Shown here: piece after piece, positions 1 to 64,000 of the stretch
Layout: every line of letters begins with the position of its first letter
How positions within the stretch are numbered: position 1 is the first letter of the stretch
IMG/VR virus record: IMGVR_UViG_3300028646_000003
Coordinates: 1-64,000 of that record
DNA: 64,000 bases
Reading direction: 5' to 3' (one strand)
DNA from: an uncultured virus (IMG/VR IMGVR_UViG_3300028646_000003)
Taxonomy: Duplodnaviria > Heunggongvirae > Uroviricota > Caudoviricetes
Notes under the pieces: model-generated
The model's database searches: none
What the model was told of the DNA's origin: nothing
The model's input: the letters and a program-made list of their open reading frames with translations, nothing else
Translations under genes and position numbers: made by a program

Positions 1-309
1 TCATCTTTATTACTACATGATACTATTAAGAATGGATTCGAGGATAGTGGACATACTTTATCTGAGCATCCCTTATTAGCTTGTGATTTCATAGAAAATG
101 TATTTAATAAAAATAATTATAATGAAAAGTGTATAACCATTCAAAAAGAATTAATAAAATATTGCATAAAATCACATATGGGTAAGTGGAACATGGATAA
201 AGAAGAAAAAGAGATTTTGCCAAAACCAAAAGCAGAAATTGAAAAGTTGGTACATTTAGCAGATTACATTGCAAGTAGAAAATATATAAATTTCGGTTTT
301 GAGGTGTAG
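1..309 (+). CDS. HD-domain phosphohydrolase, 3' part (truncated by window start)
   Basis: Frame 1 is open from base 1 (SSLLLHDTIK...EHPLLA...SHMGKW...VHLADYIASRK) to TAG at 307-309. HD motif and C-terminal H-x-A-D present. Missing from the ORF track. Confidence 0.8.
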   Translation, partial: SSLLLHDTIKNGFEDSGHTLSEHPLLACDFIENVFNKNNYNEKCITIQKELIKYCIKSHMGKWNMDKEEKEILPKPKAEIEKLVHLADYIASRKYINFGFEV

Positions 310-313
310 TAAA

Positions 314-481
314 ATGATTAAATTGTTAAAAAATATTAAAGAATTTATGGAGAATTGTAATAAATTAACAGACGATGGAGGAAGATGTTGCTTGGCTTGT
401 AAGAATCGCAATGGATGTCAAGGAATGACTTGTGATTGGGAATTAAAAACTATTGATGAATGGACAGAAACATTTTTATAA
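314..481 (+). CDS. small Cys-rich hypothetical protein
   Basis: ORF 299..481; likely start is ATG 314 after GAGGTG. Confidence 0.55.
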   Translation: MIKLLKNIKEFMENCNKLTDDGGRCCLACKNRNGCQGMTCDWELKTIDEWTETFL

Positions 482-588
482 AAAGGATTATTAGAATTTA
501 TTAATATTAACTGCTCAATTATAAAGTTATGGTAAAAGATATTCTTTAAAAAATAAAAAAGTTATACATTAATTTATTAAAATAGTTG

Positions 589-617
589 TTGACAGTAGGA
601 AGATTTAGGTATAGAAT
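589..617 (+). promoter_or_regulatory. sigmaA-type promoter upstream of omega-RNA/iscB
   Basis: TTGACA(589-594)-17 bp-TAGAAT(612-617), preceded by an inverted AATAAATTAATGT box at 566-578. Confidence 0.7.
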
Positions 618-714
618 AATAAATGTACCAAGTAACAAAAAAACTTATTAAAGATAAATGATAATAAATTAATATGATAAAGATAGAAAGGAGAAATTAA
701 ATAAAAAGTATGTT

Positions 715-969
715 GTCAGTAACCTTACATATTTAATGTGTAAATTAATTTAGAAATAAATGAAATTTATGCTGTCTAGCCTAAGATTTGAAATATGATC
801 TACGTTAAATATAATATCACACCATAAAATGATACCCTAGTTTTATGCAACTGTGTAGGCTCTGTAAACAGTTCTATGAGGTAGGAACAGTCAACCTAGA
901 TTGGAAGTTTAACTTCAAATTATATTTAACATTGGCGAAGGGTAAATAAACTCTAAGGAGGGACGAAAC
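715..969 (+). ncRNA. omega-RNA (HEARO-like) scaffold of IscB
   Basis: Begins GTCAGTAACC and contains the typical blocks TAGCCTAAG, CTACGTT, GATACCCTAG, CTCTGTAAACAGTTCT..GGTAGGAACAGTCAACC and AACATTGGCGAAGGG, directly upstream of iscB. Confidence 0.85.
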
Positions 970-2220
970 TTGAGAGTATTCGTTAAAAATTTAAGAGGAC
1001 AAAACTTAATGCCTTGTTCTCAGAGAAAAGCAAGATTATTATTAAAACAGAATAAAGCAAAGATATATTCTTATAATCCTTTTAGTATACAATTATTAAA
1101 ACAAACAGGCGAATCAATACAAGAATGTAATATAGGTATAAATACTGGATATAGATATATGGGATTTGCAATAACAAGTAGCAATAAAGTTTTAATTAAA
1201 GGAGAAATAGAATTAAGGAACAATATAAAAGAGTTGTTATTTTCTAGAAAAGAATACCGAAGAACTCGTAGAAGTAGAAAAACTAGATATAGACAAGCGA
1301 GATGGAAAAATAGAGCAAGAAAGATAGGATGGTTAGCACCTTCTATACAATCAAAAATAGATAATGAAATATTCTGGGTTAATAAATTAAAATATTTATT
1401 ACCTAATTATAATTTAATAGTTGGCATTGGGAAATTTGATACTCAAAGACTTATAAATCCAGATGTGGATAATAAACATGGTGATTTGTACGGATATGAA
1501 AATGTAAAAGCTTATTTAATAACTAGAGAAAATAATAAATGTCAAATATGTGGGAAAACATATGATGGTTTAGGTTGGAGAATACATCATAAAAAAGAAA
1601 GGAATAAGGGAGGAAGTAATAGAGTTGAAAACTTAGCACTAGTACATGAACAATGTCATAAAGATTTTCATGCAGGGCTAATAAAAAAGAAATTTAGAAA
1701 ACCTAAAGAATATAAAGAGACAACATTTATGAATATATTAAAACAACGAATCATAAGTATATTAAATTGCACTGTTACTTATGGTTATATAACTAAAATT
1801 GATAGACAAAATTTAAAGTTAGACAAGTCTCAGTATAATGATGCGATAGCAATAAGTGGAATAAAAGAAATTAAAGAAAATTGCAATGACATATTATATA
1901 TAAAACAAGCTAGAAAGAAAAAGAGAAGTTTACATGAAGGAACGGCTAGAAAAGGGAGAAAAGAACCTAATAGGCAATCCAAAAGAAATTCTAAGAATAC
2001 TAAATGTTCTCATGGATTTTATTTAAACGATAAAGTTGAAGTGTTTGGTAAAGTTGGGTGGATAAGTGGGTTTGCTGGATATGAATGTTACATAAAAGAT
2101 ATAAGTGATAATTATATAGTTACCCAAAATAAAGCTGGGAAAGGCGTATCTCTTAAACTTTTAAAACTTATAAATCATAATAACAATTGGAAATATACAT
2201 ATAAACAAATTAATATATAA
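970..2220 (+). CDS. iscB: IscB (OMEGA RNA-guided nuclease), RuvC catalytic residues substituted, HNH retained
   Basis: N-terminal (P/N)LMP, RRTRRSRK bridge helix and HNH (CQIC..IHH..GGSN..NL..CH). RuvC motifs read GINTG, IVGIGKFD and SQYNDA. Confidence 0.92.
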   Translation: MRVFVKNLRGQNLMPCSQRKARLLLKQNKAKIYSYNPFSIQLLKQTGESIQECNIGINTGYRYMGFAITSSNKVLIKGEIELRNNIKELLFSRKEYRRTRRSRKTRYRQARWKNRARKIGWLAPSIQSKIDNEIFWVNKLKYLLPNYNLIVGIGKFDTQRLINPDVDNKHGDLYGYENVKAYLITRENNKCQICGKTYDGLGWRIHHKKERNKGGSNRVENLALVHEQCHKDFHAGLIKKKFRKPKEYKETTFMNILKQRIISILNCTVTYGYITKIDRQNLKLDKSQYNDAIAISGIKEIKENCNDILYIKQARKKKRSLHEGTARKGRKEPNRQSKRNSKNTKCSHGFYLNDKVEVFGKVGWISGFAGYECYIKDISDNYIVTQNKAGKGVSLKLLKLINHNNNWKYTYKQINI

Positions 2221-2224
2221 AGTA

Positions 2225-2253
2225 TTGACAAGCCAAACTATAAAGAGTAAAAT
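2225..2253 (+). promoter_or_regulatory. sigmaA-type promoter
   Basis: TTGACA-17 bp-TAAAAT, with AACAAATTAATAT at 2204-2216 and a 5' hairpin GTTGTGGTAGAT/ATTTACCACAAC at 2258-2290. Confidence 0.75.
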
Positions 2254-2303
2254 AAGAGTTGTGGTAGATAATAACACATTTACCACAACATACATAAAAG
2301 GAA

Positions 2304-2450
2304 AATATGCTTTAAAGAGTAGCTAAAACTACTCAAATAGGATAAAGAATGATTTAAGGGTTGATCTCCCCTAAGATTTAAGTAAAGTAGTAATTATTTA
2401 AATCGGAGATGTGCTGAAACGGTAAATTCAGCTATTCTTTAAAGCATATT
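2304..2450 (+). ncRNA. candidate structured ncRNA
   Basis: 21-bp terminal stem (2304-2324 with 2430-2450) enclosing internal hairpins; no ORF; lies downstream of a promoter. Confidence 0.55.
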
Positions 2451-2483
2451 ACATGCTAAATAAATTAATATATAAAGGAGAAA

Positions 2484-2786
2484 ATGTTAATGAGGAATTA
2501 TAAAGAAGAAAGACTAAACAAACTAGAATTACAACCATATAATATTGTAGTAGCTGAAACGTCTGAACCAGATTACGAAATGGGTAGAAAAATATTACTA
2601 GAAAGACTTGAAGGTTTAGAATATGGAGAATACGTTTTATTAGAAGGATATCATTGTAGTTGCTATGATTTTGATGAAACAGAATGGGACGCTATAGTTT
2701 ATACTAAAGAAGAATTATTAAAATTAGCTAATGCAGACTATAATAAAAATGATAAGTTTTGGAAATTAGTAAAAATCGCTCTATAA
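2484..2786 (+). CDS. hypothetical protein
   Basis: 100 aa ORF with AAGGAG RBS. Confidence 0.7.
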   Translation: MLMRNYKEERLNKLELQPYNIVVAETSEPDYEMGRKILLERLEGLEYGEYVLLEGYHCSCYDFDETEWDAIVYTKEELLKLANADYNKNDKFWKLVKIAL

Positions 2787-2888
2787 TCGTTCAGAATCAC
2801 TAAAAACTGAAAAAATTAGAAACTAACACTGAAAATCAATTATAGAGCAAGTTAGAAAAATGGACAAGATTTAAGAAATTCCAAAAAC

Positions 2889-2970
2889 AAGAATGGCTTA
2901 TCTAGGGCGTTACAAAGGTTGAATATCCAAATAAAAGAATAATTTTAACAACTATTCAACAAATTAATGT
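2889..2970 (+). repeat. composite intergenic repeat, copy
   Basis: AAGAATGGCT box, then TAAAA-GAATAA-TTTTA (2932-2947), 10 bp, AACAAATTAAT. Closely similar to 33074-33150. Confidence 0.75.
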
Positions 2971-3124
2971 ATAATAAAGTATTAAAAAGTTAACATTGCA
3001 TTAATGATTAGTCTTGTAAGACTAAAATGCGTACTACAATAAATTAATATATAAAGTAAAATAACAGAGAGAATCAAGTGAGTGAGACTAGCTTAAATTC
3101 AAATTAAGAGGAGAGAATTAAATT

Positions 3125-4405
3125 ATGGCAAAGGAAAAAGAAATCACAATCATCAAAAGGGGTAAAGCAGAATTTAATTTAGTAGGGAAGGCTAAAGTAT
3201 CAGGATTTACATTTAAAACAGATATCGAAAGTGGAAAAGAAGGTTCAGACTGGATTTATAATCAAATGAACTTAGGAGTTGAATGTGGAAAAGAAGGTAC
3301 TATATATGCCGATTTAATGGGTGGTTACGGTTCGGAAAGAGAAAATGTTGTATATGTTCACGGTAAAAAGAAAGATGATAGTGGAAGAAATCAAGATGAT
3401 TTTGAAAATGGATTTAAAATAGATTGGGAAGACAGACTAGATGAAGATAACTTTGATTCAATTGGAGAAAGATGTTTTATCACAGTAGGATTAGAAAAAG
3501 ACGATAAGGATAAAACGGTTTATAAGAAGTTTTTAACACCTTATGATGCTATTCAATATGTAAGTGAAAATTTACAAGATGGTACAGTAATAAATATAAA
3601 AGGAGATCTTAAATATAAACTTTATAAAGATACATATTCAGTGAGTAAAGAAATTAGAAGTATTGCATTATCAAATGCCACAGAAGATAAGTTCAAAGCT
3701 ACATTTACACAAACTATTTTTGTAGAATCAGATGCTATTGGAAAACCTGATAAGGAAACAATGACAATTCCTATAACTGGACACATAATAGATTTTGTTA
3801 AAGAATTAAATGGAGATAAAGTAACTAGAAAAGTTAAAAGAAAAGAAAAAGAAGGTTGTAATTTACCATTAGTAAAAGTATTTGATGTAGAAATCGCCGA
3901 AGAAAAAGAAAACACTATGAGATTCTTAAAGCAATTTAAAACTAAAAGCAAAAAGGTAACCGAAATTACGGTTGAAGGTATATTTACTAAAGGTTCTTTA
4001 AATACAGTCGAAGTTGGAGAAGAAGATATTCCAGATGATATCAAGGAACTTATTGAATTAGGAGTTATTGATAAAGATGAGGTTGTTGGTAAAATGGCAT
4101 TTGCAAATGGTTCTAAAAAACCTGAAAGAATGATAATTAAGAAACCTTTCATATCAATGGTTGAGTCTAATGGTAATAAAATACCTAAAATTGCAAAAGA
4201 AGCAGACAAGTATAATGAAGACGACTTAAATCCTTACTTAATTATAGAAGCTTTAGGTGGCAGAGTTATAAAAGCCGATGAAGAGCCTGTTGGCAATAAT
4301 GATACAGAAGACGAAGAAATTGATACCGATGATATAGATGTAAATAAATTAATGGGCGAACAAGATAATGAAGATGGCGACGAAGATTGGTTAAAAGACC
4401 TATAA
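3125..4405 (+). CDS. phage replication protein, probable ssDNA-binding protein (SPbeta YorF-like position)
   Basis: First gene of the replication operon, with a strongly acidic C-terminal tail (EDGDEDWLKDL). Function inferred from position and tail. Confidence 0.5.
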   Translation: MAKEKEITIIKRGKAEFNLVGKAKVSGFTFKTDIESGKEGSDWIYNQMNLGVECGKEGTIYADLMGGYGSERENVVYVHGKKKDDSGRNQDDFENGFKIDWEDRLDEDNFDSIGERCFITVGLEKDDKDKTVYKKFLTPYDAIQYVSENLQDGTVINIKGDLKYKLYKDTYSVSKEIRSIALSNATEDKFKATFTQTIFVESDAIGKPDKETMTIPITGHIIDFVKELNGDKVTRKVKRKEKEGCNLPLVKVFDVEIAEEKENTMRFLKQFKTKSKKVTEITVEGIFTKGSLNTVEVGEEDIPDDIKELIELGVIDKDEVVGKMAFANGSKKPERMIIKKPFISMVESNGNKIPKIAKEADKYNEDDLNPYLIIEALGGRVIKADEEPVGNNDTEDEEIDTDDIDVNKLMGEQDNEDGDEDWLKDL

Positions 4406-4511
4406 AATTACATATACAAAAGAATTTAAATAAATGAAACCTAGTAAGTATAAATATAATATCTATACTTACTAATATAATAATAAATTAAATATGAAGG
4501 AGATTGATTAA

Positions 4512-5480
4512 ATGTTTAGAAAACCAGCAAAAAGTAAAATAGGTGGAAAATTTTTCGTATATGGATTTTCAGGAGAAGGTAAGAGTTTCTTTGGATTAAC
4601 TTTTCCAAAGATAGGAGCTATAGACTCAGAAACAGGATTAGCTTTCTATGAAGATGAAAATATAAAAATAAATGGTAAAACATATAATAATCTAGCATTT
4701 GTGGATACAACATCTGATTTAGATGAATTAGAAGAAGATTTAGACAATATTATAGAAGGTGATGTTGATATAGAAACGCTTTTAATTGATTCAGAAACAA
4801 AGTTCTATAACACTATGGATATAGGTGCAACAGAAGCTGAAGAAAAGAAAGCTAAGTTAAGTGGGAAATCTGTAGATGCTAGAGCAAAATGGGGTAGAAT
4901 TAAAAATATTAATATGAAATTCCAACAAGCTAAAATTACTGCATCAGCAAAAGGTATTCATATTGTTTCTACAGCACAGGGAGTTGCTATAACTGACAAT
5001 GATACACAAAAGATAATAGGATATAAACCAGATACACATAAATCATTGAAGTTTGATTATGATGTTGTATTAAGATTTTATGTTGAAGAAGATAAAAAAA
5101 CAAAAGAAAGAAGATATTTTGCTGAGGTTATTAAAGATAGAACTCCTGTGACCGAAGTAGGACAAATAATTGAAAATTGTACATATGATGTATGGAAGCC
5201 ATATTTTGATAAAAGAAATGGTGTCGGTTCTGTAACAAGTGGTGCTAATTTTACTAAAGATTTAAAAAATTCAACAGATAGTGTATTAAATAATGCTGAA
5301 CTATCTACTAAACTAGCTAAGGATATAAAAGATTTTATAAGTGAACACAAAACAGAAACTAATATATTAAAACAACTTAAGGCTCTTGCAGATGAATCAG
5401 GTATTGATATGAAAAACTTAGATTTAGAAGAACCTAAGAAATTACAAGAATTTATGACTGCTATTAAAAACATTAAATAA
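4512..5480 (+). CDS. AAA/P-loop ATPase (Sak4/AAA_24-like)
   Basis: Walker A GFSGEGKS, then IDSE and LLIDSET motifs. Confidence 0.75.
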   Translation: MFRKPAKSKIGGKFFVYGFSGEGKSFFGLTFPKIGAIDSETGLAFYEDENIKINGKTYNNLAFVDTTSDLDELEEDLDNIIEGDVDIETLLIDSETKFYNTMDIGATEAEEKKAKLSGKSVDARAKWGRIKNINMKFQQAKITASAKGIHIVSTAQGVAITDNDTQKIIGYKPDTHKSLKFDYDVVLRFYVEEDKKTKERRYFAEVIKDRTPVTEVGQIIENCTYDVWKPYFDKRNGVGSVTSGANFTKDLKNSTDSVLNNAELSTKLAKDIKDFISEHKTETNILKQLKALADESGIDMKNLDLEEPKKLQEFMTAIKNIK

Positions 5481-5487
5481 AAAAGTT

Positions 5488-5514
5488 AATAGGCGAGTTT
5501 AATTCTCGCCTATT
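5488..5514 (+). terminator. hairpin / putative terminator
   Basis: AATAGGCGAG-loop-CTCGCCTATT after the ATPase stop. Confidence 0.55.
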
Positions 5515-5525
5515 CTTATAAAGAG

Positions 5526-6725
5526 GTGAGTAATATGAAAAGATTGACGTTAGAAGATATAAAAATAAGATTATATAATAAAAATAAAAATATAGCTATT
5601 CTTGATGATGTGTATATAAACTGTGATAGTGAATTATCTTGTAAGTGTTTGATTCATAATAATATATGGACTACAACTTGGACTAATCTCAATACTGGAT
5701 ATGGATGCCCAATATGTGCTACAGAGAATAAAATAAATACTCGTAGAAAAAATGCTGTAAAAAATAAAAAATCATTTGCAGATATATATCCACATTTTGT
5801 TAAGTATTTTAAAAACAAAGAAGATGCATACAAATACTCATATGGTTCTCATAAAAAAACTATCATTAAATGCGATATTTGTGGAAAAGAAAAAGAAGTA
5901 ACTATTAAAAGTGTACCAATAAATAGTATTTGCTCTTTTTGTAATGATTTTATTCCTTATACAGAGAAGTTTGTATTTAATCTATTAGAACAATTAGGAA
6001 TTGACTTTGATTTTCATAAAACTTTTGATTGGTCTCAAAACAAAGAATATGATTTTTATATACCTGATTTAAATATTTTAATAGAAGCGAATGGACTTCA
6101 GCATTATGAGGAAAGCTTTATTTCCATTAAAGGAGCAAGGAGTTTAAAAGAAGAAATAGAGAATGATAATTTAAAAGAATATTTAGCATTGCAGAATGGA
6201 ATATTAAAACAAAATTATATAACTATTGATTGTAGACATAGTACATTAGAACACATCAAAAATAGCATATTGAACAATGAAAAAATAACAAGTAAATTTG
6301 ATTTGAGTAATATTGATTGGTTAAAATGTGGCGAGTTTGCATGTAGCAATTTAGTAATAACAATATGCAATTTATATAACAATAAACAAGTAAGTAATTC
6401 GGAATTTATTAAATTCATTCAAAATAAATTTAAAATAGCTTATAAAACAGTTTTAAAATACTTAAAATCTGGAACAGAGTCTAAAATATGTGACTATAAT
6501 CCCAAAGACTCTTATAGAAATAATTGGAAATCTAAAAAAGTTATATGTTTAGATAATATGAAAATTTATGAAAGCGTATCATTTTTAAATAACATTTTCT
6601 TAGATGAATTCGGAGTTGTTAGCACCATTAGTGGAATATCTCACGCTTGCCGAAATAAGAAAGAATATAAAAATTTAACTTTTTTGTATTTAGAAGATTA
6701 TTATAGCAGGGAGGAATTGATATGA
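5526..6725 (+). CDS. putative free-standing homing endonuclease (Zn ribbons plus PD-(D/E)XK/Vsr-like domain)
   Basis: CPIC, CDIC and CSFC ribbons; EYDFYIPDLNILIEANGLQHY motif; C-terminal NUMOD1-like KKVICL..YES. Confidence 0.7.
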   Translation: MSNMKRLTLEDIKIRLYNKNKNIAILDDVYINCDSELSCKCLIHNNIWTTTWTNLNTGYGCPICATENKINTRRKNAVKNKKSFADIYPHFVKYFKNKEDAYKYSYGSHKKTIIKCDICGKEKEVTIKSVPINSICSFCNDFIPYTEKFVFNLLEQLGIDFDFHKTFDWSQNKEYDFYIPDLNILIEANGLQHYEESFISIKGARSLKEEIENDNLKEYLALQNGILKQNYITIDCRHSTLEHIKNSILNNEKITSKFDLSNIDWLKCGEFACSNLVITICNLYNNKQVSNSEFIKFIQNKFKIAYKTVLKYLKSGTESKICDYNPKDSYRNNWKSKKVICLDNMKIYESVSFLNNIFLDEFGVVSTISGISHACRNKKEYKNLTFLYLEDYYSREELI

Positions 6726-7177
6726 GTAAAATGTCCTTACAAGAAAAAGAAGAATGGAATGAGTTGTATGAATATGTGAAGAAAGAAATACTTAGATATG
6801 ACGAAAATATGAAACTTCCCAAAAATTTAATCCTCCGAATACTTGGTCTAAAAAACGGAAAATTCATAGCAAATAAGAAAACTAAAGCATTAGGAGATTA
6901 TTCATTTAAGATAATATTAATGACTTTTAAAATAAATAAATATGAAATAGTAAATGCACTAGCAGATAAAAGTAAATTTAAAGATGAAAGTCATATGATA
7001 AATTATATGATGGCAATTATTGAAAAGAAAATTAATGATACATATAGTAGATTAAATAGATTAGAACAATCACAAATAAAAGGGGAGAATTTAGAAATAA
7101 CTGAATCTGAAAATAAAGCCGAATACAAACAAAAAACAAAAGAAATCAAAAATAGCAGATTAAAGGAGTTATTATGA
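6722..7177 (+). CDS. conserved phage replication-region protein (YorH-like position)
   Basis: 151 aa, directly before the helicase. Confidence 0.55.
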   Translation: MSKMSLQEKEEWNELYEYVKKEILRYDENMKLPKNLILRILGLKNGKFIANKKTKALGDYSFKIILMTFKINKYEIVNALADKSKFKDESHMINYMMAIIEKKINDTYSRLNRLEQSQIKGENLEITESENKAEYKQKTKEIKNSRLKELL

Positions 7178-7178
7178 T

Positions 7179-8690
7179 ATGGTTAAGAAACCAAGTACAA
7201 CTAAAAAAACTGATGTTTCTAAAATCCCTGATGAAGAAATAAAAGCCATAAAAAAGGTGAAAGAATATAAGTTAATATGTGAATCCAACATCGTTTCTAT
7301 ATTATGGAAAGATGCAGACTTGTATTTTGACTATGACTCTTTAACATTATCGCATTTTACATATAATGAATGGAAAGTTTATTTCCAAATAGGACAAGAT
7401 GTAGTTGTAAAAGAGAAAAAGCCAATTCTAGACGAAATAACAATTAATTTATATTTAGAAAAACACAATAAGTTAAAAGTTAAATATGATGAATACGGTG
7501 GATTTACAACAATAGAAAAAGCTAAAGAGTATGTTAAAGTAAAAAATATTGAAGGATATATAGCAGAATTAAATAAATGGAATACAGTTATTAACTTAGT
7601 TAAAAATAGATTTCCAATTGCTGATAGACTAAGTGAATATGTAGATATGACATCTGAAGAAATCTATGATGAATATGAAGCAATTTTGAACCACATATTT
7701 ATAAATGTAGAAGGAGACGATGAAACTTTTACATTAGCTGACGGAATATATGATTTAATAGACGAATTAGATGAAGGTTTAGCAATAGGTTTACCCTTAC
7801 ATAATTCACCATTATTGACGCACGAAACTGGAGGGAACTTAGGTGGAAATATCACATTAATGGGAGGATTATCTGGGGCAGGTAAAACAACTATGTCAAG
7901 AACATTATTACTACCATCTATATTTGAGAATAATGAGAAGATATTAATAATGATTAATGAAGAAGGTAGAAAAAAGTGGCAAAGAGAAATGTTGATATGG
8001 GTAGCAAATAATATTTATAAAAAAGACATTCAAAAATACAAGCTAAGAGATGGTAAATTTGATGATGAATTTAAAACATTTCTAAGAGAAAAATGTGCAA
8101 AGTGGATAGTAGATAGAGGAGATCAAATTATATTAAAGCCTTTTAAAAAATATTCAACAGATAAAGCTATTAAATGTATTAAAAAATATGCTCATTTAGG
8201 TATTAAATATATGATGCTAGACACCTATAAAGCTGACTCAGATACAAAAGATACTGAAGCATTTTGGTTTAATCTTCAACAAAATATGGTTAAGATTTAT
8301 GACACTATAAAAGAAGAAGCACTAAATGTACATATATGGATAACATTTCAATTAGCAAAATCAAGTAGCAAACAAAGATGTTATACGCAAGAAAATATAG
8401 GTTTAGCAAAGAATATTATAGATGTAGCTTCAACTTGTATAATGATAAGAAAATTATTTGAAGACGAACTCGAAGGTGGTAAAAATGAATTAAAAGTATT
8501 TAAAACATCTGGGAAAAGTGGGAAAACAAAAATACCAGTACCATTGGATAAGAATAAGCATTATCAGCTATTATTTGTTGTAAAAAATAGAGAAGGTGGA
8601 TGTAACGAATATGCTATAGTTGTCGAACATGATATGAGTAAAAATATTTATAATGAAGTTGGAATTTGCGTAGTACCAGTAGATTTTTGA
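7179..8690 (+). CDS. DnaB-like replicative helicase
   Basis: Walker A GLSGAGKT, YMMLDTYK, ITFQL and VVKNREG motifs. Confidence 0.85.
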   Translation: MVKKPSTTKKTDVSKIPDEEIKAIKKVKEYKLICESNIVSILWKDADLYFDYDSLTLSHFTYNEWKVYFQIGQDVVVKEKKPILDEITINLYLEKHNKLKVKYDEYGGFTTIEKAKEYVKVKNIEGYIAELNKWNTVINLVKNRFPIADRLSEYVDMTSEEIYDEYEAILNHIFINVEGDDETFTLADGIYDLIDELDEGLAIGLPLHNSPLLTHETGGNLGGNITLMGGLSGAGKTTMSRTLLLPSIFENNEKILIMINEEGRKKWQREMLIWVANNIYKKDIQKYKLRDGKFDDEFKTFLREKCAKWIVDRGDQIILKPFKKYSTDKAIKCIKKYAHLGIKYMMLDTYKADSDTKDTEAFWFNLQQNMVKIYDTIKEEALNVHIWITFQLAKSSSKQRCYTQENIGLAKNIIDVASTCIMIRKLFEDELEGGKNELKVFKTSGKSGKTKIPVPLDKNKHYQLLFVVKNREGGCNEYAIVVEHDMSKNIYNEVGICVVPVDF

Positions 8691-8699
8691 TAAAATGAG

Positions 8700-9782
8700 G
8701 TGATAAAAATTAATGGTTATGAATTAAAACAGTATATAATAGAAAACAATAAAATTGAATATGTTTTAGAGGAAATAGGATGTACACACATTAAATCATA
8801 TACTAAAGAATATAGGTGTAAAACACCAACACATGATAATTCTACATCTACATCTATAAAAAAAGAATCTCTTTCAATAACTATTTATGGAAAAGATGAT
8901 AAAATAACAGGGGATATATACACTTTAGTTATGGATATTAAATCTTTAATATTTCCTAAAGCTGTTAAATATATACATGAAATATTAGGATTAAAATACT
9001 ATGGAATAAATACTAAATCAGAAACCAAAGAAAAAGTTGATATATTAAAAGTATTTAAAAAGGCACTTAAAAAATATAAAGATTATTATGACGAAGAATT
9101 AAAAGTATTAAGTGAAGATATAACTAAAGAGTATGAACAAATGCCATATATAGAATGGGTTAAAGAAGGAATACTTCCTTGTACTCAACAAACATTCGGA
9201 ATAGGATATAGTGCTAAAAGCAATAGGGTAGTTATACCTCATAGATATTGGTGTGGAAATGAAAATGATTATGTAGGACTTATAGGAAGAACCTTAATTA
9301 AAAATTACGATATGTTTGATATACCGAAGTATTTTCCATTATATAAATATCCTAAAAGTCAAAATCTATATGGATTACAAGAGAATTATAAAGGAATACA
9401 AGAAAAGGGATATACAGTTGTATATGAAAGCGAAAAGTCTACACTTAAACGCCATAGTAAAAAAGACTATACAGGAGTATCATTGTTTGGTCATGAATTA
9501 TCTATAGAACAAGCAAAGATACTTATAAGCCTAAATGTAGATATAATAATTGCTTTAGATAAAGATATTTCTTTAGATTTTGTAAGAAGTATATGTGAAA
9601 TGTTTTATGGAATCAGAAATGTATACTATATTTATGATGAATATGGATTGTTAGGAGAAAAAGAAAGTCCAGCAGACAAACATGAAAAAATCTATAAAGT
9701 GTTATTCAATCGAAAAGTCAAATATAACGAAAATGAACATGAAGAATATTTAAAATACTTAGAATCAAAGGAGATTAAATAA
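8700..9782 (+). CDS. DNA primase (TOPRIM); start may be ATT 8709
   Basis: Motifs RVVIP..GRT, LYGL, VVYESEKS and IIIALDKD; follows the helicase. Confidence 0.8.
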   Translation: MIKINGYELKQYIIENNKIEYVLEEIGCTHIKSYTKEYRCKTPTHDNSTSTSIKKESLSITIYGKDDKITGDIYTLVMDIKSLIFPKAVKYIHEILGLKYYGINTKSETKEKVDILKVFKKALKKYKDYYDEELKVLSEDITKEYEQMPYIEWVKEGILPCTQQTFGIGYSAKSNRVVIPHRYWCGNENDYVGLIGRTLIKNYDMFDIPKYFPLYKYPKSQNLYGLQENYKGIQEKGYTVVYESEKSTLKRHSKKDYTGVSLFGHELSIEQAKILISLNVDIIIALDKDISLDFVRSICEMFYGIRNVYYIYDEYGLLGEKESPADKHEKIYKVLFNRKVKYNENEHEEYLKYLESKEIK

Positions 9783-10807
9783 TGGGTTATTACAAGGAAG
9801 ATAAATTTAATTATTATATTAAAATAATTAAAGATAATAATTCAGATATAAAACTATTTAATAATTCAAAAGACACTTTAACCTTTGAAGAATATAAAGG
9901 CGTAAAATCTTATTATTATATAAAGTGTGATATTTGTGGAACATATGTTAGGAAAACATTAGATAATACTGTTAACAATAAATGTTATACATGTAACGAT
10001 TGTGCTAGTAAGATAACAGGAGATAAAAATAAATTATCATTTAAAAAAGCCATAAAAAGAGTTGAGTTATTAAAATCTGAAATAAGATTAGATCTATCTC
10101 ATTCTATAGTAGAAAAAGAATGGAATAAAGTTATAGATAAATATTGGTTTAAATGTACAAAGTGTGGTCAATGGATGTTTAGAGAATATAGATTATTTGT
10201 TGATAAGGGTGGAAATATTTGTGGAGATTGTGGTGGACAAACCTCATGGGATATAGTTTCTGCCAAAACCAAAATAAAAGAATTAGGAAGTGAATTAATA
10301 AATGATGAATGGTTGGGAGTTGACCATAGATATATGTTTAGATGTATTAAATGTGGTGGTTTAACCAATAAAACTTTTGATAAATTTGTTAATAGCAATC
10401 AGCGTTTATGTAATTCATGTTCTGGATCAAAAGGAGAAATTATTATACAAAAGACATTAGAAGAACATAACATTAAATTTATTCCACAATATAGATTCGA
10501 TGATTTAAGAGGTGAGAATAAACAATTTTTAAAATTTGATTTTGGTATTTTGGATTATAATGATAAATTAAAAAATCTAATAGAATATCAAGGTGAGCAA
10601 CATTATTTTCCAGTAGATTTTGCAAATAGAGGTGAAGAATGGGCTAAGGAGCAATTTCAAAAAAATCAATATAGAGATAATATGAAAAGAGAATATGTAT
10701 CAATTAAAAATATAGAACTATTAGAAATTCCATACTGGGATTACAATAATATAAAAAAGATATTAGGAGGTTTATTATGGGAGAAAGAAAATCAAAAGAG
10801 TATTTAA
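9782..10807 (+). CDS. putative homing endonuclease (multiple CxxC plus DUF2726/Vsr-like nuclease)
   Basis: Six CxxC pairs, then SKGE..FIPQYRF..LKFDF..LIEYQGEQH..D..K..LLEIPYW. Confidence 0.7.
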   Translation: MGYYKEDKFNYYIKIIKDNNSDIKLFNNSKDTLTFEEYKGVKSYYYIKCDICGTYVRKTLDNTVNNKCYTCNDCASKITGDKNKLSFKKAIKRVELLKSEIRLDLSHSIVEKEWNKVIDKYWFKCTKCGQWMFREYRLFVDKGGNICGDCGGQTSWDIVSAKTKIKELGSELINDEWLGVDHRYMFRCIKCGGLTNKTFDKFVNSNQRLCNSCSGSKGEIIIQKTLEEHNIKFIPQYRFDDLRGENKQFLKFDFGILDYNDKLKNLIEYQGEQHYFPVDFANRGEEWAKEQFQKNQYRDNMKREYVSIKNIELLEIPYWDYNNIKKILGGLLWEKENQKSI

Positions 10808-12003
10808 ATAAATTAAAAAATAAACTAGGAGTAGATATAATTTATTCATGGTCAAGATATCATTCTTACTGTAATGATAGTTATAGTTATTTATTAAAAT
10901 ATATAAAACACGAGAAAGAAGTAAAAAAGGATGGTATATATGGAGTTTCAGGTAATGTATGCCACGATATCATAGAACGTTATTATCTAGGTGAATTAAA
11001 ATATGAAGATATGCTAAATGAATATGAAGAAAAATTGTTTGAAATGAATGCAATGGAATTAAAATATAATAGAATTGACGAAGAAGCAAATAAAAAGATA
11101 GCAGATAAATATGAAAATAATATAAGATTGTTTTTTCAACAATATAAACCTATTGAAAGTAAAATGGTATTAGAACAGTTTGTAACAATTAAAGTAGGTA
11201 AGTTCTATTTTCAAGGTTATATAGATTTTGTACATAGAGATACAGAAGGTAATTACATAATAGAAGATTTTAAAACTTCAACTATTTACACAGGAGCTAA
11301 AAAAATAGCCGAAGGTGGACAATTAATACTATATTCAGAAAGTCTTATACAAAAAGGAATCCCTTTAGAAAAGATTAAGATTAGATGGAATTTTCTTAAA
11401 TATTGTAGCATTGAAAGTGACTTGTTTAGTATTGATAAGGAAACAAAAAAGAATAAAACAAAAAGTAAAAATTGTTCAAGAGCAACATGGGTAAAAGAAA
11501 GTGAAGGGAATATAAAAAAATGGTTAACCAAAAGTGAGATGTATGATGAATTAGAAATTGAAGATATGATGCAAACTTGTATTGAAAATAATAATTTAGA
11601 AACACTTCCACAAGATATACAAGATAGATTTAGAATGGAAGATTGTTATGTTTACTTAGAATTAACACAAGAAATGATAGATGATTTAAAAGATAATATA
11701 ATCAATACTTTAGAAGATATAGAAATTAAAACTGCTAAGACTAAAGATATATTAAAAACATTAGAAAGTTTAGACAAAATAAAAGATAAACAACAAATTA
11801 AAGAGTTAAATCAAGAAATAGATGAAATGTTTTGGAGTGAAATTGATGCAAGTAAAGAATATTACTACTATAATCTAATGCCTTATACAAGACAACAGCA
11901 CAAACCTTTTGATGAATACTTAAAGGACGTTAATATGTTTGTAGAAGATAGCTTTGATAAAGAAGAAATAGGTGACGGCTTAGATTGGTTAAATGATTTG
12001 TAA
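10777..12003 (+). CDS. PD-(D/E)XK (RecB-family) nuclease
   Basis: SWSR..GNVCHDIIE..E..GYIDF..IEDFKT..QLILY. Confidence 0.8.
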   Translation: MGERKSKEYLNKLKNKLGVDIIYSWSRYHSYCNDSYSYLLKYIKHEKEVKKDGIYGVSGNVCHDIIERYYLGELKYEDMLNEYEEKLFEMNAMELKYNRIDEEANKKIADKYENNIRLFFQQYKPIESKMVLEQFVTIKVGKFYFQGYIDFVHRDTEGNYIIEDFKTSTIYTGAKKIAEGGQLILYSESLIQKGIPLEKIKIRWNFLKYCSIESDLFSIDKETKKNKTKSKNCSRATWVKESEGNIKKWLTKSEMYDELEIEDMMQTCIENNNLETLPQDIQDRFRMEDCYVYLELTQEMIDDLKDNIINTLEDIEIKTAKTKDILKTLESLDKIKDKQQIKELNQEIDEMFWSEIDASKEYYYYNLMPYTRQQHKPFDEYLKDVNMFVEDSFDKEEIGDGLDWLNDL

Positions 12004-12021
12004 GAAAGAGGTTGTTTAAAT

Positions 12022-12783
12022 ATGAGAAAAACTAATAGAATTGGAGAAAATAGTATAAATAAACAAGGATTAAAAATGAAAATAATTGAATATAGAAGGA
12101 ATGATGATATTACAGTAAAGTTTGAAGATGATTATGCTTGCGAAAGCCAATATGTACTTTTTCAAAAAGGTTCTATTAAGAATCCTTACTTTAGAGAAAC
12201 ACAAGGAGTTGGATATATAGGAGAAGGCAAATATAAACCAAGTATTAATAATAAATTAACTATTCAATATAAATATTGGATGTCTATGTTTTATAGGTGT
12301 TATAACGAAGACTATCATAAAAAAGAAAATACTTATATAGATTGTTTTGTTTGCGAAGAGTGGCATAATTATCAATCATTTGGAAAATGGTTTGATGAAA
12401 ATTACTATGAAATAGAAAATGAAGTTATGCAAATAGACAAAGACATACTAATTAAGGGAAATAAAATATATAGTCCAAAGAATTGTGTATTTGTTCCTAG
12501 ATCAATAAATAATTTATTTGTAAAAAACGATAAAGTTAGAGGAAAATATCCTATTGGTGTTACTGAAAGAAACAATGGATATCAAGCAAGATTAAATAAA
12601 AATACAAAAGACATCAAACTAAGAATAAGCTTAGGTGTTTTTGATACTCCACAACAAGCATTTAATGCTTATAAAATAGCTAAAGAGAATTATATTAAAA
12701 AAGTTGCTAATGATTATAAGGGCAAAATACCAAACAATTTATATAATGCAATGATAAATTATAAAGTTGAAATGACAGATTAA
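12022..12783 (+). CDS. putative HNH-like homing endonuclease with AP2-like tail
   Basis: W..M..RCY, VCEEWHNYQSF and IDKDILIKGNKIYSP.NCVFVP..IN motifs; C-terminal YQAR..LGVFDTPQQA. Confidence 0.7.
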   Translation: MRKTNRIGENSINKQGLKMKIIEYRRNDDITVKFEDDYACESQYVLFQKGSIKNPYFRETQGVGYIGEGKYKPSINNKLTIQYKYWMSMFYRCYNEDYHKKENTYIDCFVCEEWHNYQSFGKWFDENYYEIENEVMQIDKDILIKGNKIYSPKNCVFVPRSINNLFVKNDKVRGKYPIGVTERNNGYQARLNKNTKDIKLRISLGVFDTPQQAFNAYKIAKENYIKKVANDYKGKIPNNLYNAMINYKVEMTD

Positions 12784-12814
12784 AAAATTTTATAAAAGAG
12801 AGTGGTGAAATTTT

Positions 12815-14095
12815 ATGGAAGAAAACTACATTGTACATCATTTACATGATGACACATCTAACTGTAATGGATATGCTGATTCATGTACTAAATATGAAGA
12901 ATATATTAAATTAGCAAAAAAATGTGGAATGAAAGCAATAGCATTCAGTAATCATGGTGGTATATATGATTGGATTAAAAAGAAACAATACTGTGATAAA
13001 AATGGAATTAAATATATACATGGAGTTGAATTGTATTTATGTATTAATCTTCAGGACAATACTAGAGGATATCATATAGGATTGTATGGAAAGAATTGGG
13101 AAGGAGTTAAAGAACTAAATACTCTTATGTCAATGGCGACTTCAAAAGGAGTAAAAGAGGATAAATCAGATAGACACATGTATTATAATCCTAGAATATC
13201 ATTTGAAGAACTCATGAATACAAGTGATAATATTATAATTACTACTGCTTGTTTAGCTTCTCCACTATGTAAATTAGGCAATAAAGATATATTAAATGAC
13301 GTAGAAGGTAATGAAACCGAAGAAGGTAGAAAACAATATGAATATAATTTACAAAAAAGAGATGAATTATTACAATGGTTATCTAAACACAATGATAGAT
13401 GTTTTTTAGAGATTCAATATCATAATTGTAATAGTCAAATAGAATTTAATAGTCAATTATATGAATGGTCTAAATTATATAATATACCACTAATAAGTGG
13501 AACAGATACTCATTCATCTAATAAATATAAAGCCGAATGTAGAACAGTTTTACAAAAAGCTAAAGATAGTTTTTATGGAGAAGAAGATGAGTTTGATTTA
13601 ATATGGAAAACATATGATGAATTAGTAGAATCATTTAAAATACAAAATTCCTTACCATTAGAAGTTGTACTTGAAGCAATTAATAATACAAATGTTTTAT
13701 CTAATATGGTAGAAGAGTTTACATTAGATAAAACATTTAAATACCCAAATTTATATGGTAATAATTCAAAATTATTATGGAAAAATAGAATATTTAAAAT
13801 GTTAAAAGATAAAAAGGAACGCAATATTATAGATGTTTCTAAATTAGAAGAATACAAAAAAGCAATATTAGAAGAATTTGATGTAATGTCTAAGTTAGGA
13901 ATGGAAAGTTTTATGATGTTTATGTCAGAACTTATGGAGTGGGCTAGAAATAGTGATATACATTCTAGCCCATGTAGGGGAAGCGTAGGAGGAAGCATTA
14001 TAGCATATATAACTGATATAATTACTGTAGATCCTATTAAGTGGCACACAGTATTTTCAAGATTTTGTAATGCAGATAGAATAAGTCTTGGTGAT
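12815..14095 (+). CDS. dnaE: DNA polymerase III alpha subunit, exon 1
   Basis: PHP domain (HHLH, NHG, HGVELY, GTDTH), then RGSVGGS and FSRFCN..RISLGD; interrupted just before the catalytic DxD. Confidence 0.92.
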
Positions 14096-15354
14096 TAAAA
14101 TAACAAAATAGTTCTAAATAATAAATAAATATGATATAATAAATTAAAATAAAGGAGGTGAGAATTATGAATCAAGAGTATAAAATGAAAATTTCCAAGG
14201 AAACAATTATTGATATATATTATAATGAATATATTAATGGGACTTCTGCTTTAAAATTAGAAGAAAAATATGAATTAAGTAAAGGATATTTATATAGATG
14301 GTTTAATAAACTTGATTTACCCTTAAGAGATAATAGTGTTAATTCTAAACAATACAGTTTTAATGAAAACTACTTTGAAAACATAGATACCGAAGATAAA
14401 GCATATTGGTTAGGTTTTGTATATGCTGATGGCTTTATAACATCTAAAAGAAAACACGCTAATAGAAGTTTAGGAATTTCTTTAGGTATTAAAGACGAAA
14501 GTCATTTGCAAAAACTAAATTATTGTTTAAATAGCAATACACCAGTAAATAAATATATAGAAACTGCTGGATTTGGGATAGGAAATAAATATTGTAGAGT
14601 TATATATGTAAGTAAGAAATTAACAAATGATTTAATAAAACATGGTGTATATGAAAATAAAACTGATATAATAACATCTCCTAATACAATTCCTTATAAA
14701 TATATAAAAGATTTTATTAGAGGATATTTCGACGGAGACGGAAGTATTTGGAAACAAGATAGTAATACACAAGTAAATATTGGTTTCGTTGGAACTAATG
14801 ACTTGTTGCAGTTTATTATGAAGTATTTATTAGATAATAATGCTATATTAAGAGAATATCCTTTGAATAAAAGAAAATCTGAACAAATAGTTAGTAATTT
14901 TAAATTTGGTGGAAATTATAATTCGTTTAGATTTTTAGATTTTATATACAAGGACTCAAATATTTATTTAAATAGAAAGTATCATATTTATTTAGAATTA
15001 AAAGAACACATTGATAGTCACCCTATACAGTAATGTATAGTATAAAAAATTCGGTGAACTTATAAGTATAAGGTGTATAATCAACGAATAGTAATGCTAG
15101 GAAATGAGTATTAATGATTATGCTAACAGGGGAAGCCTTAACGTAAAGACGATGGTAATCCTGTGCCAAGCTTGTAGAGAAATCTACTTGAAGGTCAAAC
15201 GACTAAAATGAGTTGGAATACAACTCTAAGAGGATTAAAGCATGGTGAAAGTCCAAATCCGTAGTGCCGAACTCCTATTTATATAGGATGAAGATATAGT
15301 CTACTCCGACTCTTAATTGAGTGTTAAAGTATTAGGAAACTAACGGTATCAAGG
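14096..15354 (+). mobile_element. group I intron in dnaE
   Basis: 5' exon ends GGTGAT and pairs with GTCACC (15017-15022, U.G at the splice site). Core elements AATCCTGTGCCAAG, AACGACTA and GATATAGTCT are present. Terminal G is 15354. Splicing restores ..SLGD-IDEDF.. Confidence 0.88.
14167..15033 (+). CDS. intron-encoded double-motif LAGLIDADG homing endonuclease
   Basis: AYWLGFVYADG and DFIRGYFDGDG motifs; RBS AAGGAGGT before ATG 14167. Confidence 0.9.
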   Translation: MNQEYKMKISKETIIDIYYNEYINGTSALKLEEKYELSKGYLYRWFNKLDLPLRDNSVNSKQYSFNENYFENIDTEDKAYWLGFVYADGFITSKRKHANRSLGISLGIKDESHLQKLNYCLNSNTPVNKYIETAGFGIGNKYCRVIYVSKKLTNDLIKHGVYENKTDIITSPNTIPYKYIKDFIRGYFDGDGSIWKQDSNTQVNIGFVGTNDLLQFIMKYLLDNNAILREYPLNKRKSEQIVSNFKFGGNYNSFRFLDFIYKDSNIYLNRKYHIYLELKEHIDSHPIQ

Positions 15355-17439
15355 ATTGATGAAGACTTTGCTCCAAAAGATAGAATAAAAGTATATAAGT
15401 ATATCATAGAAAGATTTGGAAATAAGAATGTATCATATATATTATCACTTAGTACTATTCAAGATAGAGGTAGTATTGATGTATTAGCCAAAGGATTAAA
15501 TTATAAAGACTTAGATTTAGTTAAACAGATTAAAAATGAATTTGATAATATCTTCGATGAGTATTCTAAAATAATACAAGAAGAAGTTAACTTGGAAGAA
15601 TTAGACAACGCAACTTCTAAATCACCTAATTTTGATGATTACAAATTATATATAAATGTAATTAGAAATAAAGAAAAGTTAAAAAGAGTTAAAGAATTAA
15701 AAACGTTATGGGATACATTAAGAGAAGATAATAAAGAATTATTCTATTACTTTGATGGAATAAAAGGAACAGTTATAGCCAAAGGAAATCATCCTTCTGG
15801 AATGATAGGTAGTCCAATAACTCTATTTGATAATATGGGTGTATTTTATAAAGGAGGAGATGAAGATTTTCCTGTTTCATTTTGTGCTATGAAGGCAGTA
15901 GATTCATTGAATTATGTAAAGTTTGATATATTAGGACTGAAAACTATAGGTGTAATTCAAGATACATATAAATTATTAAATAAAAAATGGGAAGAAGCAC
16001 ATGAAATTAATTGGGACGATGATAATGTGTGGAGTGATATGTTAATTAGTAATGCTGGAATATTTCAATTCGAAGGAGATTATGCATTTGATTTATTATC
16101 TAAATTTAAACCACATGCAATAAACGATATGTCATTAGTAAATGCAAGTCTTAGACCATCAGGAAAGTCTTATAGAAATAGATTAATTAGTGGGGAATTT
16201 AATAAAAATCCATCTGAAATAATAGATAAGTTATTAGAGGCTAATAAAGGATTTTTGGTATTTCAAGAAGATTCGATTGCATTTTTACAAGAAATATGTG
16301 GCTTTAGTGGTTCTTTAGCCGATACTACAAGAAGAGCTATAGGAAAAAAAGACTTAGAATTACTAAAAGAACAACTCCCAAAAATATTAGAAGGTTATTG
16401 TAATAAATCAGATCAACCAAGAGAAATAGCTGAAAAAGAAGCAAAACAGTTTATACAAATAATTTCAGATTCCTCGGAATATCAATTTGGATATAATCAT
16501 AGCACAGGATATTCAATGAATGGTTATATGTGTGCAAGACTAAGATATTATTATCCATTAGAGTATACTACTGCATATTTAAATAATGCTGAAGACCAAG
16601 CTGATATAGATAATGGAATAGCCCTTGCTAAAGCTAAAAATATAAATATACAAAATCCTAAGTTTAGATATTCTAAAGGTGAATACATGTGTGATAAAGA
16701 AACAAATACAATTTATAAAGGTGTTGGATCAATTAAATATTTAAATGAAACATGTGCAAATCAATTATATGAATTAAAAAACAATGCCTATAATACTTTT
16801 ATAGATTTATTAAAAGATATAAAAGAAAAAGTAGATATAAATTCAAGACAATTAACAGCTTTGATTTTATTAGATTATTTTACCGAATTCGGTAAATCTA
16901 AAAAGTTATTAGAAGTATATAACAAATACACTGATTTAAGTAGCAGAAAACAATTCAAAAAAGTTGATTTAATAACAATGGGACTAACAGAGGATATTAT
17001 AAAAAGATATGCTAAAAAAGAAACAGAAAAGATATTTAAAGAAGTTGATGTTGAATCTTTGATAAATGAACTCATAGAAAATATAGAAAACAAAGACGTA
17101 CCTTTAAAAGAAAAAATATCTGCCGAAATAGAGTATTTGGGATATCCGATAACAAAAGTAGAAAATGATAGTTTATATTATGTTATAAAAATAGATGAAT
17201 TTAAAAATAAGAAGTCAATAACAAGATATCTAACAATGTACGATTTACATACAAATGATTTAATAAAATATAAACTATCTGATTTCTTATATTTTTATGA
17301 TAATCCAATTGAGGAAAAGGATATTGTGCAAATAACTAGTGAATCTAAAAAGCCTAAAAAGCATAAAGATGATAACGGAAATTGGAAAGTTGTGCCTAAT
17401 GAATTTAATCTTTGTATAGACTCATGGGTATGTTATTAA
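15355..17439 (+). CDS. dnaE: DNA polymerase III alpha subunit, exon 2
   Basis: Open from ATT GAT GAA GAC at 15355, in frame with ORF 15592. Contains HPSG, VKFDILGL, FQF, RP, FQE and FGYNHSTGY. Spliced product is about 1121 aa. Confidence 0.92.
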   Translation: MDEDFAPKDRIKVYKYIIERFGNKNVSYILSLSTIQDRGSIDVLAKGLNYKDLDLVKQIKNEFDNIFDEYSKIIQEEVNLEELDNATSKSPNFDDYKLYINVIRNKEKLKRVKELKTLWDTLREDNKELFYYFDGIKGTVIAKGNHPSGMIGSPITLFDNMGVFYKGGDEDFPVSFCAMKAVDSLNYVKFDILGLKTIGVIQDTYKLLNKKWEEAHEINWDDDNVWSDMLISNAGIFQFEGDYAFDLLSKFKPHAINDMSLVNASLRPSGKSYRNRLISGEFNKNPSEIIDKLLEANKGFLVFQEDSIAFLQEICGFSGSLADTTRRAIGKKDLELLKEQLPKILEGYCNKSDQPREIAEKEAKQFIQIISDSSEYQFGYNHSTGYSMNGYMCARLRYYYPLEYTTAYLNNAEDQADIDNGIALAKAKNINIQNPKFRYSKGEYMCDKETNTIYKGVGSIKYLNETCANQLYELKNNAYNTFIDLLKDIKEKVDINSRQLTALILLDYFTEFGKSKKLLEVYNKYTDLSSRKQFKKVDLITMGLTEDIIKRYAKKETEKIFKEVDVESLINELIENIENKDVPLKEKISAEIEYLGYPITKVENDSLYYVIKIDEFKNKKSITRYLTMYDLHTNDLIKYKLSDFLYFYDNPIEEKDIVQITSESKKPKKHKDDNGNWKVVPNEFNLCIDSWVCY

Positions 17440-17464
17440 ATAAAATAAAAAGGAATGTGATTAA

Positions 17465-19696
17465 ATGAGTAATGAAGTAAAATTCAAAGCAACGATAATA
17501 AGAAATAGATTTAATAGTGAAGATTTTAAAATATATGTAGCAGATGTTAATAAACAAGTATATAAGGATTTAAAAGGAAATAGAAATAATGAATATATAT
17601 TAGTGGGAAATACTCCTAATCTAATTCCTGATGTAGAATATGATATAACTGCTGTTCCAGAGATAAATAAAAAGTTTGGAATCCAATATAAGGTTTTGAC
17701 AGTAAAAAGAGATAAACCTACTGATTATAATAGTTCAAAAAGTTTCTTAGATGAGATATTAACTAAAGCACAATCAGAAGTTTTGTTATCAGTTTACCCT
17801 AATATAATAGATAAGATTGTGAAAAATGATTTAAGTGATATTGATTTGCAAAAAACAAAAGGAATTAAAGAACCTACATTTGATAAAATAAAGAATAAAG
17901 TCATTGAAAACTTTTGCTTAATTGAATTAGTAGAAGTTTTTGGAGGGCTAATAGATATAAATGTTATTAAAAAATTATACTCACAATACACAAGTGTAAA
18001 TACCATTAAGAAAGCTTTAAAATCAGATCCATATAAATGTTTGTGTAAATTATCAAGAGTTGGATTTAAAACTGCTGATAGTATTTTATTAAATCTAGAA
18101 CAACAAAACATAGATAATCCAGATAAGTTTAAGTTCAAATTTGACTATGATTTAAAATATTCTATTCAAAGAATGAAATCTTGTCTAAATTATATATTAG
18201 AAGAAAATGAATCTAGTGGAAATACAAAAATAGGATTAAAAGAAGTGAGACAACAATGTGGTAAATTAGTTCCAGGGTGTATTAGTTTATTTGTACAAGT
18301 TATTAAAGAAAATAGTGAAGATATTTATGTTGATTTAGAAACCAAGCAAATATCTTCACTAGAAAGTTATAATACTGAAAAGTATATTGCTAGTTTTGTT
18401 AAAGATATGCTTGAAAATCCTATAGTATGGAATATTAATACTGAATTATTTAGAGAAATTGATGATATTAGTATAACTGATGAACAATTATCTACTTTAG
18501 ATATGATGTGTAATAATAATATAGGCATTCTTACAGCTCCAGCAGGAAGTGGAAAGTCGGCTAGTGCTAAAGCATTAATAAATATGCTAGAATCAAATAA
18601 TAAAACTTATAAATTAATGACACCAACTGGTGCTAGTTCAAAAGTTTTAGCAGACTATACTGATAGAAAATGTGGAACTATACATAGACAATTAGAATAT
18701 AAACCAATTAAAGGACAAAATCCTTGGGGATATAATGAAGAACATAAATTGGACGTTGATGTTGTTATAATTGATGAATTTTCAATGACGGATATATTCT
18801 TATTTAAGCATGTGATTGATGCAATTGATATAACTAAAACAAAGATATTATTTATATTTGATTCATTTCAATTACCTTCTGTATCATGTGGAAATGTAGC
18901 ACAAGATTTATTATCTAGTGGAATTGTTCCAACAGTTATTTTAACAAAGATATTCAGATATTCCGAAGGTGGTCTTATGCAAGTTGTAACTAAGATAAGA
19001 GAAAGTGAATCATTTTTACCCAGTTCATTTAAAGGTAATCATATATTTGGAACTAAAAAAGATTTTGTATATAGTGAACTACAACAAGAAAAAATACCTA
19101 AACAAGTTTTAATAATATATAATAAACTAATAAGCGATGGTTATACTCCACAAGATATTATGGTTTTATCATCACAAAACAAGGGAGATTATGGTACAAA
19201 AGCTATTAATAAAATTATACAACAACTTATTCAAAAAGATAAAAAGAATTATTTCTTAATAAGAGGTGATGTGAAATTCTTTAAAGGTGATAAGATAATT
19301 CAAATAACTAATAATTATAAAGCAAAAACTCCGATGGGAAATGAAACATCTATTTTTAATGGGAATACAGGAGTTATCATAAATGTAAATTATAACGATA
19401 TGGATGTTCAATTTGATGATTGTGTAATAACATATGGAAAAGAAGAATTAAATCAAATTGAATTAGGATATTGTATTTCAATTCATAAAAGTCAAGGTGC
19501 TTCGGCAAAACAAGTAATAGTTATAGCACCCAAAGCACATACTTTTATGATGAACTCTAATTTACTATATGTAGCACCAACAAGAGCAAAAGAAAGAGTT
19601 TATATGATGGGAAATATTGCTACTATAAATTCTGCTATTAAAAAGAAAGAAAATCTTAATAGAGATACATGGTTAAGAGAATTATTAATATCTTAG
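17465..19696 (+). CDS. recD2: RecD2-like SF1B helicase
   Basis: GFKTAD HhH, APAGSGKS, TIHR, IIDEFSM, QLPSV, HKSQG and LLYVAPTRAK motifs. Confidence 0.9.
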   Translation: MSNEVKFKATIIRNRFNSEDFKIYVADVNKQVYKDLKGNRNNEYILVGNTPNLIPDVEYDITAVPEINKKFGIQYKVLTVKRDKPTDYNSSKSFLDEILTKAQSEVLLSVYPNIIDKIVKNDLSDIDLQKTKGIKEPTFDKIKNKVIENFCLIELVEVFGGLIDINVIKKLYSQYTSVNTIKKALKSDPYKCLCKLSRVGFKTADSILLNLEQQNIDNPDKFKFKFDYDLKYSIQRMKSCLNYILEENESSGNTKIGLKEVRQQCGKLVPGCISLFVQVIKENSEDIYVDLETKQISSLESYNTEKYIASFVKDMLENPIVWNINTELFREIDDISITDEQLSTLDMMCNNNIGILTAPAGSGKSASAKALINMLESNNKTYKLMTPTGASSKVLADYTDRKCGTIHRQLEYKPIKGQNPWGYNEEHKLDVDVVIIDEFSMTDIFLFKHVIDAIDITKTKILFIFDSFQLPSVSCGNVAQDLLSSGIVPTVILTKIFRYSEGGLMQVVTKIRESESFLPSSFKGNHIFGTKKDFVYSELQQEKIPKQVLIIYNKLISDGYTPQDIMVLSSQNKGDYGTKAINKIIQQLIQKDKKNYFLIRGDVKFFKGDKIIQITNNYKAKTPMGNETSIFNGNTGVIINVNYNDMDVQFDDCVITYGKEELNQIELGYCISIHKSQGASAKQVIVIAPKAHTFMMNSNLLYVAPTRAKERVYMMGNIATINSAIKKKENLNRDTWLRELLIS

Positions 19697-19727
19697 AAAT
19701 ATAATAACAAATTAATGTAGAAAGTAA

Positions 19728-19756
19728 TTGACAATAAAACAGAATAGTGGTAATAT
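19728..19756 (+). promoter_or_regulatory. sigmaA-type promoter
   Basis: TTGACA-17 bp-TAATAT with extended TG; AACAAATTAATGT at 19706-19718; hairpin AGATACAGGAT/ATCTTGTATCT downstream. Confidence 0.7.
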
Positions 19757-19853
19757 TTAGATACAGGATAAATTACTAAATCTTGTATCTTATTTTTACA
19801 CTTGAAGAACCACAACAATAATCTAATTGTGAGATATCACAAAAACTACATAT

Positions 19854-19944
19854 AAGAATGGCTTAAATAGGTACGAAATTTGTTATATATTCCAATAATA
19901 ACCCAATAAAAACGTTATTTTAAGTGAAGTTAATAAATTAATAT
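19854..19944 (+). repeat. composite intergenic repeat, copy
   Basis: AAGAATGGCT, then TAAAA-ACGTTA-TTTTA (19907-19922), 9 bp, AATAAATTAATAT. Confidence 0.75.
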
Positions 19945-19966
19945 AAATATAAAGGAGTGAATAATT

Positions 19967-21174
19967 ATGCCAAATAATAATCAACCAAACGGAAGATTAG
20001 GACAAACTGAAACTATGACAAGAAACAATCAAGATGAAAGGCAAGAAAGGTTAAATAGATTATTAAGAAGAAATGCTGAAACAGAGAACCTAGAAATAGA
20101 GAAGAACGTAGAGAGCAAGGGAATAGAGACCCTATATGTTCAAACTCCGAAAGAATTGGAGATTTAACAACATTAAATACTACTAATGAATTAAGTTTTC
20201 AACAAGAATATTTAACTCAATGGGTTACATCAAGTCCTGAGTTAACAACTACAAGAGGTAGACAGGCAGGAAGATCTTATTTTCATGATATGTCTCCATC
20301 AATGATGTCTTTTGACTTGGCTAATGGTTCATCTATATCAGGATTAAACTATACACCAACTACCACTAAGTATATAAAACATTATAACTATGTTCCAGAA
20401 AAATTTAACTTTCATCATACTGAATTAGATTATAATGAAACATGTGTAAATTTATATATGGGAGTTGAATTAGAAATTGACAATGGTGGAGAATCTGATG
20501 ACAATGCTAAATTTATTCAAGAGTATTTAGGCGAAGATAATTGTTATATAATGCATGATGGTAGTTTGGCTAAAGGATTGGAAATCACAACTCATCCTTG
20601 TAGTTTAAATTATCACAAGTCACTACCATATGAAGGTTTATTTAAAGAATTAAGCAATAAAGATTATAAATCACATGAAACTAAAACTTGTGGATTACAT
20701 GTTCATGTAAATAGAAATTTCTTTGGTGAAGATGCCACATTACAAGATTTATGTATTACAAAGGTTTTATATTTACTTGAAAAGCATTGGGATAATATCA
20801 AAGTAATAGCCCGTAGAGATAGCAGTAGATTTGCTGAACGATTTTTTATGAAAGATAATGAAAGTTTGTTTACTTTACTTGCGAAAGCCAAAGGTGAATA
20901 TGGGCATATGTATAGTAATGCTAAATATCAAATAGTAAATCTACTACATAAAGATACCGTAGAATTTAGGTTGTTTAAAGGAACATTAAAATATGAAACA
21001 TTCATAGCTACTTTAGAATTTGTAAGAAACTTGGTTTATCTATGTAAGAATAAGCCACTAGAACAAATACAAATGACAAGCTTTGAAGAAATTATAACCG
21101 GATTAGATACTGAATATTTAGTTACTTACTTAGAAGAAAGAGGATTAACTTTATCTGATAAAGTTGCAATGTAA
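19967..21174 (+). pseudogene. putative amidoligase (Amidoligase_2-like), apparently frameshifted near 20080
   Basis: ORF 20290..21174 has GVELEID, HDGSL, EITTHP, CGLHVHV and TVEFR. Its frame is open back to about 20080 and joins ORF 19967 by a single-base shift. Confidence 0.65.
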
Positions 21175-21209
21175 CAATATTAATAATTAATAAATTAATA
21201 TATAAAGCA

Positions 21210-21238
21210 TTGAACAAATTAGAAAGTTATGGTAGTAT
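21210..21238 (+). promoter_or_regulatory. sigmaA-type promoter
   Basis: TTGAAC-17 bp-TAGTAT with extended TG; AATAAATTAATAT at 21189-21201. Confidence 0.55.
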
Positions 21239-21266
21239 AGTAATAAGAAAGGAAGTGAAAAATTCA

Positions 21267-21500
21267 ATGCTAATTAAAAGAGCTGGTTATGGAAAAATAA
21301 GAAATGGGTGGGATAACTTATATATTCTATACGAAGATACTGAGACAAAAGTAATAACACTACATACTCCATTTTTAGTCTGTAACCCACATAAAAATGA
21401 TGAAAGATATAATTGGTACTTGAAGTATATAAGAAGTTGTGAATATTATGAATTAGAAATAACTAAAAATGGAAAGAAGTTTGAAAGTGTGTTAAGTTAA
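21267..21500 (+). CDS. hypothetical protein
   Basis: ATG 21267 after AAAGGAAG; the track's TTG start overlaps the promoter. Confidence 0.6.
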   Translation: MLIKRAGYGKIRNGWDNLYILYEDTETKVITLHTPFLVCNPHKNDERYNWYLKYIRSCEYYELEITKNGKKFESVLS

Positions 21501-21533
21501 AGCTTGGAATTTATAAGCTTTTAATAAATTAAA
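21498..21533 (+). repeat. composite intergenic repeat, degenerate copy
   Basis: TAAAG-CTTGGA-ATTTA overlapping the stop codon, 9 bp, AATAAATTAAA. Confidence 0.55.
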
Positions 21534-21558
21534 AAATATAGAAAGGATTGATAATAAA

Positions 21559-21777
21559 ATGAATGATGAAATAATAGGTTTTAATTTAAGTTTAAATTTT
21601 GGATTTACTAATGATGAAGAACATAAAGAAGTTATTAATAAAATAGAAGATATGATAGACTACTTATTAAAAGGTCAAATTTATACTGGAGCAGTATTAT
21701 TGGGTGGTAAAACTGAATTCATTAGAGAAAATAATGACAAAGGTATTAGAAAAATAAATGAGGAGTGCGAAGATTAA
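21559..21777 (+). CDS. hypothetical protein
   Basis: ORF with RBS AAAGGA. Confidence 0.6.
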   Translation: MNDEIIGFNLSLNFGFTNDEEHKEVINKIEDMIDYLLKGQIYTGAVLLGGKTEFIRENNDKGIRKINEECED

Positions 21778-22172
21778 TGATTAAATTAGAAGATTTAAAA
21801 ATAGGTGATAACGTATATGGAGTTTGTTTAGACGGAATAGGTATATATGCTGAGTCAGAAGTATATAAAGAACTATTTATGTTAGACGCTTATCCAAAAC
21901 CCTGTGAAGCAATAGCTTGCAATGGAGGACTTAATATACTATATAGGTCAAGTGAGAGATACATATTTAGAACGAGAATAGAAGCTGAAGATTTTCTTGA
22001 AGAATTACGGCTTGAAAAAGCAAAAGAATTACTAAACAGTGAAAAGTTTATTGATAGGTTATTTGAATGTGCTACAAGTATTAAAAGACTTAGTAAATAT
22101 GGAGAGAAAACAATTTATGAATTGGCAGTAAAATTATATAAAGAAAGATTGAGGGATAAGGTAAATGAATAA
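21765..22172 (+). CDS. hypothetical protein (start probably ATG 21777)
   Basis: ORF coupled to its neighbours. Confidence 0.6.
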   Translation: MRRLMIKLEDLKIGDNVYGVCLDGIGIYAESEVYKELFMLDAYPKPCEAIACNGGLNILYRSSERYIFRTRIEAEDFLEELRLEKAKELLNSEKFIDRLFECATSIKRLSKYGEKTIYELAVKLYKERLRDKVNE

Positions 22173-22542
22173 TGATAAATATAGAGTTTGGGATAAAGAA
22201 GAAAAACGCTTTTGGTATTTTACATTACAAGAAATATTGGAAAGAAAAATGTCTTATGAAGGTTCATGGGATTTAAAAATACTGAAAGGAGATAAAACAA
22301 AATATACGGGCTTAAATGATAATAAAGGTAAGGAAATTTATAAAGGTGATATTATCAAAGCTATCAATAGAAATTATGATTGTGAAGAAAACAGAAAAGA
22401 CTATTTTCAGCTATTTGAAGTAACTTATCTTAATGGTTGTTATATGTTTGGTAATTGGAATGCACATGAATTTTTTAATAGTTTTATGTTTAGAGAGATT
22501 GTTGGGAATAAATTTGAAAATCCTGAACTTTTAGAAAACTAA
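22165..22542 (+). CDS. YopX family protein
   Basis: KYRVWDK, YTGLNDNKGKEIYKGDI and EIVGNKFENPELL motifs. Confidence 0.85.
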   Translation: MNNDKYRVWDKEEKRFWYFTLQEILERKMSYEGSWDLKILKGDKTKYTGLNDNKGKEIYKGDIIKAINRNYDCEENRKDYFQLFEVTYLNGCYMFGNWNAHEFFNSFMFREIVGNKFENPELLEN

Positions 22543-22610
22543 GAATGGCTATTTTAGGGACTTGTAGACAAGGTAAATTGCTTGTTTTAAATGAAAGTTA
22601 ATAAATTAAA
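22541..22610 (+). repeat. composite intergenic repeat, copy
   Basis: AAGAATGGCT, then TAAAT-TGCTTG-TTTTA (22574-22589), 10 bp, AATAAATTAAA. Confidence 0.7.
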
Positions 22611-22625
22611 AAGAGGTGAATTAAA

Positions 22626-22880
22626 ATGAAAAATATAATAGGTAGAAAAGCAGTTATTACTAAAATACATGATGGATTAGGAAATGAGGCTAATGATAGT
22701 AAATACATAGGAAAAGCTTATAACCAAGTTGTAAAGTTAGTTATATTAGTACCGAAAACAACAGATTTTTATATTACTGATTTCTTTATTCCAGAATTTA
22801 TAGAAGAAAATAATGATTATATACATTACGGGTTTTTAAAAATTAGTAAAGGCAATATCACGTTATTGGAGGATGATTAA
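22626..22880 (+). CDS. hypothetical protein
   Basis: RBS GAGGTG. Confidence 0.6.
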   Translation: MKNIIGRKAVITKIHDGLGNEANDSKYIGKAYNQVVKLVILVPKTTDFYITDFFIPEFIEENNDYIHYGFLKISKGNITLLEDD

Positions 22881-23174
22881 ATGAATATGACAACTCAATA
22901 TATAAAACTTAAAAATCTAATTAATATAAATACTCAAAAAGAAGTGTGTCCTCAGTACAATAATAGAAAAGTAGATTATTCAAGATCACAAATCCAAGTT
23001 GATAAACCATTAAAAATAGTAGATACTGATGGAATTTTCTTTTCGCATGAAATGGTAGAAGAAATCTTTGAGGATAATATGTATAGGTTTGAAGTTATGA
23101 CAAGCAGAAAGATATGGTTCTTTGAATATTGTGATGAGAACTGGAATAGAATTGGAGGTAAAATAAATGGCTAA
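22881..23174 (+). CDS. hypothetical protein
   Basis: Coupled ORF with GGAGG RBS. Confidence 0.6.
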   Translation: MNMTTQYIKLKNLININTQKEVCPQYNNRKVDYSRSQIQVDKPLKIVDTDGIFFSHEMVEEIFEDNMYRFEVMTSRKIWFFEYCDENWNRIGGKING

Positions 23175-23367
23175 ATTTTGCTCACAGGAATGTAAAGACA
23201 TAGGTTCAATTTGTGATTTTTGTATACATTACAAGGATGAATATGAAAATATAGAGGGTAAATTCTCAGGGGAAGGTCTTTGTGATATAGATAATTCAGA
23301 GGTTGATGCATGTGATGGAATGGCTTGTAATAATTTTGAATGTTTTAGAATAACAAAACACGAATAA
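23167..23367 (+). CDS. small Cys-rich protein
   Basis: 9 Cys in 66 aa; RBS GGAGGT. Confidence 0.65.
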   Translation: MAKFCSQECKDIGSICDFCIHYKDEYENIEGKFSGEGLCDIDNSEVDACDGMACNNFECFRITKHE

Positions 23368-23507
23368 TATAAATTCAAATCTTGCAGAAATGATAAAAAT
23401 TACGAAAAAATATAATATCAATGCGAATGTTAATTAAAAATAACCAATTCAAATTTGTATTTTAAAGCAATTTGATAATTATATATATAATAAAAGGAGA
23501 TGTAAAA

Positions 23508-23654
23508 ATGGATTTAAATAAAAATTATAAATGGAGTATATTAGAGAATATAGTAACCATGATATGTACAGTTATTATGTGCAAATATGTTAGTATGTGG
23601 GGACTGTTATTCCTCATCAACTTAAACTTTGTGAAATCTTCAATTAAAAAATAA
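23508..23654 (+). CDS. small membrane protein
   Basis: ATG after AAGGAG within ORF 23472; hydrophobic. Confidence 0.55.
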   Translation: MDLNKNYKWSILENIVTMICTVIMCKYVSMWGLLFLINLNFVKSSIKK

Positions 23655-23673
23655 TAAAGGAGAATGGTATAAA

Positions 23674-23886
23674 ATGAAAAAGTTCTTGTGTAAAATAGCT
23701 AGTAGAATATTAAAGAAATATGGAATAGTTGAGATTGAAAAAGAAACAAAGATCATGATTCATAATGAGATGTATGTTATAAGTCAATATAGTATACATA
23801 AAAGTTGGAATGGAGATAGTATTAGCTTTGAAGGACTAGATGCAAGTCAGTTTTTAAATAAAAGTATAATTACTTTTGATAAGTAA
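23674..23886 (+). CDS. hypothetical protein
   Basis: RBS AAGGAG. Confidence 0.6.
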   Translation: MKKFLCKIASRILKKYGIVEIEKETKIMIHNEMYVISQYSIHKSWNGDSISFEGLDASQFLNKSIITFDK

Positions 23887-23893
23887 GAGAATT

Positions 23894-23929
23894 TAAAAGA
23901 GAAATTTTATTTGGTTTTAATAAATTAAT
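23894..23929 (+). repeat. composite intergenic repeat, copy
   Basis: TAAAA-GAGAAA-TTTTA, 9 bp, AATAAATTAAT; lies 8 bp after a stop codon. Confidence 0.7.
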
Positions 23930-23953
23930 AGAGATAAAGGGAGGGTAAATCAA

Positions 23954-24601
23954 ATTAAAGATTATGTTATTAAAAAAGTATCAAGACAAGAAGCAAAAGA
24001 TATCTTAGAAGAGTTTCATTATCTATCAAAACAGGGCTATTCATTCAGAAGTGGATTCCATTATGGCTTATTCTTAGACAATACTTTAATAGGAGTAGCT
24101 ATATATCATACTTTATCAGTTCCAGAAACGGCAAAAGGTTGTTTTGGATTAGAAAGAAATCAGCAACAAGGTTTATATGAACTAGGTAGACTAGCTTTAA
24201 ATCCAGTTTATTATGAAAAGAACTTAACTTCATGGTTTCTAAGCAGAACAATAAAGTTATTAAGGAAGGATGCAGAAGTCAAAGCAATTCTATCTTATGC
24301 AGATAGCGAATTTCATAATGGATACATATATCAAGCAACTAATTTTAAATATTATGGACTTACTGCTAAGAAATCTGATTTTTGGATATTGCAAGAAGAT
24401 GGTACATACATAAAACATCAGAGAGGTAAAATAAAAGGATTAATTGGAGAACATAGACCACGAACAAGAAAACATAGGTATTTAATTATTTTTGATAAAT
24501 ATTTAAAATGTTTGTGGAAACAAGAGCCTTATCCAAAAGGTGATAATAATTCTACATATAATAAATTAAAATATATTAAGGAGGAAGTTAAATATGATTG
24601 A
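23954..24601 (+). CDS. Mom-like (GNAT-fold) DNA adenine-modification protein, ATT start
   Basis: Open frame IKDYVIKKV..EFHYL..YGLF..IGVAIY..YELGRLAL..SWFLSRTIKLL..ILSYADSEFHNGYIYQATNFKYYG..KHRY, continuous with ORF 24389. RBS AAAGGGAGGG lies before ATT 23954. 215 aa. Confidence 0.75.
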   Translation: MKDYVIKKVSRQEAKDILEEFHYLSKQGYSFRSGFHYGLFLDNTLIGVAIYHTLSVPETAKGCFGLERNQQQGLYELGRLALNPVYYEKNLTSWFLSRTIKLLRKDAEVKAILSYADSEFHNGYIYQATNFKYYGLTAKKSDFWILQEDGTYIKHQRGKIKGLIGEHRPRTRKHRYLIIFDKYLKCLWKQEPYPKGDNNSTYNKLKYIKEEVKYD

Positions 24602-24953
24602 TTACATGGTTAGGTATAAGTATTATATAGATGATTTAGAATTTAATAGTGATAGAATTATAACAATTCAAGAAGGTCATATTGAAGATCAAGAACTGCT
24701 AGAAGATGTATTGTTGGAACTATTAAAAGAAGAAATAGATAATGAAAATATTGTATTAATAGATTTTGAAGAATTAACACAAACAGAACAAGCTAACTTA
24801 TATAGAATTACGGCTGACGATGTTTATTATAATGATGAATATATGTACAAAGGTGATATTAATAATAAAGCTGAGAAATTCATAGGTAAAGATATGGAAG
24901 AAGCTTTAGATGTTATTAAAGAATATAATTATAATGTTGATTGGCTTGGATAA
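24594..24953 (+). CDS. acidic hypothetical protein
   Basis: RBS AAGGAGG. Confidence 0.65.
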   Translation: MIDYMVRYKYYIDDLEFNSDRIITIQEGHIEDQELLEDVLLELLKEEIDNENIVLIDFEELTQTEQANLYRITADDVYYNDEYMYKGDINNKAEKFIGKDMEEALDVIKEYNYNVDWLG

Positions 24954-24992
24954 AATATATTGAATAAATTATAACAGGAGAGTGATTACATA

Positions 24993-27900
24993 ATGATACA
25001 AGAAGATGCATACAGAAATTTATCAGATAAAGAGCAAGCTATATTAAAATTACCAGTATTTTTTGATGGATATGATAATTTTTATCATCCAATAAGAGAG
25101 AGTGTAACAAATTGTAGAGATATATTAGTCGAAATGGATTCTGAAAACGGAATAATAGAGGTGATACTAAATGATGATAATGAAACAATAACAATAAAAG
25201 ATAATGGTTGTGGAATAATTTTAGATGGAGAAAGTAATGGAATTCCCAATTGGCGACATGCTTTTTTAATATTGTTTAGTGGAAGCAAAATGTCAACAGG
25301 CAAAACTTCTGGAGGCACAAATGGCTGTGGAAATACTATAATAAATTATTCTAGTGATTTTATGGATATTACATCAAAAAGAAATGGGAAAATATATCAT
25401 ATACAATTTATAAATGGTGGAGAAATTTCTGTTCCTTTTGAATGCTTAGGAACTACTGAAGAACATGGAACAGAAATAACCTTTAAATTATGTGATAAAA
25501 TATATACTAATACTGTTTTTAATGAAAATGAAGCTAAGGGTATTGTAGAAAGAATAGTTGTTACTAGCCCAAATATAACTTCTATATTTAAATATAAAGA
25601 CCAATGTTATACTTTTAATTTTAAAAATTTATCTAAATACCTAGAGTTTAAAGAAATTAAAGGAGAAATTAATAATATAATAGTTACAGAAAAAGAATAT
25701 GAAAGTGAATTTTATAATATTGATAAGCAAAAAAATGATATAGAAAAAACCAAAATTAATCTAGTAGTTAATTTTTCAAAAGAGAAGGTGTTACATTATC
25801 CATTTTTAAATGGAATTTATATGCCACAACTAGAAGACAATACGGTTCATAGAGGTCTAATAAGTGGTTTTAAAGATTCCATAAACAGCTATTTAAAAGA
25901 CAATAACATGTATGGAAAAGGAGAAAAGCCTATAACATTAAAAGATATTGAGGAAAGTATATCTTATATATGCGATGTAAATTCTACAAATGTATCATAT
26001 ACTTCTCAAACAAAATTCTCAACTAAAAAAGAACTTTATGAAACGACTGTTAAAACATACATAAAGGACTTTTTAGAGATTTATTCAATTGAAAATAAAG
26101 AAGATATGGATAATTTATCAAAAATAATATTAATAAATAAAAGAGCAAGAGAAAAAAGTGAAGAAACTAGGCAAAAAACTAAAGCAAAATTATCTGATGA
26201 AATTAAATTTACAGATGATATAAAAAACTTTAAAAATTGTATAACCAAAGACAAAGACTTAGCTGAGATATACATAGGGGAAGGATCGTCTGCACTTGGT
26301 GGAATATTACAAAGTAGAAAATCATTTTTTCAAGCTGGATTTCATGTAGGTGGTAAAATGTTATCTACTTTAAAAGCCACAGAAAAACAAATTTTTGCTA
26401 ATGAAGTAGTATATAACTTATACAGAGTATTTTGCTGTGGAACTCATTTATATAATTCAAAATTTAATGTGAAAACAAAAGATAAACCACCATTACCTAA
26501 CTTTAATATAGATAATTTCAGATGGAAAAGGGTAATTCTGGCAACCGACCAAGATATAGACGCATATCAAATTAGATGCTTAATTCTGTGTTGCGTATAT
26601 AGAATGTCAAAAGAATTAATAGAACAAGGATATATTTATATTGCTGAAGCACCACTATTTGAAATTACTACTAAAAACAAAGATAAAAAACAAGAAGAAA
26701 CTTTATTCGCTTACACTGATAAAGAAAAAGAAGATATAACCAAAGATTTGGACAGTAAAGGAATTAAATATTATCCACCTGAACGTAATAAAGGTTTAGG
26801 ACAAATGCAAAAAGATACTATGGCTAAAGCTATAATGAATCCAGATACAAGAAGATTGACTCAAGTAACTGTATCAGATATTGAAGCAATGATGGAAGTT
26901 TTTGAATTGTGGTTAGGTGATAACGTAGAAAATAGAAGAGATATGATTACAAATAACTTTGATTATATTGAGCATTTTGATGAGTGTGACAGTAAAGATG
27001 TAGTTCAATTAGTTAATGAGAATTATCTTCCTTATGCAATAGATATAGTTAAAGATAGAGCAATCATCGGAATTGATGGATTCAAACCTTCTCATCGGAA
27101 ATTATTATGGACGTTACATGAAAAAGGATTATATGATAAAAGAACTAAATCAGCTAATATAGTTGGAGATAATATGTCTTATAATGTACATGGTGATGGT
27201 AGTATTTATCAAACCTTAGTTAGAATGGCACAAGATGATACATTACTATATCCTTATGTAAATGGTAAGGGTAATTTTGGGCTACACACTCACAATAGTA
27301 AGGAACTTCAAGAAGCTCACATGAGGTATACTGAAGCTGGTGCATCAAATATTAATAAAGAATTTTTTAAGGATATTAATAAAAATGCAGTTGAGTTTAT
27401 GCTAAATTATGATGGGCAAAAACAAGAACCGAAATTATTGCCAACAACTTTTCCTAATTTGTTAGTTAATTATAATGAAGGTATCGCTGTAGGAATGGCA
27501 AGTAAAACTCCATCATTTAATCTTAATGAAGTAATAGATACAACAATTGCATACATATCAAGCAAGGATATCAATGTATCTGATTATTTAATTGCACCAG
27601 ATTTTGCAACAGAAGGTGAAATATTATATGACAAAAATGAATTAGAAGATATTTATAATATGGGGAAAGGAAATGTAACGTTACGTGCAAAATATAAAGT
27701 TGTTGATAATAATATAATAATCACACAAATACCATATAGCACAAATATTGAAGCAATAGTCGCAAGAATTAAAGAATTATGTTCTGATAAAAACTTATCC
27801 TATAAAGCTATAACAAATGTTATAGATACAACAGAATTAAGTGGAATATCAATTACTATAGAAGTGAAAAAGAACACCAATACTGATAAATTAATGTCAT

Positions 27901-29039
27901 TATTATATAAAAATACTCCTTTGGAATCTAAACAATCTTTTAATATGAATATCATATGTTTAGATGGAAAACCAAAAGTATTAGGAATAAAAGGAATATT
28001 AGATGAATGGTTGATATTCAGAAAAACATGTATAAAAAATGTATTATCTAATGACATCAATACAAAATCAAAATCATTACATCTATTGAAAGGATTAGAA
28101 AAGGTATTATTAAATATAGACAAAGCTATAGAAATTAATAGATATAGTGAAGAAAATCAAATAATACCAGAATTAATGAATGAATTCAACTTAGATGAAA
28201 TACAAGGAAAATATGTCTATGATATGAAATTAAGAAACATAAACAAGAAATACATTGAAAATGAAATAAAAGATATTCATGCATTAGAAGATGATATCAA
28301 AAACTTAGAATATAAATTAGAAACTGATTCAGAGATTGATAAGATGATTATATCAGATTTACAAAGGGTTAAAAAAGAATATGGACAACCTCGTAAAACA
28401 GAAATAATCTATGAAGATAAAGTGAAAGAAGTAAAACAAGAAGATCTAATTGAAGACTTTACAGCTACACTAATATTTACGAAAGAACAATATTTTAAGA
28501 AAACACGTAAATATAACGAAACTCAAAAAATTAAAGACGATGATGAAGTTAAAACAATAATACAATGTAGTAACAAGGATAAAGCTATCTTTATTTCAAA
28601 TCAAGGGAATGCTTATTTCTTAAATCTATGGGAAATCAATGAAAAGACACCAAGTACCATAGGTGACTTCTTACCAAATTTATTGCCACTAGAAAAAGAT
28701 GAAAACATAATAGGAATGTTGACTACTAACCAATATAAGGGAGAAACAGTATTAATGTATCCTGACGGGCATTTGGTTATAATACCATTAACCTCATATG
28801 CTACTAAACAAAATGCTACTAGATTAAAGAATAGTTTAGCTAAGAAATTAGGATTACCAATATTAATAACTCAAATAACTGAAGATATAGATATTGAATT
28901 AACTGATAATTTTGGTAAGACTAAAATGGTAAATACCACAGGATTAAATAGGAAAGACAGTAGAAACGCACAAGGTATAATAATTTGGAACTCTAAGAAA
29001 AAGGATTGGAATTTAGTATCTGCTAAAATTATAAAATAA
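24993..29039 (+). CDS. type IIA topoisomerase, GyrB/ParE and GyrA/ParC fused in one polypeptide
   Basis: GHKL (ESVTN, DNGCGI, GGTNGCG), TOPRIM (EGSSA, TDQDID) and RNKGLGQM, followed by DGFKPSHRK, HGDGSIY and catalytic HMRYTE. Confidence 0.93.
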   Translation: MIQEDAYRNLSDKEQAILKLPVFFDGYDNFYHPIRESVTNCRDILVEMDSENGIIEVILNDDNETITIKDNGCGIILDGESNGIPNWRHAFLILFSGSKMSTGKTSGGTNGCGNTIINYSSDFMDITSKRNGKIYHIQFINGGEISVPFECLGTTEEHGTEITFKLCDKIYTNTVFNENEAKGIVERIVVTSPNITSIFKYKDQCYTFNFKNLSKYLEFKEIKGEINNIIVTEKEYESEFYNIDKQKNDIEKTKINLVVNFSKEKVLHYPFLNGIYMPQLEDNTVHRGLISGFKDSINSYLKDNNMYGKGEKPITLKDIEESISYICDVNSTNVSYTSQTKFSTKKELYETTVKTYIKDFLEIYSIENKEDMDNLSKIILINKRAREKSEETRQKTKAKLSDEIKFTDDIKNFKNCITKDKDLAEIYIGEGSSALGGILQSRKSFFQAGFHVGGKMLSTLKATEKQIFANEVVYNLYRVFCCGTHLYNSKFNVKTKDKPPLPNFNIDNFRWKRVILATDQDIDAYQIRCLILCCVYRMSKELIEQGYIYIAEAPLFEITTKNKDKKQEETLFAYTDKEKEDITKDLDSKGIKYYPPERNKGLGQMQKDTMAKAIMNPDTRRLTQVTVSDIEAMMEVFELWLGDNVENRRDMITNNFDYIEHFDECDSKDVVQLVNENYLPYAIDIVKDRAIIGIDGFKPSHRKLLWTLHEKGLYDKRTKSANIVGDNMSYNVHGDGSIYQTLVRMAQDDTLLYPYVNGKGNFGLHTHNSKELQEAHMRYTEAGASNINKEFFKDINKNAVEFMLNYDGQKQEPKLLPTTFPNLLVNYNEGIAVGMASKTPSFNLNEVIDTTIAYISSKDINVSDYLIAPDFATEGEILYDKNELEDIYNMGKGNVTLRAKYKVVDNNIIITQIPYSTNIEAIVARIKELCSDKNLSYKAITNVIDTTELSGISITIEVKKNTNTDKLMSLLYKNTPLESKQSFNMNIICLDGKPKVLGIKGILDEWLIFRKTCIKNVLSNDINTKSKSLHLLKGLEKVLLNIDKAIEINRYSEENQIIPELMNEFNLDEIQGKYVYDMKLRNINKKYIENEIKDIHALEDDIKNLEYKLETDSEIDKMIISDLQRVKKEYGQPRKTEIIYEDKVKEVKQEDLIEDFTATLIFTKEQYFKKTRKYNETQKIKDDDEVKTIIQCSNKDKAIFISNQGNAYFLNLWEINEKTPSTIGDFLPNLLPLEKDENIIGMLTTNQYKGETVLMYPDGHLVIIPLTSYATKQNATRLKNSLAKKLGLPILITQITEDIDIELTDNFGKTKMVNTTGLNRKDSRNAQGIIIWNSKKKDWNLVSAKIIK

Positions 29040-29063
29040 TATAATAAATTAATGTAGAAAGTA

Positions 29064-29092
29064 TTGACAAGCTATTATCTAGATGTTAAACT
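29064..29092 (+). promoter_or_regulatory. sigmaA-type promoter
   Basis: TTGACA-17 bp-TAAACT with extended TG; AATAAATTAATGT at 29043-29055. Confidence 0.7.
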
Positions 29093-29128
29093 AATATTAA
29101 CCAGTAAAGGAAATGAGGTGGTGAAAGA

Positions 29129-29431
29129 ATGTCAGCAGATGAACTACTACAAATGATATGGGAATATTGCAATACCAATACAAAACTCACAATAGAAACT
29201 ATAAATGAATTTATAGTACAAATTACAGACAATCCAAAACAATTAGCTTATGACTTGTCAGAAAGACTTGAAGAATGGTCATTGGATAAAGAGAAATGTC
29301 CCTTATGTGGAGAAGATATAGTGCAGTTGGGAAGAAATACTCAATCTAGTGAATATTTTGGGCAACCAACAAATGAGATAGAAAATATATACGGTTGTGA
29401 GAGCCTAAGTTGTGGATACATAAAAAATTAA
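29129..29431 (+). CDS. Zn-ribbon hypothetical protein
   Basis: CPLC ... CESLSC. Confidence 0.65.
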   Translation: MSADELLQMIWEYCNTNTKLTIETINEFIVQITDNPKQLAYDLSERLEEWSLDKEKCPLCGEDIVQLGRNTQSSEYFGQPTNEIENIYGCESLSCGYIKN

Positions 29432-29469
29432 AACAAATTAATATAAATAAAAACATCAAAGGAGATGTT

Positions 29470-29805
29470 ATGATGAAACATAAAATAGGAGAAATAGTAA
29501 CAATAACAGATGATTTTGAAATAAAAGGTGCAATAGATAATAACAATACAATATTAGTCAAGAGTGGAGATACAGGCTTTATTGATTCAAAAGGATTAAT
29601 TCATTATATGACAGGAAAAGCCAGAGGAAAAATTCAAAATATAGAGGATATAGAAGTAAAAGGGTATGATTATGAATCTATTTCTAAACTAATTTATAAA
29701 AGACTCAATGCTGAATATGATATTGGAGAAATGTTAGAAAATGAAGATATAGACAAAATTGACTTTATGGAAACTATAGAAGATATGTTAAGTGATATTT
29801 TATAA
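29470..29805 (+). CDS. hypothetical protein
   Basis: ATG after AAGGAG within ORF 29410. Confidence 0.6.
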   Translation: MMKHKIGEIVTITDDFEIKGAIDNNNTILVKSGDTGFIDSKGLIHYMTGKARGKIQNIEDIEVKGYDYESISKLIYKRLNAEYDIGEMLENEDIDKIDFMETIEDMLSDIL

Positions 29806-29827
29806 TAAATAAAGAAGGCGAATTAAA

Positions 29828-30070
29828 ATGAATAAAGCATTATTACAAGAAAACAAAATCTACTGCCCAATATGTGAACAATCAAACTATCAATTAACAA
29901 GCGATTATAAATTAGTTGAAATAGAAAACAATAAATACGTAGAATTTGTAGCAAGATGCTTAACCGATGGTTGTAACGAAAAGTTTTATTTTCAGAGTGA
30001 TATAGGAATAAACAATCATTTTAACTTTGACAGAGACAAAGAGATTGAGATTAAAGATGAAATACTATAA
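29828..30070 (+). CDS. Zn-ribbon hypothetical protein
   Basis: CPIC ... CLTDGC. Confidence 0.6.
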   Translation: MNKALLQENKIYCPICEQSNYQLTSDYKLVEIENNKYVEFVARCLTDGCNEKFYFQSDIGINNHFNFDRDKEIEIKDEIL

Positions 30071-30174
30071 GAATTTGATAAATAAACTATATTTCCTCAG
30101 ATAAATTTGACAATTTAGTGTTGACAAGGGTAGCCAACAACAAATAAATTATTAAATACGAAGGAGTATATAAG

Positions 30175-31041
30175 ATGATGAAATTATTTAAAAATGAAAA
30201 AGGTATAAAAGAAGCAAGAGAATCAATGGAAAAACTAATGAATGAAAAATTAGAAATAATCAAAAAGGAAAATGAGAACAAAATAAATAAATTAGAATTA
30301 CAAAATAACGAACTAAATACAGAGTTAGAAACCAAGAATAAGCTATTTGAAGAATATAAGAAATCAGTACAAGAAATAACCTTAAGACTATTAAAAGATA
30401 CTGAATCAATTAGTAATGCCATTGATTCCTCAGCAAGTATATCAGAGGAGTTTACGGCTACAGTAGAAGAGATCAACGCAACTATATTTAACATAGCCGA
30501 AAGAGTTAATAGTGCATACGAAAGTGCTAAAAACAATGGTGGAATAATGGATAAATTTAGTAGCGATATTGAAAATATTTATGATAATGCGAATGATTTA
30601 AATATTAAAATGCAAGATATTTCTAAAATAACAGAAGCTATTAAAGAAATTGCAAACCAAACAAATCTTTTATCATTAAATGCAAGTATAGAATCTGCCA
30701 GAGCTGGGGAATATGGCAAAGGGTTCTCAGTTGTAGCAGATGAAATTAAAAAGTTAGCAGAACAATCAAAAGGTTTTAGTTCTACGATAAGCCAAATAAT
30801 AAAAGAACTTCAAGTTATGGTTACTACTATACTTACAAAGACTGAAACTGGAAAAGAAAATAGCATAAAATTAAAACAAAGTAGTATAACTAGAATTGCT
30901 AATATAGAAGAAATTAATATTAGCATGAGTGATACATCTGCTGGAATGGAAGAAATATCAGCAGGAATTCAAGAACAAACTGCAAATATAGTTGAAATAG
31001 CTAATGAAATTGAGAAGGTACTAAAATTAATCAAGATATAG
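30175..31041 (+). CDS. soluble methyl-accepting chemotaxis (MCP signalling domain) protein
   Basis: Conserved hairpin tip [40 protein letters not shown]; no transmembrane segment. Confidence 0.9.
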
Positions 31042-31078
31042 TTAAATACCGATATACATAAGAAAGTGAGTTGATTAA

Positions 31079-31669
31079 ATGCTGAATAGGACAATGCGTT
31101 TGTCAGTGGTATTATTATCAAGTAGTTTACTATTTATAATGCCAACAAATGCAAAGATACCATTCGTGGCAAATAATATTAAAGAAGAATTTAAAGTTAA
31201 CGAAATGGTACAGATAGACAATTTAGGATTAGTTAAAAATCCCATACAAATACAATATGAAAAAGATAAATTAGAAAGCGATAAGATTAAAACTGAGAAA
31301 CTTAAACAAGAACAATTAGAGAAAGAGAAAATAAATGAACTTCAATGGCAAGAGTTTGTATTAACTTACTATGGAGTATTGGAAAGTGAATGTGGTAAAA
31401 CAGATGGAATTACAGCTAGTAACAAACGAATTTCTCGTGGAATGGTAGCGAGTCCACCTCATATACCTTTTGGAACTAAAATAATTATTGATGGTAACGA
31501 GTATGTAGTTGAAGATAGGGGAAGTAGCAAATATATAAAAGTTAATAATGATGGAAGTATTAGATTGGATGTTTATACTCCTAGGCGTGAATCAGAATCA
31601 GATAGTCAATATAAAAAGAGAATTCAATCTTACGGAGTTGATAGAAAAGTTGGATATATTGTTAAATAG
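31079..31669 (+). CDS. secreted 3D-domain (lytic transglycosylase-like) protein
   Basis: Signal peptide; TYY..GITAS..VAS..IPFGTK..VVEDRG..RLDVY. Confidence 0.85.
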   Translation: MLNRTMRLSVVLLSSSLLFIMPTNAKIPFVANNIKEEFKVNEMVQIDNLGLVKNPIQIQYEKDKLESDKIKTEKLKQEQLEKEKINELQWQEFVLTYYGVLESECGKTDGITASNKRISRGMVASPPHIPFGTKIIIDGNEYVVEDRGSSKYIKVNNDGSIRLDVYTPRRESESDSQYKKRIQSYGVDRKVGYIVK

Positions 31670-31686
31670 AAAGGAAGGTGAAATAT

Positions 31687-31830
31687 ATGATAAATGGACA
31701 AACATTGTATGTAAGGTACAATCCATCAGGACAAGTAGTTAGAGTTGCTAGAGAAGGATACCAAGCAATGTACGTATACATAAATAATAAGCAAGTTTTA
31801 GTACCGATGTATAATTTGAGTGAGCTTTAA
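31687..31830 (+). CDS. small hypothetical protein (47 aa)
   Basis: MINGQTLYVRYNPSG..; RBS GGAAGGTG; below the ORF-track cutoff. Confidence 0.55.
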   Translation: MINGQTLYVRYNPSGQVVRVAREGYQAMYVYINNKQVLVPMYNLSEL

Positions 31831-31850
31831 TTTTAAATTAAATAAAGAAG

Positions 31851-32048
31851 GTGGAACAAATGCAAGAAATAGAATATGTTGATTTCCAAACTGCTAGAAA
31901 ATATATGGATAATGGCGGTAGATGCAGATTTAACAATAAAGAATACTTTATTAGAGATGGAGACTTATATTTAACTTATTTGACTAAACCAATGGTTACA
32001 AGTTTGTCTTTAAAAATGCTAGATTCAAAGAGATGGATACTATTATAG
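31851..32048 (+). CDS. hypothetical protein
   Basis: ORF in a run of small genes. Confidence 0.55.
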   Translation: MEQMQEIEYVDFQTARKYMDNGGRCRFNNKEYFIRDGDLYLTYLTKPMVTSLSLKMLDSKRWILL

Positions 32049-32076
32049 TCATTTAACTGATGAAGGAGTGATAATA

Positions 32077-32235
32077 ATTAATAAAAAATTATGTCTAAAT
32101 ATTCAATTTTCTAATTTGCTATTGAAGATGAATGATGAAGATATGGAAGAAGTATATAAATTATTATATAAAATCAACAAGAGACAAACGCAAGAAAATA
32201 AAGAAAAGATGGGAGAATATAATAATGAAATTTAG
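32077..32235 (+). CDS. small hypothetical protein, ATT start (52 aa)
   Basis: AAGGAGTG RBS, then ATT; open to TAG and fills the intergenic gap. Confidence 0.45.
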   Translation: MNKKLCLNIQFSNLLLKMNDEDMEEVYKLLYKINKRQTQENKEKMGEYNNEI

Positions 32236-32241
32236 GAGTGA

Positions 32242-32463
32242 ATGAATATGGGAAGTCAAATGCAAAAGTTTTTAGACAAAGAAAAGATATTAGTAGAAAG
32301 TAACAAATTTAAACAATATCAAAAGGATTTTGAAACTCAAATTCGTGAGGCTGACAATGAAAAGCTTAGACAATATTTCTTAGAATATTCTGAGAGTCAA
32401 GAAGACGGAAAGTTATTGCAAGGTGCGTTTGAGTTTATGCAATGGATAATAGCTAATAAATAA
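32242..32463 (+). CDS. hypothetical protein
   Basis: RBS AGGAG. Confidence 0.6.
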   Translation: MNMGSQMQKFLDKEKILVESNKFKQYQKDFETQIREADNEKLRQYFLEYSESQEDGKLLQGAFEFMQWIIANK

Positions 32464-32489
32464 AGAATAGAGATAAAAGGAGAATAAAT

Positions 32490-32765
32490 GTGAGTTATAA
32501 AGATAATGAAACAGTAAATATTACACTAGAAAGATATGAAGATTTGAAAGAATCATCTGAATGTTTATATAAGCTAATAAATTCTTTAGCAAATAGTTCT
32601 ACAATAACACCAAATAAAGAATTATTAATAAATAAGGAAAAGATTAGAGATGTCTATATTCAAGCAGATAGAATGTTATATATGCATTGTTTAAAACTAG
32701 GAAGTAAGTATGATGATGTTGAATTAGAAAATATTAAATTTAAGAAAGTTGAGAGTGATAAATAA
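32490..32765 (+). CDS. hypothetical protein
   Basis: RBS AAGGAG. Confidence 0.6.
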   Translation: MSYKDNETVNITLERYEDLKESSECLYKLINSLANSSTITPNKELLINKEKIRDVYIQADRMLYMHCLKLGSKYDDVELENIKFKKVESDK

Positions 32766-33040
32766 TGAATATTAAAAATGAAAACTTATTAAATGTTACA
32801 TACAACAATTTATCTAATTGTAAAGACTTAAATAATGAACTAAAAACATGGGGAATAAGTATTTGTGTCAATGGAGTATTACGAGATATTAATGATATTT
32901 TAATCGAGTTATCAAAGACATTAAAAGAATTGGTATTAGATGTCAAGCAAAGAGAAAATATCAAAAGTTATATTTGCAGTTTGTTAGGTGGTCTTAAATA
33001 TAGAGAGTCTATATTGATATTAATGAATAAATTATACTAG
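32765..33040 (+). CDS. small protein resembling an internal segment of TP901-type tape measure proteins
   Basis: LKTWGISICVNGVLRDINDILIELSK...LLGG..YRESILILMN. Confidence 0.5.
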   Translation: MNIKNENLLNVTYNNLSNCKDLNNELKTWGISICVNGVLRDINDILIELSKTLKELVLDVKQRENIKSYICSLLGGLKYRESILILMNKLY

Positions 33041-33073
33041 ATTTGTTAGAATTACAAAAAATCTCATTTTCAA

Positions 33074-33150
33074 CAATGGGGCTATAACTAGCTTACAGAG
33101 GTTGGATATTAACATAAAATGCTGATTTTAACAACTGTTAATAAATTAAA
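33074..33150 (+). repeat. composite intergenic repeat, copy
   Basis: AATGGGGCTATAACTAGC, then TAAAA-TGCTGA-TTTTA (33115-33130), 9 bp, AATAAATTAAA. Confidence 0.75.
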
Positions 33151-33172
33151 GCTAGAAAGGATTGAATAAATC

Positions 33173-33520
33173 ATGAAAAAATATTACAAATTAGAAACTG
33201 GCGATATTAATTTACAAGACTTATTATCATCTAGAACATATACAAATCCATATGGATTCAATCAATGTATTTACTGTGATAAAGACGTAGAATCTAGTGA
33301 TTGGAGAATATTTAAAATAAAAGATCAATCTCAATGGGTAACACCAACTAGATGCGATTGTGAAGGTGCTAAAAAGGAACTTGACTATAAATTAAATTTA
33401 GTTGAAGGATTATCTGAATTGGACAATTTAATTGATGAAAAAGAATTAAATAAAAAGATATTTAAAAATATTACTCTAGAGAACCAAAATGACTTTGAAG
33501 AATTTGAAGAAGAAGACTAA
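33173..33520 (+). CDS. Zn-binding hypothetical protein
   Basis: CIYC ... CDC. Confidence 0.6.
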   Translation: MKKYYKLETGDINLQDLLSSRTYTNPYGFNQCIYCDKDVESSDWRIFKIKDQSQWVTPTRCDCEGAKKELDYKLNLVEGLSELDNLIDEKELNKKIFKNITLENQNDFEEFEEED

Positions 33521-33584
33521 ATCATAATGAGGTGAACTAAAAATAGCTTATATAATAAAATAAAAGAAATAAACATATTAAGGA

Positions 33585-33773
33585 GTGATTGAAATGTTGA
33601 AAGCAATAATAAAATTTATAGGTTCAGTTATCACATTTTTAATAGCATTAGCTATTTTAGATTATTTTAAAGCAGATGTTTTTATGTACTTTGTGGTTGG
33701 AGTAATAGCGTCAGTGATCTCTAACGGCATAGATAATATTGTAGATAATACAACAATAAAAATAAACAAATAA
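33585..33773 (+). CDS. small membrane protein
   Basis: Two hydrophobic segments. Confidence 0.6.
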   Translation: MIEMLKAIIKFIGSVITFLIALAILDYFKADVFMYFVVGVIASVISNGIDNIVDNTTIKINK

Positions 33774-33797
33774 TATAGGAAGAGAGTGATTTGAAAG

Positions 33798-33977
33798 ATG
33801 TCAATGATATTAAATCCAGACATTAAAAAGAGAAAAGAAGTAGCAATGAAAGTTTTAGCAAATAACAAATATTGTCCATGCATGATTATTGAAAATGAAG
33901 ATACTAAATGTCCATGCAAAGATAAAAGAGAAAAAGACATTTGTATATGTGAACTTTATATTAAGGAGGAAATTTAA
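33798..33977 (+). CDS. ferredoxin:thioredoxin reductase catalytic-subunit-like protein (59 aa)
   Basis: MSMILNPD..YCPC..KCPC..ICICELY carries the CPC/CPC/CxC signature. Missed by the ORF track. Confidence 0.8.
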   Translation: MSMILNPDIKKRKEVAMKVLANNKYCPCMIIENEDTKCPCKDKREKDICICELYIKEEI

Positions 33978-34199
33978 ATGATTTTATTAATTGGAAAGAA
34001 AAATTGTTCAGCCTGTAATATGACTAAAACAGTTTTAAAAAATAAAGGTATTGAGTTTGAATATAAATTATTAAATGATTTACCACAAGAAGAACAGGAT
34101 TTTTATATAAACTTAGCACAAGAAAGTAACATGCTATCATTACCATTAATAGTGGTTGATAATAAATTAAAAACATTACAAGAAATAATAAACAATTAG
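33978..34199 (+). CDS. glutaredoxin-like NrdH redoxin
   Basis: CSAC motif and SLP cis-Pro loop; 73 aa. Confidence 0.85.
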   Translation: MILLIGKKNCSACNMTKTVLKNKGIEFEYKLLNDLPQEEQDFYINLAQESNMLSLPLIVVDNKLKTLQEIINN

Positions 34200-34215
34200 A
34201 AGGAGAGATAATATT

Positions 34216-36141
34216 ATGTACTTAAAAATAAGCTATGAACAAGAATTTGACGATTTAATGATGTATTTAAGGGGTAAATATCCAAGTGAATTATTCGATA
34301 TGGACGGAATAGGCGTACAATTAGACTTAGCCAAATTCTCAAAAAGTTTCTTTAGTAAAAAAGTAAAAACTACTACTGATATATCAGTAGATCAAAATAG
34401 TAATGTAGATGACGTTTCAGTAATTAGTTATTCAACTGAATTGAAAAAACCTTTTGAAAAAATAAACAGTTATTATATGATGTGGAAAGAATCCAAATCT
34501 TTATATGGATTAGGATTTGCAAATAATATTGTAGAAAGAAATTTAACGGGAGATATTTATATAAACGACTTTATAGGAGTAGGAGGAGGATTACCATATT
34601 GTTATAACTATTCTACATACGACATTATGATGAATGGACTTAGTATGGTAAAGAAAATACATAGTGTACCACCTAAATATCTAACAGCTTTTAAATCTCA
34701 ATTAGAACAATTTGTAGTAGTTGCAAGTAATTCAACTCTAGGTGCTTGTGGATTAGCTGATTTATTAGTAGTAATGAGTTACTATGTTAAAAATATATTA
34801 GTAAATAAAAGAGATGAACATTTTTCTTTTGTAACTGAAGAAGATTGTTGGAATTATGTTGATTCACAATTAACATCATTTATCTACACAATTAATCAAC
34901 CAATGAGAGGGAATCAATCTCCATTTACTAATGTATCAATTTATGATGGTAGATTCTTAGATAAAATGATTAATGACTACATATTCCCAGATGGTAGCCA
35001 TCCTGATAGAGAAGTAGTTAAGAAGATGCAAAACCTATATCTAGACATTATGAATAGAGAACAAGAAAGAACTCCAATTACGTTTCCTGTTACAACAGCA
35101 TGTTTCAGCATAAATGACAATCAGGAACTACAAGATATAGGGTTTGTTAATTACATAGCAAAAAAGAATATGAAATTTGCTTTTATAAATATGTATATGG
35201 GTAAGACTAGCACATTATCTTCTTGTTGCAGATTACGCAGTGAAACTACTAATGAATATTTTAATAGCTTTGGAAGTGGTTCAAGTAAAATTGGTAGTTT
35301 AGGAGTTTGTACAATTAATTTACCTAGATTATCAATAAAATATCAAAATGATCAAGCAAAATTTATGGAAGAATTAGCTTTATTAGTTGAGATGTGTGCA
35401 AAAATTAATAATACAAAAAGAAAGATAGTTCAAAAAAGAATAGACAATGGTAATCATCCACTATATGATTTAGGCTTTGTAGATATTAACACTCAATATT
35501 CAACTTGTGGAATTAATGGATTCAATGAGGCAATATCATATTTAGGAGAAGATATAAAAACAGAAAATGGAATGCAATTAGGATTAGAAATCATAAACAT
35601 AATAAATACTGTTAATGATAAAATGCAAAAGAGATTTAAAACTCCTCATAATTGTGAACAAATTCCAGCAGAAAATGTATCAATTAAACTAGCATCAAAA
35701 GACCAATTATTAAAATATCAAACAGAATACAATTTATATTCAAATCAATTCATACCATTAATAGTAAATGCAGATTTATTAGATAGAATTAGACTACAAG
35801 GAACATTTGATAAACATTTCTCTGGTGGATCTATAATGCATATTTCTTGTGATGAAAGATTAAATAACGTAGAAGATATGAAATTGTTAATTGAAACATG
35901 TGCAAAACAAGGTGTAATATATTTTGCAATAAATTATTTATTAAGAAAATGTGAAAATGGTCATATGACAGTAGGTTCAGATAATATTTGCCCTATATGT
36001 GGTGCGGAAATAGTAGACTTCTATACCAGAGTGGTCGGTTTTCTTACAAATATTAAAAACTGGCACAAAGTTAGAAGAGAAGAAGATGCTCCGAATAGAC
36101 AAATGTACAATACTGAATCCATAGGAAAGGCTAGTAAGTAA
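34216..36141 (+). CDS. nrdD: class III anaerobic ribonucleotide reductase
   Basis: YCY, QSPFTN, TFPVTT, SSCCRL, GSLGVCTINLPR, EQIPAE, C-terminal Zn site and glycyl-radical RVVGFL. Confidence 0.95.
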   Translation: MYLKISYEQEFDDLMMYLRGKYPSELFDMDGIGVQLDLAKFSKSFFSKKVKTTTDISVDQNSNVDDVSVISYSTELKKPFEKINSYYMMWKESKSLYGLGFANNIVERNLTGDIYINDFIGVGGGLPYCYNYSTYDIMMNGLSMVKKIHSVPPKYLTAFKSQLEQFVVVASNSTLGACGLADLLVVMSYYVKNILVNKRDEHFSFVTEEDCWNYVDSQLTSFIYTINQPMRGNQSPFTNVSIYDGRFLDKMINDYIFPDGSHPDREVVKKMQNLYLDIMNREQERTPITFPVTTACFSINDNQELQDIGFVNYIAKKNMKFAFINMYMGKTSTLSSCCRLRSETTNEYFNSFGSGSSKIGSLGVCTINLPRLSIKYQNDQAKFMEELALLVEMCAKINNTKRKIVQKRIDNGNHPLYDLGFVDINTQYSTCGINGFNEAISYLGEDIKTENGMQLGLEIINIINTVNDKMQKRFKTPHNCEQIPAENVSIKLASKDQLLKYQTEYNLYSNQFIPLIVNADLLDRIRLQGTFDKHFSGGSIMHISCDERLNNVEDMKLLIETCAKQGVIYFAINYLLRKCENGHMTVGSDNICPICGAEIVDFYTRVVGFLTNIKNWHKVRREEDAPNRQMYNTESIGKASK

Positions 36142-36605
36142 TTATAAACATATTAGCTACTCAATATACTTTAAGTAGAAAAGCCTTAGAAATATATGTG
36201 GCAGGGTGTAAGGGCAATCCCCATTGCACCAATTGCCACAATCCTGAATCATGGAACTTTGATATAGGTGATTTATATGATGAGGTGTATTTTGAGAAAA
36301 TAAAAACTAAAGTTCAAGATTTTGATAATATGATAACTTCAATACAGATATTTGGAGGAGAACCTAACGACCAAAATCATGTAGAGTTAGAACAAATGCT
36401 AAGAGATTTAAAAACACTCAATAAGGAAATATGGTTATTTACTAGATATGATTTAAAAGACTGCCCTAAATTTGAACTAAAATTATGTGATTATATTAAA
36501 ACTGGAAGGTATATTGAAGAATTAAGTTGTACTATTAATTTACAATACGGTATTCACTTGGCAACAGAAAATCAACATATTTATAAAAAGGGGTTAAATT
36601 ATTAA
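36141..36605 (+). CDS. nrdG: NrdG radical-SAM activase (start probably ATT 36141, overlapping the nrdD stop)
   Basis: Frame is open from 36141 (IINILATQYTL..EIYVAG); motifs CKGNPHCTNCHNPESW, GGEP and YIKTGRY. Confidence 0.88.
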   Translation: MINILATQYTLSRKALEIYVAGCKGNPHCTNCHNPESWNFDIGDLYDEVYFEKIKTKVQDFDNMITSIQIFGGEPNDQNHVELEQMLRDLKTLNKEIWLFTRYDLKDCPKFELKLCDYIKTGRYIEELSCTINLQYGIHLATENQHIYKKGLNY

Positions 36606-37172
36606 ATGGAAGAAGAATTTAAAGATATAGTTGGATTTGAAGGTAAATATCAAATATCAAATTTTGGAAACCTTAAAAGTTTAGCAAGAATAAATATGCA
36701 AAATAGATATATGAAAGAAAGAATATTAAAACCATCCAAAGATAAAGATGGATATTTAAGAATTGGATTATCTAATGGAAATAGAGGTGATTGCACATAT
36801 TATAGAATAAATAGACTCGTTGCTGAATATTTTATTACTAATCCTTTAAATTTACCACAAGTTAATCACATAGATGGAATAAGAGCTAATAATATTTATA
36901 CCAACCTTGAATGGTGTGATGGTGCTTATAATCAATGGCACAGATGTCATGTGAATAATAATCCTCCAGATAATGATTATAAAAAGAAAGGCGTAAAAGC
37001 TACATTGTTAGATAAAACAGTAATGATATTTGATTCATTAGTTGAATGTGGAGAATACTTTAATACTTCTTCATCTGCTATAAAGAATAAATTATACGGA
37101 AAATCAAGTAATCCAACAACAAGAAGTAAGACTAATAAATTATATGGTATATTTTTTGAATGGGCAAATTAA
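36606..37172 (+). CDS. NUMOD4-HNH homing endonuclease
   Basis: FKDIVGFEGKYQISNFG, RLVAEYF and VNHIDGIRANNIYTNLEW motifs. Confidence 0.88.
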   Translation: MEEEFKDIVGFEGKYQISNFGNLKSLARINMQNRYMKERILKPSKDKDGYLRIGLSNGNRGDCTYYRINRLVAEYFITNPLNLPQVNHIDGIRANNIYTNLEWCDGAYNQWHRCHVNNNPPDNDYKKKGVKATLLDKTVMIFDSLVECGEYFNTSSSAIKNKLYGKSSNPTTRSKTNKLYGIFFEWAN

Positions 37173-37184
37173 TAAAAGTCTGAA

Positions 37185-37220
37185 TAAATCAGATACTTTA
37201 TTACAATTCAATAAATTAAT
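37185..37220 (+). repeat. composite intergenic repeat, copy
   Basis: TAAAT-CAGATA-CTTTA, 9 bp, AATAAATTAAT. Confidence 0.6.
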
Positions 37221-37244
37221 TCAATATATAAGGAGAGAAGAAGA

Positions 37245-38051
37245 ATGAAATATAAAATAAATGTAAGTTTGTTTTCAGAAAATTACATAGAGGTAGAAGC
37301 AGATTCTCACGAAGAAGCTAGAAGATTAGCATACAATGAAAAATATAATATTATGTCAGAACAATTCAAGAATATTGGAGTATCACTTACTGATGATAAT
37401 GGTGAATATAGAAATTTAAGTGATATCCTAGAGGATATGTCTAAGAAATTTAATGAAAACATCAAAAATGATAAATTAGAAGGAGAGAATAAAATGAATA
37501 AATCAACAATTGAAATGGACGTATTACCATTAGGGGCAGAAGACACAGGTGAATCAATAACAGGAACTATGAAACAAGTAAACAACAAAATGACATTACA
37601 AGTAAGATACATAGATAAAAATATTACACCTATGGAAAAGATTGATGGTGGGGATTTAGTTGATATTAGAGTTAGTAGAGTATTTAAAAATGGAGAAGAA
37701 ACAATTTTCCCTTGTAAATATAGTTTTGGAGATACTTTATTCTTTAAATTAGGTTTCGCCATGAAAATGCCACCAAACAAAAAAGCTAATGTATATCCTC
37801 GTTCAGGAATGTTTAAAAATTATGGATTTTTATTAACAAACAGTGTCGGTCAAATAGATAATAGATTTCAAGGAAATGATGATGAATGGTGTGCAATGGT
37901 ATGGTGTACTAGAGATGGCGTAATAAACTACGATGATAGAATATTACAATTCGAAGTAGTTGATAGAGTTATGGAAAATGTTGAATTTGAAATAGTTGAA
38001 CAATTAGGCGATGTAAATCGTGGTGGATATTCTAGTACGGGAACTAAATAA
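37245..38051 (+). CDS. dut: trimeric dUTPase with an in-frame N-terminal extension (internal start at 37494)
   Basis: PRSG, GQIDNRFQG, RILQF and RGGYSSTG motifs; internal RBS AAGGAG before ATG 37494. Confidence 0.88.
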   Translation: MKYKINVSLFSENYIEVEADSHEEARRLAYNEKYNIMSEQFKNIGVSLTDDNGEYRNLSDILEDMSKKFNENIKNDKLEGENKMNKSTIEMDVLPLGAEDTGESITGTMKQVNNKMTLQVRYIDKNITPMEKIDGGDLVDIRVSRVFKNGEETIFPCKYSFGDTLFFKLGFAMKMPPNKKANVYPRSGMFKNYGFLLTNSVGQIDNRFQGNDDEWCAMVWCTRDGVINYDDRILQFEVVDRVMENVEFEIVEQLGDVNRGGYSSTGTK

Positions 38052-38068
38052 TTAGGAGGTATTTAATT

Positions 38069-38281
38069 ATGGAAGAATTAAAATTTACTTATAAGAATTG
38101 GAAAGACGAAATATCAGAAAGAAGAGCATATACTCAGTCAATAAAAATCTATTATGGAGAAGTTGAGTGGCACAAAGGAGAACAATGGTTAATGGTAGCA
38201 TTTGATATTGATAAGCAAGATTATAGAACATTCGCAATTAGAGATATTATTGGTGAGTTTCCATTAGATTTTATAAAATAA
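38069..38281 (+). CDS. stand-alone WYL-domain protein
   Basis: FTYKNWK..ERR..QWLMVAFDIDKQDYRTFAIRDI. Confidence 0.75.
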   Translation: MEELKFTYKNWKDEISERRAYTQSIKIYYGEVEWHKGEQWLMVAFDIDKQDYRTFAIRDIIGEFPLDFIK

Positions 38282-38289
38282 TAGGTTTG

Positions 38290-38371
38290 AGAATGGGGCT
38301 ATGACTAGCCTAGATTTCTAAATATTCTAATAAAATAAAATAATACTTTTAAATGATTATGATAAATTAAA
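38290..38371 (+). repeat. composite intergenic repeat, copy
   Basis: GAATGGGGCTATGACTAGC, then TAAAA-TAATAC-TTTTA (38336-38351), 9 bp, GATAAATTAAA. Confidence 0.7.
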
Positions 38372-38394
38372 AAAATTGAAAGAAGGAATGAAAA

Positions 38395-38655
38395 TTGAAA
38401 GAATTTTTAAAAGAACATTGGACTGAAGTCTTCGGTACAATTACTGGATTAGGACTTATGATCTATTCTGCAATTACCAAAGATATAATATGGTTTAACT
38501 TTGGTATCTTAATAACGTATATGCACTTAAACAACTTTAAAACAGATTTAGATAATAAGAAAATCAAAGATTTAGAAGAACAATTATCAAATACACAAGA
38601 ATTATTAAATAGATTAGCAAAAGTAATTCTTAAAGGAATTGAAGGAGGTAACTAA
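38395..38655 (+). CDS. small membrane protein
   Basis: Two hydrophobic segments plus a coiled coil. Confidence 0.6.
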   Translation: MKEFLKEHWTEVFGTITGLGLMIYSAITKDIIWFNFGILITYMHLNNFKTDLDNKKIKDLEEQLSNTQELLNRLAKVILKGIEGGN

Positions 38656-38764
38656 TAAATAAAACAAATTATAATAAATTAAGACAGATTAAATAAAATA
38701 GTCTGTCTTACACAAAAGTATAGAAAGCAGGTGATAAATAAATTAAATAAAGGAAGTGTATTAA

Positions 38765-39106
38765 ATGTTAATAATATTATATATTATACTAATTTATATC
38801 CTATTAGGCTCAGTAATTTATCTTATAGGACAAAATTTACATACTAAAAACAGCGGAATATTAATGCTTTATTATTACTTAGTATTAATGTTTGGAATGG
38901 CAATAGACTTGATTATATACCTTGATGATTCTTTGATCCCAACAATTAAGAATAAAACAGATATCTTTTGGGTTAAAAGACAATATAATAAATTCTTAAA
39001 GATAAAAGATTTAACTGAAGACGATAAGCAACTTATTATTAAAGCTAAAAATGAAATGGTTAGATTTCTTAGTAATGTAGACGGGGTACAAGATGATGAA
39101 GAATAA
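38765..39106 (+). CDS. membrane protein
   Basis: Two N-terminal transmembrane segments. Confidence 0.6.
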   Translation: MLIILYIILIYILLGSVIYLIGQNLHTKNSGILMLYYYLVLMFGMAIDLIIYLDDSLIPTIKNKTDIFWVKRQYNKFLKIKDLTEDDKQLIIKAKNEMVRFLSNVDGVQDDEE

Positions 39107-39815
39107 ATTAATTAAGTTTATTGTTAACTTTGTAATATCAGGTTTAGTATGTGTTTTAATGATAACTTCAATATTTGCATATAAATCACATACTACTAAA
39201 ACTTTAACACAAGTCCCACAAACTCAAATTTCACAACAAGTACAACAGTTTAGAGTTATTTCCAGTAAAGATGTTATAGACCATTTGAATAAGGAAAATA
39301 GCTTGAATGTATTTAGTGGTGAAATAGGTGCTACAAAAACATTTACAAATAAAGATATTCCAAGTGATGACGTAAATATGAATTGGATTAATAAGTGGTT
39401 TGAAAATCATAGTTCTAAAGAGATTACATATAACAATAGATATAAATTTTTATTTGCATATGATTTAAGTACTCCTAAAGTTACTTGCAATGATGGGGTT
39501 ATAAACATTCAAATTAGTCCAAATAAATTAAGTTTGATAAGTATAGAACAATTAAATCAAGCAAGTTCTGAAAAAGTGAAACTTTTTGAATCCAATTTCC
39601 AACCATATCAAAGAGATGCACTTAACATGAGAGTCAAAGAATTGACTAGAAATACAATAATGTCAGATCAAGACTATAGAGCAGAAGCAATAGAAAATAC
39701 AAAAGATAAACTTCGAGAAAATTTGAAAGCTTTTCTAGGAGATGATATAAAGGTAAATTTCACAGAAACAACGTATGATGTAGTACAACAAAATGATGTT
39801 TCACTAAATAGTTAA
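39093..39815 (+). CDS. membrane-anchored protein (DUF4230-like)
   Basis: N-terminal TM; F.YDL..I.I..P..L..A.EN...L..FL pattern. Confidence 0.55.
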   Translation: MMKNKLIKFIVNFVISGLVCVLMITSIFAYKSHTTKTLTQVPQTQISQQVQQFRVISSKDVIDHLNKENSLNVFSGEIGATKTFTNKDIPSDDVNMNWINKWFENHSSKEITYNNRYKFLFAYDLSTPKVTCNDGVINIQISPNKLSLISIEQLNQASSEKVKLFESNFQPYQRDALNMRVKELTRNTIMSDQDYRAEAIENTKDKLRENLKAFLGDDIKVNFTETTYDVVQQNDVSLNS

Positions 39816-39842
39816 TTTACAATAAAATAAATACATATTTTT

Positions 39843-39876
39843 AAGAGTAGTTAGGAACAATTAACTACTCTTTTTC
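39843..39876 (+). terminator. intrinsic terminator
   Basis: AAGAGTAGTT/AACTACTCTT hairpin followed by a T run. Confidence 0.6.
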
Positions 39877-39912
39877 ATATATTCTTTATACATTAATTTG
39901 TTAAAATAAGTA

Positions 39913-39941
39913 TTGCATTATTTTGGCACTAGTGGTAAGAT
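39913..39941 (+). promoter_or_regulatory. sigmaA-type promoter
   Basis: TTGCAT-17 bp-TAAGAT with extended TG; inverted AACAAATTAATGT box at 39890-39902. Confidence 0.6.
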
Positions 39942-39996
39942 TAATTTGTGGTTAAAATAACAAATTAATATAAATAATAAAGGAGATGTTAAATGA

Positions 39997-41550
39997 ATGT
40001 TTACTGACAATGACCAATTCTACCCAACCCCTAAAAACTTAGTTTTTAAAATGTTAGATAAGATATCAGAAATAAGAGGCTTTAAGTACGTTCTCGAGCC
40101 GAGTGCTGGTAAGGGAAATATCATTGAATACTATAAGGAATATTACGATAAACAATATTCTAATAAATTTTGGTCGGGAAATAATAGGGCAGAGAAAGAC
40201 TTAGTATTTGATGTAATAGAATTAGATGAAAACTTAGCAAATCTATTAAGAGGGAAAGGTTACAATCTTGTACATGATGATTTTCTTACATATGATCCAC
40301 AAAGATTTTATGATTTAATAATTCTAAATCCTCCATTTGAACAAGGAGATAAACATTTTTTACGATGTTTGGAAATTCAAAAACGAATAGGTGGTCAAAT
40401 TGTAGGTTTGTTAAATGCAGAAACCATAAAAAATCCATATAGTAATACAAGAAAAGAATTAATAAATCAAATACAACAATACAATGGAAAAATAGAATAT
40501 ATTCAAAACGCCTTTAGTGATTCAGAACGAAAAACAGATGTAGAAACTGCTTTAATATACATAAATGTTCCAATGCAAAAAGATGAATCTATATTTGAAA
40601 GACATTTTAAAAGAGATAATCCTGATATAGATGTTGATAATTTTCAAGCATTACTTCCCCAAATGACAAAACTTCAATCTTTAGTATTAGAGTGTGATAT
40701 GGTTAAAAAAGCAACTACAGAATTATTTAAAGAAAAAATGAAAATAAATAAATTATTAAATGGGTTTGGAATAAGTTCTGGTGTTAGCATATGTGATGAT
40801 ACATCGACTCCTAAACAATTATCAATCAATGACTATTTAGACAAGACTAATTTACAATATTGGAACAAATTTATAGAAGAAACTGATTTTAAAAAGAAAT
40901 TACCATCTAAATTAAGAGATAATTTTAATTGCAATATGGAAAAACAAAGAAATATATCTTTTAACATGAATAATATTCACTATTTCTATGAACAATTAAT
41001 ACAAGCTATTCCAAAAAGTTATGAAGAAACTGTTGCAAAAGTTTTTGAAGATCTCACTTATAAGGGGTATTATTCAGATTCAACATGGAATAGCAATATT
41101 TATTTATACAGTGGTTGGAAAACTAATAGTTGTTATAAGATAAATAAGAAATCAATTATAAGATACTATGGAGATTATTTATATAGAGTTCCCGATACAT
41201 TAAAAGATTTAAATATCATCTTCAATAACATACAAGGCGATAGTTATGATATAGACAATAGAGATATAATAGAATCTATTAAAAAATGTGAAAAGAATAT
41301 TGATACACCTCACTTTTATTTATCGAGTTTTAAAAAGGGTACAATTCACATAGTATATAAAGATAAAAGAGCATTAGAGATTTTTAATATTTTAGCAGGA
41401 AAGGGCTTAAACGCATTACCTCCAGACTTTGGGCAAAAGAAATATTCAGACATGAACGAAGAAGAAAAACAATTAGTTAAAGATTTTGATTTGACAGTAC
41501 AGGAATATAATGGATTAGGTATAACAAATAATTATTTAAGATTAGAATAA
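39997..41550 (+). CDS. SAM-dependent N6-adenine-type DNA methyltransferase (DUF4942-like C-terminus)
   Basis: QFYPTP, motif I LEPSAGKG and motif IV ILNPPF; FKKGTIHI near the C-terminus. Confidence 0.8.
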   Translation: MFTDNDQFYPTPKNLVFKMLDKISEIRGFKYVLEPSAGKGNIIEYYKEYYDKQYSNKFWSGNNRAEKDLVFDVIELDENLANLLRGKGYNLVHDDFLTYDPQRFYDLIILNPPFEQGDKHFLRCLEIQKRIGGQIVGLLNAETIKNPYSNTRKELINQIQQYNGKIEYIQNAFSDSERKTDVETALIYINVPMQKDESIFERHFKRDNPDIDVDNFQALLPQMTKLQSLVLECDMVKKATTELFKEKMKINKLLNGFGISSGVSICDDTSTPKQLSINDYLDKTNLQYWNKFIEETDFKKKLPSKLRDNFNCNMEKQRNISFNMNNIHYFYEQLIQAIPKSYEETVAKVFEDLTYKGYYSDSTWNSNIYLYSGWKTNSCYKINKKSIIRYYGDYLYRVPDTLKDLNIIFNNIQGDSYDIDNRDIIESIKKCEKNIDTPHFYLSSFKKGTIHIVYKDKRALEIFNILAGKGLNALPPDFGQKKYSDMNEEEKQLVKDFDLTVQEYNGLGITNNYLRLE

Positions 41551-41580
41551 AATATTTCAACAAATTAATATATTAATGTG

Positions 41581-41609
41581 TTGACAAAAGAATCCAAATA
41601 TATTATTAT
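41581..41609 (+). promoter_or_regulatory. sigmaA-type promoter
   Basis: TTGACA-17 bp-TATTAT; AACAAATTAATAT at 41559-41571. Confidence 0.65.
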
Positions 41610-41698
41610 ATACATATGGACACAAATAAGTTCCAATTAATGAAATAGATATAAAAATAATACATAAATAATAAATTAAATAAATGGAGGTAGATTAA

Positions 41699-41851
41699 AT
41701 GTTGAAAAATGAATTTAAGAATACTGGTGAACTAGGTTTGGAAGATATATATAACTATAATGATTGGACGTATTCATTAGAATATATGGAAATGGCAAAG
41801 GCTTATAATCTACAAGAAGATAAAAAATGTGAATTAAAAGAAGCTATTTGA
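41699..41851 (+). CDS. small hypothetical protein (50 aa)
   Basis: RBS GGAGGT; MLKNEFKNTGELG.. Confidence 0.55.
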   Translation: MLKNEFKNTGELGLEDIYNYNDWTYSLEYMEMAKAYNLQEDKKCELKEAI

Positions 41852-41896
41852 CAAATTAATGTAAATTATAAATTAAAATATAATAATGAAGGAGAT

Positions 41897-43195
41897 ATGA
41901 AAATGGAAAAAGTAATAAGAATTATAAATAAATTAGAAAGTACAAGTAGTTCAAATGATAAAATATCAATAATACAACAGAATAAAGATAATGAAGACTT
42001 TACTAAAATATTATATTATACATACAATGATAGTCTTCAGTTTGGATTCAGCGAGAAGAAACTTAGAGAATTACTAAAGAGCTATTTAGAAAATTCAACA
42101 TTCTATGTAGGACATTTATGGATTAATGGATTTGAAATGCTTGATACACTTTCAAAATCAAATATCAATGATAGCCTACGAAAAGAAGTTTTAGAATTTT
42201 TATCAAATTGTGATTACGAAGAACAAGAACTATGGATTAAGGTACTTACCAAGGATTTAAGATGTAATATATCAGGGAAAAGCATAAATAAGGCTATCAA
42301 AGGATTAATACCAGAATTTAATATCCAACAAGCATATCCGATTCATAAATATCCATTAAAGAAAGGCACTTGGATTTGTTTAGAAGAAAAACTTAATGGT
42401 ATAAATTGTTCATACGTAAATGGAATAATGTTAAGTAGGCAAGGTAAAGAGATATCAAACTTAGATCATATAATTAAACAATTAGAACAACTAAGTTTTG
42501 AAGGATACTATTTCAATGGAGAATTAGTTAGAAAGAATATAGACAATATTTCAAATGGTGAGAACTTTAGATTAACAACTTCAATCGTAAATTCAGATGT
42601 GGAAGATAAAACTATGATAGATTTAATTGTATTTGATTTATTACCTATAGATGAATTCTTTGCAGGAAAAAGCAAATTGAAATATAAAGATAGGCTAAAA
42701 CAATTAAGACAATTAAAAGCAGATGCAGTTGAAAAGGGACTAGCTAATTTGGATATACCAATTGTATATTATGAAGGAACAGACATATCTGTGGTAGATG
42801 AATATTTAGATTTAGCAATATCACAAGATAAAGAAGGTTGTATGGCTATAAAGGATTGTGAATGGAAAAATAAACGTCACAATGGCATATTAAAGATTAA
42901 AAAGTTTATGACTGCTGATTGTAAAATAATTAATTATGCAGAAGGAGAAGGAAAATATAAAGGAGTTTTAGGTTCTTTTATAATAGATTATAAAGGTAAT
43001 TAAGTTTCTGTTGGTTCAGGCTATTCAGATGAACAACGTCAAGAATATTGGACAAACCGTGATAAATACATAGGTAGAATTTTAGAGGTTAAGTATAAAG
43101 AAGAAACTATGGATAAGAAAACCAAGTTAATAAGTTTACAATTTCCAACCTTTGTGTGTATTAGAGAAGAAGGAAAACAAATAAGCTATAATTAA
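41897..43195 (+). pseudogene. ATP-dependent DNA ligase with an in-frame TAA at 43001-43003
   Basis: Motifs EEKLNG, NGELV, VFDLL, EGCM and LKIKK. The same frame continues after the stop with OB-fold sequence VSVGSGYSDEQR..ILEVKY..SLQFPTFVCIRE to TAA 43195. Confidence 0.85.
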
Positions 43196-43212
43196 AAAAG
43201 AGGTGATTAAAT

Positions 43213-43488
43213 ATGAGTGGAATTTCATGGAATGAAGTAGGTATGACTACTAAAAAGGTATTTAAATATTTAGATTCAATTGATTTATTACCTTATATAA
43301 ACGAATTCAAAGAAAAAGACTTATACGATTTAATGGAAAAATTAGAAGAGATTTATGACTATAAAGATGAATTTTCTGAGACACTTTTTGATTATATAAA
43401 AGTTAGTGAATTCGCTGAATATCTAAACAAAAGATATAATTTAAATATAAAAGAAACTGAAATAATAAGTTCTTACTATTATATTTAA
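43213..43488 (+). CDS. hypothetical protein
   Basis: RBS GAGGTG. Confidence 0.6.
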   Translation: MSGISWNEVGMTTKKVFKYLDSIDLLPYINEFKEKDLYDLMEKLEEIYDYKDEFSETLFDYIKVSEFAEYLNKRYNLNIKETEIISSYYYI

Positions 43489-43904
43489 CAATAGTAAAAT
43501 AACAGAGCCAAATAAAAGTTAAATTTTAAATAAATAAAATAGTACGTTTTGTGCAGAAATCACGAATTATAGGAGGGATAAATACAATGTATACATTATG
43601 CTTAATAAATGGTTATAACTATCACTATTTTAATGACAAACTACTTAGCATAAGTAAAAATAATTGGGTACTTAATATATTATAAAAGGGTGGAAGATGC
43701 AATGGATACAGGAAAAGCTATGGCGATTATAAAAGAAAAAGCAACAATAATAGGATTCCTTGATTTCTAGGTACATGAAAATGTCCTTGATAGAGAAAAT
43801 GCCGACAATTTAAAACAGTATTTAGAATGGTTAGCTAAACAAATTTAGTTCGCAATGCTAATAAATCAAATAAAAATAATGAGGGTAAAGGGGATATATT
43901 AAAA

Positions 43905-44192
43905 ATGAATAATTCATGTAAACAAATTGAAGTAGAATATCAAAACCCAACAATAATGGACTTAATGGCTGAAATTGACAGGCTTACACAGGAATTATCA
44001 GAAGTTAAGGCTGAGAATTATATGTTGAGAAATGACAATATATTATTACATAATAGTATTGAACAAAAATATGAAGAAAGTTCACAAGAAGAAGGTGATC
44101 TAAGTATGCTAGAAGAATATGAAGACAAATATTTAACTGATGTAGACGCATATTTAGAAGCTTTTGATAATATTAGTTTAACAAGGTTATAA
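43905..44192 (+). CDS. coiled-coil hypothetical protein
   Basis: 95 aa ORF. Confidence 0.6.
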   Translation: MNNSCKQIEVEYQNPTIMDLMAEIDRLTQELSEVKAENYMLRNDNILLHNSIEQKYEESSQEEGDLSMLEEYEDKYLTDVDAYLEAFDNISLTRL

Positions 44193-44238
44193 ACAAATTA
44201 ATATATAAAGTAATAATAAGAATGGAGAATGAAAGAAT

Positions 44239-44730
44239 ATGATAAGTAATTATGAAGTTCAATATATGAATATAGTTAAAAATATAATAGAATATGGATA
44301 CTACGATAATAATAGAACAGGTATGCCAACATATAAACTACCACATCAAATAATACAAGTGGATTTACAAAAGGAGTTTCCTATATTAAAAACTAAACAG
44401 GTGGCTTTTAAAACAGCTACAAAAGAAATGTTATGGATATGGCAACAACAGTCAAATGATGTTACATTATTACAAAATCAAAATGTTCATATTTGGGATG
44501 AATGGGTTGATAAGAATAATACTATAGGAAAAGCTTATGGGTATCAAATAGCAAAATATAAACAACTTGATAAACTTATTGAAACTTTAAAAACTAATCC
44601 ACAAGATAGAAGAATGATTATTTCTTTATGGAATATTGAAGATTTACCAGAAATGCAATTACAACCTTGTTGTTATCAAACTATTTGGGATGTGACAGAT
44701 GGTAAACTGAATTGTATGCTTATACAACGT
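44239..44730 (+). CDS. thyA: thymidylate synthase, exon 1
   Basis: NRTG, FPILKTK, IWDEW, YGYQ and LQPC motifs; ends IQR (CGT). Confidence 0.93.
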
Positions 44731-45925
44731 TTGTAAAAGAGCGTCTTTAGGTAGTAATACCTATCGAAAACCCTGTTAAACGGGGAAACTCTTATATTTA
44801 TAAGACAATCCCGTACTAAATATTATTATTTGTGTTATTAAAATAAAAAGGAGGTGAATAAATAATGATAGGAACGTATTTTATAAAAAATTTACTTAAT
44901 AATAAATTTTATGTAGGTCATTCAGTTAATATAAATCAAAGATTTAATTCTCATAAGTCAGCACTAAGAAAAAATAAACATCATAATAAGCACTTGCAAA
45001 GAGCGTGGAATAAATATGGTGAAAATAATTTTGAATTTGAAATCTATAAAATTTGTAATACAGAAATTGAAAGTATAGAAATTGAACAATATTATATAGA
45101 TAATTATAAAGATATGTTATATAACATATCTAAAAAGGCTAAAGATGGTGGTGATTTGTTATCGTATCATCCCAATAAGAAACTAATTATAGAAAAAGGA
45201 TTAGAAACTAGAAAAGAAAATATGTCTAAAATGTCAAAAGAAGAACTAAGCAATACATACGGAAGAAAAGGAGAAGATAATGGAATGTATGGCAGACATC
45301 ATTCTGAAAAATCGAAAAATAAAATTTCTCAAAAAAACACAGGTGCTTATCGAGACATAAAAGGAAAAACTTATTATGAGTTCTTTGGAGAAGAAAAGGC
45401 TGTCGAAATTAAAAATAACTTATCTGATAAAGCAAAATTAAAAATTGGAGAATTAAATAGTTTTTATGGGAAACATCACTCTGAGGAATCGAAAAATAAA
45501 ATTAGAGAAAAACAATTAGGAAAGAAACCTCCTAACATGAAAAAAGTAAAAATAGAAGAAGATGAATACGAAAGTCTAACCGAAGCTTCTAGACAACTAG
45601 GGGTGACACCTACAACAATATTAAATAGAATAAAATCAAAAAACTTTCCTAATTATTATTACATATAAAAACACAAATAATAATTAAATGTCTAACGACT
45701 ATCGAAAGCATGTTTGATAAATATAAAAGGTTATTAAATAGAAGCGAGTAGAGTACCCCTCAAGTTATTGGAGGTTGCATAATGCAAGGTGACGGGAAAA
45801 GCAGGGAATCCTATCTGAAATACTAATAGGATTGTGATATAGTCTTTTCTATATAGTAATATATAGCAGTTTCAATTAATGGAGTTGAAACGGGTAAGGT
45901 TTAACGAACCTTATTGAAAATAGAG
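44731..45925 (+). mobile_element. group I intron in thyA
   Basis: P1 is ACGU|UU pairing with GAGCGU (U.G at the splice site). Core elements AAACGGGGAA, AATCCCGTACTAA, AACGACTATC and GATATAGTCT are present. Terminal G is 45925. Splicing restores QR-SGD. Confidence 0.88.
44865..45668 (+). CDS. intron-encoded GIY-YIG homing endonuclease with NUMOD3 repeats
   Basis: GTY..FYVGHS..R..H..E..YN and two YG(R/K)HHSE(K/E)SK repeats. Flanked by the inverted repeat ATTATTATTTGTGTT/AACACAAATAATAAT. Confidence 0.9.
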   Translation: MIGTYFIKNLLNNKFYVGHSVNINQRFNSHKSALRKNKHHNKHLQRAWNKYGENNFEFEIYKICNTEIESIEIEQYYIDNYKDMLYNISKKAKDGGDLLSYHPNKKLIIEKGLETRKENMSKMSKEELSNTYGRKGEDNGMYGRHHSEKSKNKISQKNTGAYRDIKGKTYYEFFGEEKAVEIKNNLSDKAKLKIGELNSFYGKHHSEESKNKIREKQLGKKPPNMKKVKIEEDEYESLTEASRQLGVTPTTILNRIKSKNFPNYYYI

Positions 45926-46315
45926 TCAGGAGACATTCCATTGGGCGTTCCCTTTAATACAACGCAATATGCAGTTTTAACTCATATGATTGCACAAGCT
46001 ACTGGATTACAAGTAGGGCAACTTACTCATATTATAAATAATGCTCATATCTATGAAAATCAAATTGAAGGCATGAGAGAACAATTAGAAAGATATGAGA
46101 GGTTACAAAGTTGTGTATATAATTATGATACTTATAATGAATATTATAAAGATATAACGCACGAAGAATATAGTAAATTACAAGATATTTATTCTATAAC
46201 CCCTAAACTAAAATTAAATCCTGACATAACTAATTTTTATGACTTCACCATAGACGGTATTGCTTTAGAAGATTATAAAAATATGGGAATTATTAAAATG
46301 AAAGTGAGTGTATAG
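45926..46315 (+). CDS. thyA: thymidylate synthase, exon 2
   Basis: [11 protein letters not shown] and AHIYENQ motifs. Confidence 0.93.
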
Positions 46316-46790
46316 AATGTTATCTATTATAGTAGCTATTGATCTTAACGGTGGAATTGGAAATAACAATGAATTATTGTTTCACGTTAAAGAAGATATG
46401 AGAAGATTTAAAGAATTAACTACGAATCACAAAGTAATTATGGGCAGAAAAACATTTGAAAGTTTGCCGAATGGTGCATTACCTAATAGAACAAATATAG
46501 TGTTAAGTCGTTCTAAAATGGGACTAGATGAGGAATTAGACATATGCTATATGAATATTGATATGGTTCTAGAAGAGTATAGAGATTCAAATGAAGAAGT
46601 GTTCATTATAGGTGGAGGAGAGATATACAGCCAATTATTGCCTTATTGCAATAAGATTTATTTAACTATCGGATTTGGAGAATTTGAAGCTGATACATTC
46701 TTTAATTTTAATAAAGATGAGTGGGAGATAGATGGATTATCTACAATGCACAATACATTTGCTTTTTACAATTATAAGAGAAAGGAGTAA
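46308..46790 (+). CDS. dfrA: dihydrofolate reductase
   Basis: [40 protein letters not shown] and DTFF motifs. Confidence 0.93.
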
Positions 46791-46796
46791 ATACAA

Positions 46797-47168
46797 GTGG
46801 CTGATTATAATGAAATAATAAATGATCTAATTGAATTATTGCACAAGATAGACGTATTTAAAACAAGAGCTGAAAAATATTATAGTGAGTGTGCTGACAA
46901 CATGGAATTGGGTGAAATATATGCTTATAAACAATCTGGTAAATTAGTATCTGAACTATTAGAAAAATATAAAAGTGCTAATATATCAATAAACGACTAT
47001 ACCATAACTAAATTAGCTAAAACTAAAACAATGCAAGAAATAATAGACACTATAGGTTCTGAAGTATGTCCTAGTGTATATGGACTTGTAGATTTTAACC
47101 AATACCAATGTGACGAATATAATTGTGAAACTTGTTGGGAATGTGCTTTAAGGGATTCAGGTATTTAA
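46797..47168 (+). CDS. hypothetical protein with C-terminal Cys cluster
   Basis: CP..C..CETCWEC. Confidence 0.6.
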   Translation: MADYNEIINDLIELLHKIDVFKTRAEKYYSECADNMELGEIYAYKQSGKLVSELLEKYKSANISINDYTITKLAKTKTMQEIIDTIGSEVCPSVYGLVDFNQYQCDEYNCETCWECALRDSGI

Positions 47169-47205
47169 TTTAAAGATGATGTTATATAATTTACACTTCA
47201 CAAAC

Positions 47206-47225
47206 AAACAAATGTTCGATATAAT
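47206..47225 (+). promoter_or_regulatory. LexA/DinR (SOS) box next to a -10 element
   Basis: AAAC-AAAT-GTTC (near GAAC-N4-GTTC), followed by TATAAT at 47220-47225. Confidence 0.6.
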
Positions 47226-47260
47226 GTTATTATTATATATTGAATAAGGAAGTGCAATTT

Positions 47261-47524
47261 ATGAAGGTTGTAGCGAAAAACATAGAAGTAATAGCTTACT
47301 TTACTGAAGAAGGGAAGATAACTCCTTTAAAGTTTAGGATTAAAAATGAAAATGGTGAATATCAAACTATAAAAATAGAAAAAGTTGTAGATACTAAGCT
47401 CGAAAGACTTTGTGGCAACAATGCAAAAGTATTTACATGTCAAAGCAATATTGATGGGATAGTGAAAATATATGAAATAAAATTCATAATAGAAAGTAGT
47501 AATTGGATACTATTTAAAATTTAA
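47261..47524 (+). CDS. small conserved hypothetical protein, putatively SOS-regulated
   Basis: ATG 47261 after AAGGAAG; MKVVAKNIEVIAYF..PLKFR.. Confidence 0.65.
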   Translation: MKVVAKNIEVIAYFTEEGKITPLKFRIKNENGEYQTIKIEKVVDTKLERLCGNNAKVFTCQSNIDGIVKIYEIKFIIESSNWILFKI

Positions 47525-47606
47525 AATAATAATGAATAATATCCAATACATAGGTCATACTATTATTATAAACCATTGCTTTAGGAAAACTAAAAAATGA
47601 AAAAAA

Positions 47607-47684
47607 TAAGGGAGTCTAAATATAGATTAGATACTAATTGCAAATTAATGCAAAAAATATTTAAATTATATTTAGACTCCCTTA
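47607..47684. terminator. long inverted repeat at the convergence of the two gene blocks
   Basis: TAAGGGAGTCTAAATATA ... TATATTTAGACTCCCTTA. Confidence 0.55.
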
Positions 47685-47956
47685 AAATTGTAATTATTTA
47701 CCTCATAACGACATGTTGCTTATCCGATTTTCGTATGTTATTATTAGATTGGAACTAATTTAGTGGTATTTTCAAGCGATATTACTATAAAAAGAAGTGG
47801 CTTATAAATTTAAGTTGCTTCTTTTTATTTGAACTTTAATTTATTTTTAAATGTGTATTGACTTTGATTGAAATAGTGATATAATTGTTTTATGGATATA
47901 TTTTGTTTGTTATTATATGTCCTAAAGGTGAGATTACTTGAGAAAGTAGTCTCTTT

Positions 47957-48325
47957 TTATTTTAATCCAAGATATGTTAAAATTCCACCAACAATCATAG
48001 ATGCTATAACCCAAAATTGTTTAGTATTATAAAATTTCATTTCATTATTTATTTTATTACTTTCAGTTTTTATTCTTTCTTCTTGAGATTCTTTTGCCTT
48101 AAAGTAATCAAACATTTCTTTGGTAAAGTTATTTAATGTATTTTGTTGTTTTTCAGACTGCTTCATTTGATCTTTTGACTGTTCTGCCATTAATAGTTTA
48201 ATTTCTGCTTGAGAGCGTGAAATCCCAGCTAATTCTAACCTTTGTTCAACATCACTTTCCTCAAGTCTTCTTAGTCTTGCTTCATGGTCTGATAATTGTT
48301 TGTCTATGTAATTATTTTCGTCCAT
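47957..48325 (-). CDS. coiled-coil protein with C-terminal TM (XhlA/holin-like)
   Basis: DHEARLRRLE and a C-terminal hydrophobic helix. Confidence 0.55.
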   Translation of the reverse strand: MDENNYIDKQLSDHEARLRRLEESDVEQRLELAGISRSQAEIKLLMAEQSKDQMKQSEKQQNTLNNFTKEMFDYFKAKESQEERIKTESNKINNEMKFYNTKQFWVIASMIVGGILTYLGLK

Positions 48326-48629
48326 ATATATTCCTCCTCAAAATTTTAATTTATTTATTCATTGTTAACACATTCCTTTTCTTTAAGATTAGTGAATTAT
48401 AATATATTGATTTATATAAAGAGTATAATTATTTTTAATTTTGGTTATTATAACAGAGTAGAATTGATTATTGATTTAGAGTGTTGTTCTTTGGTAATTG
48501 ATTCTACAATATTTTAACCTTTTATATTTTAAATTGATAGATAATAGATACTGATAAAACCTAATCTTGTGGATTTTAATAGTTTCGATGAGGTTAGGTT
48601 TTATTGCTATTTGTTTTTTATTTTTGCTA

Positions 48630-48656
48630 TTGTAATCATTTAAAAGAGTGGTTTTA
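48630..48656 (-). repeat. composite-repeat core directly downstream of the recombinase
   Basis: The minus strand reads TAAAA-CCACTC-TTTTA-AATGATTA, the same flank as the 38336 copy, 8 bp after the recombinase stop. Confidence 0.55.
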
Positions 48657-48663
48657 AAAGGAG

Positions 48664-49632
48664 TTAAATATCAAACTTTAGCATTTCTTGTTTTAAAGAT
48701 TCGGTATCTTCTTGCAAATAAAAATCTTTTGTTACACCCGTTGATCTATGGGATAACGCCTTCGAGACTGCTTCTAGACTCATACCTGCTTTATATCTAA
48801 GGTCACTGCCACTATGTCTTAAATCATGCATGGATAATTCAGGTTCATTGATAATAGCCCCTATTTGTTTTATCCATGTACTTTTAAATTGTCCAACTGA
48901 AGCTTGTCTCCACCCATTATAATTAGTAACAAATAAATGCTCACATTCAATTCCTTTTTCTTTTCTTTCATTCAACCATTGTTTAATTAATTCTATACAT
49001 CTATCATTGAGATTGAACGTAATAGAATATCCTTCTTTTTCGATTACATCTCTTATAACCCTATTTTCTAAGTCAATCTGGTCTAATCTAATAGTAGATA
49101 TAGCATTAACTCTAGCCATAGTAAATAACCCTAATTCAAATACTAATGTTAATTGAGTATTATTTCTTTCTTTTAATCCTTCTCTTATCGTTTCTACTTG
49201 TTCTTGTGTTAGAAATACTCTTTTTATTTCATAAACTCCTTTTTGAGCTTTAGGTCTTTCTAATAAATCTACTACATTTTCTTTGATTTTTCTTTTCTTT
49301 TTATAATATAGATATAATGATGAGATACTAGACAGTCTACGTTGCATACGTCTATCTTTATTTTCAAATACGCTTTGACATAGTGCAAGAAAATCTTCAA
49401 CAACATCTGCCATTTCCTCAGTTTCAAAATCAAATATGTATTTATTATCATAATTTTTTAATATAAAAACAAAGAATTGGTTTATATCTGAAGTATATGA
49501 ATTCTTAGAGGACTCAGCTAACTGTCTTTTCCCATTAAGATATTTCCTCCAAAGTTCTTTATTTTGTGGATTTATTTGTTCTATCAATTTTGGAGTTGTA
49601 TATTGAACATGTTTTCTTTTTTCTTTTGCCAT
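48664..49632 (-). CDS. tyrosine recombinase/integrase
   Basis: ARV (R), EK, HDLRH, LSH and FY; the catalytic set appears intact. Confidence 0.9.
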   Translation of the reverse strand: MAKEKRKHVQYTTPKLIEQINPQNKELWRKYLNGKRQLAESSKNSYTSDINQFFVFILKNYDNKYIFDFETEEMADVVEDFLALCQSVFENKDRRMQRRLSSISSLYLYYKKKRKIKENVVDLLERPKAQKGVYEIKRVFLTQEQVETIREGLKERNNTQLTLVFELGLFTMARVNAISTIRLDQIDLENRVIRDVIEKEGYSITFNLNDRCIELIKQWLNERKEKGIECEHLFVTNYNGWRQASVGQFKSTWIKQIGAIINEPELSMHDLRHSGSDLRYKAGMSLEAVSKALSHRSTGVTKDFYLQEDTESLKQEMLKFDI

Positions 49633-49633
49633 A

Positions 49634-50170
49634 TTATATCAAGTCCTTTCTTAATTGTTTTATTTTGTCTTTTTTTTTACTAACATTCTTATCTTTCTCA
49701 GCTTTTAATTTGTCCCTAACTTCTTTCCTAGCTTTCTTTTCACTTTTCTTTTGTTTAACTAATTCAGTGTACTGTTTCTTTTCTATTTTATCTTCTAAGT
49801 TAAACCATCTGCTATCATATGTAACAATTAATTCAAAACGTGTATCTTGATTTAAGTATTTAAACATCTTTATCTTGCACTTACTTTCATTTGTAATATT
49901 ATAAAGACTACCTTTTACATCAACAACGACTAGTTGACCATCTCTAATAAAGCTCATATCAGAAATATATTCCATTTTACGAATTCCTTTATTTTCGTAG
50001 TGGGAATCTTTAAAGGCTGGCACTAATAAGAAAGGTTTTTGTCTATCTAAATTGTTTATCTCTCCTTTCTCTTGTTGCTTTAATAGTTCATTCCAATATT
50101 TCCATTCTGTTGTGCTGTCGAAAATTCCCCATTTAGGATCATCAACTTTTTTACTTGAATATTTGCCCAT
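49634..50170 (-). CDS. DUF1064-like PD-(D/E)XK nuclease
   Basis: MGKYSSKK..FDSTTE..Q..F..Y.SD..VVDVKG; start ATG at 50170. Confidence 0.75.
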   Translation of the reverse strand: MGKYSSKKVDDPKWGIFDSTTEWKYWNELLKQQEKGEINNLDRQKPFLLVPAFKDSHYENKGIRKMEYISDMSFIRDGQLVVVDVKGSLYNITNESKCKIKMFKYLNQDTRFELIVTYDSRWFNLEDKIEKKQYTELVKQKKSEKKARKEVRDKLKAEKDKNVSKKKDKIKQLRKDLI

Positions 50171-50281
50171 ATCCCCATTCCTTTCTAATTCAATTTTTAT
50201 AATTCCACGCAACAAAAAAGAGCTTGTACAATTCATACAAACTCTAAAAATAATCTAATATTTAATTTTAATATCTTTGGC

Positions 50282-51106
50282 CTAATCCAAATCTTCTATA
50301 ACATTTAATAATTCTTCTTTACTCTTTCTGGTATAAATCCGAGTTGTTTCAATACTACCATGGCCACATAAATCGGCTACAATATCAATGGCCAAACCAG
50401 AATCTATTAACCGTTTTGCATATTGATGGCGAAATGAATGTGCATGATTTTTCTCCTTTTTTACATTGGCCAACTTACCATATTTCTTTAAAACTTTATC
50501 TACACCACTTCTAGTCATATGGCCACGAGTTCCTACAAACAGGTAATCACAACCTTTATTCATTCGGCCCAATCTACAATAATTTAACCAAACATCATTC
50601 AAGGCCTTGGGAATAAATACAGATCTAATCTTATTTCCCTTGCCAACAATTTGTATTGTATTACTATGTATGTCTTTTATTTGAAGTTGTAGCATTTCAC
50701 TTATTCTTAGGCCAGTCAATTCCAATGTTTTTACTATGGCCAACGTTCTATAATCCTTCTTGGCCTTAGCAATATCAATTATATTTTCTATATCAGCCTT
50801 ATTAATTACATTCTCTAAGAAATTCTGTGATTGTATTTTTACTTTTGTAGTTGTGGCCGACACTTCAATAAAAGCAAAGAATTGATGTATGGCCACAAGT
50901 TTTCTATTGGCCGAAGTAGGAGATAAGAATCTTTCATATAATAAATATTCTTTGTAGGCCTTCATTGTATCATTGTGAAATTCTAATATCTTATTTTCTT
51001 TTGCATAGGCCATGAATTGATTTATATCTCTCATATAGGCCTCAATAGTCTTATTACTTTTTTCTTGCTTGGCCAAGTATTCTCTAAACATTTGTAAATT
51101 ATTCAT
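50282..51106 (-). CDS. Xer-like tyrosine recombinase (probable resolvase)
   Basis: TGLRISE, GKGNK.R, HSFRH, GH and TTRIY motifs; no arm-binding domain. Confidence 0.92.
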   Translation of the reverse strand: MNNLQMFREYLAKQEKSNKTIEAYMRDINQFMAYAKENKILEFHNDTMKAYKEYLLYERFLSPTSANRKLVAIHQFFAFIEVSATTTKVKIQSQNFLENVINKADIENIIDIAKAKKDYRTLAIVKTLELTGLRISEMLQLQIKDIHSNTIQIVGKGNKIRSVFIPKALNDVWLNYCRLGRMNKGCDYLFVGTRGHMTRSGVDKVLKKYGKLANVKKEKNHAHSFRHQYAKRLIDSGLAIDIVADLCGHGSIETTRIYTRKSKEELLNVIEDLD

Positions 51107-51140
51107 CTTTATATACCTCCATAACTATTATACCATGTTT

Positions 51141-51168
51141 TGGACTGATAATCTTAGTTATGTATCGA
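51141..51168. other. dif-like 11-6-11 recombination site
   Basis: TGGACTGATAA-TCTTAG-TTATGTATCGA, inside the recombinase promoter (minus-strand TGGTATAAT at 51128-51136). Confidence 0.65.
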
Positions 51169-51426
51169 ATTTAAAACAAAAATCCTAATTCTTAATGTTG
51201 TGGCCAGTATAAATATGAAAGTATTATCATTAATTCTAATTCTATTACGCCAATATTTTTAGACTTTCTTTTACCTTTAATACAATTGAATTTAAATGGC
51301 ATTCAAAAGCAGAGTTGCAAGTAGAATAACTTTTTCGATTTTATAAAAATGAATGGTTCTGTGGTGTTTATCAAAAATATATGTTATAATATTATATTAA
51401 CCACATAATCATCCTAAGGAGAAGCA

Positions 51427-51540
51427 ATGGAATATATATGTTTATCAATAAGTTGTTTGATTCTATTTATGCTAGGTCGTATAATTAATAAGTTACGGCA
51501 TGTCAGCCGAAATATTGATAATAAAATTTTCAATGATTAA
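51427..51540 (+). CDS. 37-aa membrane peptide
   Basis: RBS TAAGGAG; MEYICLSISCLILFMLGRIINKLRH..; TGTTATAAT upstream. Confidence 0.5.
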   Translation: MEYICLSISCLILFMLGRIINKLRHVSRNIDNKIFND

Positions 51541-51564
51541 ATGAATCCAATTTACAAACACAAA

Positions 51565-51597
51565 TAAGAGCAAGATTATAATATCTCTTGCCCTTAT
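51565..51597. terminator. bidirectional terminator-like hairpin
   Basis: ATAAGAGCAAGA/TCTTGCCCTTAT between convergent genes. Confidence 0.55.
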
Positions 51598-51612
51598 TAC
51601 ATTAATTTATTA

Positions 51613-54600
51613 TTACATTATAAACACATATCCAATAATTTTATTTCCAACAACTATCTTGCATTCTAAATCAGATAAACTTCCTAAAACTTCTATTTTA
51701 GAACTCAAATCATTATTATAAGGAGTCCTAGTTATTATTTTACAACTTAATTCTGAAATATTTGATACTGAAATAATACCATTTAAATCATTAGTAGGAG
51801 TAATCTCTACTTTATTATCTAAGTCATTGTATTCATTTCTTCTAACTTTAATCTTACAAGAAATATCTCCTTTAGCAACTCTAATTATACAATCTAAATT
51901 TTCTACTGATATAATATCAATTTTTGAATTTAAATCAATTTCTTTAGTATTCCTTATTTTAATTACTGAATTTAAATAAGATGGTTTAATAACATTAATC
52001 TTACTATCTAAATTATCATTTGCTATTATATTGATTTTTGAATTAAGATCAATATCTGAATATCTTCTAACTTTAATAGTAGAACTTAAGTTTGCGTGAT
52101 TGGTTACTTCTATTAATGAATCTAGATTATTATAAGTAGTTACTATGATTTTAGAATCTAATTCTGAATCCCAAGTGTTTCTTACTTTAATTATACAACC
52201 TATTAATTCATTTGTTAGAACATTGATTACACAATTTAAATCGCTACGTTGAGTTACACTTAATTTATTATTTAAATCTAAAACGTCATTTCTTCGTACT
52301 ATAATACTTGAATATAACTCACTTGTAGGTGTAACTTTAATTATACTAGCTATATCAGGATTATTTACTATGATTTTGCTATTAAGTTCTTTGTATTCAT
52401 TTCTTCTTACTACAACTTTAGAGTCTAATGATAATATTTCATTTCTTCGGACAATTAAATTACTATCAATATTATCTATTTCATTACGTTTTACTGTTAT
52501 GATAGAATTTATATACGGATTATTTACAATAATTGTACTTGATAATTCATTTATTTCATTTAATCTAACTTTTAATAAGGAATCTAAATTATTTTCTTCA
52601 TTCCTTTTTACAACTAGTTTACAATCTAAATCTCCACGAATAACAGTAATTTTAGAATCTAAGTATCCATTATTATTTACGACCAAAGATGAATCTAAAT
52701 CGCTTTCTAAATTATAATTAGGTACAGTAATTGAACAACTTAAATCTTTATTTTCAACACTCATTACGAATATTTTACTTAAAAAATCATTAGAAACATT
52801 ACTCTTTACTGTAGTATCAAAATACTCTATTTCTAAGGTAGGTGGATAAACACTTTCCCTAGAATAAAGCCTTAGTCTTTGTTGAATTGACTCATCAAGT
52901 GATTTAATTATAAATCCATTTTGTAGCATACTACCATTGAACCAATTATCAATTATATACATTAAGTCAATTTCTATAATACTTCCACTAACGCTAGAAA
53001 CAGCTTTTATTGTACTTAAAGAATCTTCTTGATTATTCCAAGTTATATCATTTTCATACCAAGAATCTTTTACTTCATCTAATTGAATACCACTTGTATA
53101 ATAAGACGTATTACTATGTAATTTTAAAATAGCCTTTGTAAATACCCTAGTTGTAGGTATCCCACTTAAATCAAACTGTAAGAATGAGCGATATAATTCT
53201 CCACTATTATTACCAACATACATATCAATTTCGCTACCATAGTTGAATGTAGGTAATTGACTTCTGGTATAAGCATCTTGTACCGGCTTTAATGTCAAAT
53301 TAACTTTAGGAGCTGGTAATATATCTACAATACCAAACATTCTATTGGAAGGTCTAGTCTTGATTATAGAATTTAAATCCTCAGTACCTTCATTAATTAC
53401 TAAGATAGTAGAATCTAAATCATTAGTATCTGTAATGTATACAAACATCTTACTTGAGATATCGTTTTTACCATCGACAAATCTTACATGAATAGTTGAA
53501 TTTAAATCAATATTTTCATTTCTTCTGACTAATACATTTGAATTGATATCAGTTATATCATTTCTTCTAACTGTAATCTGTGAATCGAATTCATTGTTGT
53601 CATATCTTCTGACATTCAAGATACAATCTACTGTAGACATATCTCTTACTGTTATTTTAGTTGATAAATCTTTTGCAGAAGGTATTCTAACAGATATTTT
53701 AGAATTTAATTCTTTATAATTGGTAACTTTTATTTTACTTAAGAATTCACTTGTTGGAGATATTTTTACTATTCCATTGAAATCATCATCTAAATATCTT
53801 CTTACTTTTATTATAGAATCAACTTCGCCCTTACTAACTAAAATCTTACAACCCAATTCTTCAAATAATGAAATTAAAATTGTACTATCAATGCTACCAT
53901 CGTCATATCTTCTTACATTAATTATGGAATTTAAATCATTATCTTCAGACCTTCTAACTTTAATTGTAGAATCTAAGTCATTGGTAAACATAACTAAAAT
54001 TTTACTATTTAATTCATTAATGTCGTATCTTCTGACTTTAATTATCGAACTTAACTCATTATAATTATACCTTCTAACTGTTATCTTTGATGATAATTCA
54101 CTAAATCTTGTGGTAGATATTGTGCAATTCAGTTCACTTACATCTTTTCTTCGTACTATTATTTTAGAGTTTAAATCTTTATATTCATTACGTCTTACTG
54201 CAAGTTTACTAACTAAGTCTAAAATATTAGTAACTTTAATATTTGAATTTAGTTCACTAATATCATATCTTCTAACTTTCACCTTACAATCTAAATCCTT
54301 AATTTGTGTAACATTTATAATACAAGGCATTTGATAATTATTAACTACAGTTATTTTACAACTAATATTAGGTTGGGATACTGCAACTTGTGAATTGAAA
54401 TCTCTAGCAGTATTTATTTTAACTTTTATTATAGAATTTAAATTAACTCCTGTTGCAACATTGATTTTACTATTTAATGCGTCTGTTAATACTTGTAATT
54501 TACAATCTAAATAACTATTATTTCTAACTGTTATTGTACTATCTAAATCATTATTAAAATCATATTCAGGAACTATTATAGTACAATTTAATTCATTTTT

Positions 54601-55401
54601 TGCAGGTATTTTTACACTTATTTTACTATTTAATATTGCTGACCCATAGCTAGGAGGATTAGGGTTAAAATACTCAACTTCCAATATAGGAGTAAAACTT
54701 GATTCTCTTGAATAAGTTCTACCATATTGATTATAAGTTTCGTCTGAAGATTTAAAAACAAATCCTGTTTGGAATCTATTTCCTTCGTACCAATCAATAA
54801 TACTATTTGTAACATCACAATATATATATTTCTGACCTAGTGAAGTTCCACCTTGGAATGTTTCAAGTAGAGTTCCCATTGGAGGTTGGTTATCCCATGT
54901 AATATCATTTTCATCAAAACTATTTAAACATTCGTATACTTCTAAGTTAGGAATAAAATTATCAGTACTTATCCTAGTTGCTTTTATTGTTGCTTTTGTT
55001 ATTATTAAACCTTTTTGTAATCGAAGTAAATTAAAGTCCATGAATGTTCTAAATATTCCATCAAAAGAAGATGAATAACCAACTAATAAATCTTTTTCTT
55101 TTCCGTAATTTAGAACTGGTTGGTCTGATCTCACGAATGCATCTTTTAAGCAAGGTATAATTTGAGTTATTTTTTGTGTTTTGACTATATCTACAGTACC
55201 AAACATTTTGTTCTTTATTGGAATAGTTAAGGTACTTGATAATGAAACATTTTCGTCTTGTACTGATTCATCATTATATCTAACTGTAATTGTACTATTT
55301 AAATTATTGACAGAATCTATATCAATTTTTGCATAAGCTTCATTTTGAACATTACTTCTATTAATTATTATATATGAATTTAAGTCGTTATCATATTGCA
55401 T
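51613..55401 (-). CDS. large repeat protein with two DNRLRE/CBM96-like domains (virion appendage or adhesin)
   Basis: Two domains DA(F/Y).RS..P..NYG..R.F..F.L..A..K..ITW.NQ..SRE..P.LE.EY, separated and followed by dozens of L(N/D)(S/C).I.V(RR) repeats. Confidence 0.75.
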   Translation of the reverse strand: MQYDNDLNSYIIINRSNVQNEAYAKIDIDSVNNLNSTITVRYNDESVQDENVSLSSTLTIPIKNKMFGTVDIVKTQKITQIIPCLKDAFVRSDQPVLNYGKEKDLLVGYSSSFDGIFRTFMDFNLLRLQKGLIITKATIKATRISTDNFIPNLEVYECLNSFDENDITWDNQPPMGTLLETFQGGTSLGQKYIYCDVTNSIIDWYEGNRFQTGFVFKSSDETYNQYGRTYSRESSFTPILEVEYFNPNPPSYGSAILNSKISVKIPAKNELNCTIIVPEYDFNNDLDSTITVRNNSYLDCKLQVLTDALNSKINVATGVNLNSIIKVKINTARDFNSQVAVSQPNISCKITVVNNYQMPCIINVTQIKDLDCKVKVRRYDISELNSNIKVTNILDLVSKLAVRRNEYKDLNSKIIVRRKDVSELNCTISTTRFSELSSKITVRRYNYNELSSIIKVRRYDINELNSKILVMFTNDLDSTIKVRRSEDNDLNSIINVRRYDDGSIDSTILISLFEELGCKILVSKGEVDSIIKVRRYLDDDFNGIVKISPTSEFLSKIKVTNYKELNSKISVRIPSAKDLSTKITVRDMSTVDCILNVRRYDNNEFDSQITVRRNDITDINSNVLVRRNENIDLNSTIHVRFVDGKNDISSKMFVYITDTNDLDSTILVINEGTEDLNSIIKTRPSNRMFGIVDILPAPKVNLTLKPVQDAYTRSQLPTFNYGSEIDMYVGNNSGELYRSFLQFDLSGIPTTRVFTKAILKLHSNTSYYTSGIQLDEVKDSWYENDITWNNQEDSLSTIKAVSSVSGSIIEIDLMYIIDNWFNGSMLQNGFIIKSLDESIQQRLRLYSRESVYPPTLEIEYFDTTVKSNVSNDFLSKIFVMSVENKDLSCSITVPNYNLESDLDSSLVVNNNGYLDSKITVIRGDLDCKLVVKRNEENNLDSLLKVRLNEINELSSTIIVNNPYINSIITVKRNEIDNIDSNLIVRRNEILSLDSKVVVRRNEYKELNSKIIVNNPDIASIIKVTPTSELYSSIIVRRNDVLDLNNKLSVTQRSDLNCVINVLTNELIGCIIKVRNTWDSELDSKIIVTTYNNLDSLIEVTNHANLSSTIKVRRYSDIDLNSKINIIANDNLDSKINVIKPSYLNSVIKIRNTKEIDLNSKIDIISVENLDCIIRVAKGDISCKIKVRRNEYNDLDNKVEITPTNDLNGIISVSNISELSCKIITRTPYNNDLSSKIEVLGSLSDLECKIVVGNKIIGYVFIM

Positions 55402-55456
55402 TTCATTTTCTCACATCCTTTCTCATTGTATTGAGCCATACGATGTCTACATTTTA

Positions 55457-57031
55457 TTAAACTGGTTCACAAATCGCATCTATTTCAAATATTCCACCTG
55501 TCCCACTAGAATGTACGTCACTCGTGATACGACAAAAAAACTCTTTACTTTCACCGTCTTGTAATATAAAAGGAAAATTTAATTGAGTTAATGTATCTGC
55601 CCCTTCTGGTACAAACGAAGAGTCTTTTGCTATATGCAACTCATAATTTACCACGGTATCAGATTTTACTGTTATAAATGTATTCTCTACTGGATATCCA
55701 TAGTCATTTTCAATCAATATTCTCTTTACGTCACTAGTTTGACCAGCAGTTAGAGTGCCAAAATCAAGCATCTCTAAAATATTTCCATGTGCATCTGAAT
55801 AAAACCCTGATACTTCATCTTTAAACATCAAATTTTTATATTTTCCAATAGAATTAAGCGAATATGCAAGTGTGCCTCCTACATAATCCTGTATTTCAAA
55901 TTTTATTGTATTTTGTTTGTTCAATATTAAATCATCACTTGTCCAACTATGTTCTATATAATGAGGTACGTCAAAATATTCAGTATAAGATGGTGTACTT
56001 AAATCCTCAGTATATGGATATTTTTGCACCCCATTTATCAACATTCTATATCTAATTTTGTCTCCATTAATATCATCGAGTGACCCAGAAACACTCCAAT
56101 TATCAGATAAAATACTTGAAAATATGGGATTGTTATTTACCATATTTAAAGATTTTGTAATAGAATAAACTAATCCCCTAGAATCTTTGACAGATAAAAT
56201 AATAATATTATTACCTACTTTGAAATCTAAATAATTATACGTGTGTGCAATTTGTTGAATTTGTTCTCCATCTAGCCAATCAGACCATCCGTTATTGCCT
56301 TCAAAGTCAATAAATATCCCATTGATAGTAATCTTATATTGAAATAAATCGCCTTCTAAATCTTGCAAATCTGCTGATAATTTTATATTTGTTCTATATA
56401 ATGTTGTATCAGGACTAATTGTTAAATTACTAATTGTAGGAGATGAATTAACAGGATATGTGGTAATTAAATTATTTATTTGCGGACTTAACATATTGCT
56501 TTCCGAATACATATATACTGCATAATCTAATGTTCCACGCTTAAACCACGCATTTATATCGCCATCTAATATATTATTAACTTCTAGTCTTGTCATTCCT
56601 TTTGTATCAATATCACTTAATAATACTTGTTGCCATACTCCACTTTTAAATGTCCACCAAGAATTTCTGCCATCTTTAGAAAATAAGAACTTAGACATTA
56701 ATTGAGCTTTAATATTTAATATTACACTTGGAACTACTGTATCACTCCAACATAATAATTTAGGACTATCAATAACAAAAAATGGTTTATATGTATTAGA
56801 TGTATTAAATATTAAATTTAGATTTGTAGATTTATCAGACCAAGTAATAAATTCTACTTGGTCTTCATCTAAAGTTGACCATTGTGCTTCAGTTATAGAA
56901 TTTATTGATGAAATACCAAAATCAATAAAGTTTTGTTTTGTAAGTGGTTCTACTAATATAGAGTCTACCCAACTAGTGCCATTAAAAGTTAATAGTTTTC
57001 CAGCTAAAGTTTTAACAAATGTATATTCCAT
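55457..57031 (-). CDS. tail/adhesin-associated protein with Ig-like domains; paralog of the C-terminal part of 59734..62694
   Basis: Start ATG 57031 after AGGAGG. Shares DLEGD, SVKD.RGL, YR.LING.QKYP, IGKYKNLM.KD and ENDYGY with the paralog. Confidence 0.7.
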   Translation of the reverse strand: MEYTFVKTLAGKLLTFNGTSWVDSILVEPLTKQNFIDFGISSINSITEAQWSTLDEDQVEFITWSDKSTNLNLIFNTSNTYKPFFVIDSPKLLCWSDTVVPSVILNIKAQLMSKFLFSKDGRNSWWTFKSGVWQQVLLSDIDTKGMTRLEVNNILDGDINAWFKRGTLDYAVYMYSESNMLSPQINNLITTYPVNSSPTISNLTISPDTTLYRTNIKLSADLQDLEGDLFQYKITINGIFIDFEGNNGWSDWLDGEQIQQIAHTYNYLDFKVGNNIIILSVKDSRGLVYSITKSLNMVNNNPIFSSILSDNWSVSGSLDDINGDKIRYRMLINGVQKYPYTEDLSTPSYTEYFDVPHYIEHSWTSDDLILNKQNTIKFEIQDYVGGTLAYSLNSIGKYKNLMFKDEVSGFYSDAHGNILEMLDFGTLTAGQTSDVKRILIENDYGYPVENTFITVKSDTVVNYELHIAKDSSFVPEGADTLTQLNFPFILQDGESKEFFCRITSDVHSSGTGGIFEIDAICEPV

Positions 57032-57069
57032 AAAGAGATACCTCCTTTCTTTTAAAAATATTAACCATT

Positions 57070-59709
57070 TTAAGCTAATTGTTTCACCCATATTAAGCAG
57101 TTTCTTTCCGATCTTGACCCTTCGTAAGCCGATGAATCATGAGATATACAAGCTTCACTAGAGTAGTTCATTATTAAATAATAAGCAGTTGCATTAGTAG
57201 ACGGGAAACTTGTACTGCCCCATGTACTCAAAGCACTTCCGTAATTTGTTGCATTTGCACCATATCTTCCCGTACTTGTACCATTTTTTGCATCTAAATA
57301 AAGAGGATAATACATATAAATAGTTTGATAAGAATCTTGTACAGTTCCGTATCTTGGAGAATCTGATATATAAGGTGTATTTTGTCTAAAGTAAATTGGT
57401 AAAGTTTTAAAACTAGGGTTATTAGGTCTATCAACCTTAATTATACTCTTTGATAAATCTTTTCCTCGTAATGCATTTATAACATCGTCACCTAGTTTAC
57501 ACATGGTTGTACTTGCTGACAATACAGGTAATGTTCCACTTGATGTTGCCATTGTAGTTAATGTTCCTTTTACTCCTGTGTTAAGTACCAACATCCATGC
57601 TCCATCATTATTAGATGTATTCATATCACAATAAACATCTTGTATTACTGTTGGTTTCACTAATTTTATGTTTCTAATTTCTGTGTTTGTTCCTACTGTA
57701 TTACACATATATAATAATAAATGTCCAGAAGTAGCTAATGTTTTTGTTATAGTATATGTCTGCCAATCAGATGTTCCGACTAAAGTAGCATTAAATGTAT
57801 TATCATTAACTCCATCATTATCAATAGCAAAAGTTCCATTTCCTTTATATTCAAATGATAGTGTACATGTGCCTGATAAAACTACCATATCCCAATAACC
57901 ACACCATGATGTGCTTTTTAATCTTATCCATTTTTGACTAGAGTCTACTGTTTCATATCTTGTAGCATCTTGATATAAAGTCCATATACCACAGGCGTCA
58001 TAAGGTGTTGGTTTTATTCTATATATGCCACTACCTGTATCTCCCATATACACATGACTTCCATCTGTTGGTCTAAGATATTCTTCAGCAGATTTTGCAT
58101 AAGTCCCATCACTCCACGCCCTATATGTACCAAAGTTTACAATACCATTGGAATAAATAGCACTTTTAACTCCATTATACTTTGATAAATTTACTATTTG
58201 TCTATATAAATATCCATCACCCAAAACACCTTTATTCGATGGAACAAATCTTGCAATATTCATATCAGCAAATAATAGATTTAAATTAGTAACATCATTA
58301 TTTTGGAAGTCTAATTGAGTTGGATTTTGATTGCCTATATCTACATAACCCGTACCTTTAAAAGTATATACTTTATCGTCTGTTTGGATTAAAGTATTTC
58401 CATTAGAAATCACCATTCCATTCAACTCAGTGAATCTATCAGAATTTATATCATACGTATATTTAGTTCCTGTTCCTACTATCATATCTGTTTCCATGTC
58501 TTCTACAAGTGTAGTAGATTGAATGGAATCATCTGTTCCTGTTATTGCTATACTATTTATTTTCCTTTTTCCAATTGTCTTTAATTGTGAATTGTCATTA
58601 GATATTACTATATCAGTACCATATCCAATTAAAGATAAACCATTTTCATTACAGTTTGAATTATTGTTTGTCATCGTATATTCGGAATTAAAATCAAAGT
58701 CTCTTTGAGAACTTGTACTATCTCTGTCTTCTTTATAAACATTATATGTCCCAAGTCTATATAAATAATTTTCTACACTTAAAACATCTATATATAAAGT
58801 ATTTTTGCCTGAATTAAAAGCACTTTGAGGAATTGCCATTTGAATATCATATGGAGTTGTTGTTAATAATGTATATCCACTTGATGGATAATATTGAATG
58901 CCATTTATAAATATTTTATATTGAGTTTGAGTTCCAAAATCTGTATCTATTGTACATTTTAATAAACTATCATTATTATTTTTATATGTCCATATATTGC
59001 TTGGAATAATTTCTGCTTTATCAAATTCACAAATTGGATCTAAATCAACTCCACCCGTTGCCCAAGTACCATTAACAATTATCCCATTATTCCCATTAAC
59101 TACGTCAGTTATCGTAGTTCCGTTTCCTTCATTAAACTTCCAATAAGCAATTAAATTATTTTCATTTCCTTTTAATTGTTTCTTTCTATTATCTTTAATT
59201 TGTGTTAATGTTCTTTCAATATTCCACATTCTTACATTATCTAAATATCCATTAAACATAGAATATGCTGAATTTACTTCTGTTGTACTTCCAAAATATA
59301 ATGGATAAGGTTGAACTAAAGTATCGACTCCTACTGTAATAGCAATACTAAACCATAAAGCGTCATTTAAATAAAGTTTAAGAATACCTGTATCTCTATT
59401 AATAACTCCTGCTATATGATACCAAGTATTCGCCACCATTACAGGAGTTATAGTATCACTCCATAAAATTTCTTGAGTTCCGTCTAACTTTTCAGTTCCT
59501 AAATACATACGTCCTGTACTATGTACCCACATACTATATTGCCTAGCATTTCCTTTATAAATAATTGGCATCCAAGTATTAACAAAAGAATTTATCTTAA
59601 TATCAAACTCTATAGTCATTTGTCGCAATGGGCTTAATGAGTTAGAATGTGGAATTGTAACATTTGTTGTTCCACCAAATTTTAAAGCATATGGATTATT
59701 AATTGCCAA
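57070..59709 (-). CDS. LamG-domain protein with a C-terminal fibrinogen-like segment (receptor-binding/adhesin)
   Basis: WYHIA..LYLND..G.LDNVRMWN..AYWKFNEG; C-terminal SG.Y.I.P ... VYCDM..GAWMLV. Confidence 0.75.
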   Translation of the reverse strand: MAINNPYALKFGGTTNVTIPHSNSLSPLRQMTIEFDIKINSFVNTWMPIIYKGNARQYSMWVHSTGRMYLGTEKLDGTQEILWSDTITPVMVANTWYHIAGVINRDTGILKLYLNDALWFSIAITVGVDTLVQPYPLYFGSTTEVNSAYSMFNGYLDNVRMWNIERTLTQIKDNRKKQLKGNENNLIAYWKFNEGNGTTITDVVNGNNGIIVNGTWATGGVDLDPICEFDKAEIIPSNIWTYKNNNDSLLKCTIDTDFGTQTQYKIFINGIQYYPSSGYTLLTTTPYDIQMAIPQSAFNSGKNTLYIDVLSVENYLYRLGTYNVYKEDRDSTSSQRDFDFNSEYTMTNNNSNCNENGLSLIGYGTDIVISNDNSQLKTIGKRKINSIAITGTDDSIQSTTLVEDMETDMIVGTGTKYTYDINSDRFTELNGMVISNGNTLIQTDDKVYTFKGTGYVDIGNQNPTQLDFQNNDVTNLNLLFADMNIARFVPSNKGVLGDGYLYRQIVNLSKYNGVKSAIYSNGIVNFGTYRAWSDGTYAKSAEEYLRPTDGSHVYMGDTGSGIYRIKPTPYDACGIWTLYQDATRYETVDSSQKWIRLKSTSWCGYWDMVVLSGTCTLSFEYKGNGTFAIDNDGVNDNTFNATLVGTSDWQTYTITKTLATSGHLLLYMCNTVGTNTEIRNIKLVKPTVIQDVYCDMNTSNNDGAWMLVLNTGVKGTLTTMATSSGTLPVLSASTTMCKLGDDVINALRGKDLSKSIIKVDRPNNPSFKTLPIYFRQNTPYISDSPRYGTVQDSYQTIYMYYPLYLDAKNGTSTGRYGANATNYGSALSTWGSTSFPSTNATAYYLIMNYSSEACISHDSSAYEGSRSERNCLIWVKQLA

Positions 59710-59733
59710 AATATCACCTACTTTTATATTTTA

Positions 59734-62694
59734 TTAAATTTTATCTGCACTTGCTATAACTTTAAATACTGTTTTAGGAGTGTCTGAAAAATCATTATTT
59801 GCTTTTACCTTAATGTAAACATTTTTACTTTCTCCGTCTAACATCACATTATTGAAATTTATAGTATTTGTATTTGTCAAAAATGAAGTATCTTTACATA
59901 AACAAACTTCATATTCCAATTGACTATCATCTACTTCTACTTTTACATTTTGTACTGCATAACCATAATCATTTTCTAACACGATAGTTTTTATTTCAGA
60001 TTCTTCACCTACTTGTATATTATTAAAGTCAATATATTTTAATAGTTGTCCCATATCATTTGAATAGTAATTCCCATCAGTATCTTTTATCATTAAGTTT
60101 TTATATTTTCCTATAACATCATTAAAACTATAAACTTGCTTTGTGTGTAATTCATCCATTATTTCTATTAATATAGTATTGTTTTGATTAAATATTAAGT
60201 CCCCACTATTCCAAGAATAATTAACGTTTATAGGGCAATCTAACCACTCACTATATGTAGGATTAACAAAATCACTTGTATGAGGATATTTTTGAATTCC
60301 ATTTATCAATACCCTGTATCTCACTTTATCAGAATCATCATCATTAATTACCCCACTTAAAGACCAATTATCGTGAGTGAACATAGTAAGATAAGGTGCA
60401 GTATCCATAACTATAATAGTATTTATAAAATCATAATGAAGTCCCCTATCATCTTTAACTGAAAATTGTATAATATTTTCTCCAACATTTAAATCAGTAT
60501 ATGGAATATCATAAGTTATATGTTGAAGGTTTATTCCATCTGTAAAATCTGACCACCCACCATTATTTAAATTATCAATTACATTATCGTTTACTAATAC
60601 TTGATATGAAATAGTATCTCCTTCTAAATCTTGTACGTCAGCAGAAATAGTTATCATTCCATTGTGTAAATTGGTTGGAGTAATATTAAAATTACTTACT
60701 ATTGGATATTGATTGGGTTCAAAGTTAATTGTAATATTTTTTACAAAGTTAGATACTTTTACAGGATTTTGAGATTTCATTCCTATCATTAAATCAATAT
60801 ATCCTCGTTGAAACCATTGATTCCATTGACTTTCTGTTATGTTTTGAACCCGTGCTTTTGTCATACCTTTATCGAATATTTCTGAAGATAACGCATCTTG
60901 AAAACTGCTACCATTAAAGTATTGCCATGTATTTTTATTATCTTTTGAAATTAAATATCTTACATTTGTATCTGTTGTCACATTCATTTTCAACGTCATA
61001 TCTGTTGTCCCTGAATTCGTTCCCCAAGTGTATATCTGTGGATTGTTTAACCAATATATAGGATTATAACTTGGCACAGTAAGATATACCTTTGGTATTT
61101 CAGTCATAGAGTCAGTCCAAGTTATTACTTCAAATGAATTAGATAAAGTTTGCCATGCAGTTGCATCAACTAAACCTAGATTAGAAATTCCTTTTGTAGA
61201 GAAATCAGTATATACCAAAGGTTCTATTAATCCAGTATCAACAAATTGCTTAGTTATGCTATTGTAATTCATTATTTTTCCATTATATTTTATAAAACTA
61301 TAAACAATTCCACTTCCAAATACTACATTATTAAGAGTACCATTAGGTGTATAGAGTGAAGTATCAATAAAGGCTGGATATACTGGTGCAGTTAAACTTG
61401 TATATATTAATACATTGTTTTTATAATATTTGACTTTACTATTTTCATACGATATTTTAAAAATATCTCCTATTGCATATGTTCCAAACGTTCCTATACT
61501 TGTTCCTTTTTCATATATTGCTAATACAGAATTAATTTGTAAATACCATGCAAAGGTTATATCGGTATAACTATTGTTTGCATTAGAATTATTAAAACCA
61601 ATCATTCTATATGACGTAGTTTCACTTGCAGTAAAACTCATTGTCACATTTCCACTAGCAATCGATTTTGTAGATATTGCACTAGAAATCCAATCTGCTG
61701 TAGTATTGGTTTTAGTTAAATTATTATTTGTTGTAACAACTCCAACTAAAGAAGTCCATACTACATTTGTTCTTTGTGATATTTCTACCATTTGAATACT
61801 TCCACATGATTTACTTAGTTTACCAATATCTACTACTTTTCTATAAACTTTTCCTACACTTGAATTCAATAAATCTCTTTCATAAATCATAGTTTGTGAA
61901 TTTGTTGTAGTGTTTGTAGTCCAAGTAGTCATATCATATAAACCATTATCTACAAAATTCTGTTTAGCCAATGGTTCAATCAACCCAGTATCAACCCATT
62001 CATTGTCAACAAATTTATAGTATTTATCATTATCTTTTATAATAGAATAATATTCATCTAAATTTACTTCTCCTGCCACCCAACTTATTGTTCCTGTAAG
62101 TGTTCCATTTCTTGCATAAGTTGTTGAGTCTTTTACTATCGTTCCTATTCCCTCATCGCACTTCCAATATCCAATTAATGTTGAAGTGTTTTCTGATACT
62201 ATTATTGAAGACTTCATATATCTTTGTATACTTGCTTGACTTCTTGCAACATTCCATAGTCTAAATTCATCAAAGTCACCCCATGTTTGAGAACCGTCTC
62301 CCCAATACGCACCGATTGACCTAATATCTGATTTTGATTGTCTAGCTAAAGTTCCTACTAAAACACCATCAATATAATATTTTTGTGTATTATTTTCTCC
62401 AACTATGGCTATATGATGCCAACCGCTACTTAATGTACTCATTACAAACCCAGTATCGTTAAAACCTGTACCATTTATGTTGTCATACATACCTAAATGT
62501 AGATTAGACCTTTGAACTATAGTCTGATGATCTCCAGCATTTCCCCTTGTTAATGTATTCCAAGAAGCTTGAGATGCTAATGGATATTTAAATAAACATT
62601 CCATTGTCCATGAAGTAGGCAATGCTATATTAGGCACAGATAAATATCCACTACCATTGGTAGGTCTTAAGAAATAAGGATTGCTATTTGCCAT
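59734..62694 (-). CDS. LamG-domain multidomain tail/adhesin protein
   Basis: WHHIAIV..YIDG..DEFRLWN..GYWKCDEG, plus a second beta-sandwich domain. Confidence 0.75.
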   Translation of the reverse strand: MANSNPYFLRPTNGSGYLSVPNIALPTSWTMECLFKYPLASQASWNTLTRGNAGDHQTIVQRSNLHLGMYDNINGTGFNDTGFVMSTLSSGWHHIAIVGENNTQKYYIDGVLVGTLARQSKSDIRSIGAYWGDGSQTWGDFDEFRLWNVARSQASIQRYMKSSIIVSENTSTLIGYWKCDEGIGTIVKDSTTYARNGTLTGTISWVAGEVNLDEYYSIIKDNDKYYKFVDNEWVDTGLIEPLAKQNFVDNGLYDMTTWTTNTTTNSQTMIYERDLLNSSVGKVYRKVVDIGKLSKSCGSIQMVEISQRTNVVWTSLVGVVTTNNNLTKTNTTADWISSAISTKSIASGNVTMSFTASETTSYRMIGFNNSNANNSYTDITFAWYLQINSVLAIYEKGTSIGTFGTYAIGDIFKISYENSKVKYYKNNVLIYTSLTAPVYPAFIDTSLYTPNGTLNNVVFGSGIVYSFIKYNGKIMNYNSITKQFVDTGLIEPLVYTDFSTKGISNLGLVDATAWQTLSNSFEVITWTDSMTEIPKVYLTVPSYNPIYWLNNPQIYTWGTNSGTTDMTLKMNVTTDTNVRYLISKDNKNTWQYFNGSSFQDALSSEIFDKGMTKARVQNITESQWNQWFQRGYIDLMIGMKSQNPVKVSNFVKNITINFEPNQYPIVSNFNITPTNLHNGMITISADVQDLEGDTISYQVLVNDNVIDNLNNGGWSDFTDGINLQHITYDIPYTDLNVGENIIQFSVKDDRGLHYDFINTIIVMDTAPYLTMFTHDNWSLSGVINDDDSDKVRYRVLINGIQKYPHTSDFVNPTYSEWLDCPINVNYSWNSGDLIFNQNNTILIEIMDELHTKQVYSFNDVIGKYKNLMIKDTDGNYYSNDMGQLLKYIDFNNIQVGEESEIKTIVLENDYGYAVQNVKVEVDDSQLEYEVCLCKDTSFLTNTNTINFNNVMLDGESKNVYIKVKANNDFSDTPKTVFKVIASADKI

Positions 62695-62718
62695 ATATAA
62701 TCACCTACTTTCTTTTAA

Positions 62719-64000
62719 TTATTTTCTTAATGTTGTAATATTGTTTACATTCTTATATTTATTTATTTCTAAATCTTGTGTCCATATAATTCCAGAATCT
62801 ACTGTTTGATAATTATTCATATCTCTTACATAATCTAAAACCTCAGTTATATCATCTTTACCTTCAATATCAATATCAATAATCTTAGCTTTTCCTTTTG
62901 TATTAATGTGAGAATAATGATTTGTAGTTGCAATATTTTGACCATAGCCTTGCAATGTAATTCCACCATCTACATCAAACTTTATATTATTATTGTCTAA
63001 ATTCCATTCTGAAGCATATAGTGTACTTCTATTCATAGAATTTGTATCTCTATTTTCTTTAACAACATTATATATAAAGGTTGATTGATTATTATCTGAA
63101 TCAGTAATATAAATTATTAATGGATTATCTCCCACATTTAACTTTGTGTAATCTATTTGAAAATTTATATAATTAGTTAATGGAGATATGAAATCTGTAC
63201 TAGTAATAATATCACTATTTATTTTTGCAATATATTTTATATTTTTATCTGCGATATGTTTGAATTTTCCATTAAATGTTACTAACTCTGTAAGTTCATA
63301 CCACAAATTAGATGAATATATATCTAGTTGCTGAAAGTCTCCTATTTGTTTTGGATATGAATATGTAGATACTGGGATATTGTACTTATAAGCTAAATAG
63401 GTTTCTACTAGTTGCCTATCTGAATCTGTTAAGGCTGAATTATACACAATCAGTTCTGCAATATCTCCATCAGAAAATTCGCTAGTTGATAAATGTCCAT
63501 TTAATGATAGTCCATTAGGTGCTGTTACTCCTGCTGTACTATTTGAAAATATAGTACCATTCTCATAGGCTTTTGAAGCTATTGATCCACCTTGAATGAC
63601 ACAATCATAAATATAAGGCGTTGTGTTTGAGAGTGGATTTCCTGAAGATACAGAAGTCCATCCTTCAAAATAAGATCTTTGTCTTCCTCCACTATGAAAT
63701 CCTAAAAGCCAATTGTTAGATAGTCCAGACAACATTCTTCCATTTGTTACACCATTTTGTTTTGCAACATAAAAAACTGTTACAGGATTTGAAAAAGTAT
63801 AAGCTAATGTCATTGTTTGTGTTGAGGAAGCAGTAAATCTAACTACTGGATAACCGTTCAATGCATTATATACTAATAGTGGTTGTTGTGTAGTAGCACT
63901 TTGTGTAAAGTTTAAATTATTACCACTTTTGTCATACCATACTGGTACATTACTATTATTAGCTAACCCCGTGCTATCTGCTGAAATCCATGTTTTTAGA
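62719..64000 (-). CDS. LamG-like domain protein (5' end beyond window)
   Basis: Frame is open to the edge: LKTWISADS..VPVWYDKSG..QP..NGYPVVRF..GDIAELIVYN..VETYLAYKY. The C-terminus is homologous to the middle of 57070..59709. Confidence 0.75.
   Translation of the reverse strand, partial: LKTWISADSTGLANNSNVPVWYDKSGNNLNFTQSATTQQPLLVYNALNGYPVVRFTASSTQTMTLAYTFSNPVTVFYVAKQNGVTNGRMLSGLSNNWLLGFHSGGRQRSYFEGWTSVSSGNPLSNTTPYIYDCVIQGGSIASKAYENGTIFSNSTAGVTAPNGLSLNGHLSTSEFSDGDIAELIVYNSALTDSDRQLVETYLAYKYNIPVSTYSYPKQIGDFQQLDIYSSNLWYELTELVTFNGKFKHIADKNIKYIAKINSDIITSTDFISPLTNYINFQIDYTKLNVGDNPLIIYITDSDNNQSTFIYNVVKENRDTNSMNRSTLYASEWNLDNNNIKFDVDGGITLQGYGQNIATTNHYSHINTKGKAKIIDIDIEGKDDITEVLDYVRDMNNYQTVDSGIIWTQDLEINKYKNVNNITTLRK

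Follow-up and report, generated by a model that had tools for sequence, protein, structure and literature searches.

A phage from peat carries an IscB whose RuvC nuclease appears, by its residues, to be catalytically dead, together with an intact HNH nuclease and the omega RNA that would guide it. We put at roughly 50% the probability that this module is an RNA-guided target-strand nickase that has become fixed in the phage and serves homing or competition between phages. The guide recurs exactly in sister phages that lack the IscB, which favors homing or interphage competition, and an RNA-guided nick in those IscB-less sisters is further favored by the precedent of phage nicking enzymes and by the homing genes that neighbor the locus.

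The window, by which we mean the whole stretch of 64,000 nucleotides that was analyzed, covers the opening 64 kb of an IMG/VR virus record that is 130,085 bases long, has a G+C content of 27%, and is estimated by CheckV to be ~74% complete. The record is a fragment, since a second contig (L003), 100% identical over 7,217 bases, reaches 2,057 bases further upstream. The nearest named phage is Clostridium phage c-st (57.8% amino acid identity in a RecD-like helicase), and the element that hosts the IscB is a large c-st-like, Clostridium-type phage from peat. Sampled words of a 1,961-base stretch around the locus (window 540-2500) were present in 23 listed peat metagenome runs. A search of INPHARED found no near-identical phages, and no tRNA genes were found in the window. 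The locus is surrounded by a replication/recombination module, at the head of which the IscB module stands and inside which there are several HNH homing endonuclease genes; one neighboring gene of this kind (5526-6725) is also missing from L139, a sister phage contig. IscB and its HEARO RNA are present in one copy each in the 130-kb record.

The iscB gene begins with a TTG codon behind the ribosome-binding site AAGGAGG (955-961). Its product scored 296.1 bits with the NCBIfam model guided_IscB (NF040563; cut-off, 175) and matched the Pfam model RRXRR (PF14239; the N-terminal PLMP/RuvC-I segment and the arginine-rich bridge helix) at 1.6e-52 over residues 3-168, and the Pfam HNH model (PF01844) at 4.2e-9. 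In an AF2 model of the protein (pLDDT 80.6), the top Foldseek matches were solved IscBs, namely, 8csz_D (9e-24), 9liq, and 9k30; the TM-scores were only ~0.45, as is expected for a multidomain protein modeled without RNA. A reading of the DNA made from the sequence alone (here, the sequence-only reading) had called a 416-aa IscB with its omega RNA, and both identifications are borne out, each with a score above its cut-off.

The same reading had placed N58, G152, and Q288 at RuvC catalytic positions, and alignment to solved IscBs and to 122 near homologues agrees. In phmmer alignments with OgeuIscB (7xht and 7utn) and TbaIscB (9k30), GINTG of the phage protein aligns with GIDPG, LIVGIGKF lies opposite VVLELNRF, and KSQYNDA lies opposite KDHYLDA. 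The alignment adds a fourth catalytic residue, D291, which had gone unmentioned and is retained. The quartet D-E-H-D is found in 119 of the 122 near homologues. The three exceptions are the phage IscB itself (N-G-Q-D); P0002 (N-G-Q-N), which has lost the fourth residue too; and P0123 (D-G-H-D), a member of a RuvC-active sister cluster that carries E152G alone. The HNH residues H207, N221, and H230 are intact as had been claimed, and C191, C194, H206, and C229 can be added to them; the catalytic and zinc residues of this domain are intact in the phage IscB, P0002, and P0123 (Table 1).

Table 1. Features of the iscB locus, with positions counted from the first base of the window and with counterparts on the sister contig L139
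Feature	Position	Strand	Remarks
Promoter P1, TTGACA-17-TAGAAT	589-617	+	11/12 consensus; both hexamers conserved in L139 4606-4634
X', upstream copy of the ~20-nt direct repeat flanking the IscB insert	666-685	+	AAATTAATATGATAAAGATA; resembles 2203-2224 and L139 4682-4703
Guide, 16 nt, AAATAAAAAGTATGTT	699-714	+	Immediately 5' of the omega RNA scaffold; flank-derived
Omega RNA scaffold (Rfam HEARO, RF02033)	715-950	+	90.1 bits (gathering score 83), E 3.7e-18
iscB	970-2220	+	416 aa, uninterrupted; RuvC catalytically dead by residues, HNH intact
Codon N58, RuvC-I Asp position	1141-1143	+	AAT
Codon G152, RuvC-II Glu position	1423-1425	+	GGC; opposite E of OgeuIscB VVLELNRF
HNH core C191, C194, H206, H207, N221, C229, H230	1540-1659	+	All kept in the phage IscB and in P0002
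Codons Q288 to D291, RuvC-III	1831-1842	+	CAG ... GAT; His replaced by Gln, Asp retained
X, junction of iscB and phage DNA	2203-2224	+	22 bases identical to L139 4682-4703
Promoter P2, TTGACA-17-TAAAAT	2225-2253	+	Native phage promoter for downstream genes; L139 counterpart 4705-4733

That the RuvC domain might still be active by way of other residues is barely credible. The retained D291 would be its one foothold in the phage protein, but substitutions have hit three of the four catalytic positions, in one case introducing glycine, and P0002 is without the fourth residue as well. Moreover, a single first-position D-to-A change suffices to make an IscB nickase, since the engineered RuvC-inactive OgeuIscB D60A is a working nickase according to extracts from PMC12918029.

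A wider family check covered 150 representatives at 50% identity, of which 122 cover all four RuvC sites. D-E-H-D was present in 112 of these 122, and 10 deviated at RuvC catalytic positions, with the first Asp replaced and the HNH intact or nearly so in 4 of the 10. Some of the other RuvC deviations among the 10 may be alignment errors. RuvC loss as a typical trait of phage IscBs was considered and rejected, as the other phage-borne IscBs examined (L002, L151 to L153, and CST143 of phage c-st) keep D/E/H/D in 5 of 5 cases. A 24-mer from the omega RNA core led to three distant phage IscBs (36 to 38% identical), all of them RuvC-intact.

By these counts, and by the literature, the idea is less new than the sequence-only reading had implied: a natural IscB with RuvC inactivated and HNH active, located in a Cas12-linked locus and predicted to be a nickase, is already described in a passage of Altae-Tran et al. 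2023 (PMC10910872). This Cas12-linked case, treated in one paragraph of the extracts from that paper, was the only natural RuvC-dead IscB found in print. A full-text literature search, with subscription-only papers outside its scope, brought up nothing published on RuvC-dead IscBs in phages. The type of protein is thus known, and what is new is its fixation in a phage, the evidence that it has been retained, and a natural candidate target in sister phages.

The omega RNA is complete. Its HEARO match spans the full model (positions 1-211) and lies directly upstream of iscB on the same strand. An RNAalifold consensus with 13 relatives contains 42 pairs, and compensatory changes occur at 24 of these; the phage omega RNA forms 37 of the 42 pairs (34 to 41 in the relatives) and shows compensatory changes relative to L004. 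All other complete HEARO matches that were scored, 18 in 18 related loci, reach higher values (93.7 to 142.6 bits). In X24, a wastewater run and the sole one guessed to be RNA, three short pieces of a relative were found.

A guide fixed at about 695-714 had been proposed, and a guide does lie within these bounds, with a length of 16 nt; it is, however, an ordinary flank-derived guide and not a newly fixed regulatory one. In 12 multicopy Bacillus elements, conservation starts exactly at scaffold base 1. A 16-nt AT-rich word is expected to find chance matches in AT-rich genomes. A search of IMG/VR with an exact 20-mer guide returned three matches, all in unrelated coding sequence (LNKKYV) that is not homologous to the phage, and these were judged to be chance. 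When up to 2 mismatches were allowed, the 130-kb record yielded no further copy of the guide, the sole copy being the guide-encoding one, which is followed by the scaffold.

With the guide-encoding copy as the only match in the genome and the module at the head of the replication/recombination module, the nick might be thought to serve the DNA metabolism of the phage itself, for example by starting recombination-dependent replication at that copy. We regard this as highly improbable. What follows the guide-encoding DNA of IscB and Cas9 systems is the scaffold and not a TAM, and the sister phages manage without the module.

The module has lost the means to move. No match to the Y1 transposase TnpA (PF01797) was found in the 130 kb of this ~74% complete record, with matches in 6 of 14 control genomes. 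The far IS end is likewise absent from the window. In 11 of the 12 Bacillus copies, conservation continues for ~100 bases past the stop codon, to ...ACGTTAAA, which is absent in the window, and TTAAA or CTAAA marks the limit of conservation past the far end. Closer relatives have a conserved end of 30 to 60 bases after the stop, and in several of them a similar (T)TAAA motif lies within ~60 bases after the stop. Without TnpA and without a far IS end, the module would be unable to transpose. Both absences had been noted from the sequence alone, as had the direct run from the stop codon into a phage promoter, and all three observations hold: from codon 412 onward the DNA is homologous to phage DNA, and P2 follows. 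The junction X comprises iscB codons 412 to 416, the stop codon, and 4 further bases. The C terminus of P0002 (YKTN*) corresponds to encoding by X with one extra A, so the junction probably predates the split between the phage IscB and P0002.

The IscB module sits between P1 and P2, the two strong sigma-70-type promoters of the record. They are the only TTGACA-N17-TANAAT sites in the 130 kb (Markov controls, 0.46 ± 0.64), and the upstream one, which the sequence-only reading had already called a phage promoter, is conserved in L139.

Whether such an immobile gene is retained or decaying can be judged from a second lineage. The phage IscB and P0002 are 83% identical (343/414 residues), are both full length, and differ by one in-frame indel of 2 amino acids; P0002 is encoded on an 11,465-base Logan contig, and its DNA was found neither in IMG/VR nor in the 80 loci retained after the metagenome scan. 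In a tree of 42 rows, the two form a clade (SH-aLRT, 100) inside the RuvC-active IscBs, with the active P0003 as its sister (support, 99). The stem of the clade has a length of 0.15, and each tip has a length of 0.12, which equals the median tip length. As N58, G152, and Q288 are shared within one clade, the simplest account is that the substitutions arose once, before the two lineages split, and their presence in a second lineage argues for retention after inactivation. In four metagenome runs searched at 80% likeness, only fragments of 120 to 240 bases from further relatives were recovered; none of these covers the catalytic codons, and a 240-base contig from X8 begins one codon past Q288.

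To quantify neutral expectation, the gene in the window was mutated until 71 amino acids differed (~99 substitutions; 2,000 runs; indels ignored). The simulated genes had a mean of 7.1 stop codons, and the stop-free fraction of the 2,000 runs was 0.001. With this probability for both frames staying open, neutral decay is unlikely.

Retention is accompanied by weaker constraint. In 56 active homologues, 109 columns show conservation of at least 95%, and 97 of these family-conserved states are kept. Departures number 12 in the phage IscB and 14 in P0002, against a mean of 1.0 and a maximum of 5 in active proteins. Differences between the phage IscB and P0002 fall in 11 of the 109 conserved columns and in 60 of the 305 others, a ratio of 0.51 (Fisher P value = 0.026), and the same ratio was 0 to 0.13 among the 40 listed of 83 equally diverged active pairs. 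By these alignments, constraint on the RuvC-dead IscBs is clearly, though partly, relaxed. Among the 11 conserved columns that differ, 6 are R/K, S/T, or I/V swaps, 4 are clustered at 166-171 beside RuvC-II, and 1 is D291. This distribution suggests that the relaxation is domain specific and that the remaining protein is under selection, which is our own reading from the two known lineages.

Relaxed constraint would also be expected of a dying selfish element, one that has lost RuvC and transposition and is on its way to becoming a pseudogene without function for the phage. The lowest HEARO score of the complete matches, the absence of the far end and of TnpA, and a loss that looks stepwise, from DGHD (P0123) through NGQD (window) to NGQN (P0002), would all fit such an element. 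We nevertheless consider it unlikely. Two lineages 17% apart keep full frames (P = 0.001 under neutrality, ignoring indels), and the sole indel between them is in frame; changes at conserved columns outside the RuvC neighborhood are conservative, and the pairs of the omega RNA are kept. The earlier step from RuvC loss without decay to selection is therefore reinforced by the second lineage and the open frames, but it has to be tempered by the partial relaxation. The relatives are mostly RuvC-intact, yet for this lineage neutral decay, which the sequence-only reading had coupled with intact relatives, is the improbable course.

The two sister phage contigs, L139 and L140, show 85 to 92% nucleotide identity to the window in long aligned stretches of the flanking genes. 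Both are without the IscB and have the counterparts of P1 and P2 in tandem. Judged from these sequences, the IscB gene is present or absent among close relatives at one locus, as is the case for phage homing endonucleases. Both alleles occur in peat run X15, which yielded contigs identical to the iscB of the window as well as a 380-base contig of the IscB-less arrangement, in which 639 is joined to 2199; on its short side, this joint is supported by just 22 bases. A search for more alleles of the locus with a 24-mer from P1 gave only the L139 and L140 contigs again.

In both sister contigs, the homologous intergenic region contains the 16-nt guide without a mismatch (L139 4861-4876 and L140 911-926). 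The exact 16-mer occurred in 0 of 2,000 shuffled versions of L139. The match in L139 is preceded by AGAAA, as in the window, and homology stops at the first base of the scaffold; the bases after the match are TTATG, compared with the TTAAA-like bases after the far ends of relatives. Since the guide is flank DNA, the match is one of descent and so does not count as independent evidence of targeting. L139 is also not a plain empty site, as its target block and P2 block stand in the opposite order relative to the window. In its sequence, the site nonetheless follows the pattern of homing endonuclease sites, with the 16-mer present in the IscB-less genomes and absent as a target from the carrier, which makes it a candidate target.

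OMEGA nucleases are generally seen as helpers of transposon survival, and TnpB has given rise to domesticated nuclease-dead descendants. The phage IscB could in like manner be a binder or regulator, comparable to TldR or dCas, that binds without productive cutting and blocks transcription, either in the leader downstream of P2 in the sister phages or in a host gene. In L139, the guide match falls downstream of P2 and ahead of the next gene, which starts at 4998, a position at which a roadblock would have an effect, and a guide RNA kept after the loss of RuvC resembles the change from TnpB to TldR outlined in extracts from 10.1101/2023.11.30.569447. Against this, neither lineage has lost any catalytic or zinc residue of the HNH, and a pure binder would not need such residues; the 130 kb of the phage itself, moreover, contain no guide match at up to 2 mismatches other than the guide-encoding copy. 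We consider regulation the less probable role, although not as doubtful as decay. Of the two roles proposed by the sequence-only reading, a nickase or a DNA-binding protein, the nickase is thus plausible, whereas a TldR-like regulator gained no support.

For a nickase fixed in the phage, the following course can be envisaged. The IscB-omega RNA module would have become fixed in a c-st-like phage and lost transposition, and D58N, E152G, and H288Q would have removed the RuvC active site in a lineage that kept the protein, the HNH, and the guide RNA. Early in infection, the strong phage promoter P1 would give rise to a transcript of leader, guide, omega RNA, and iscB. The ribonucleoprotein, with its flank-derived 16-nt guide, would bind the matching site in coinfecting sister phages, and the HNH is predicted to cut only the guide-paired strand. 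Replication or recombination would convert this nick to a break, which would be repaired from the IscB-bearing genome. Consequently, the module would be copied into the rival or the rival would be handicapped, either of which may benefit the phage.

We speculate further, and more tentatively, that the module is a natural RNA-guided nicking homing endonuclease, an IscB that was captured by the phage, shed its transposon ends, and lost RuvC adaptively. Placed behind the strongest early promoter of the phage, such an IscB would drive itself and neighboring markers into sister phages or exclude them. The likely reason for an adaptive loss would be that a 16-nt AT-rich guide in a genome of 27% G+C makes off-target double-strand breaks costly. 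The lone E152G of P0123, in the sister cluster, may be cited alongside this reading.

Several elements are combined here: a defined natural guide, a candidate target in sister phages of like habitat, and both alleles in one metagenome run. In addition, a second lineage with the same RuvC-dead state shows that this state has been retained. Together, they make an HNH-only IscB, as a homing or exclusion nickase between phages, directly testable.

The phage module resembles the canonical IscB-omega RNA systems of IS200/IS605 (OgeuIscB; 7xht, 7utn, and 8csz) in its domain order, in the HEARO omega RNA directly upstream, and in a guide that lies 5' of the scaffold and is taken from flanking DNA. It differs from them in that the RuvC D/E/H residues are replaced, TnpA and the far end are missing, and a single copy stands between two promoters. 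The Cas12-associated IscB is likewise natural, RuvC dead, and HNH live, and in the relevant passage of PMC10910872 it is part of a locus with Cas12 and HTH genes. The phage IscB, in contrast, stands alone among the ORFs of window 1-19,696, and in the scanned ORFs of that interval no Cas12 or CRISPR array was seen.

IsrB (8dmb), which matches the phage IscB by sequence and fold, also has an omega RNA and is a relative that naturally cuts a single strand. It has no HNH and cuts with RuvC, whereas the phage IscB shows the reverse, so the opposite strand would presumably be cut. TldR is also a transposon-derived RNA-guided protein that has lost RuvC catalysis and is kept with its guide RNA. However, TldR is a descendant of TnpB without any remaining nuclease, whereas the phage IscB lineage, judging by residues, keeps one intact nuclease and has no promoter target in its own 130-kb genome at up to 2 mismatches.

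A functional likeness may also be drawn to the free-standing and intron-borne HNH nicking homing endonucleases of phages (T4 MobE; I-HmuI, I-HmuII, I-BasI, and I-PfoP3I). In extracts from PMC2790892, deletion of the HNH motif of T4 MobE abolished nicking and reduced high-frequency inheritance; phage HNH enzymes that only nick still promote their own inheritance, and I-HmuI and its relatives are further examples in passages of PMC3428280. Like these enzymes, as portrayed in the same parts of both sources, the phage IscB is present or absent between sister phages, has a candidate target near the insertion point in genomes without the gene, and lies behind an upstream phage promoter, and an HNH nick would suffice for a bias in inheritance. 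The homing endonucleases read DNA by protein, whereas the phage IscB would use a guide RNA, and it would also represent a natural equivalent of the engineered IscB nickases in base editors.

The genes on both sides of the IscB locus differ between the window and L139, a sister-phage contig without IscB, and the region is therefore mosaic. On the 3' side, the ORF at 2484-2786 (100 aa) gives way in the sister phage to an unrelated 235-aa ORF (L139 4961-5668), and the genes upstream of the phage promoter P1 are likewise dissimilar. Within L139 4877-4909, GTCAACTCAAC begins four bases past the exact copy of the guide (the target) and resembles the omega RNA 5' consensus, GTCAACTACCC; TTAATGTGT is common to this stretch and the window scaffold, at a similar distance. 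The resemblance may be the trace of an element since lost from this site, or it may be due to chance.

A structured leader (2300-2483) precedes the ORF at 2484-2786 and carries several paired elements (see the table). Contig depth in the peat runs was far greater over window positions 2409-2470 (47 to 157) than over iscB (2 to 17), and the element is thus common to many phages in peat. A search of the leader against Rfam returned no matches at E values up to 1.

The replication module is dense in homing-type genes (window 12815-17439 and nearby). The DNA polymerase is encoded by two ORFs, both matching phrog_405, which are split around an endonuclease gene. The free-standing HNH gene is missing in the sister phage, where the counterparts of window positions 5532 and 6721 (L139 8434 and 8438 by mapping) lie 3 bases apart.

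Features of the replication module and of the leader 3' of the IscB locus
Feature	Window position	Match or remark
Free-standing HNH homing endonuclease gene	5526-6725	phrog_559, phrog_9084
HNH endonuclease gene	9782-10807	
HNH endonuclease gene	12022-12783	
DNA polymerase ORF, first	12815-14098	phrog_405
Endonuclease gene	14158-15033	phrog_4645; between the two DNA polymerase ORFs
DNA polymerase ORF, second	15592-17439	phrog_405
Inverted repeat in leader	about 2306-2320 with 2437-2452	
Conserved hairpin in leader	within 2300-2483	GAGTAGCTAAAACTACTC
Terminator-like hairpin in leader	2413-2432	

Short contigs from runs X15 (peat), X24 (wastewater), and X8 are 82 to 90% identical to window 890-1058 and 1834-1955, showing that the window IscB has further relatives, both in peat and in a single wastewater run. 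In one of them, the TTG start is replaced by ATG (970 T>A), accompanied by R9K and G10E. Among the three members of the RuvC-active sister cluster (the P0003 cluster), P0123 carries E152G alone (D-G-H-D); either the RuvC-II glutamate was lost here a second time, independently, or the substitution is a polymorphism common to the lineages. The IscB of Clostridium phage c-st (CST143, 450 aa; L154, 132487-136491) has an intact RuvC and is adjoined by a truncated OrfA transposase gene, and CST143 is thus an ordinary IS-type copy.

Follow-up and report, generated by a model that had tools for sequence, protein, structure and literature searches.

A recombinase gene loaded with GGCC in a phage genome otherwise purged of this word

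The DNA analysed here is a stretch of 64,000 bases (the window) from a virus record of 130,085 bp; a further contig from this phage overlaps the record and extends the available sequence to 219,838 bp. The window codes on its minus strand for an intact tyrosine recombinase (Table 1). Pfam profiles recognized a Phage_integrase domain (PF00589, 1.1e-31) and a SAM-like N-terminal domain (PF02899, 3.4e-10) in the protein, and its residues R134, H223, R226, H249 and Y258 are invariant across 29 aligned homologues. By its domains and catalytic residues, it belongs to the tyrosine recombinases (Phage_integrase superfamily). The NCBIfam models of XerA, XerD and XerC scored it at 151.9-165.8 bits (165.8, 152.4 and 151.9), all below their cut-offs (220, 329.6 and 335.15). 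The recombinase is Xer-like only, and it is not a member of the XerC or XerD equivalogs. An array of GGCC tetranucleotides overlies this late-arm recombinase gene.

The gene is preceded by a GGAGG ribosome-binding site at positions 51116-51120 and by a putative extended -10 promoter element that is kept in the homologous locus L003. The -10 element is our reading, since the consensus promoter scan omitted it for want of a good -35. Neither the ribosome-binding site nor the -10 element contains GGCC. Just upstream of the latter lies an imperfect inverted repeat with a 6-bp spacer, and the alignment of the window with L003 shows that this block is conserved between them. In locus L018, the equivalent block forms a nearly perfect 12+6+12 palindrome. 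Inverted repeats with spacers of 6 bp occur at this position in other homologous loci as well, the clearer ones being those of L018, L019 and L023. Judging from its sequence and position, the repeat would serve as a core recombination site or an operator, and it may correspond to the 'dif-like site' mentioned in an earlier note on this DNA. The transcription unit ends at a predicted intrinsic terminator that is conserved in L003, L014 and L015. The cassette thus delimited, with its own promoter and terminator and with conserved flanks, is found in differing gene contexts among loci, and its relatives are present on Clostridium plasmids and large contigs.

Table 1. Features of the window, with their positions, strands and the basis of each assignment
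Feature	Positions	Strand	Basis
Orphan gamma-class methyltransferase, NPPF motif	39997..41550	+	DUF4942 2.9e-24, weak Dam match
Second, divergent tyrosine recombinase, 322 aa, no GGCC	48664..49632	-	Family profiles
DUF1064 gene, annotated Holliday-junction resolvase	49634..50236	-	DUF1064 2.6e-16, phrog_190 2.7e-23
Predicted intrinsic terminator of the recombinase transcription unit, no GGCC	50219..50245	-	12 pairs, then a T run
GGCC array, 18 tetranucleotides	50279..51205	.	Positions, clustering, flanks
Xer-like tyrosine recombinase, 274 aa, intact, 16 GGCC sites	50282..51106	-	ORF, profiles
Putative extended -10 promoter element, TGGTATAAT on the coding strand	51127..51135	-	Sequence reading, kept with L003
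Putative core recombination site or operator	51140..51168	.	Imperfect inverted repeat with 6-bp spacer, just upstream of the -10 element

Downstream of the cassette, relatives carry a RusA-like resolvase at the place of the DUF1064 gene (the neighbour in L003 belongs to RusA-like families); no similarity was found between the DUF1064 protein and this RusA-like neighbour. Elsewhere, the phage encodes a TubZ-like tubulin and an FtsK/SpoIIIE-family protein. We found no similar DNA among GenBank phages, and the protein matches to them are all below 32% identity. Convincing inverted repeats of a tail-fibre shufflon were not found, and the 16 nucleotides upstream of an IscB omega-RNA scaffold have no match with at most two mismatches elsewhere in the record, array included.

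GGCC occurs 18 times in the window, and every copy lies within the array. The earlier note had seen no GGCC by eye in the rest of the window, and the exact count bears this out. Dinucleotide shuffles of the window gave a mean of 27.99 copies scattered across it; hence, the number of copies is ordinary, and it is their placement that is striking. The whole record contains 19 copies against ~41 expected, the sole copy outside of the array being at position 93579, and the count stays at 19 when the overlapping contig is included (~62 expected). The 927 bp of the array thus hold 18 copies where 0.01 would be expected from the remainder of the record, so that a short methyltransferase target is locally clustered far beyond its expected density. 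When all 4- to 6-mers were scanned in the record, words containing GGCC were by far the most clustered. GGCC itself has 18 of its 19 copies in 1 kb (Poisson-scan p 1.6e-29), and the best word unrelated to it reaches p 1.5e-6.

Sixteen sites are in the coding sequence, 12 of them as xxG-GCC and 4 as GGC-Cxx. Another (50279-50282) overlaps the final base of the TAG stop codon, and the last one (51202-51205) is located 96 bp upstream of the ATG. The predicted recombinase transcript holds 17 of the 18 sites. Fifteen sites have the form WGGCCW (eight TGGCCA, three AGGCCT, two TGGCCT and two AGGCCA), and the other three are TGGCCG (two) and CGGCCC (one). The distribution between gene, stop codon and upstream region and the share of WGGCCW had been described in this way before, and our counts agree. 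Spacing is irregular, with 18 to 131 bp between neighbouring sites. No extended motif was detected around the 18 copies, with flank information at or below 0.7 bit, nor was there helical phasing (power at 10.5 bp of 0.91). The array spans both sides of the putative core site, with a single GGCC beyond it and the other 17 toward the gene.

The same array is found in many samples. The 24 public runs listed for the locus comprise 23 peat metagenomes and no RNA data set, and the array is identical in the 23 peat runs and in four independent assemblies. A divergent contig of 151 nucleotides, among the low-depth contigs from the four runs examined, has GGCT in place of GGCC at position 50912. Searching the other available virus records for GGCC-pair clusters returned only the two copies of this same phage locus.

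Within the limits set by its protein, the recombinase gene has been recoded to a nearly full load of GGCC. It takes 16 of its 19 synonymous opportunities to form the word, compared with 1 of 1,198 for the remainder of the record (Fisher 1.6e-32), and seven homologous genes take from 0 of 9 to 0 of 13. The number of opportunities itself is higher in the window protein, with 19 against 9-13 in the homologues. Alanine is encoded by GCC in 13 of the 14 cases in which the preceding codon can end in G, with GGCC formed in 12 of them, and in none of the 5 cases in which it cannot. Similarly, glycine is encoded by GGC followed by C in 4 of 5 possible cases. The codons that precede the sites include the rare TTG, TCG, GTG, GAG and AAG. 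In the rest of the record, GCC represents 5% of the alanine codons and GGC 6% of the glycine codons, whereas the recombinase gene has 13 GCC and 5 GGC codons, as expected from the earlier claim that its sites are built from rare codons. Codon rarity as the cause of the array was rejected, as codon choice follows the neighbouring codon. The two non-coding sites differ from L003 as well, with TAG-GCC at the stop codon in the window versus TAA-AAA in L003 and, in the alignment of the upstream regions, CTGGCCAC versus TTAGAAAA. Because GCC usage depends on the neighbouring codon and two sites are outside of the coding sequence, the signal is a DNA word rather than a codon preference.

A base composition shift does not account for these features. 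Without the GGCC letters, the array region has 25.8% GC, compared with a record-wide 27.2%. None of the other 15 GC tetramers exceeds expectation in the region, save those that overlap GGCC, and the dinucleotides GG, CC and GC are not enriched outside of the array sites. As the region falls below the GC content of the record without its sites and no other GC word is raised, it is not a GC-rich import. The earlier note had named such an import, with all GC tetramers raised, as an outcome that would overturn its reading, and the data go the other way. Alanine-rich or GC-rich coding as a trivial source of GGCC was similarly rejected, the recombinase having 19 alanines in 274 residues and no other GC word being raised.

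The closest homologue for which DNA is available, that of L003 (68% identity), has no GGCC in its gene, and neither does any other AT-rich homologue with DNA. The 17 homologous loci together contain 4 GGCC in 103,795 bases. These counts cover homologues with DNA; a relative with 87% identity (P0002), which shares 14-15 of the GGCC opportunities, was compared as a protein. The alanines at residues 12, 33, 50, 66 and 239 are common only to the window protein and this relative, and those at residues 115 and 168 are present in the window protein alone. The protein comparison indicates that these seven replacements by alanine are derived and that the GGCC load was gained in one sublineage. As the homologues show no enrichment, the array is a novelty of this sublineage and not a property of this recombinase family. 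The earlier note had proposed a comparison of homologues to see whether the motif is kept among them: it is enriched in none, and the array stands as a sublineage feature. Its presence in one lineage only makes the comparative support for a function thin. The notion of a second code written over the protein is upheld by the proportion of opportunities taken, by the use of two codon phases, by the two non-coding sites and by the derived alanine changes.

The remainder of the genome has been purged of GGCC along with dozens of other restriction targets. In the 219,838 bp, the observed and expected numbers are 19/62 for GGCC, 1/72 for GCNGC, 2/50 for CCWGG, 0/32 for GCGC, 1/15 for CGCG, 6/35 for CCGG and 166/495 for GATC. 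GGWCC and CCNGG are likewise depleted, and AGCT (510/547) is not purged. With a single GGCC outside of the array, the genome displays restriction-site avoidance, and the comparison of GGCC with its expected frequency that had been suggested earlier shows that the word does not occur at normal frequency elsewhere. Since a self-protected word need not be purged, the purge speaks mildly against a protection of GGCC. The removal of GGCC from the genome together with its near-maximal load in one gene implies that something must read GGCC there.

We looked for enzymes that might write or read the word. The earlier note had recommended a search for a GGCC m5C methyltransferase, and, as possible writers, three tandem C5 cytosine methyltransferase genes (PF00145) were found in the same phage, ~85 kb past the end of the record in the overlapping contig (L058, positions 4318-5271, 5283-6245 and 6274-7176). 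Their PC and ENV motifs are intact, and their target-recognition regions differ. The strongest of the three has M.HhaI and not M.HaeIII as its best match, and neither of these enzymes aligns with its target-recognition region. For the other two, matches are confined to the catalytic cores. Members of the family to which the strongest one belongs are common on other large contigs, so that it is not specific to this sublineage, and the names of methyltransferase homologues give no specificity. In the 130-kb record, which is an incomplete genome, no member of the C5 or N4/N6 methyltransferase, RE_HaeIII or RE_NgoPII families was detected, and PADLOC applied to 109 ORFs returned an MTase_II match (8.5e-10) and no restriction nuclease. 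RE_HaeIII was found in 0 of 20 scored genomes of the host genus of a distant homologue, a survey in which the control also had no match. The PADLOC match is the gamma-class enzyme of Table 1, which is the only methyltransferase of the window and has the motifs EPSAGKGN and NPPF in its translation. The NPPF motif points to N6-adenine methylation, and hence this protein is unlikely to be the GGCC writer. The 240-residue ORF upstream of it was considered as a hidden nuclease and rejected, since a hydrophobic stretch at its N terminus, in our reading of the translation, resembles a membrane anchor.

Our preferred, if tentative, explanation is that the reader is a GGCC-specific enzyme of the restriction-modification class that acts on a multimer-resolution cassette. 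This class is proposed because the reader must recognize a bare palindromic tetranucleotide without flanks or phasing. The 0.9-kb unit, with its putative core site, promoter, recombinase gene and terminator, would be an ordinary multimer-resolution cassette of a Clostridium-type phage-plasmid. In one sublineage, positive selection on the DNA would have overwritten it with bare GGCC up to the maximum compatible with the protein. The rest of the genome being purged, the cassette, with 18 of the 19 sites, would be essentially the sole place where a GGCC-specific enzyme could act. Candidate readers are one of the three C5 methyltransferases of the phage or a GGCC system of the host. The array would then represent a dense handle for methylation and cleavage: if modified, it would form a unique methyl-marked patch beside the putative recombination site, and if unmodified in a GGCC-restricting cell, it would be the single break point of the genome. 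In this manner, resolution, cyclization or the supply of recombinase would depend on whether GGCC is modified in the DNA. Direct control of the promoter or of the core site by methylation is unlikely, as there is no GGCC in the -10 element or in the putative core site. From the earlier interpretation, the second code is retained. The methylation- or hemimethylation-sensing switch proposed with it is a hypothetical function of the array, as are its alternatives, a restriction decoy or a loading array for an accessory protein. The absence of GGCC from the -10 element argues against simple promoter control. It is possible, though on the unlikely side, that the purged word has been re-used as a private, off-target-free address, the array being an epigenetic and cleavage fuse that couples resolution or cyclization to the modification state. 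A point against the restriction-modification reading is the apparent cost of 18 restriction sites to a phage whose genome is otherwise cleared of so many targets.

Other readers may be considered. Left free by the purge as an orthogonal label, GGCC might have been taken up by the sublineage as a cis-signal for a factor of the phage itself that is not a restriction-modification enzyme, which we regard as unlikely. Equally unlikely candidates for this role are an HNH nickase of short specificity, a packaging or replication-restart nuclease acting beside the lox-like site, or an architectural protein near the core site. P1 places pac near lox. The confinement to the array of 18 of the 19 copies in 219,838 bp is in line with a private signal, the sites straddle the putative core site, and the neighbouring genes belong to DNA processing (the junction resolvase and the second recombinase). 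The phage also encodes numerous HNH, GIY-YIG and LAGLIDADG nucleases, along with many ORFs of no known function. However, proteins other than those of restriction-modification systems rarely read a bare tetranucleotide without flanks or phasing. Nothing ties the array to packaging, and no terminase was identified in the ORFs examined; its 927 bp far exceed known pac sites, and IMG/VR contigs assemble straight through the locus.

It is rather more doubtful that the sites exist in order to be cut. As a fuse, the array might linearize the replicon or remove the recombinase once GGCC modification is lost, or upon entry of the DNA into a foreign restricting host. Alternatively, it might be a poison allele from a resident element with a restriction-modification system, recombined in via the conserved flanks of the cassette and making the phage restriction-sensitive at its own cost. 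Restriction escape falls steeply with the number of sites, owing to the race between cutting and methylation. Saturation, where more is always better, fits with such a race; the conserved flanks and varied contexts indicate that the cassette does move by recombination, and the ligase, exonucleases, RecD2-type helicase and junction resolvase encoded by the phage could process a break. Nevertheless, a break kills or truncates the genome, and an array that is identical across the listed peat runs and the four assemblies is not obviously costly. The recombinase is intact with all of its catalytic residues, which would be unexpected for a mere poison.

A role at the level of RNA or translation, with GGCC as an endoribonuclease target or with rare codons throttling the recombinase, is very unlikely. 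Nearly all sites are in the predicted transcript, and GCC and GGC are rare in this genome. Yet the neighbour-dependent choice of GCC (13/14 vs 0/5) excludes plain codon rarity, one site is upstream of the promoter, the purge of many palindromes together is a signature of DNA restriction and the sole phage tRNA found is tRNA-Ser(GCT). The fold of the mRNA is ordinary: its z score is -0.76 for the gene, with 5 of 20 shuffles as stable, and +1.34 for L003, also from 20 shuffles. An ORF of the extension contig with a PemK/MazF-like domain (9.2e-20) could in principle code for a GGCC endoribonuclease, which seems just as improbable. UACAU is a MazF target in Firmicutes, and this word is not avoided, with 354 copies on the sense strand.

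Finally, a non-adaptive origin by import from a foreign donor, by local mutation or gene-conversion bias, or as a side effect of alanine- or GC-rich coding is highly improbable, since, even though the cassette is mobile and the codons other than those of GGCC have a slightly raised GC3 (19.4% vs 15.8%) with 5 of 15 arginines as CGN, the composition of the region and of the protein is ordinary as detailed above, 84% of the opportunities are used with changes in adjacent codons and amino acids, unlike in a composition shift or short-patch repair, and no homologue has even one site that would make it a possible donor.

Restriction-site avoidance is textbook biology, unlike a deliberate local build-up of the avoided site, and the portions of text accessible to our full-text searches, together with one review, contain no description of a site-saturated gene. 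The recombinase gene is an unusually clean case for selection imposing a DNA-level message on a coding sequence almost to saturation, despite amino acid changes. With a restriction-modification enzyme as the reader, phages would employ host or own modification machinery as an information channel, beyond evading it. If it is of another kind, a protein or RNase that reads a bare tetranucleotide awaits discovery. Should GGCC be a private address, this would be a natural case of a protein-coding gene that synonymous and tolerated amino acid changes have filled to the maximum with a 4-bp restriction-modification target. Compact and self-contained, the element lends itself to direct testing by synonymous recoding, and it suggests a criterion for genome scans, namely, words that are globally purged but locally saturated.

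With respect to known systems, the recombinase and its surroundings resemble Cre/loxP, ResD/rfsF and XerCD/dif, in that the promoter region of an RHRHY recombinase gene holds an inverted repeat with a 6-bp spacer, on a large, phage-plasmid-like genome with TubZ. The present cassette differs from them by the overlaid GGCC array and by Xer scores below the equivalog cut-offs; to our knowledge, no overlaid array of a restriction word occurs in the cassettes of these three systems. A parallel to the array itself is in P1, a phage-plasmid with Cre/loxP near its pac site. In P1, clustered hexamers with Dam GATC sites are present at pac inside the pacA coding region and at the cre promoter and make them methylation-gated. 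Both phages thus have a cluster of a 4-bp palindromic target in a coding region beside a tyrosine recombinase, in a plasmid-type genome, and both frequently embed it in a 6-bp palindrome, TGGCCA in the array and TGATCA in P1. In contrast, P1 has 7 pac elements in ~160 bp with a known writer and reader, whereas the array has 18 sites over 927 bp, with synonymous saturation and a word purged elsewhere. Studies by Rusinov and colleagues from 2015 and 2018 reportedly describe the avoidance of short palindromes in phage genomes. The rest of this genome shows the same classic purge, but the recombinase gene has the opposite sign, being near-maximal for the purged word.

The 64-kb window contains 18 GGCC words by exact count, all of them within positions 50279-51205. 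Dinucleotide shuffles of the window give ~28, scattered over the 64 kb; hence, the anomaly lies in the placement of the sites, not in their total number. The virus record is a single contig of 130,085 bp with 27.2% GC, of which the window is the first half. Over the whole record, GGCC is not present at a normal frequency, with 19 occurrences against ~41 expected, and a single site, at 93579, lies outside the array. In a scan of all 4- to 6-mers of the record, GGCC words are by far the most clustered: 18 of the 19 GGCC fall inside 1 kb (p 1.6e-29), and the best unrelated word reaches p 1.5e-6. The earlier note had counted 16 sites in the recombinase CDS, one on its stop codon and one upstream, with 15 of the 18 being WGGCCW, and had seen no GGCC in the rest of the window; these counts are all correct. 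The array is real, statistically overwhelming and derived.

The array is a word written in the DNA, not the effect of a codon habit or of composition. The claim that it is built from rare codons holds, as GCC represents 13 of the 19 Ala codons of the recombinase gene and 5% of those elsewhere in the record. Of the 14 Ala residues whose preceding codon may have G as its last base, 13 use GCC, forming GGCC in 12 of these 13, and the five Ala residues located after Tyr, Phe, Ile or His are all encoded by GCA or GCT. In front of GCC stand TTG, TCG, GTG, GAG and AAG, rare synonyms ending in G, and GGC-C is written at four of the five Gly residues whose next residue allows a C-starting codon. The recombinase gene takes 16 of its 19 synonymous opportunities, i.e. 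places where GGCC can be written without changing the protein, compared with 1 of 1,198 in the remaining ORFs of the record (Fisher 1.6e-32); two of the three unused ones are one synonymous change away from GGCC. Two of the 18 sites are non-coding, and we found no phage tRNA for the GCC or GGC codons. Without its GGCC letters, the array region has 25.8% GC, below the record mean; no other GC tetramer is raised in it, and GG, CC and GC are not enriched outside the sites. We therefore reject the import of a GC-richer gene, which the earlier note had envisaged.

The recombinase resembles XerA, XerC and XerD, with scores under their curated cut-offs, and its catalytic residues are all invariant in an alignment of 29 homologues. 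With its own promoter and terminator, the gene forms a self-contained unit (see table). The inverted repeat next to the promoter, probably the 'dif-like site' of the earlier note, reads as a putative recombination core site or operator. At the locus of a 68%-identical homologue (L003), the promoter, the putative site and the terminator are all kept amid unrelated flanking genes, which indicates that the cassette moves between contexts as a module. In both phages, the next gene codes for a Holliday-junction resolvase, but of different families; the RusA-like type of L003, also found in relatives, and the DUF1064 type of the window represent a non-orthologous replacement. Directly upstream of the cassette is the gene of a large protein with CBM96 modules, probably a fibre or receptor-binding protein.

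Features of the window, of the L003 homologous locus and of the contig G025 (pieces L058, L059 and L061)
Feature	Location	Strand	Remarks
Tyrosine recombinase, 274 aa	50282..51106	-	Pfam Phage_integrase 1.1e-31; SAM-like N-terminal domain
Extended -10 element TGGTATAAT and GGAGG ribosome-binding site	just upstream of recombinase ORF		read from sequence
Intrinsic terminator of recombinase gene	50245-50219
Imperfect inverted repeat, 6-bp spacer	51140-51168		conserved; adjoins promoter; clear palindrome at homologous loci
DUF1064-type resolvase	49634-50236	-
RusA-like resolvase	L003 3444-4058
1,262-aa protein	51613-55401	-	two CBM96 modules split by dozens of degenerate ~15-residue repeats
HEARO RNA	715-950	+	Rfam RF02033, 90.1 bits (gathering score 83)
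RRXRR+HNH ORF, 416 aa	970-2220	+	directly downstream of HEARO RNA
Pol III alpha	12815-17439		split by LAGLIDADG ORF 14158-15033
288-aa ORF	30175-31041	+	methyl-accepting chemotaxis protein signalling domain PF00015, 5.5e-32
Thymidylate synthase (ThyA)	44239-46315		split by GIY-YIG/NUMOD3 ORF 44865-45668
Inverted repeat, 52-nt arms	47591-47700		where the two gene arms converge
Near-consensus promoter TTGACT, 16 nt, TG-TATAAT	47858-47885		11/12 matches; directed into late-arm antisense
Three tandem C5 cytosine methyltransferases	L058 4318-5271, 5283-6245, 6274-7176		~85 kb past the right end of the record
FtsK/SpoIIIE-family ATPase	L061 12656-14146
TubZ-like tubulin/FtsZ-family GTPase	L061 16254-17336
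PemK/MazF-domain protein, 270 aa	L059 17776-18588

The identical gene with all 18 sites is found in three further assemblies of the same phage (L001, L002 and L012). Enrichment of the motif in homologous recombinase genes was not borne out: in every other AT-rich homologue with DNA (17 loci, 103,795 bases, 41-71% identity), the gene is devoid of GGCC, and the four GGCC of these loci all lie outside it. Site by site, L003 has TTA-GCT for TTG-GCC, GGT or GGA for GGC, and TAA-AAA for TAG-GCC in the stop region, and several Ala sites of the window correspond to different residues. In the homologue protein alignment, Ala at positions 12, 33, 50, 66 and 239 is common only to the window protein and an 87%-identical protein (P0002), and Ala at 115 and 168 occurs in the window protein alone; the other homologues have Ile, Asp, Asn, Lys, Glu, Gln, Val or Ser at these seven positions. 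The window protein offers 19 GGCC opportunities compared with 9-13 for its homologues, and P0002 has 14 of the 16 site dipeptides unchanged. These comparisons thus indicate that the GGCC load arose on a single branch, through paired silent changes together with residue replacements where the protein tolerates them, and that the enzyme stayed intact.

The right end of the record shares 22,116 bp at 100% identity with a second contig of this phage (G025), which extends the sequence by 89,753 bp but does not reach the left end; the genome therefore measures at least 219,838 bp. This is jumbo-phage size, and the 74% completeness estimate of the record is too high. The 89,753 added bp contain no GGCC. 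An unusually wide range of restriction-type words is purged. In the record alone, observed versus expected counts are 3 versus 25 for CCGG, 0 versus 20 for GCGC, 1 versus 9.5 for CGCG and 89 versus 305 for GATC. In the union of the two contigs, they are 19/62 for GGCC, 1/72 for GCNGC, 0/69 for GCWGC, 2/50 for CCWGG, 3/38 for GGWCC, 3/51 for CCNGG, 0/32 for GCGC, 1/15 for CGCG, 6/35 for CCGG, 10/35 for CCGC, 15/33 for GCGG, 166/495 for GATC, 0/17 for CTGCAG and 0/12 for GGTACC. AGCT (510/547) and TGCA (675/706) are untouched, as is GTAC; these three words may be protected by the phage's own methyltransferases.

The plus arm (1-47.5 kb) carries replication and nucleotide metabolism genes (Pol III alpha, RecD2-like and DnaB-like helicases, a fused type II topoisomerase, NrdD, ThyA, DHFR and DNA ligase) and an orphan NPPF methyltransferase. 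The minus arm carries tail, baseplate, lysis and fibre genes, with the recombinase block at its end. Besides the two split genes, at least six more HNH homing-endonuclease-like ORFs are spread through the genome. The HEARO RNA and the ORF that follows it presumably represent the omega-RNA and the RNA-guided nuclease of an IscB-type system, in this case within a phage; the 16 nt preceding the HEARO scaffold have no second match with up to two mismatches in the record. The chemotaxis signalling domain is odd for a phage.

The G025 extension encodes two more tyrosine recombinases, several repressors and antirepressors, and plasmid-style partition and toxin genes within a tailed phage. Relatives of the window recombinase are found on Clostridium plasmids and 100-350-kb contigs. 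From this gene content and these relatives, the phage looks like a large phage-plasmid, in which the site-plus-recombinase cassette would be expected to resolve multimers.

A palindromic tetranucleotide that stands alone, with neither flanks nor phasing, is the kind of target recognised by type II restriction enzymes and their methyltransferases. The flanks of the 18 sites are nearly information-free, with no 10.5-bp phasing among them. Given this form and the purge of the same word from the remaining 219 kb, both pressures, negative outside and positive in the cassette, are most economically explained by a single kind of agent. We tentatively propose, from this single lineage, that a GGCC-specific enzyme of the restriction-modification type uses the array as a dense handle. 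The sublineage would benefit from having the action of this agent confined to the cassette: when methylated, the array would be the one marked patch of the genome, next to the recombination site, and when unmethylated in a restricting cell, it would be the sole breakage place of the genome. Its near-saturation suggests a function growing stronger with site number, such as a cutting-methylation race or mark density.

The earlier note had suspected a methylation-sensing switch, and a search for an m5C methyltransferase in the phage found the three C5 genes of the extension, outside the window. In all three, the PC and ENV motifs are intact, and the target-recognition regions differ from one another; two of the enzymes are paralogues with 50% identity. 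A 552-aa tyrosine recombinase adjoins them, and an identical methyltransferase is present on a 283,734-bp contig. The strongest matches M.HhaI (1.7e-47) better than M.HaeIII (2.9e-32), in both cases only within the catalytic core, and the other two also match in the core only; homologue names are uninformative on specificity, and the family of the strongest is widespread. If purged words are the unprotected ones, the purge argues mildly against a phage GGCC methyltransferase; neither the -10 element nor the putative core site contains GGCC, which argues against simple promoter or site control. GGCC-type endonuclease families (HaeIII, NgoPII) were not found in the record, but the diversity of such enzymes leaves this negative result with little weight. 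Because the matches of the candidate writers do not assign their targets and because of the arguments against, we regard the enzyme handle as possible rather than probable. The array might instead be a private address for a phage factor other than a restriction-modification enzyme, which we find unlikely, or a designated break or poison allele acquired by recombination, which seems quite unlikely. Reading at the RNA or translation level is very improbable, as the recombinase mRNA fold is not unusually stable. A non-adaptive origin is barely credible given the low GC outside the sites and the unraised GC words; what probability remains goes to explanations outside those named.

Restriction-site avoidance is a textbook phenomenon, and the purge outside the array is an instance of it. 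Neither the full-text literature searches nor the consulted parts of a recent review yielded an account of a gene loaded to saturation with a restriction site that is otherwise avoided. In phage P1, GATC-containing hexamers are clustered within pacA and also in the regulatory region of cre, beside Cre/loxP, and are read via Dam methylation. They provide the closest functional analogy, but the GGCC array differs from them in its scale, in the saturation of coding choices, in having candidate writers and a candidate reader only, and in using a word otherwise forbidden in the genome. The array falls outside the known kinds.
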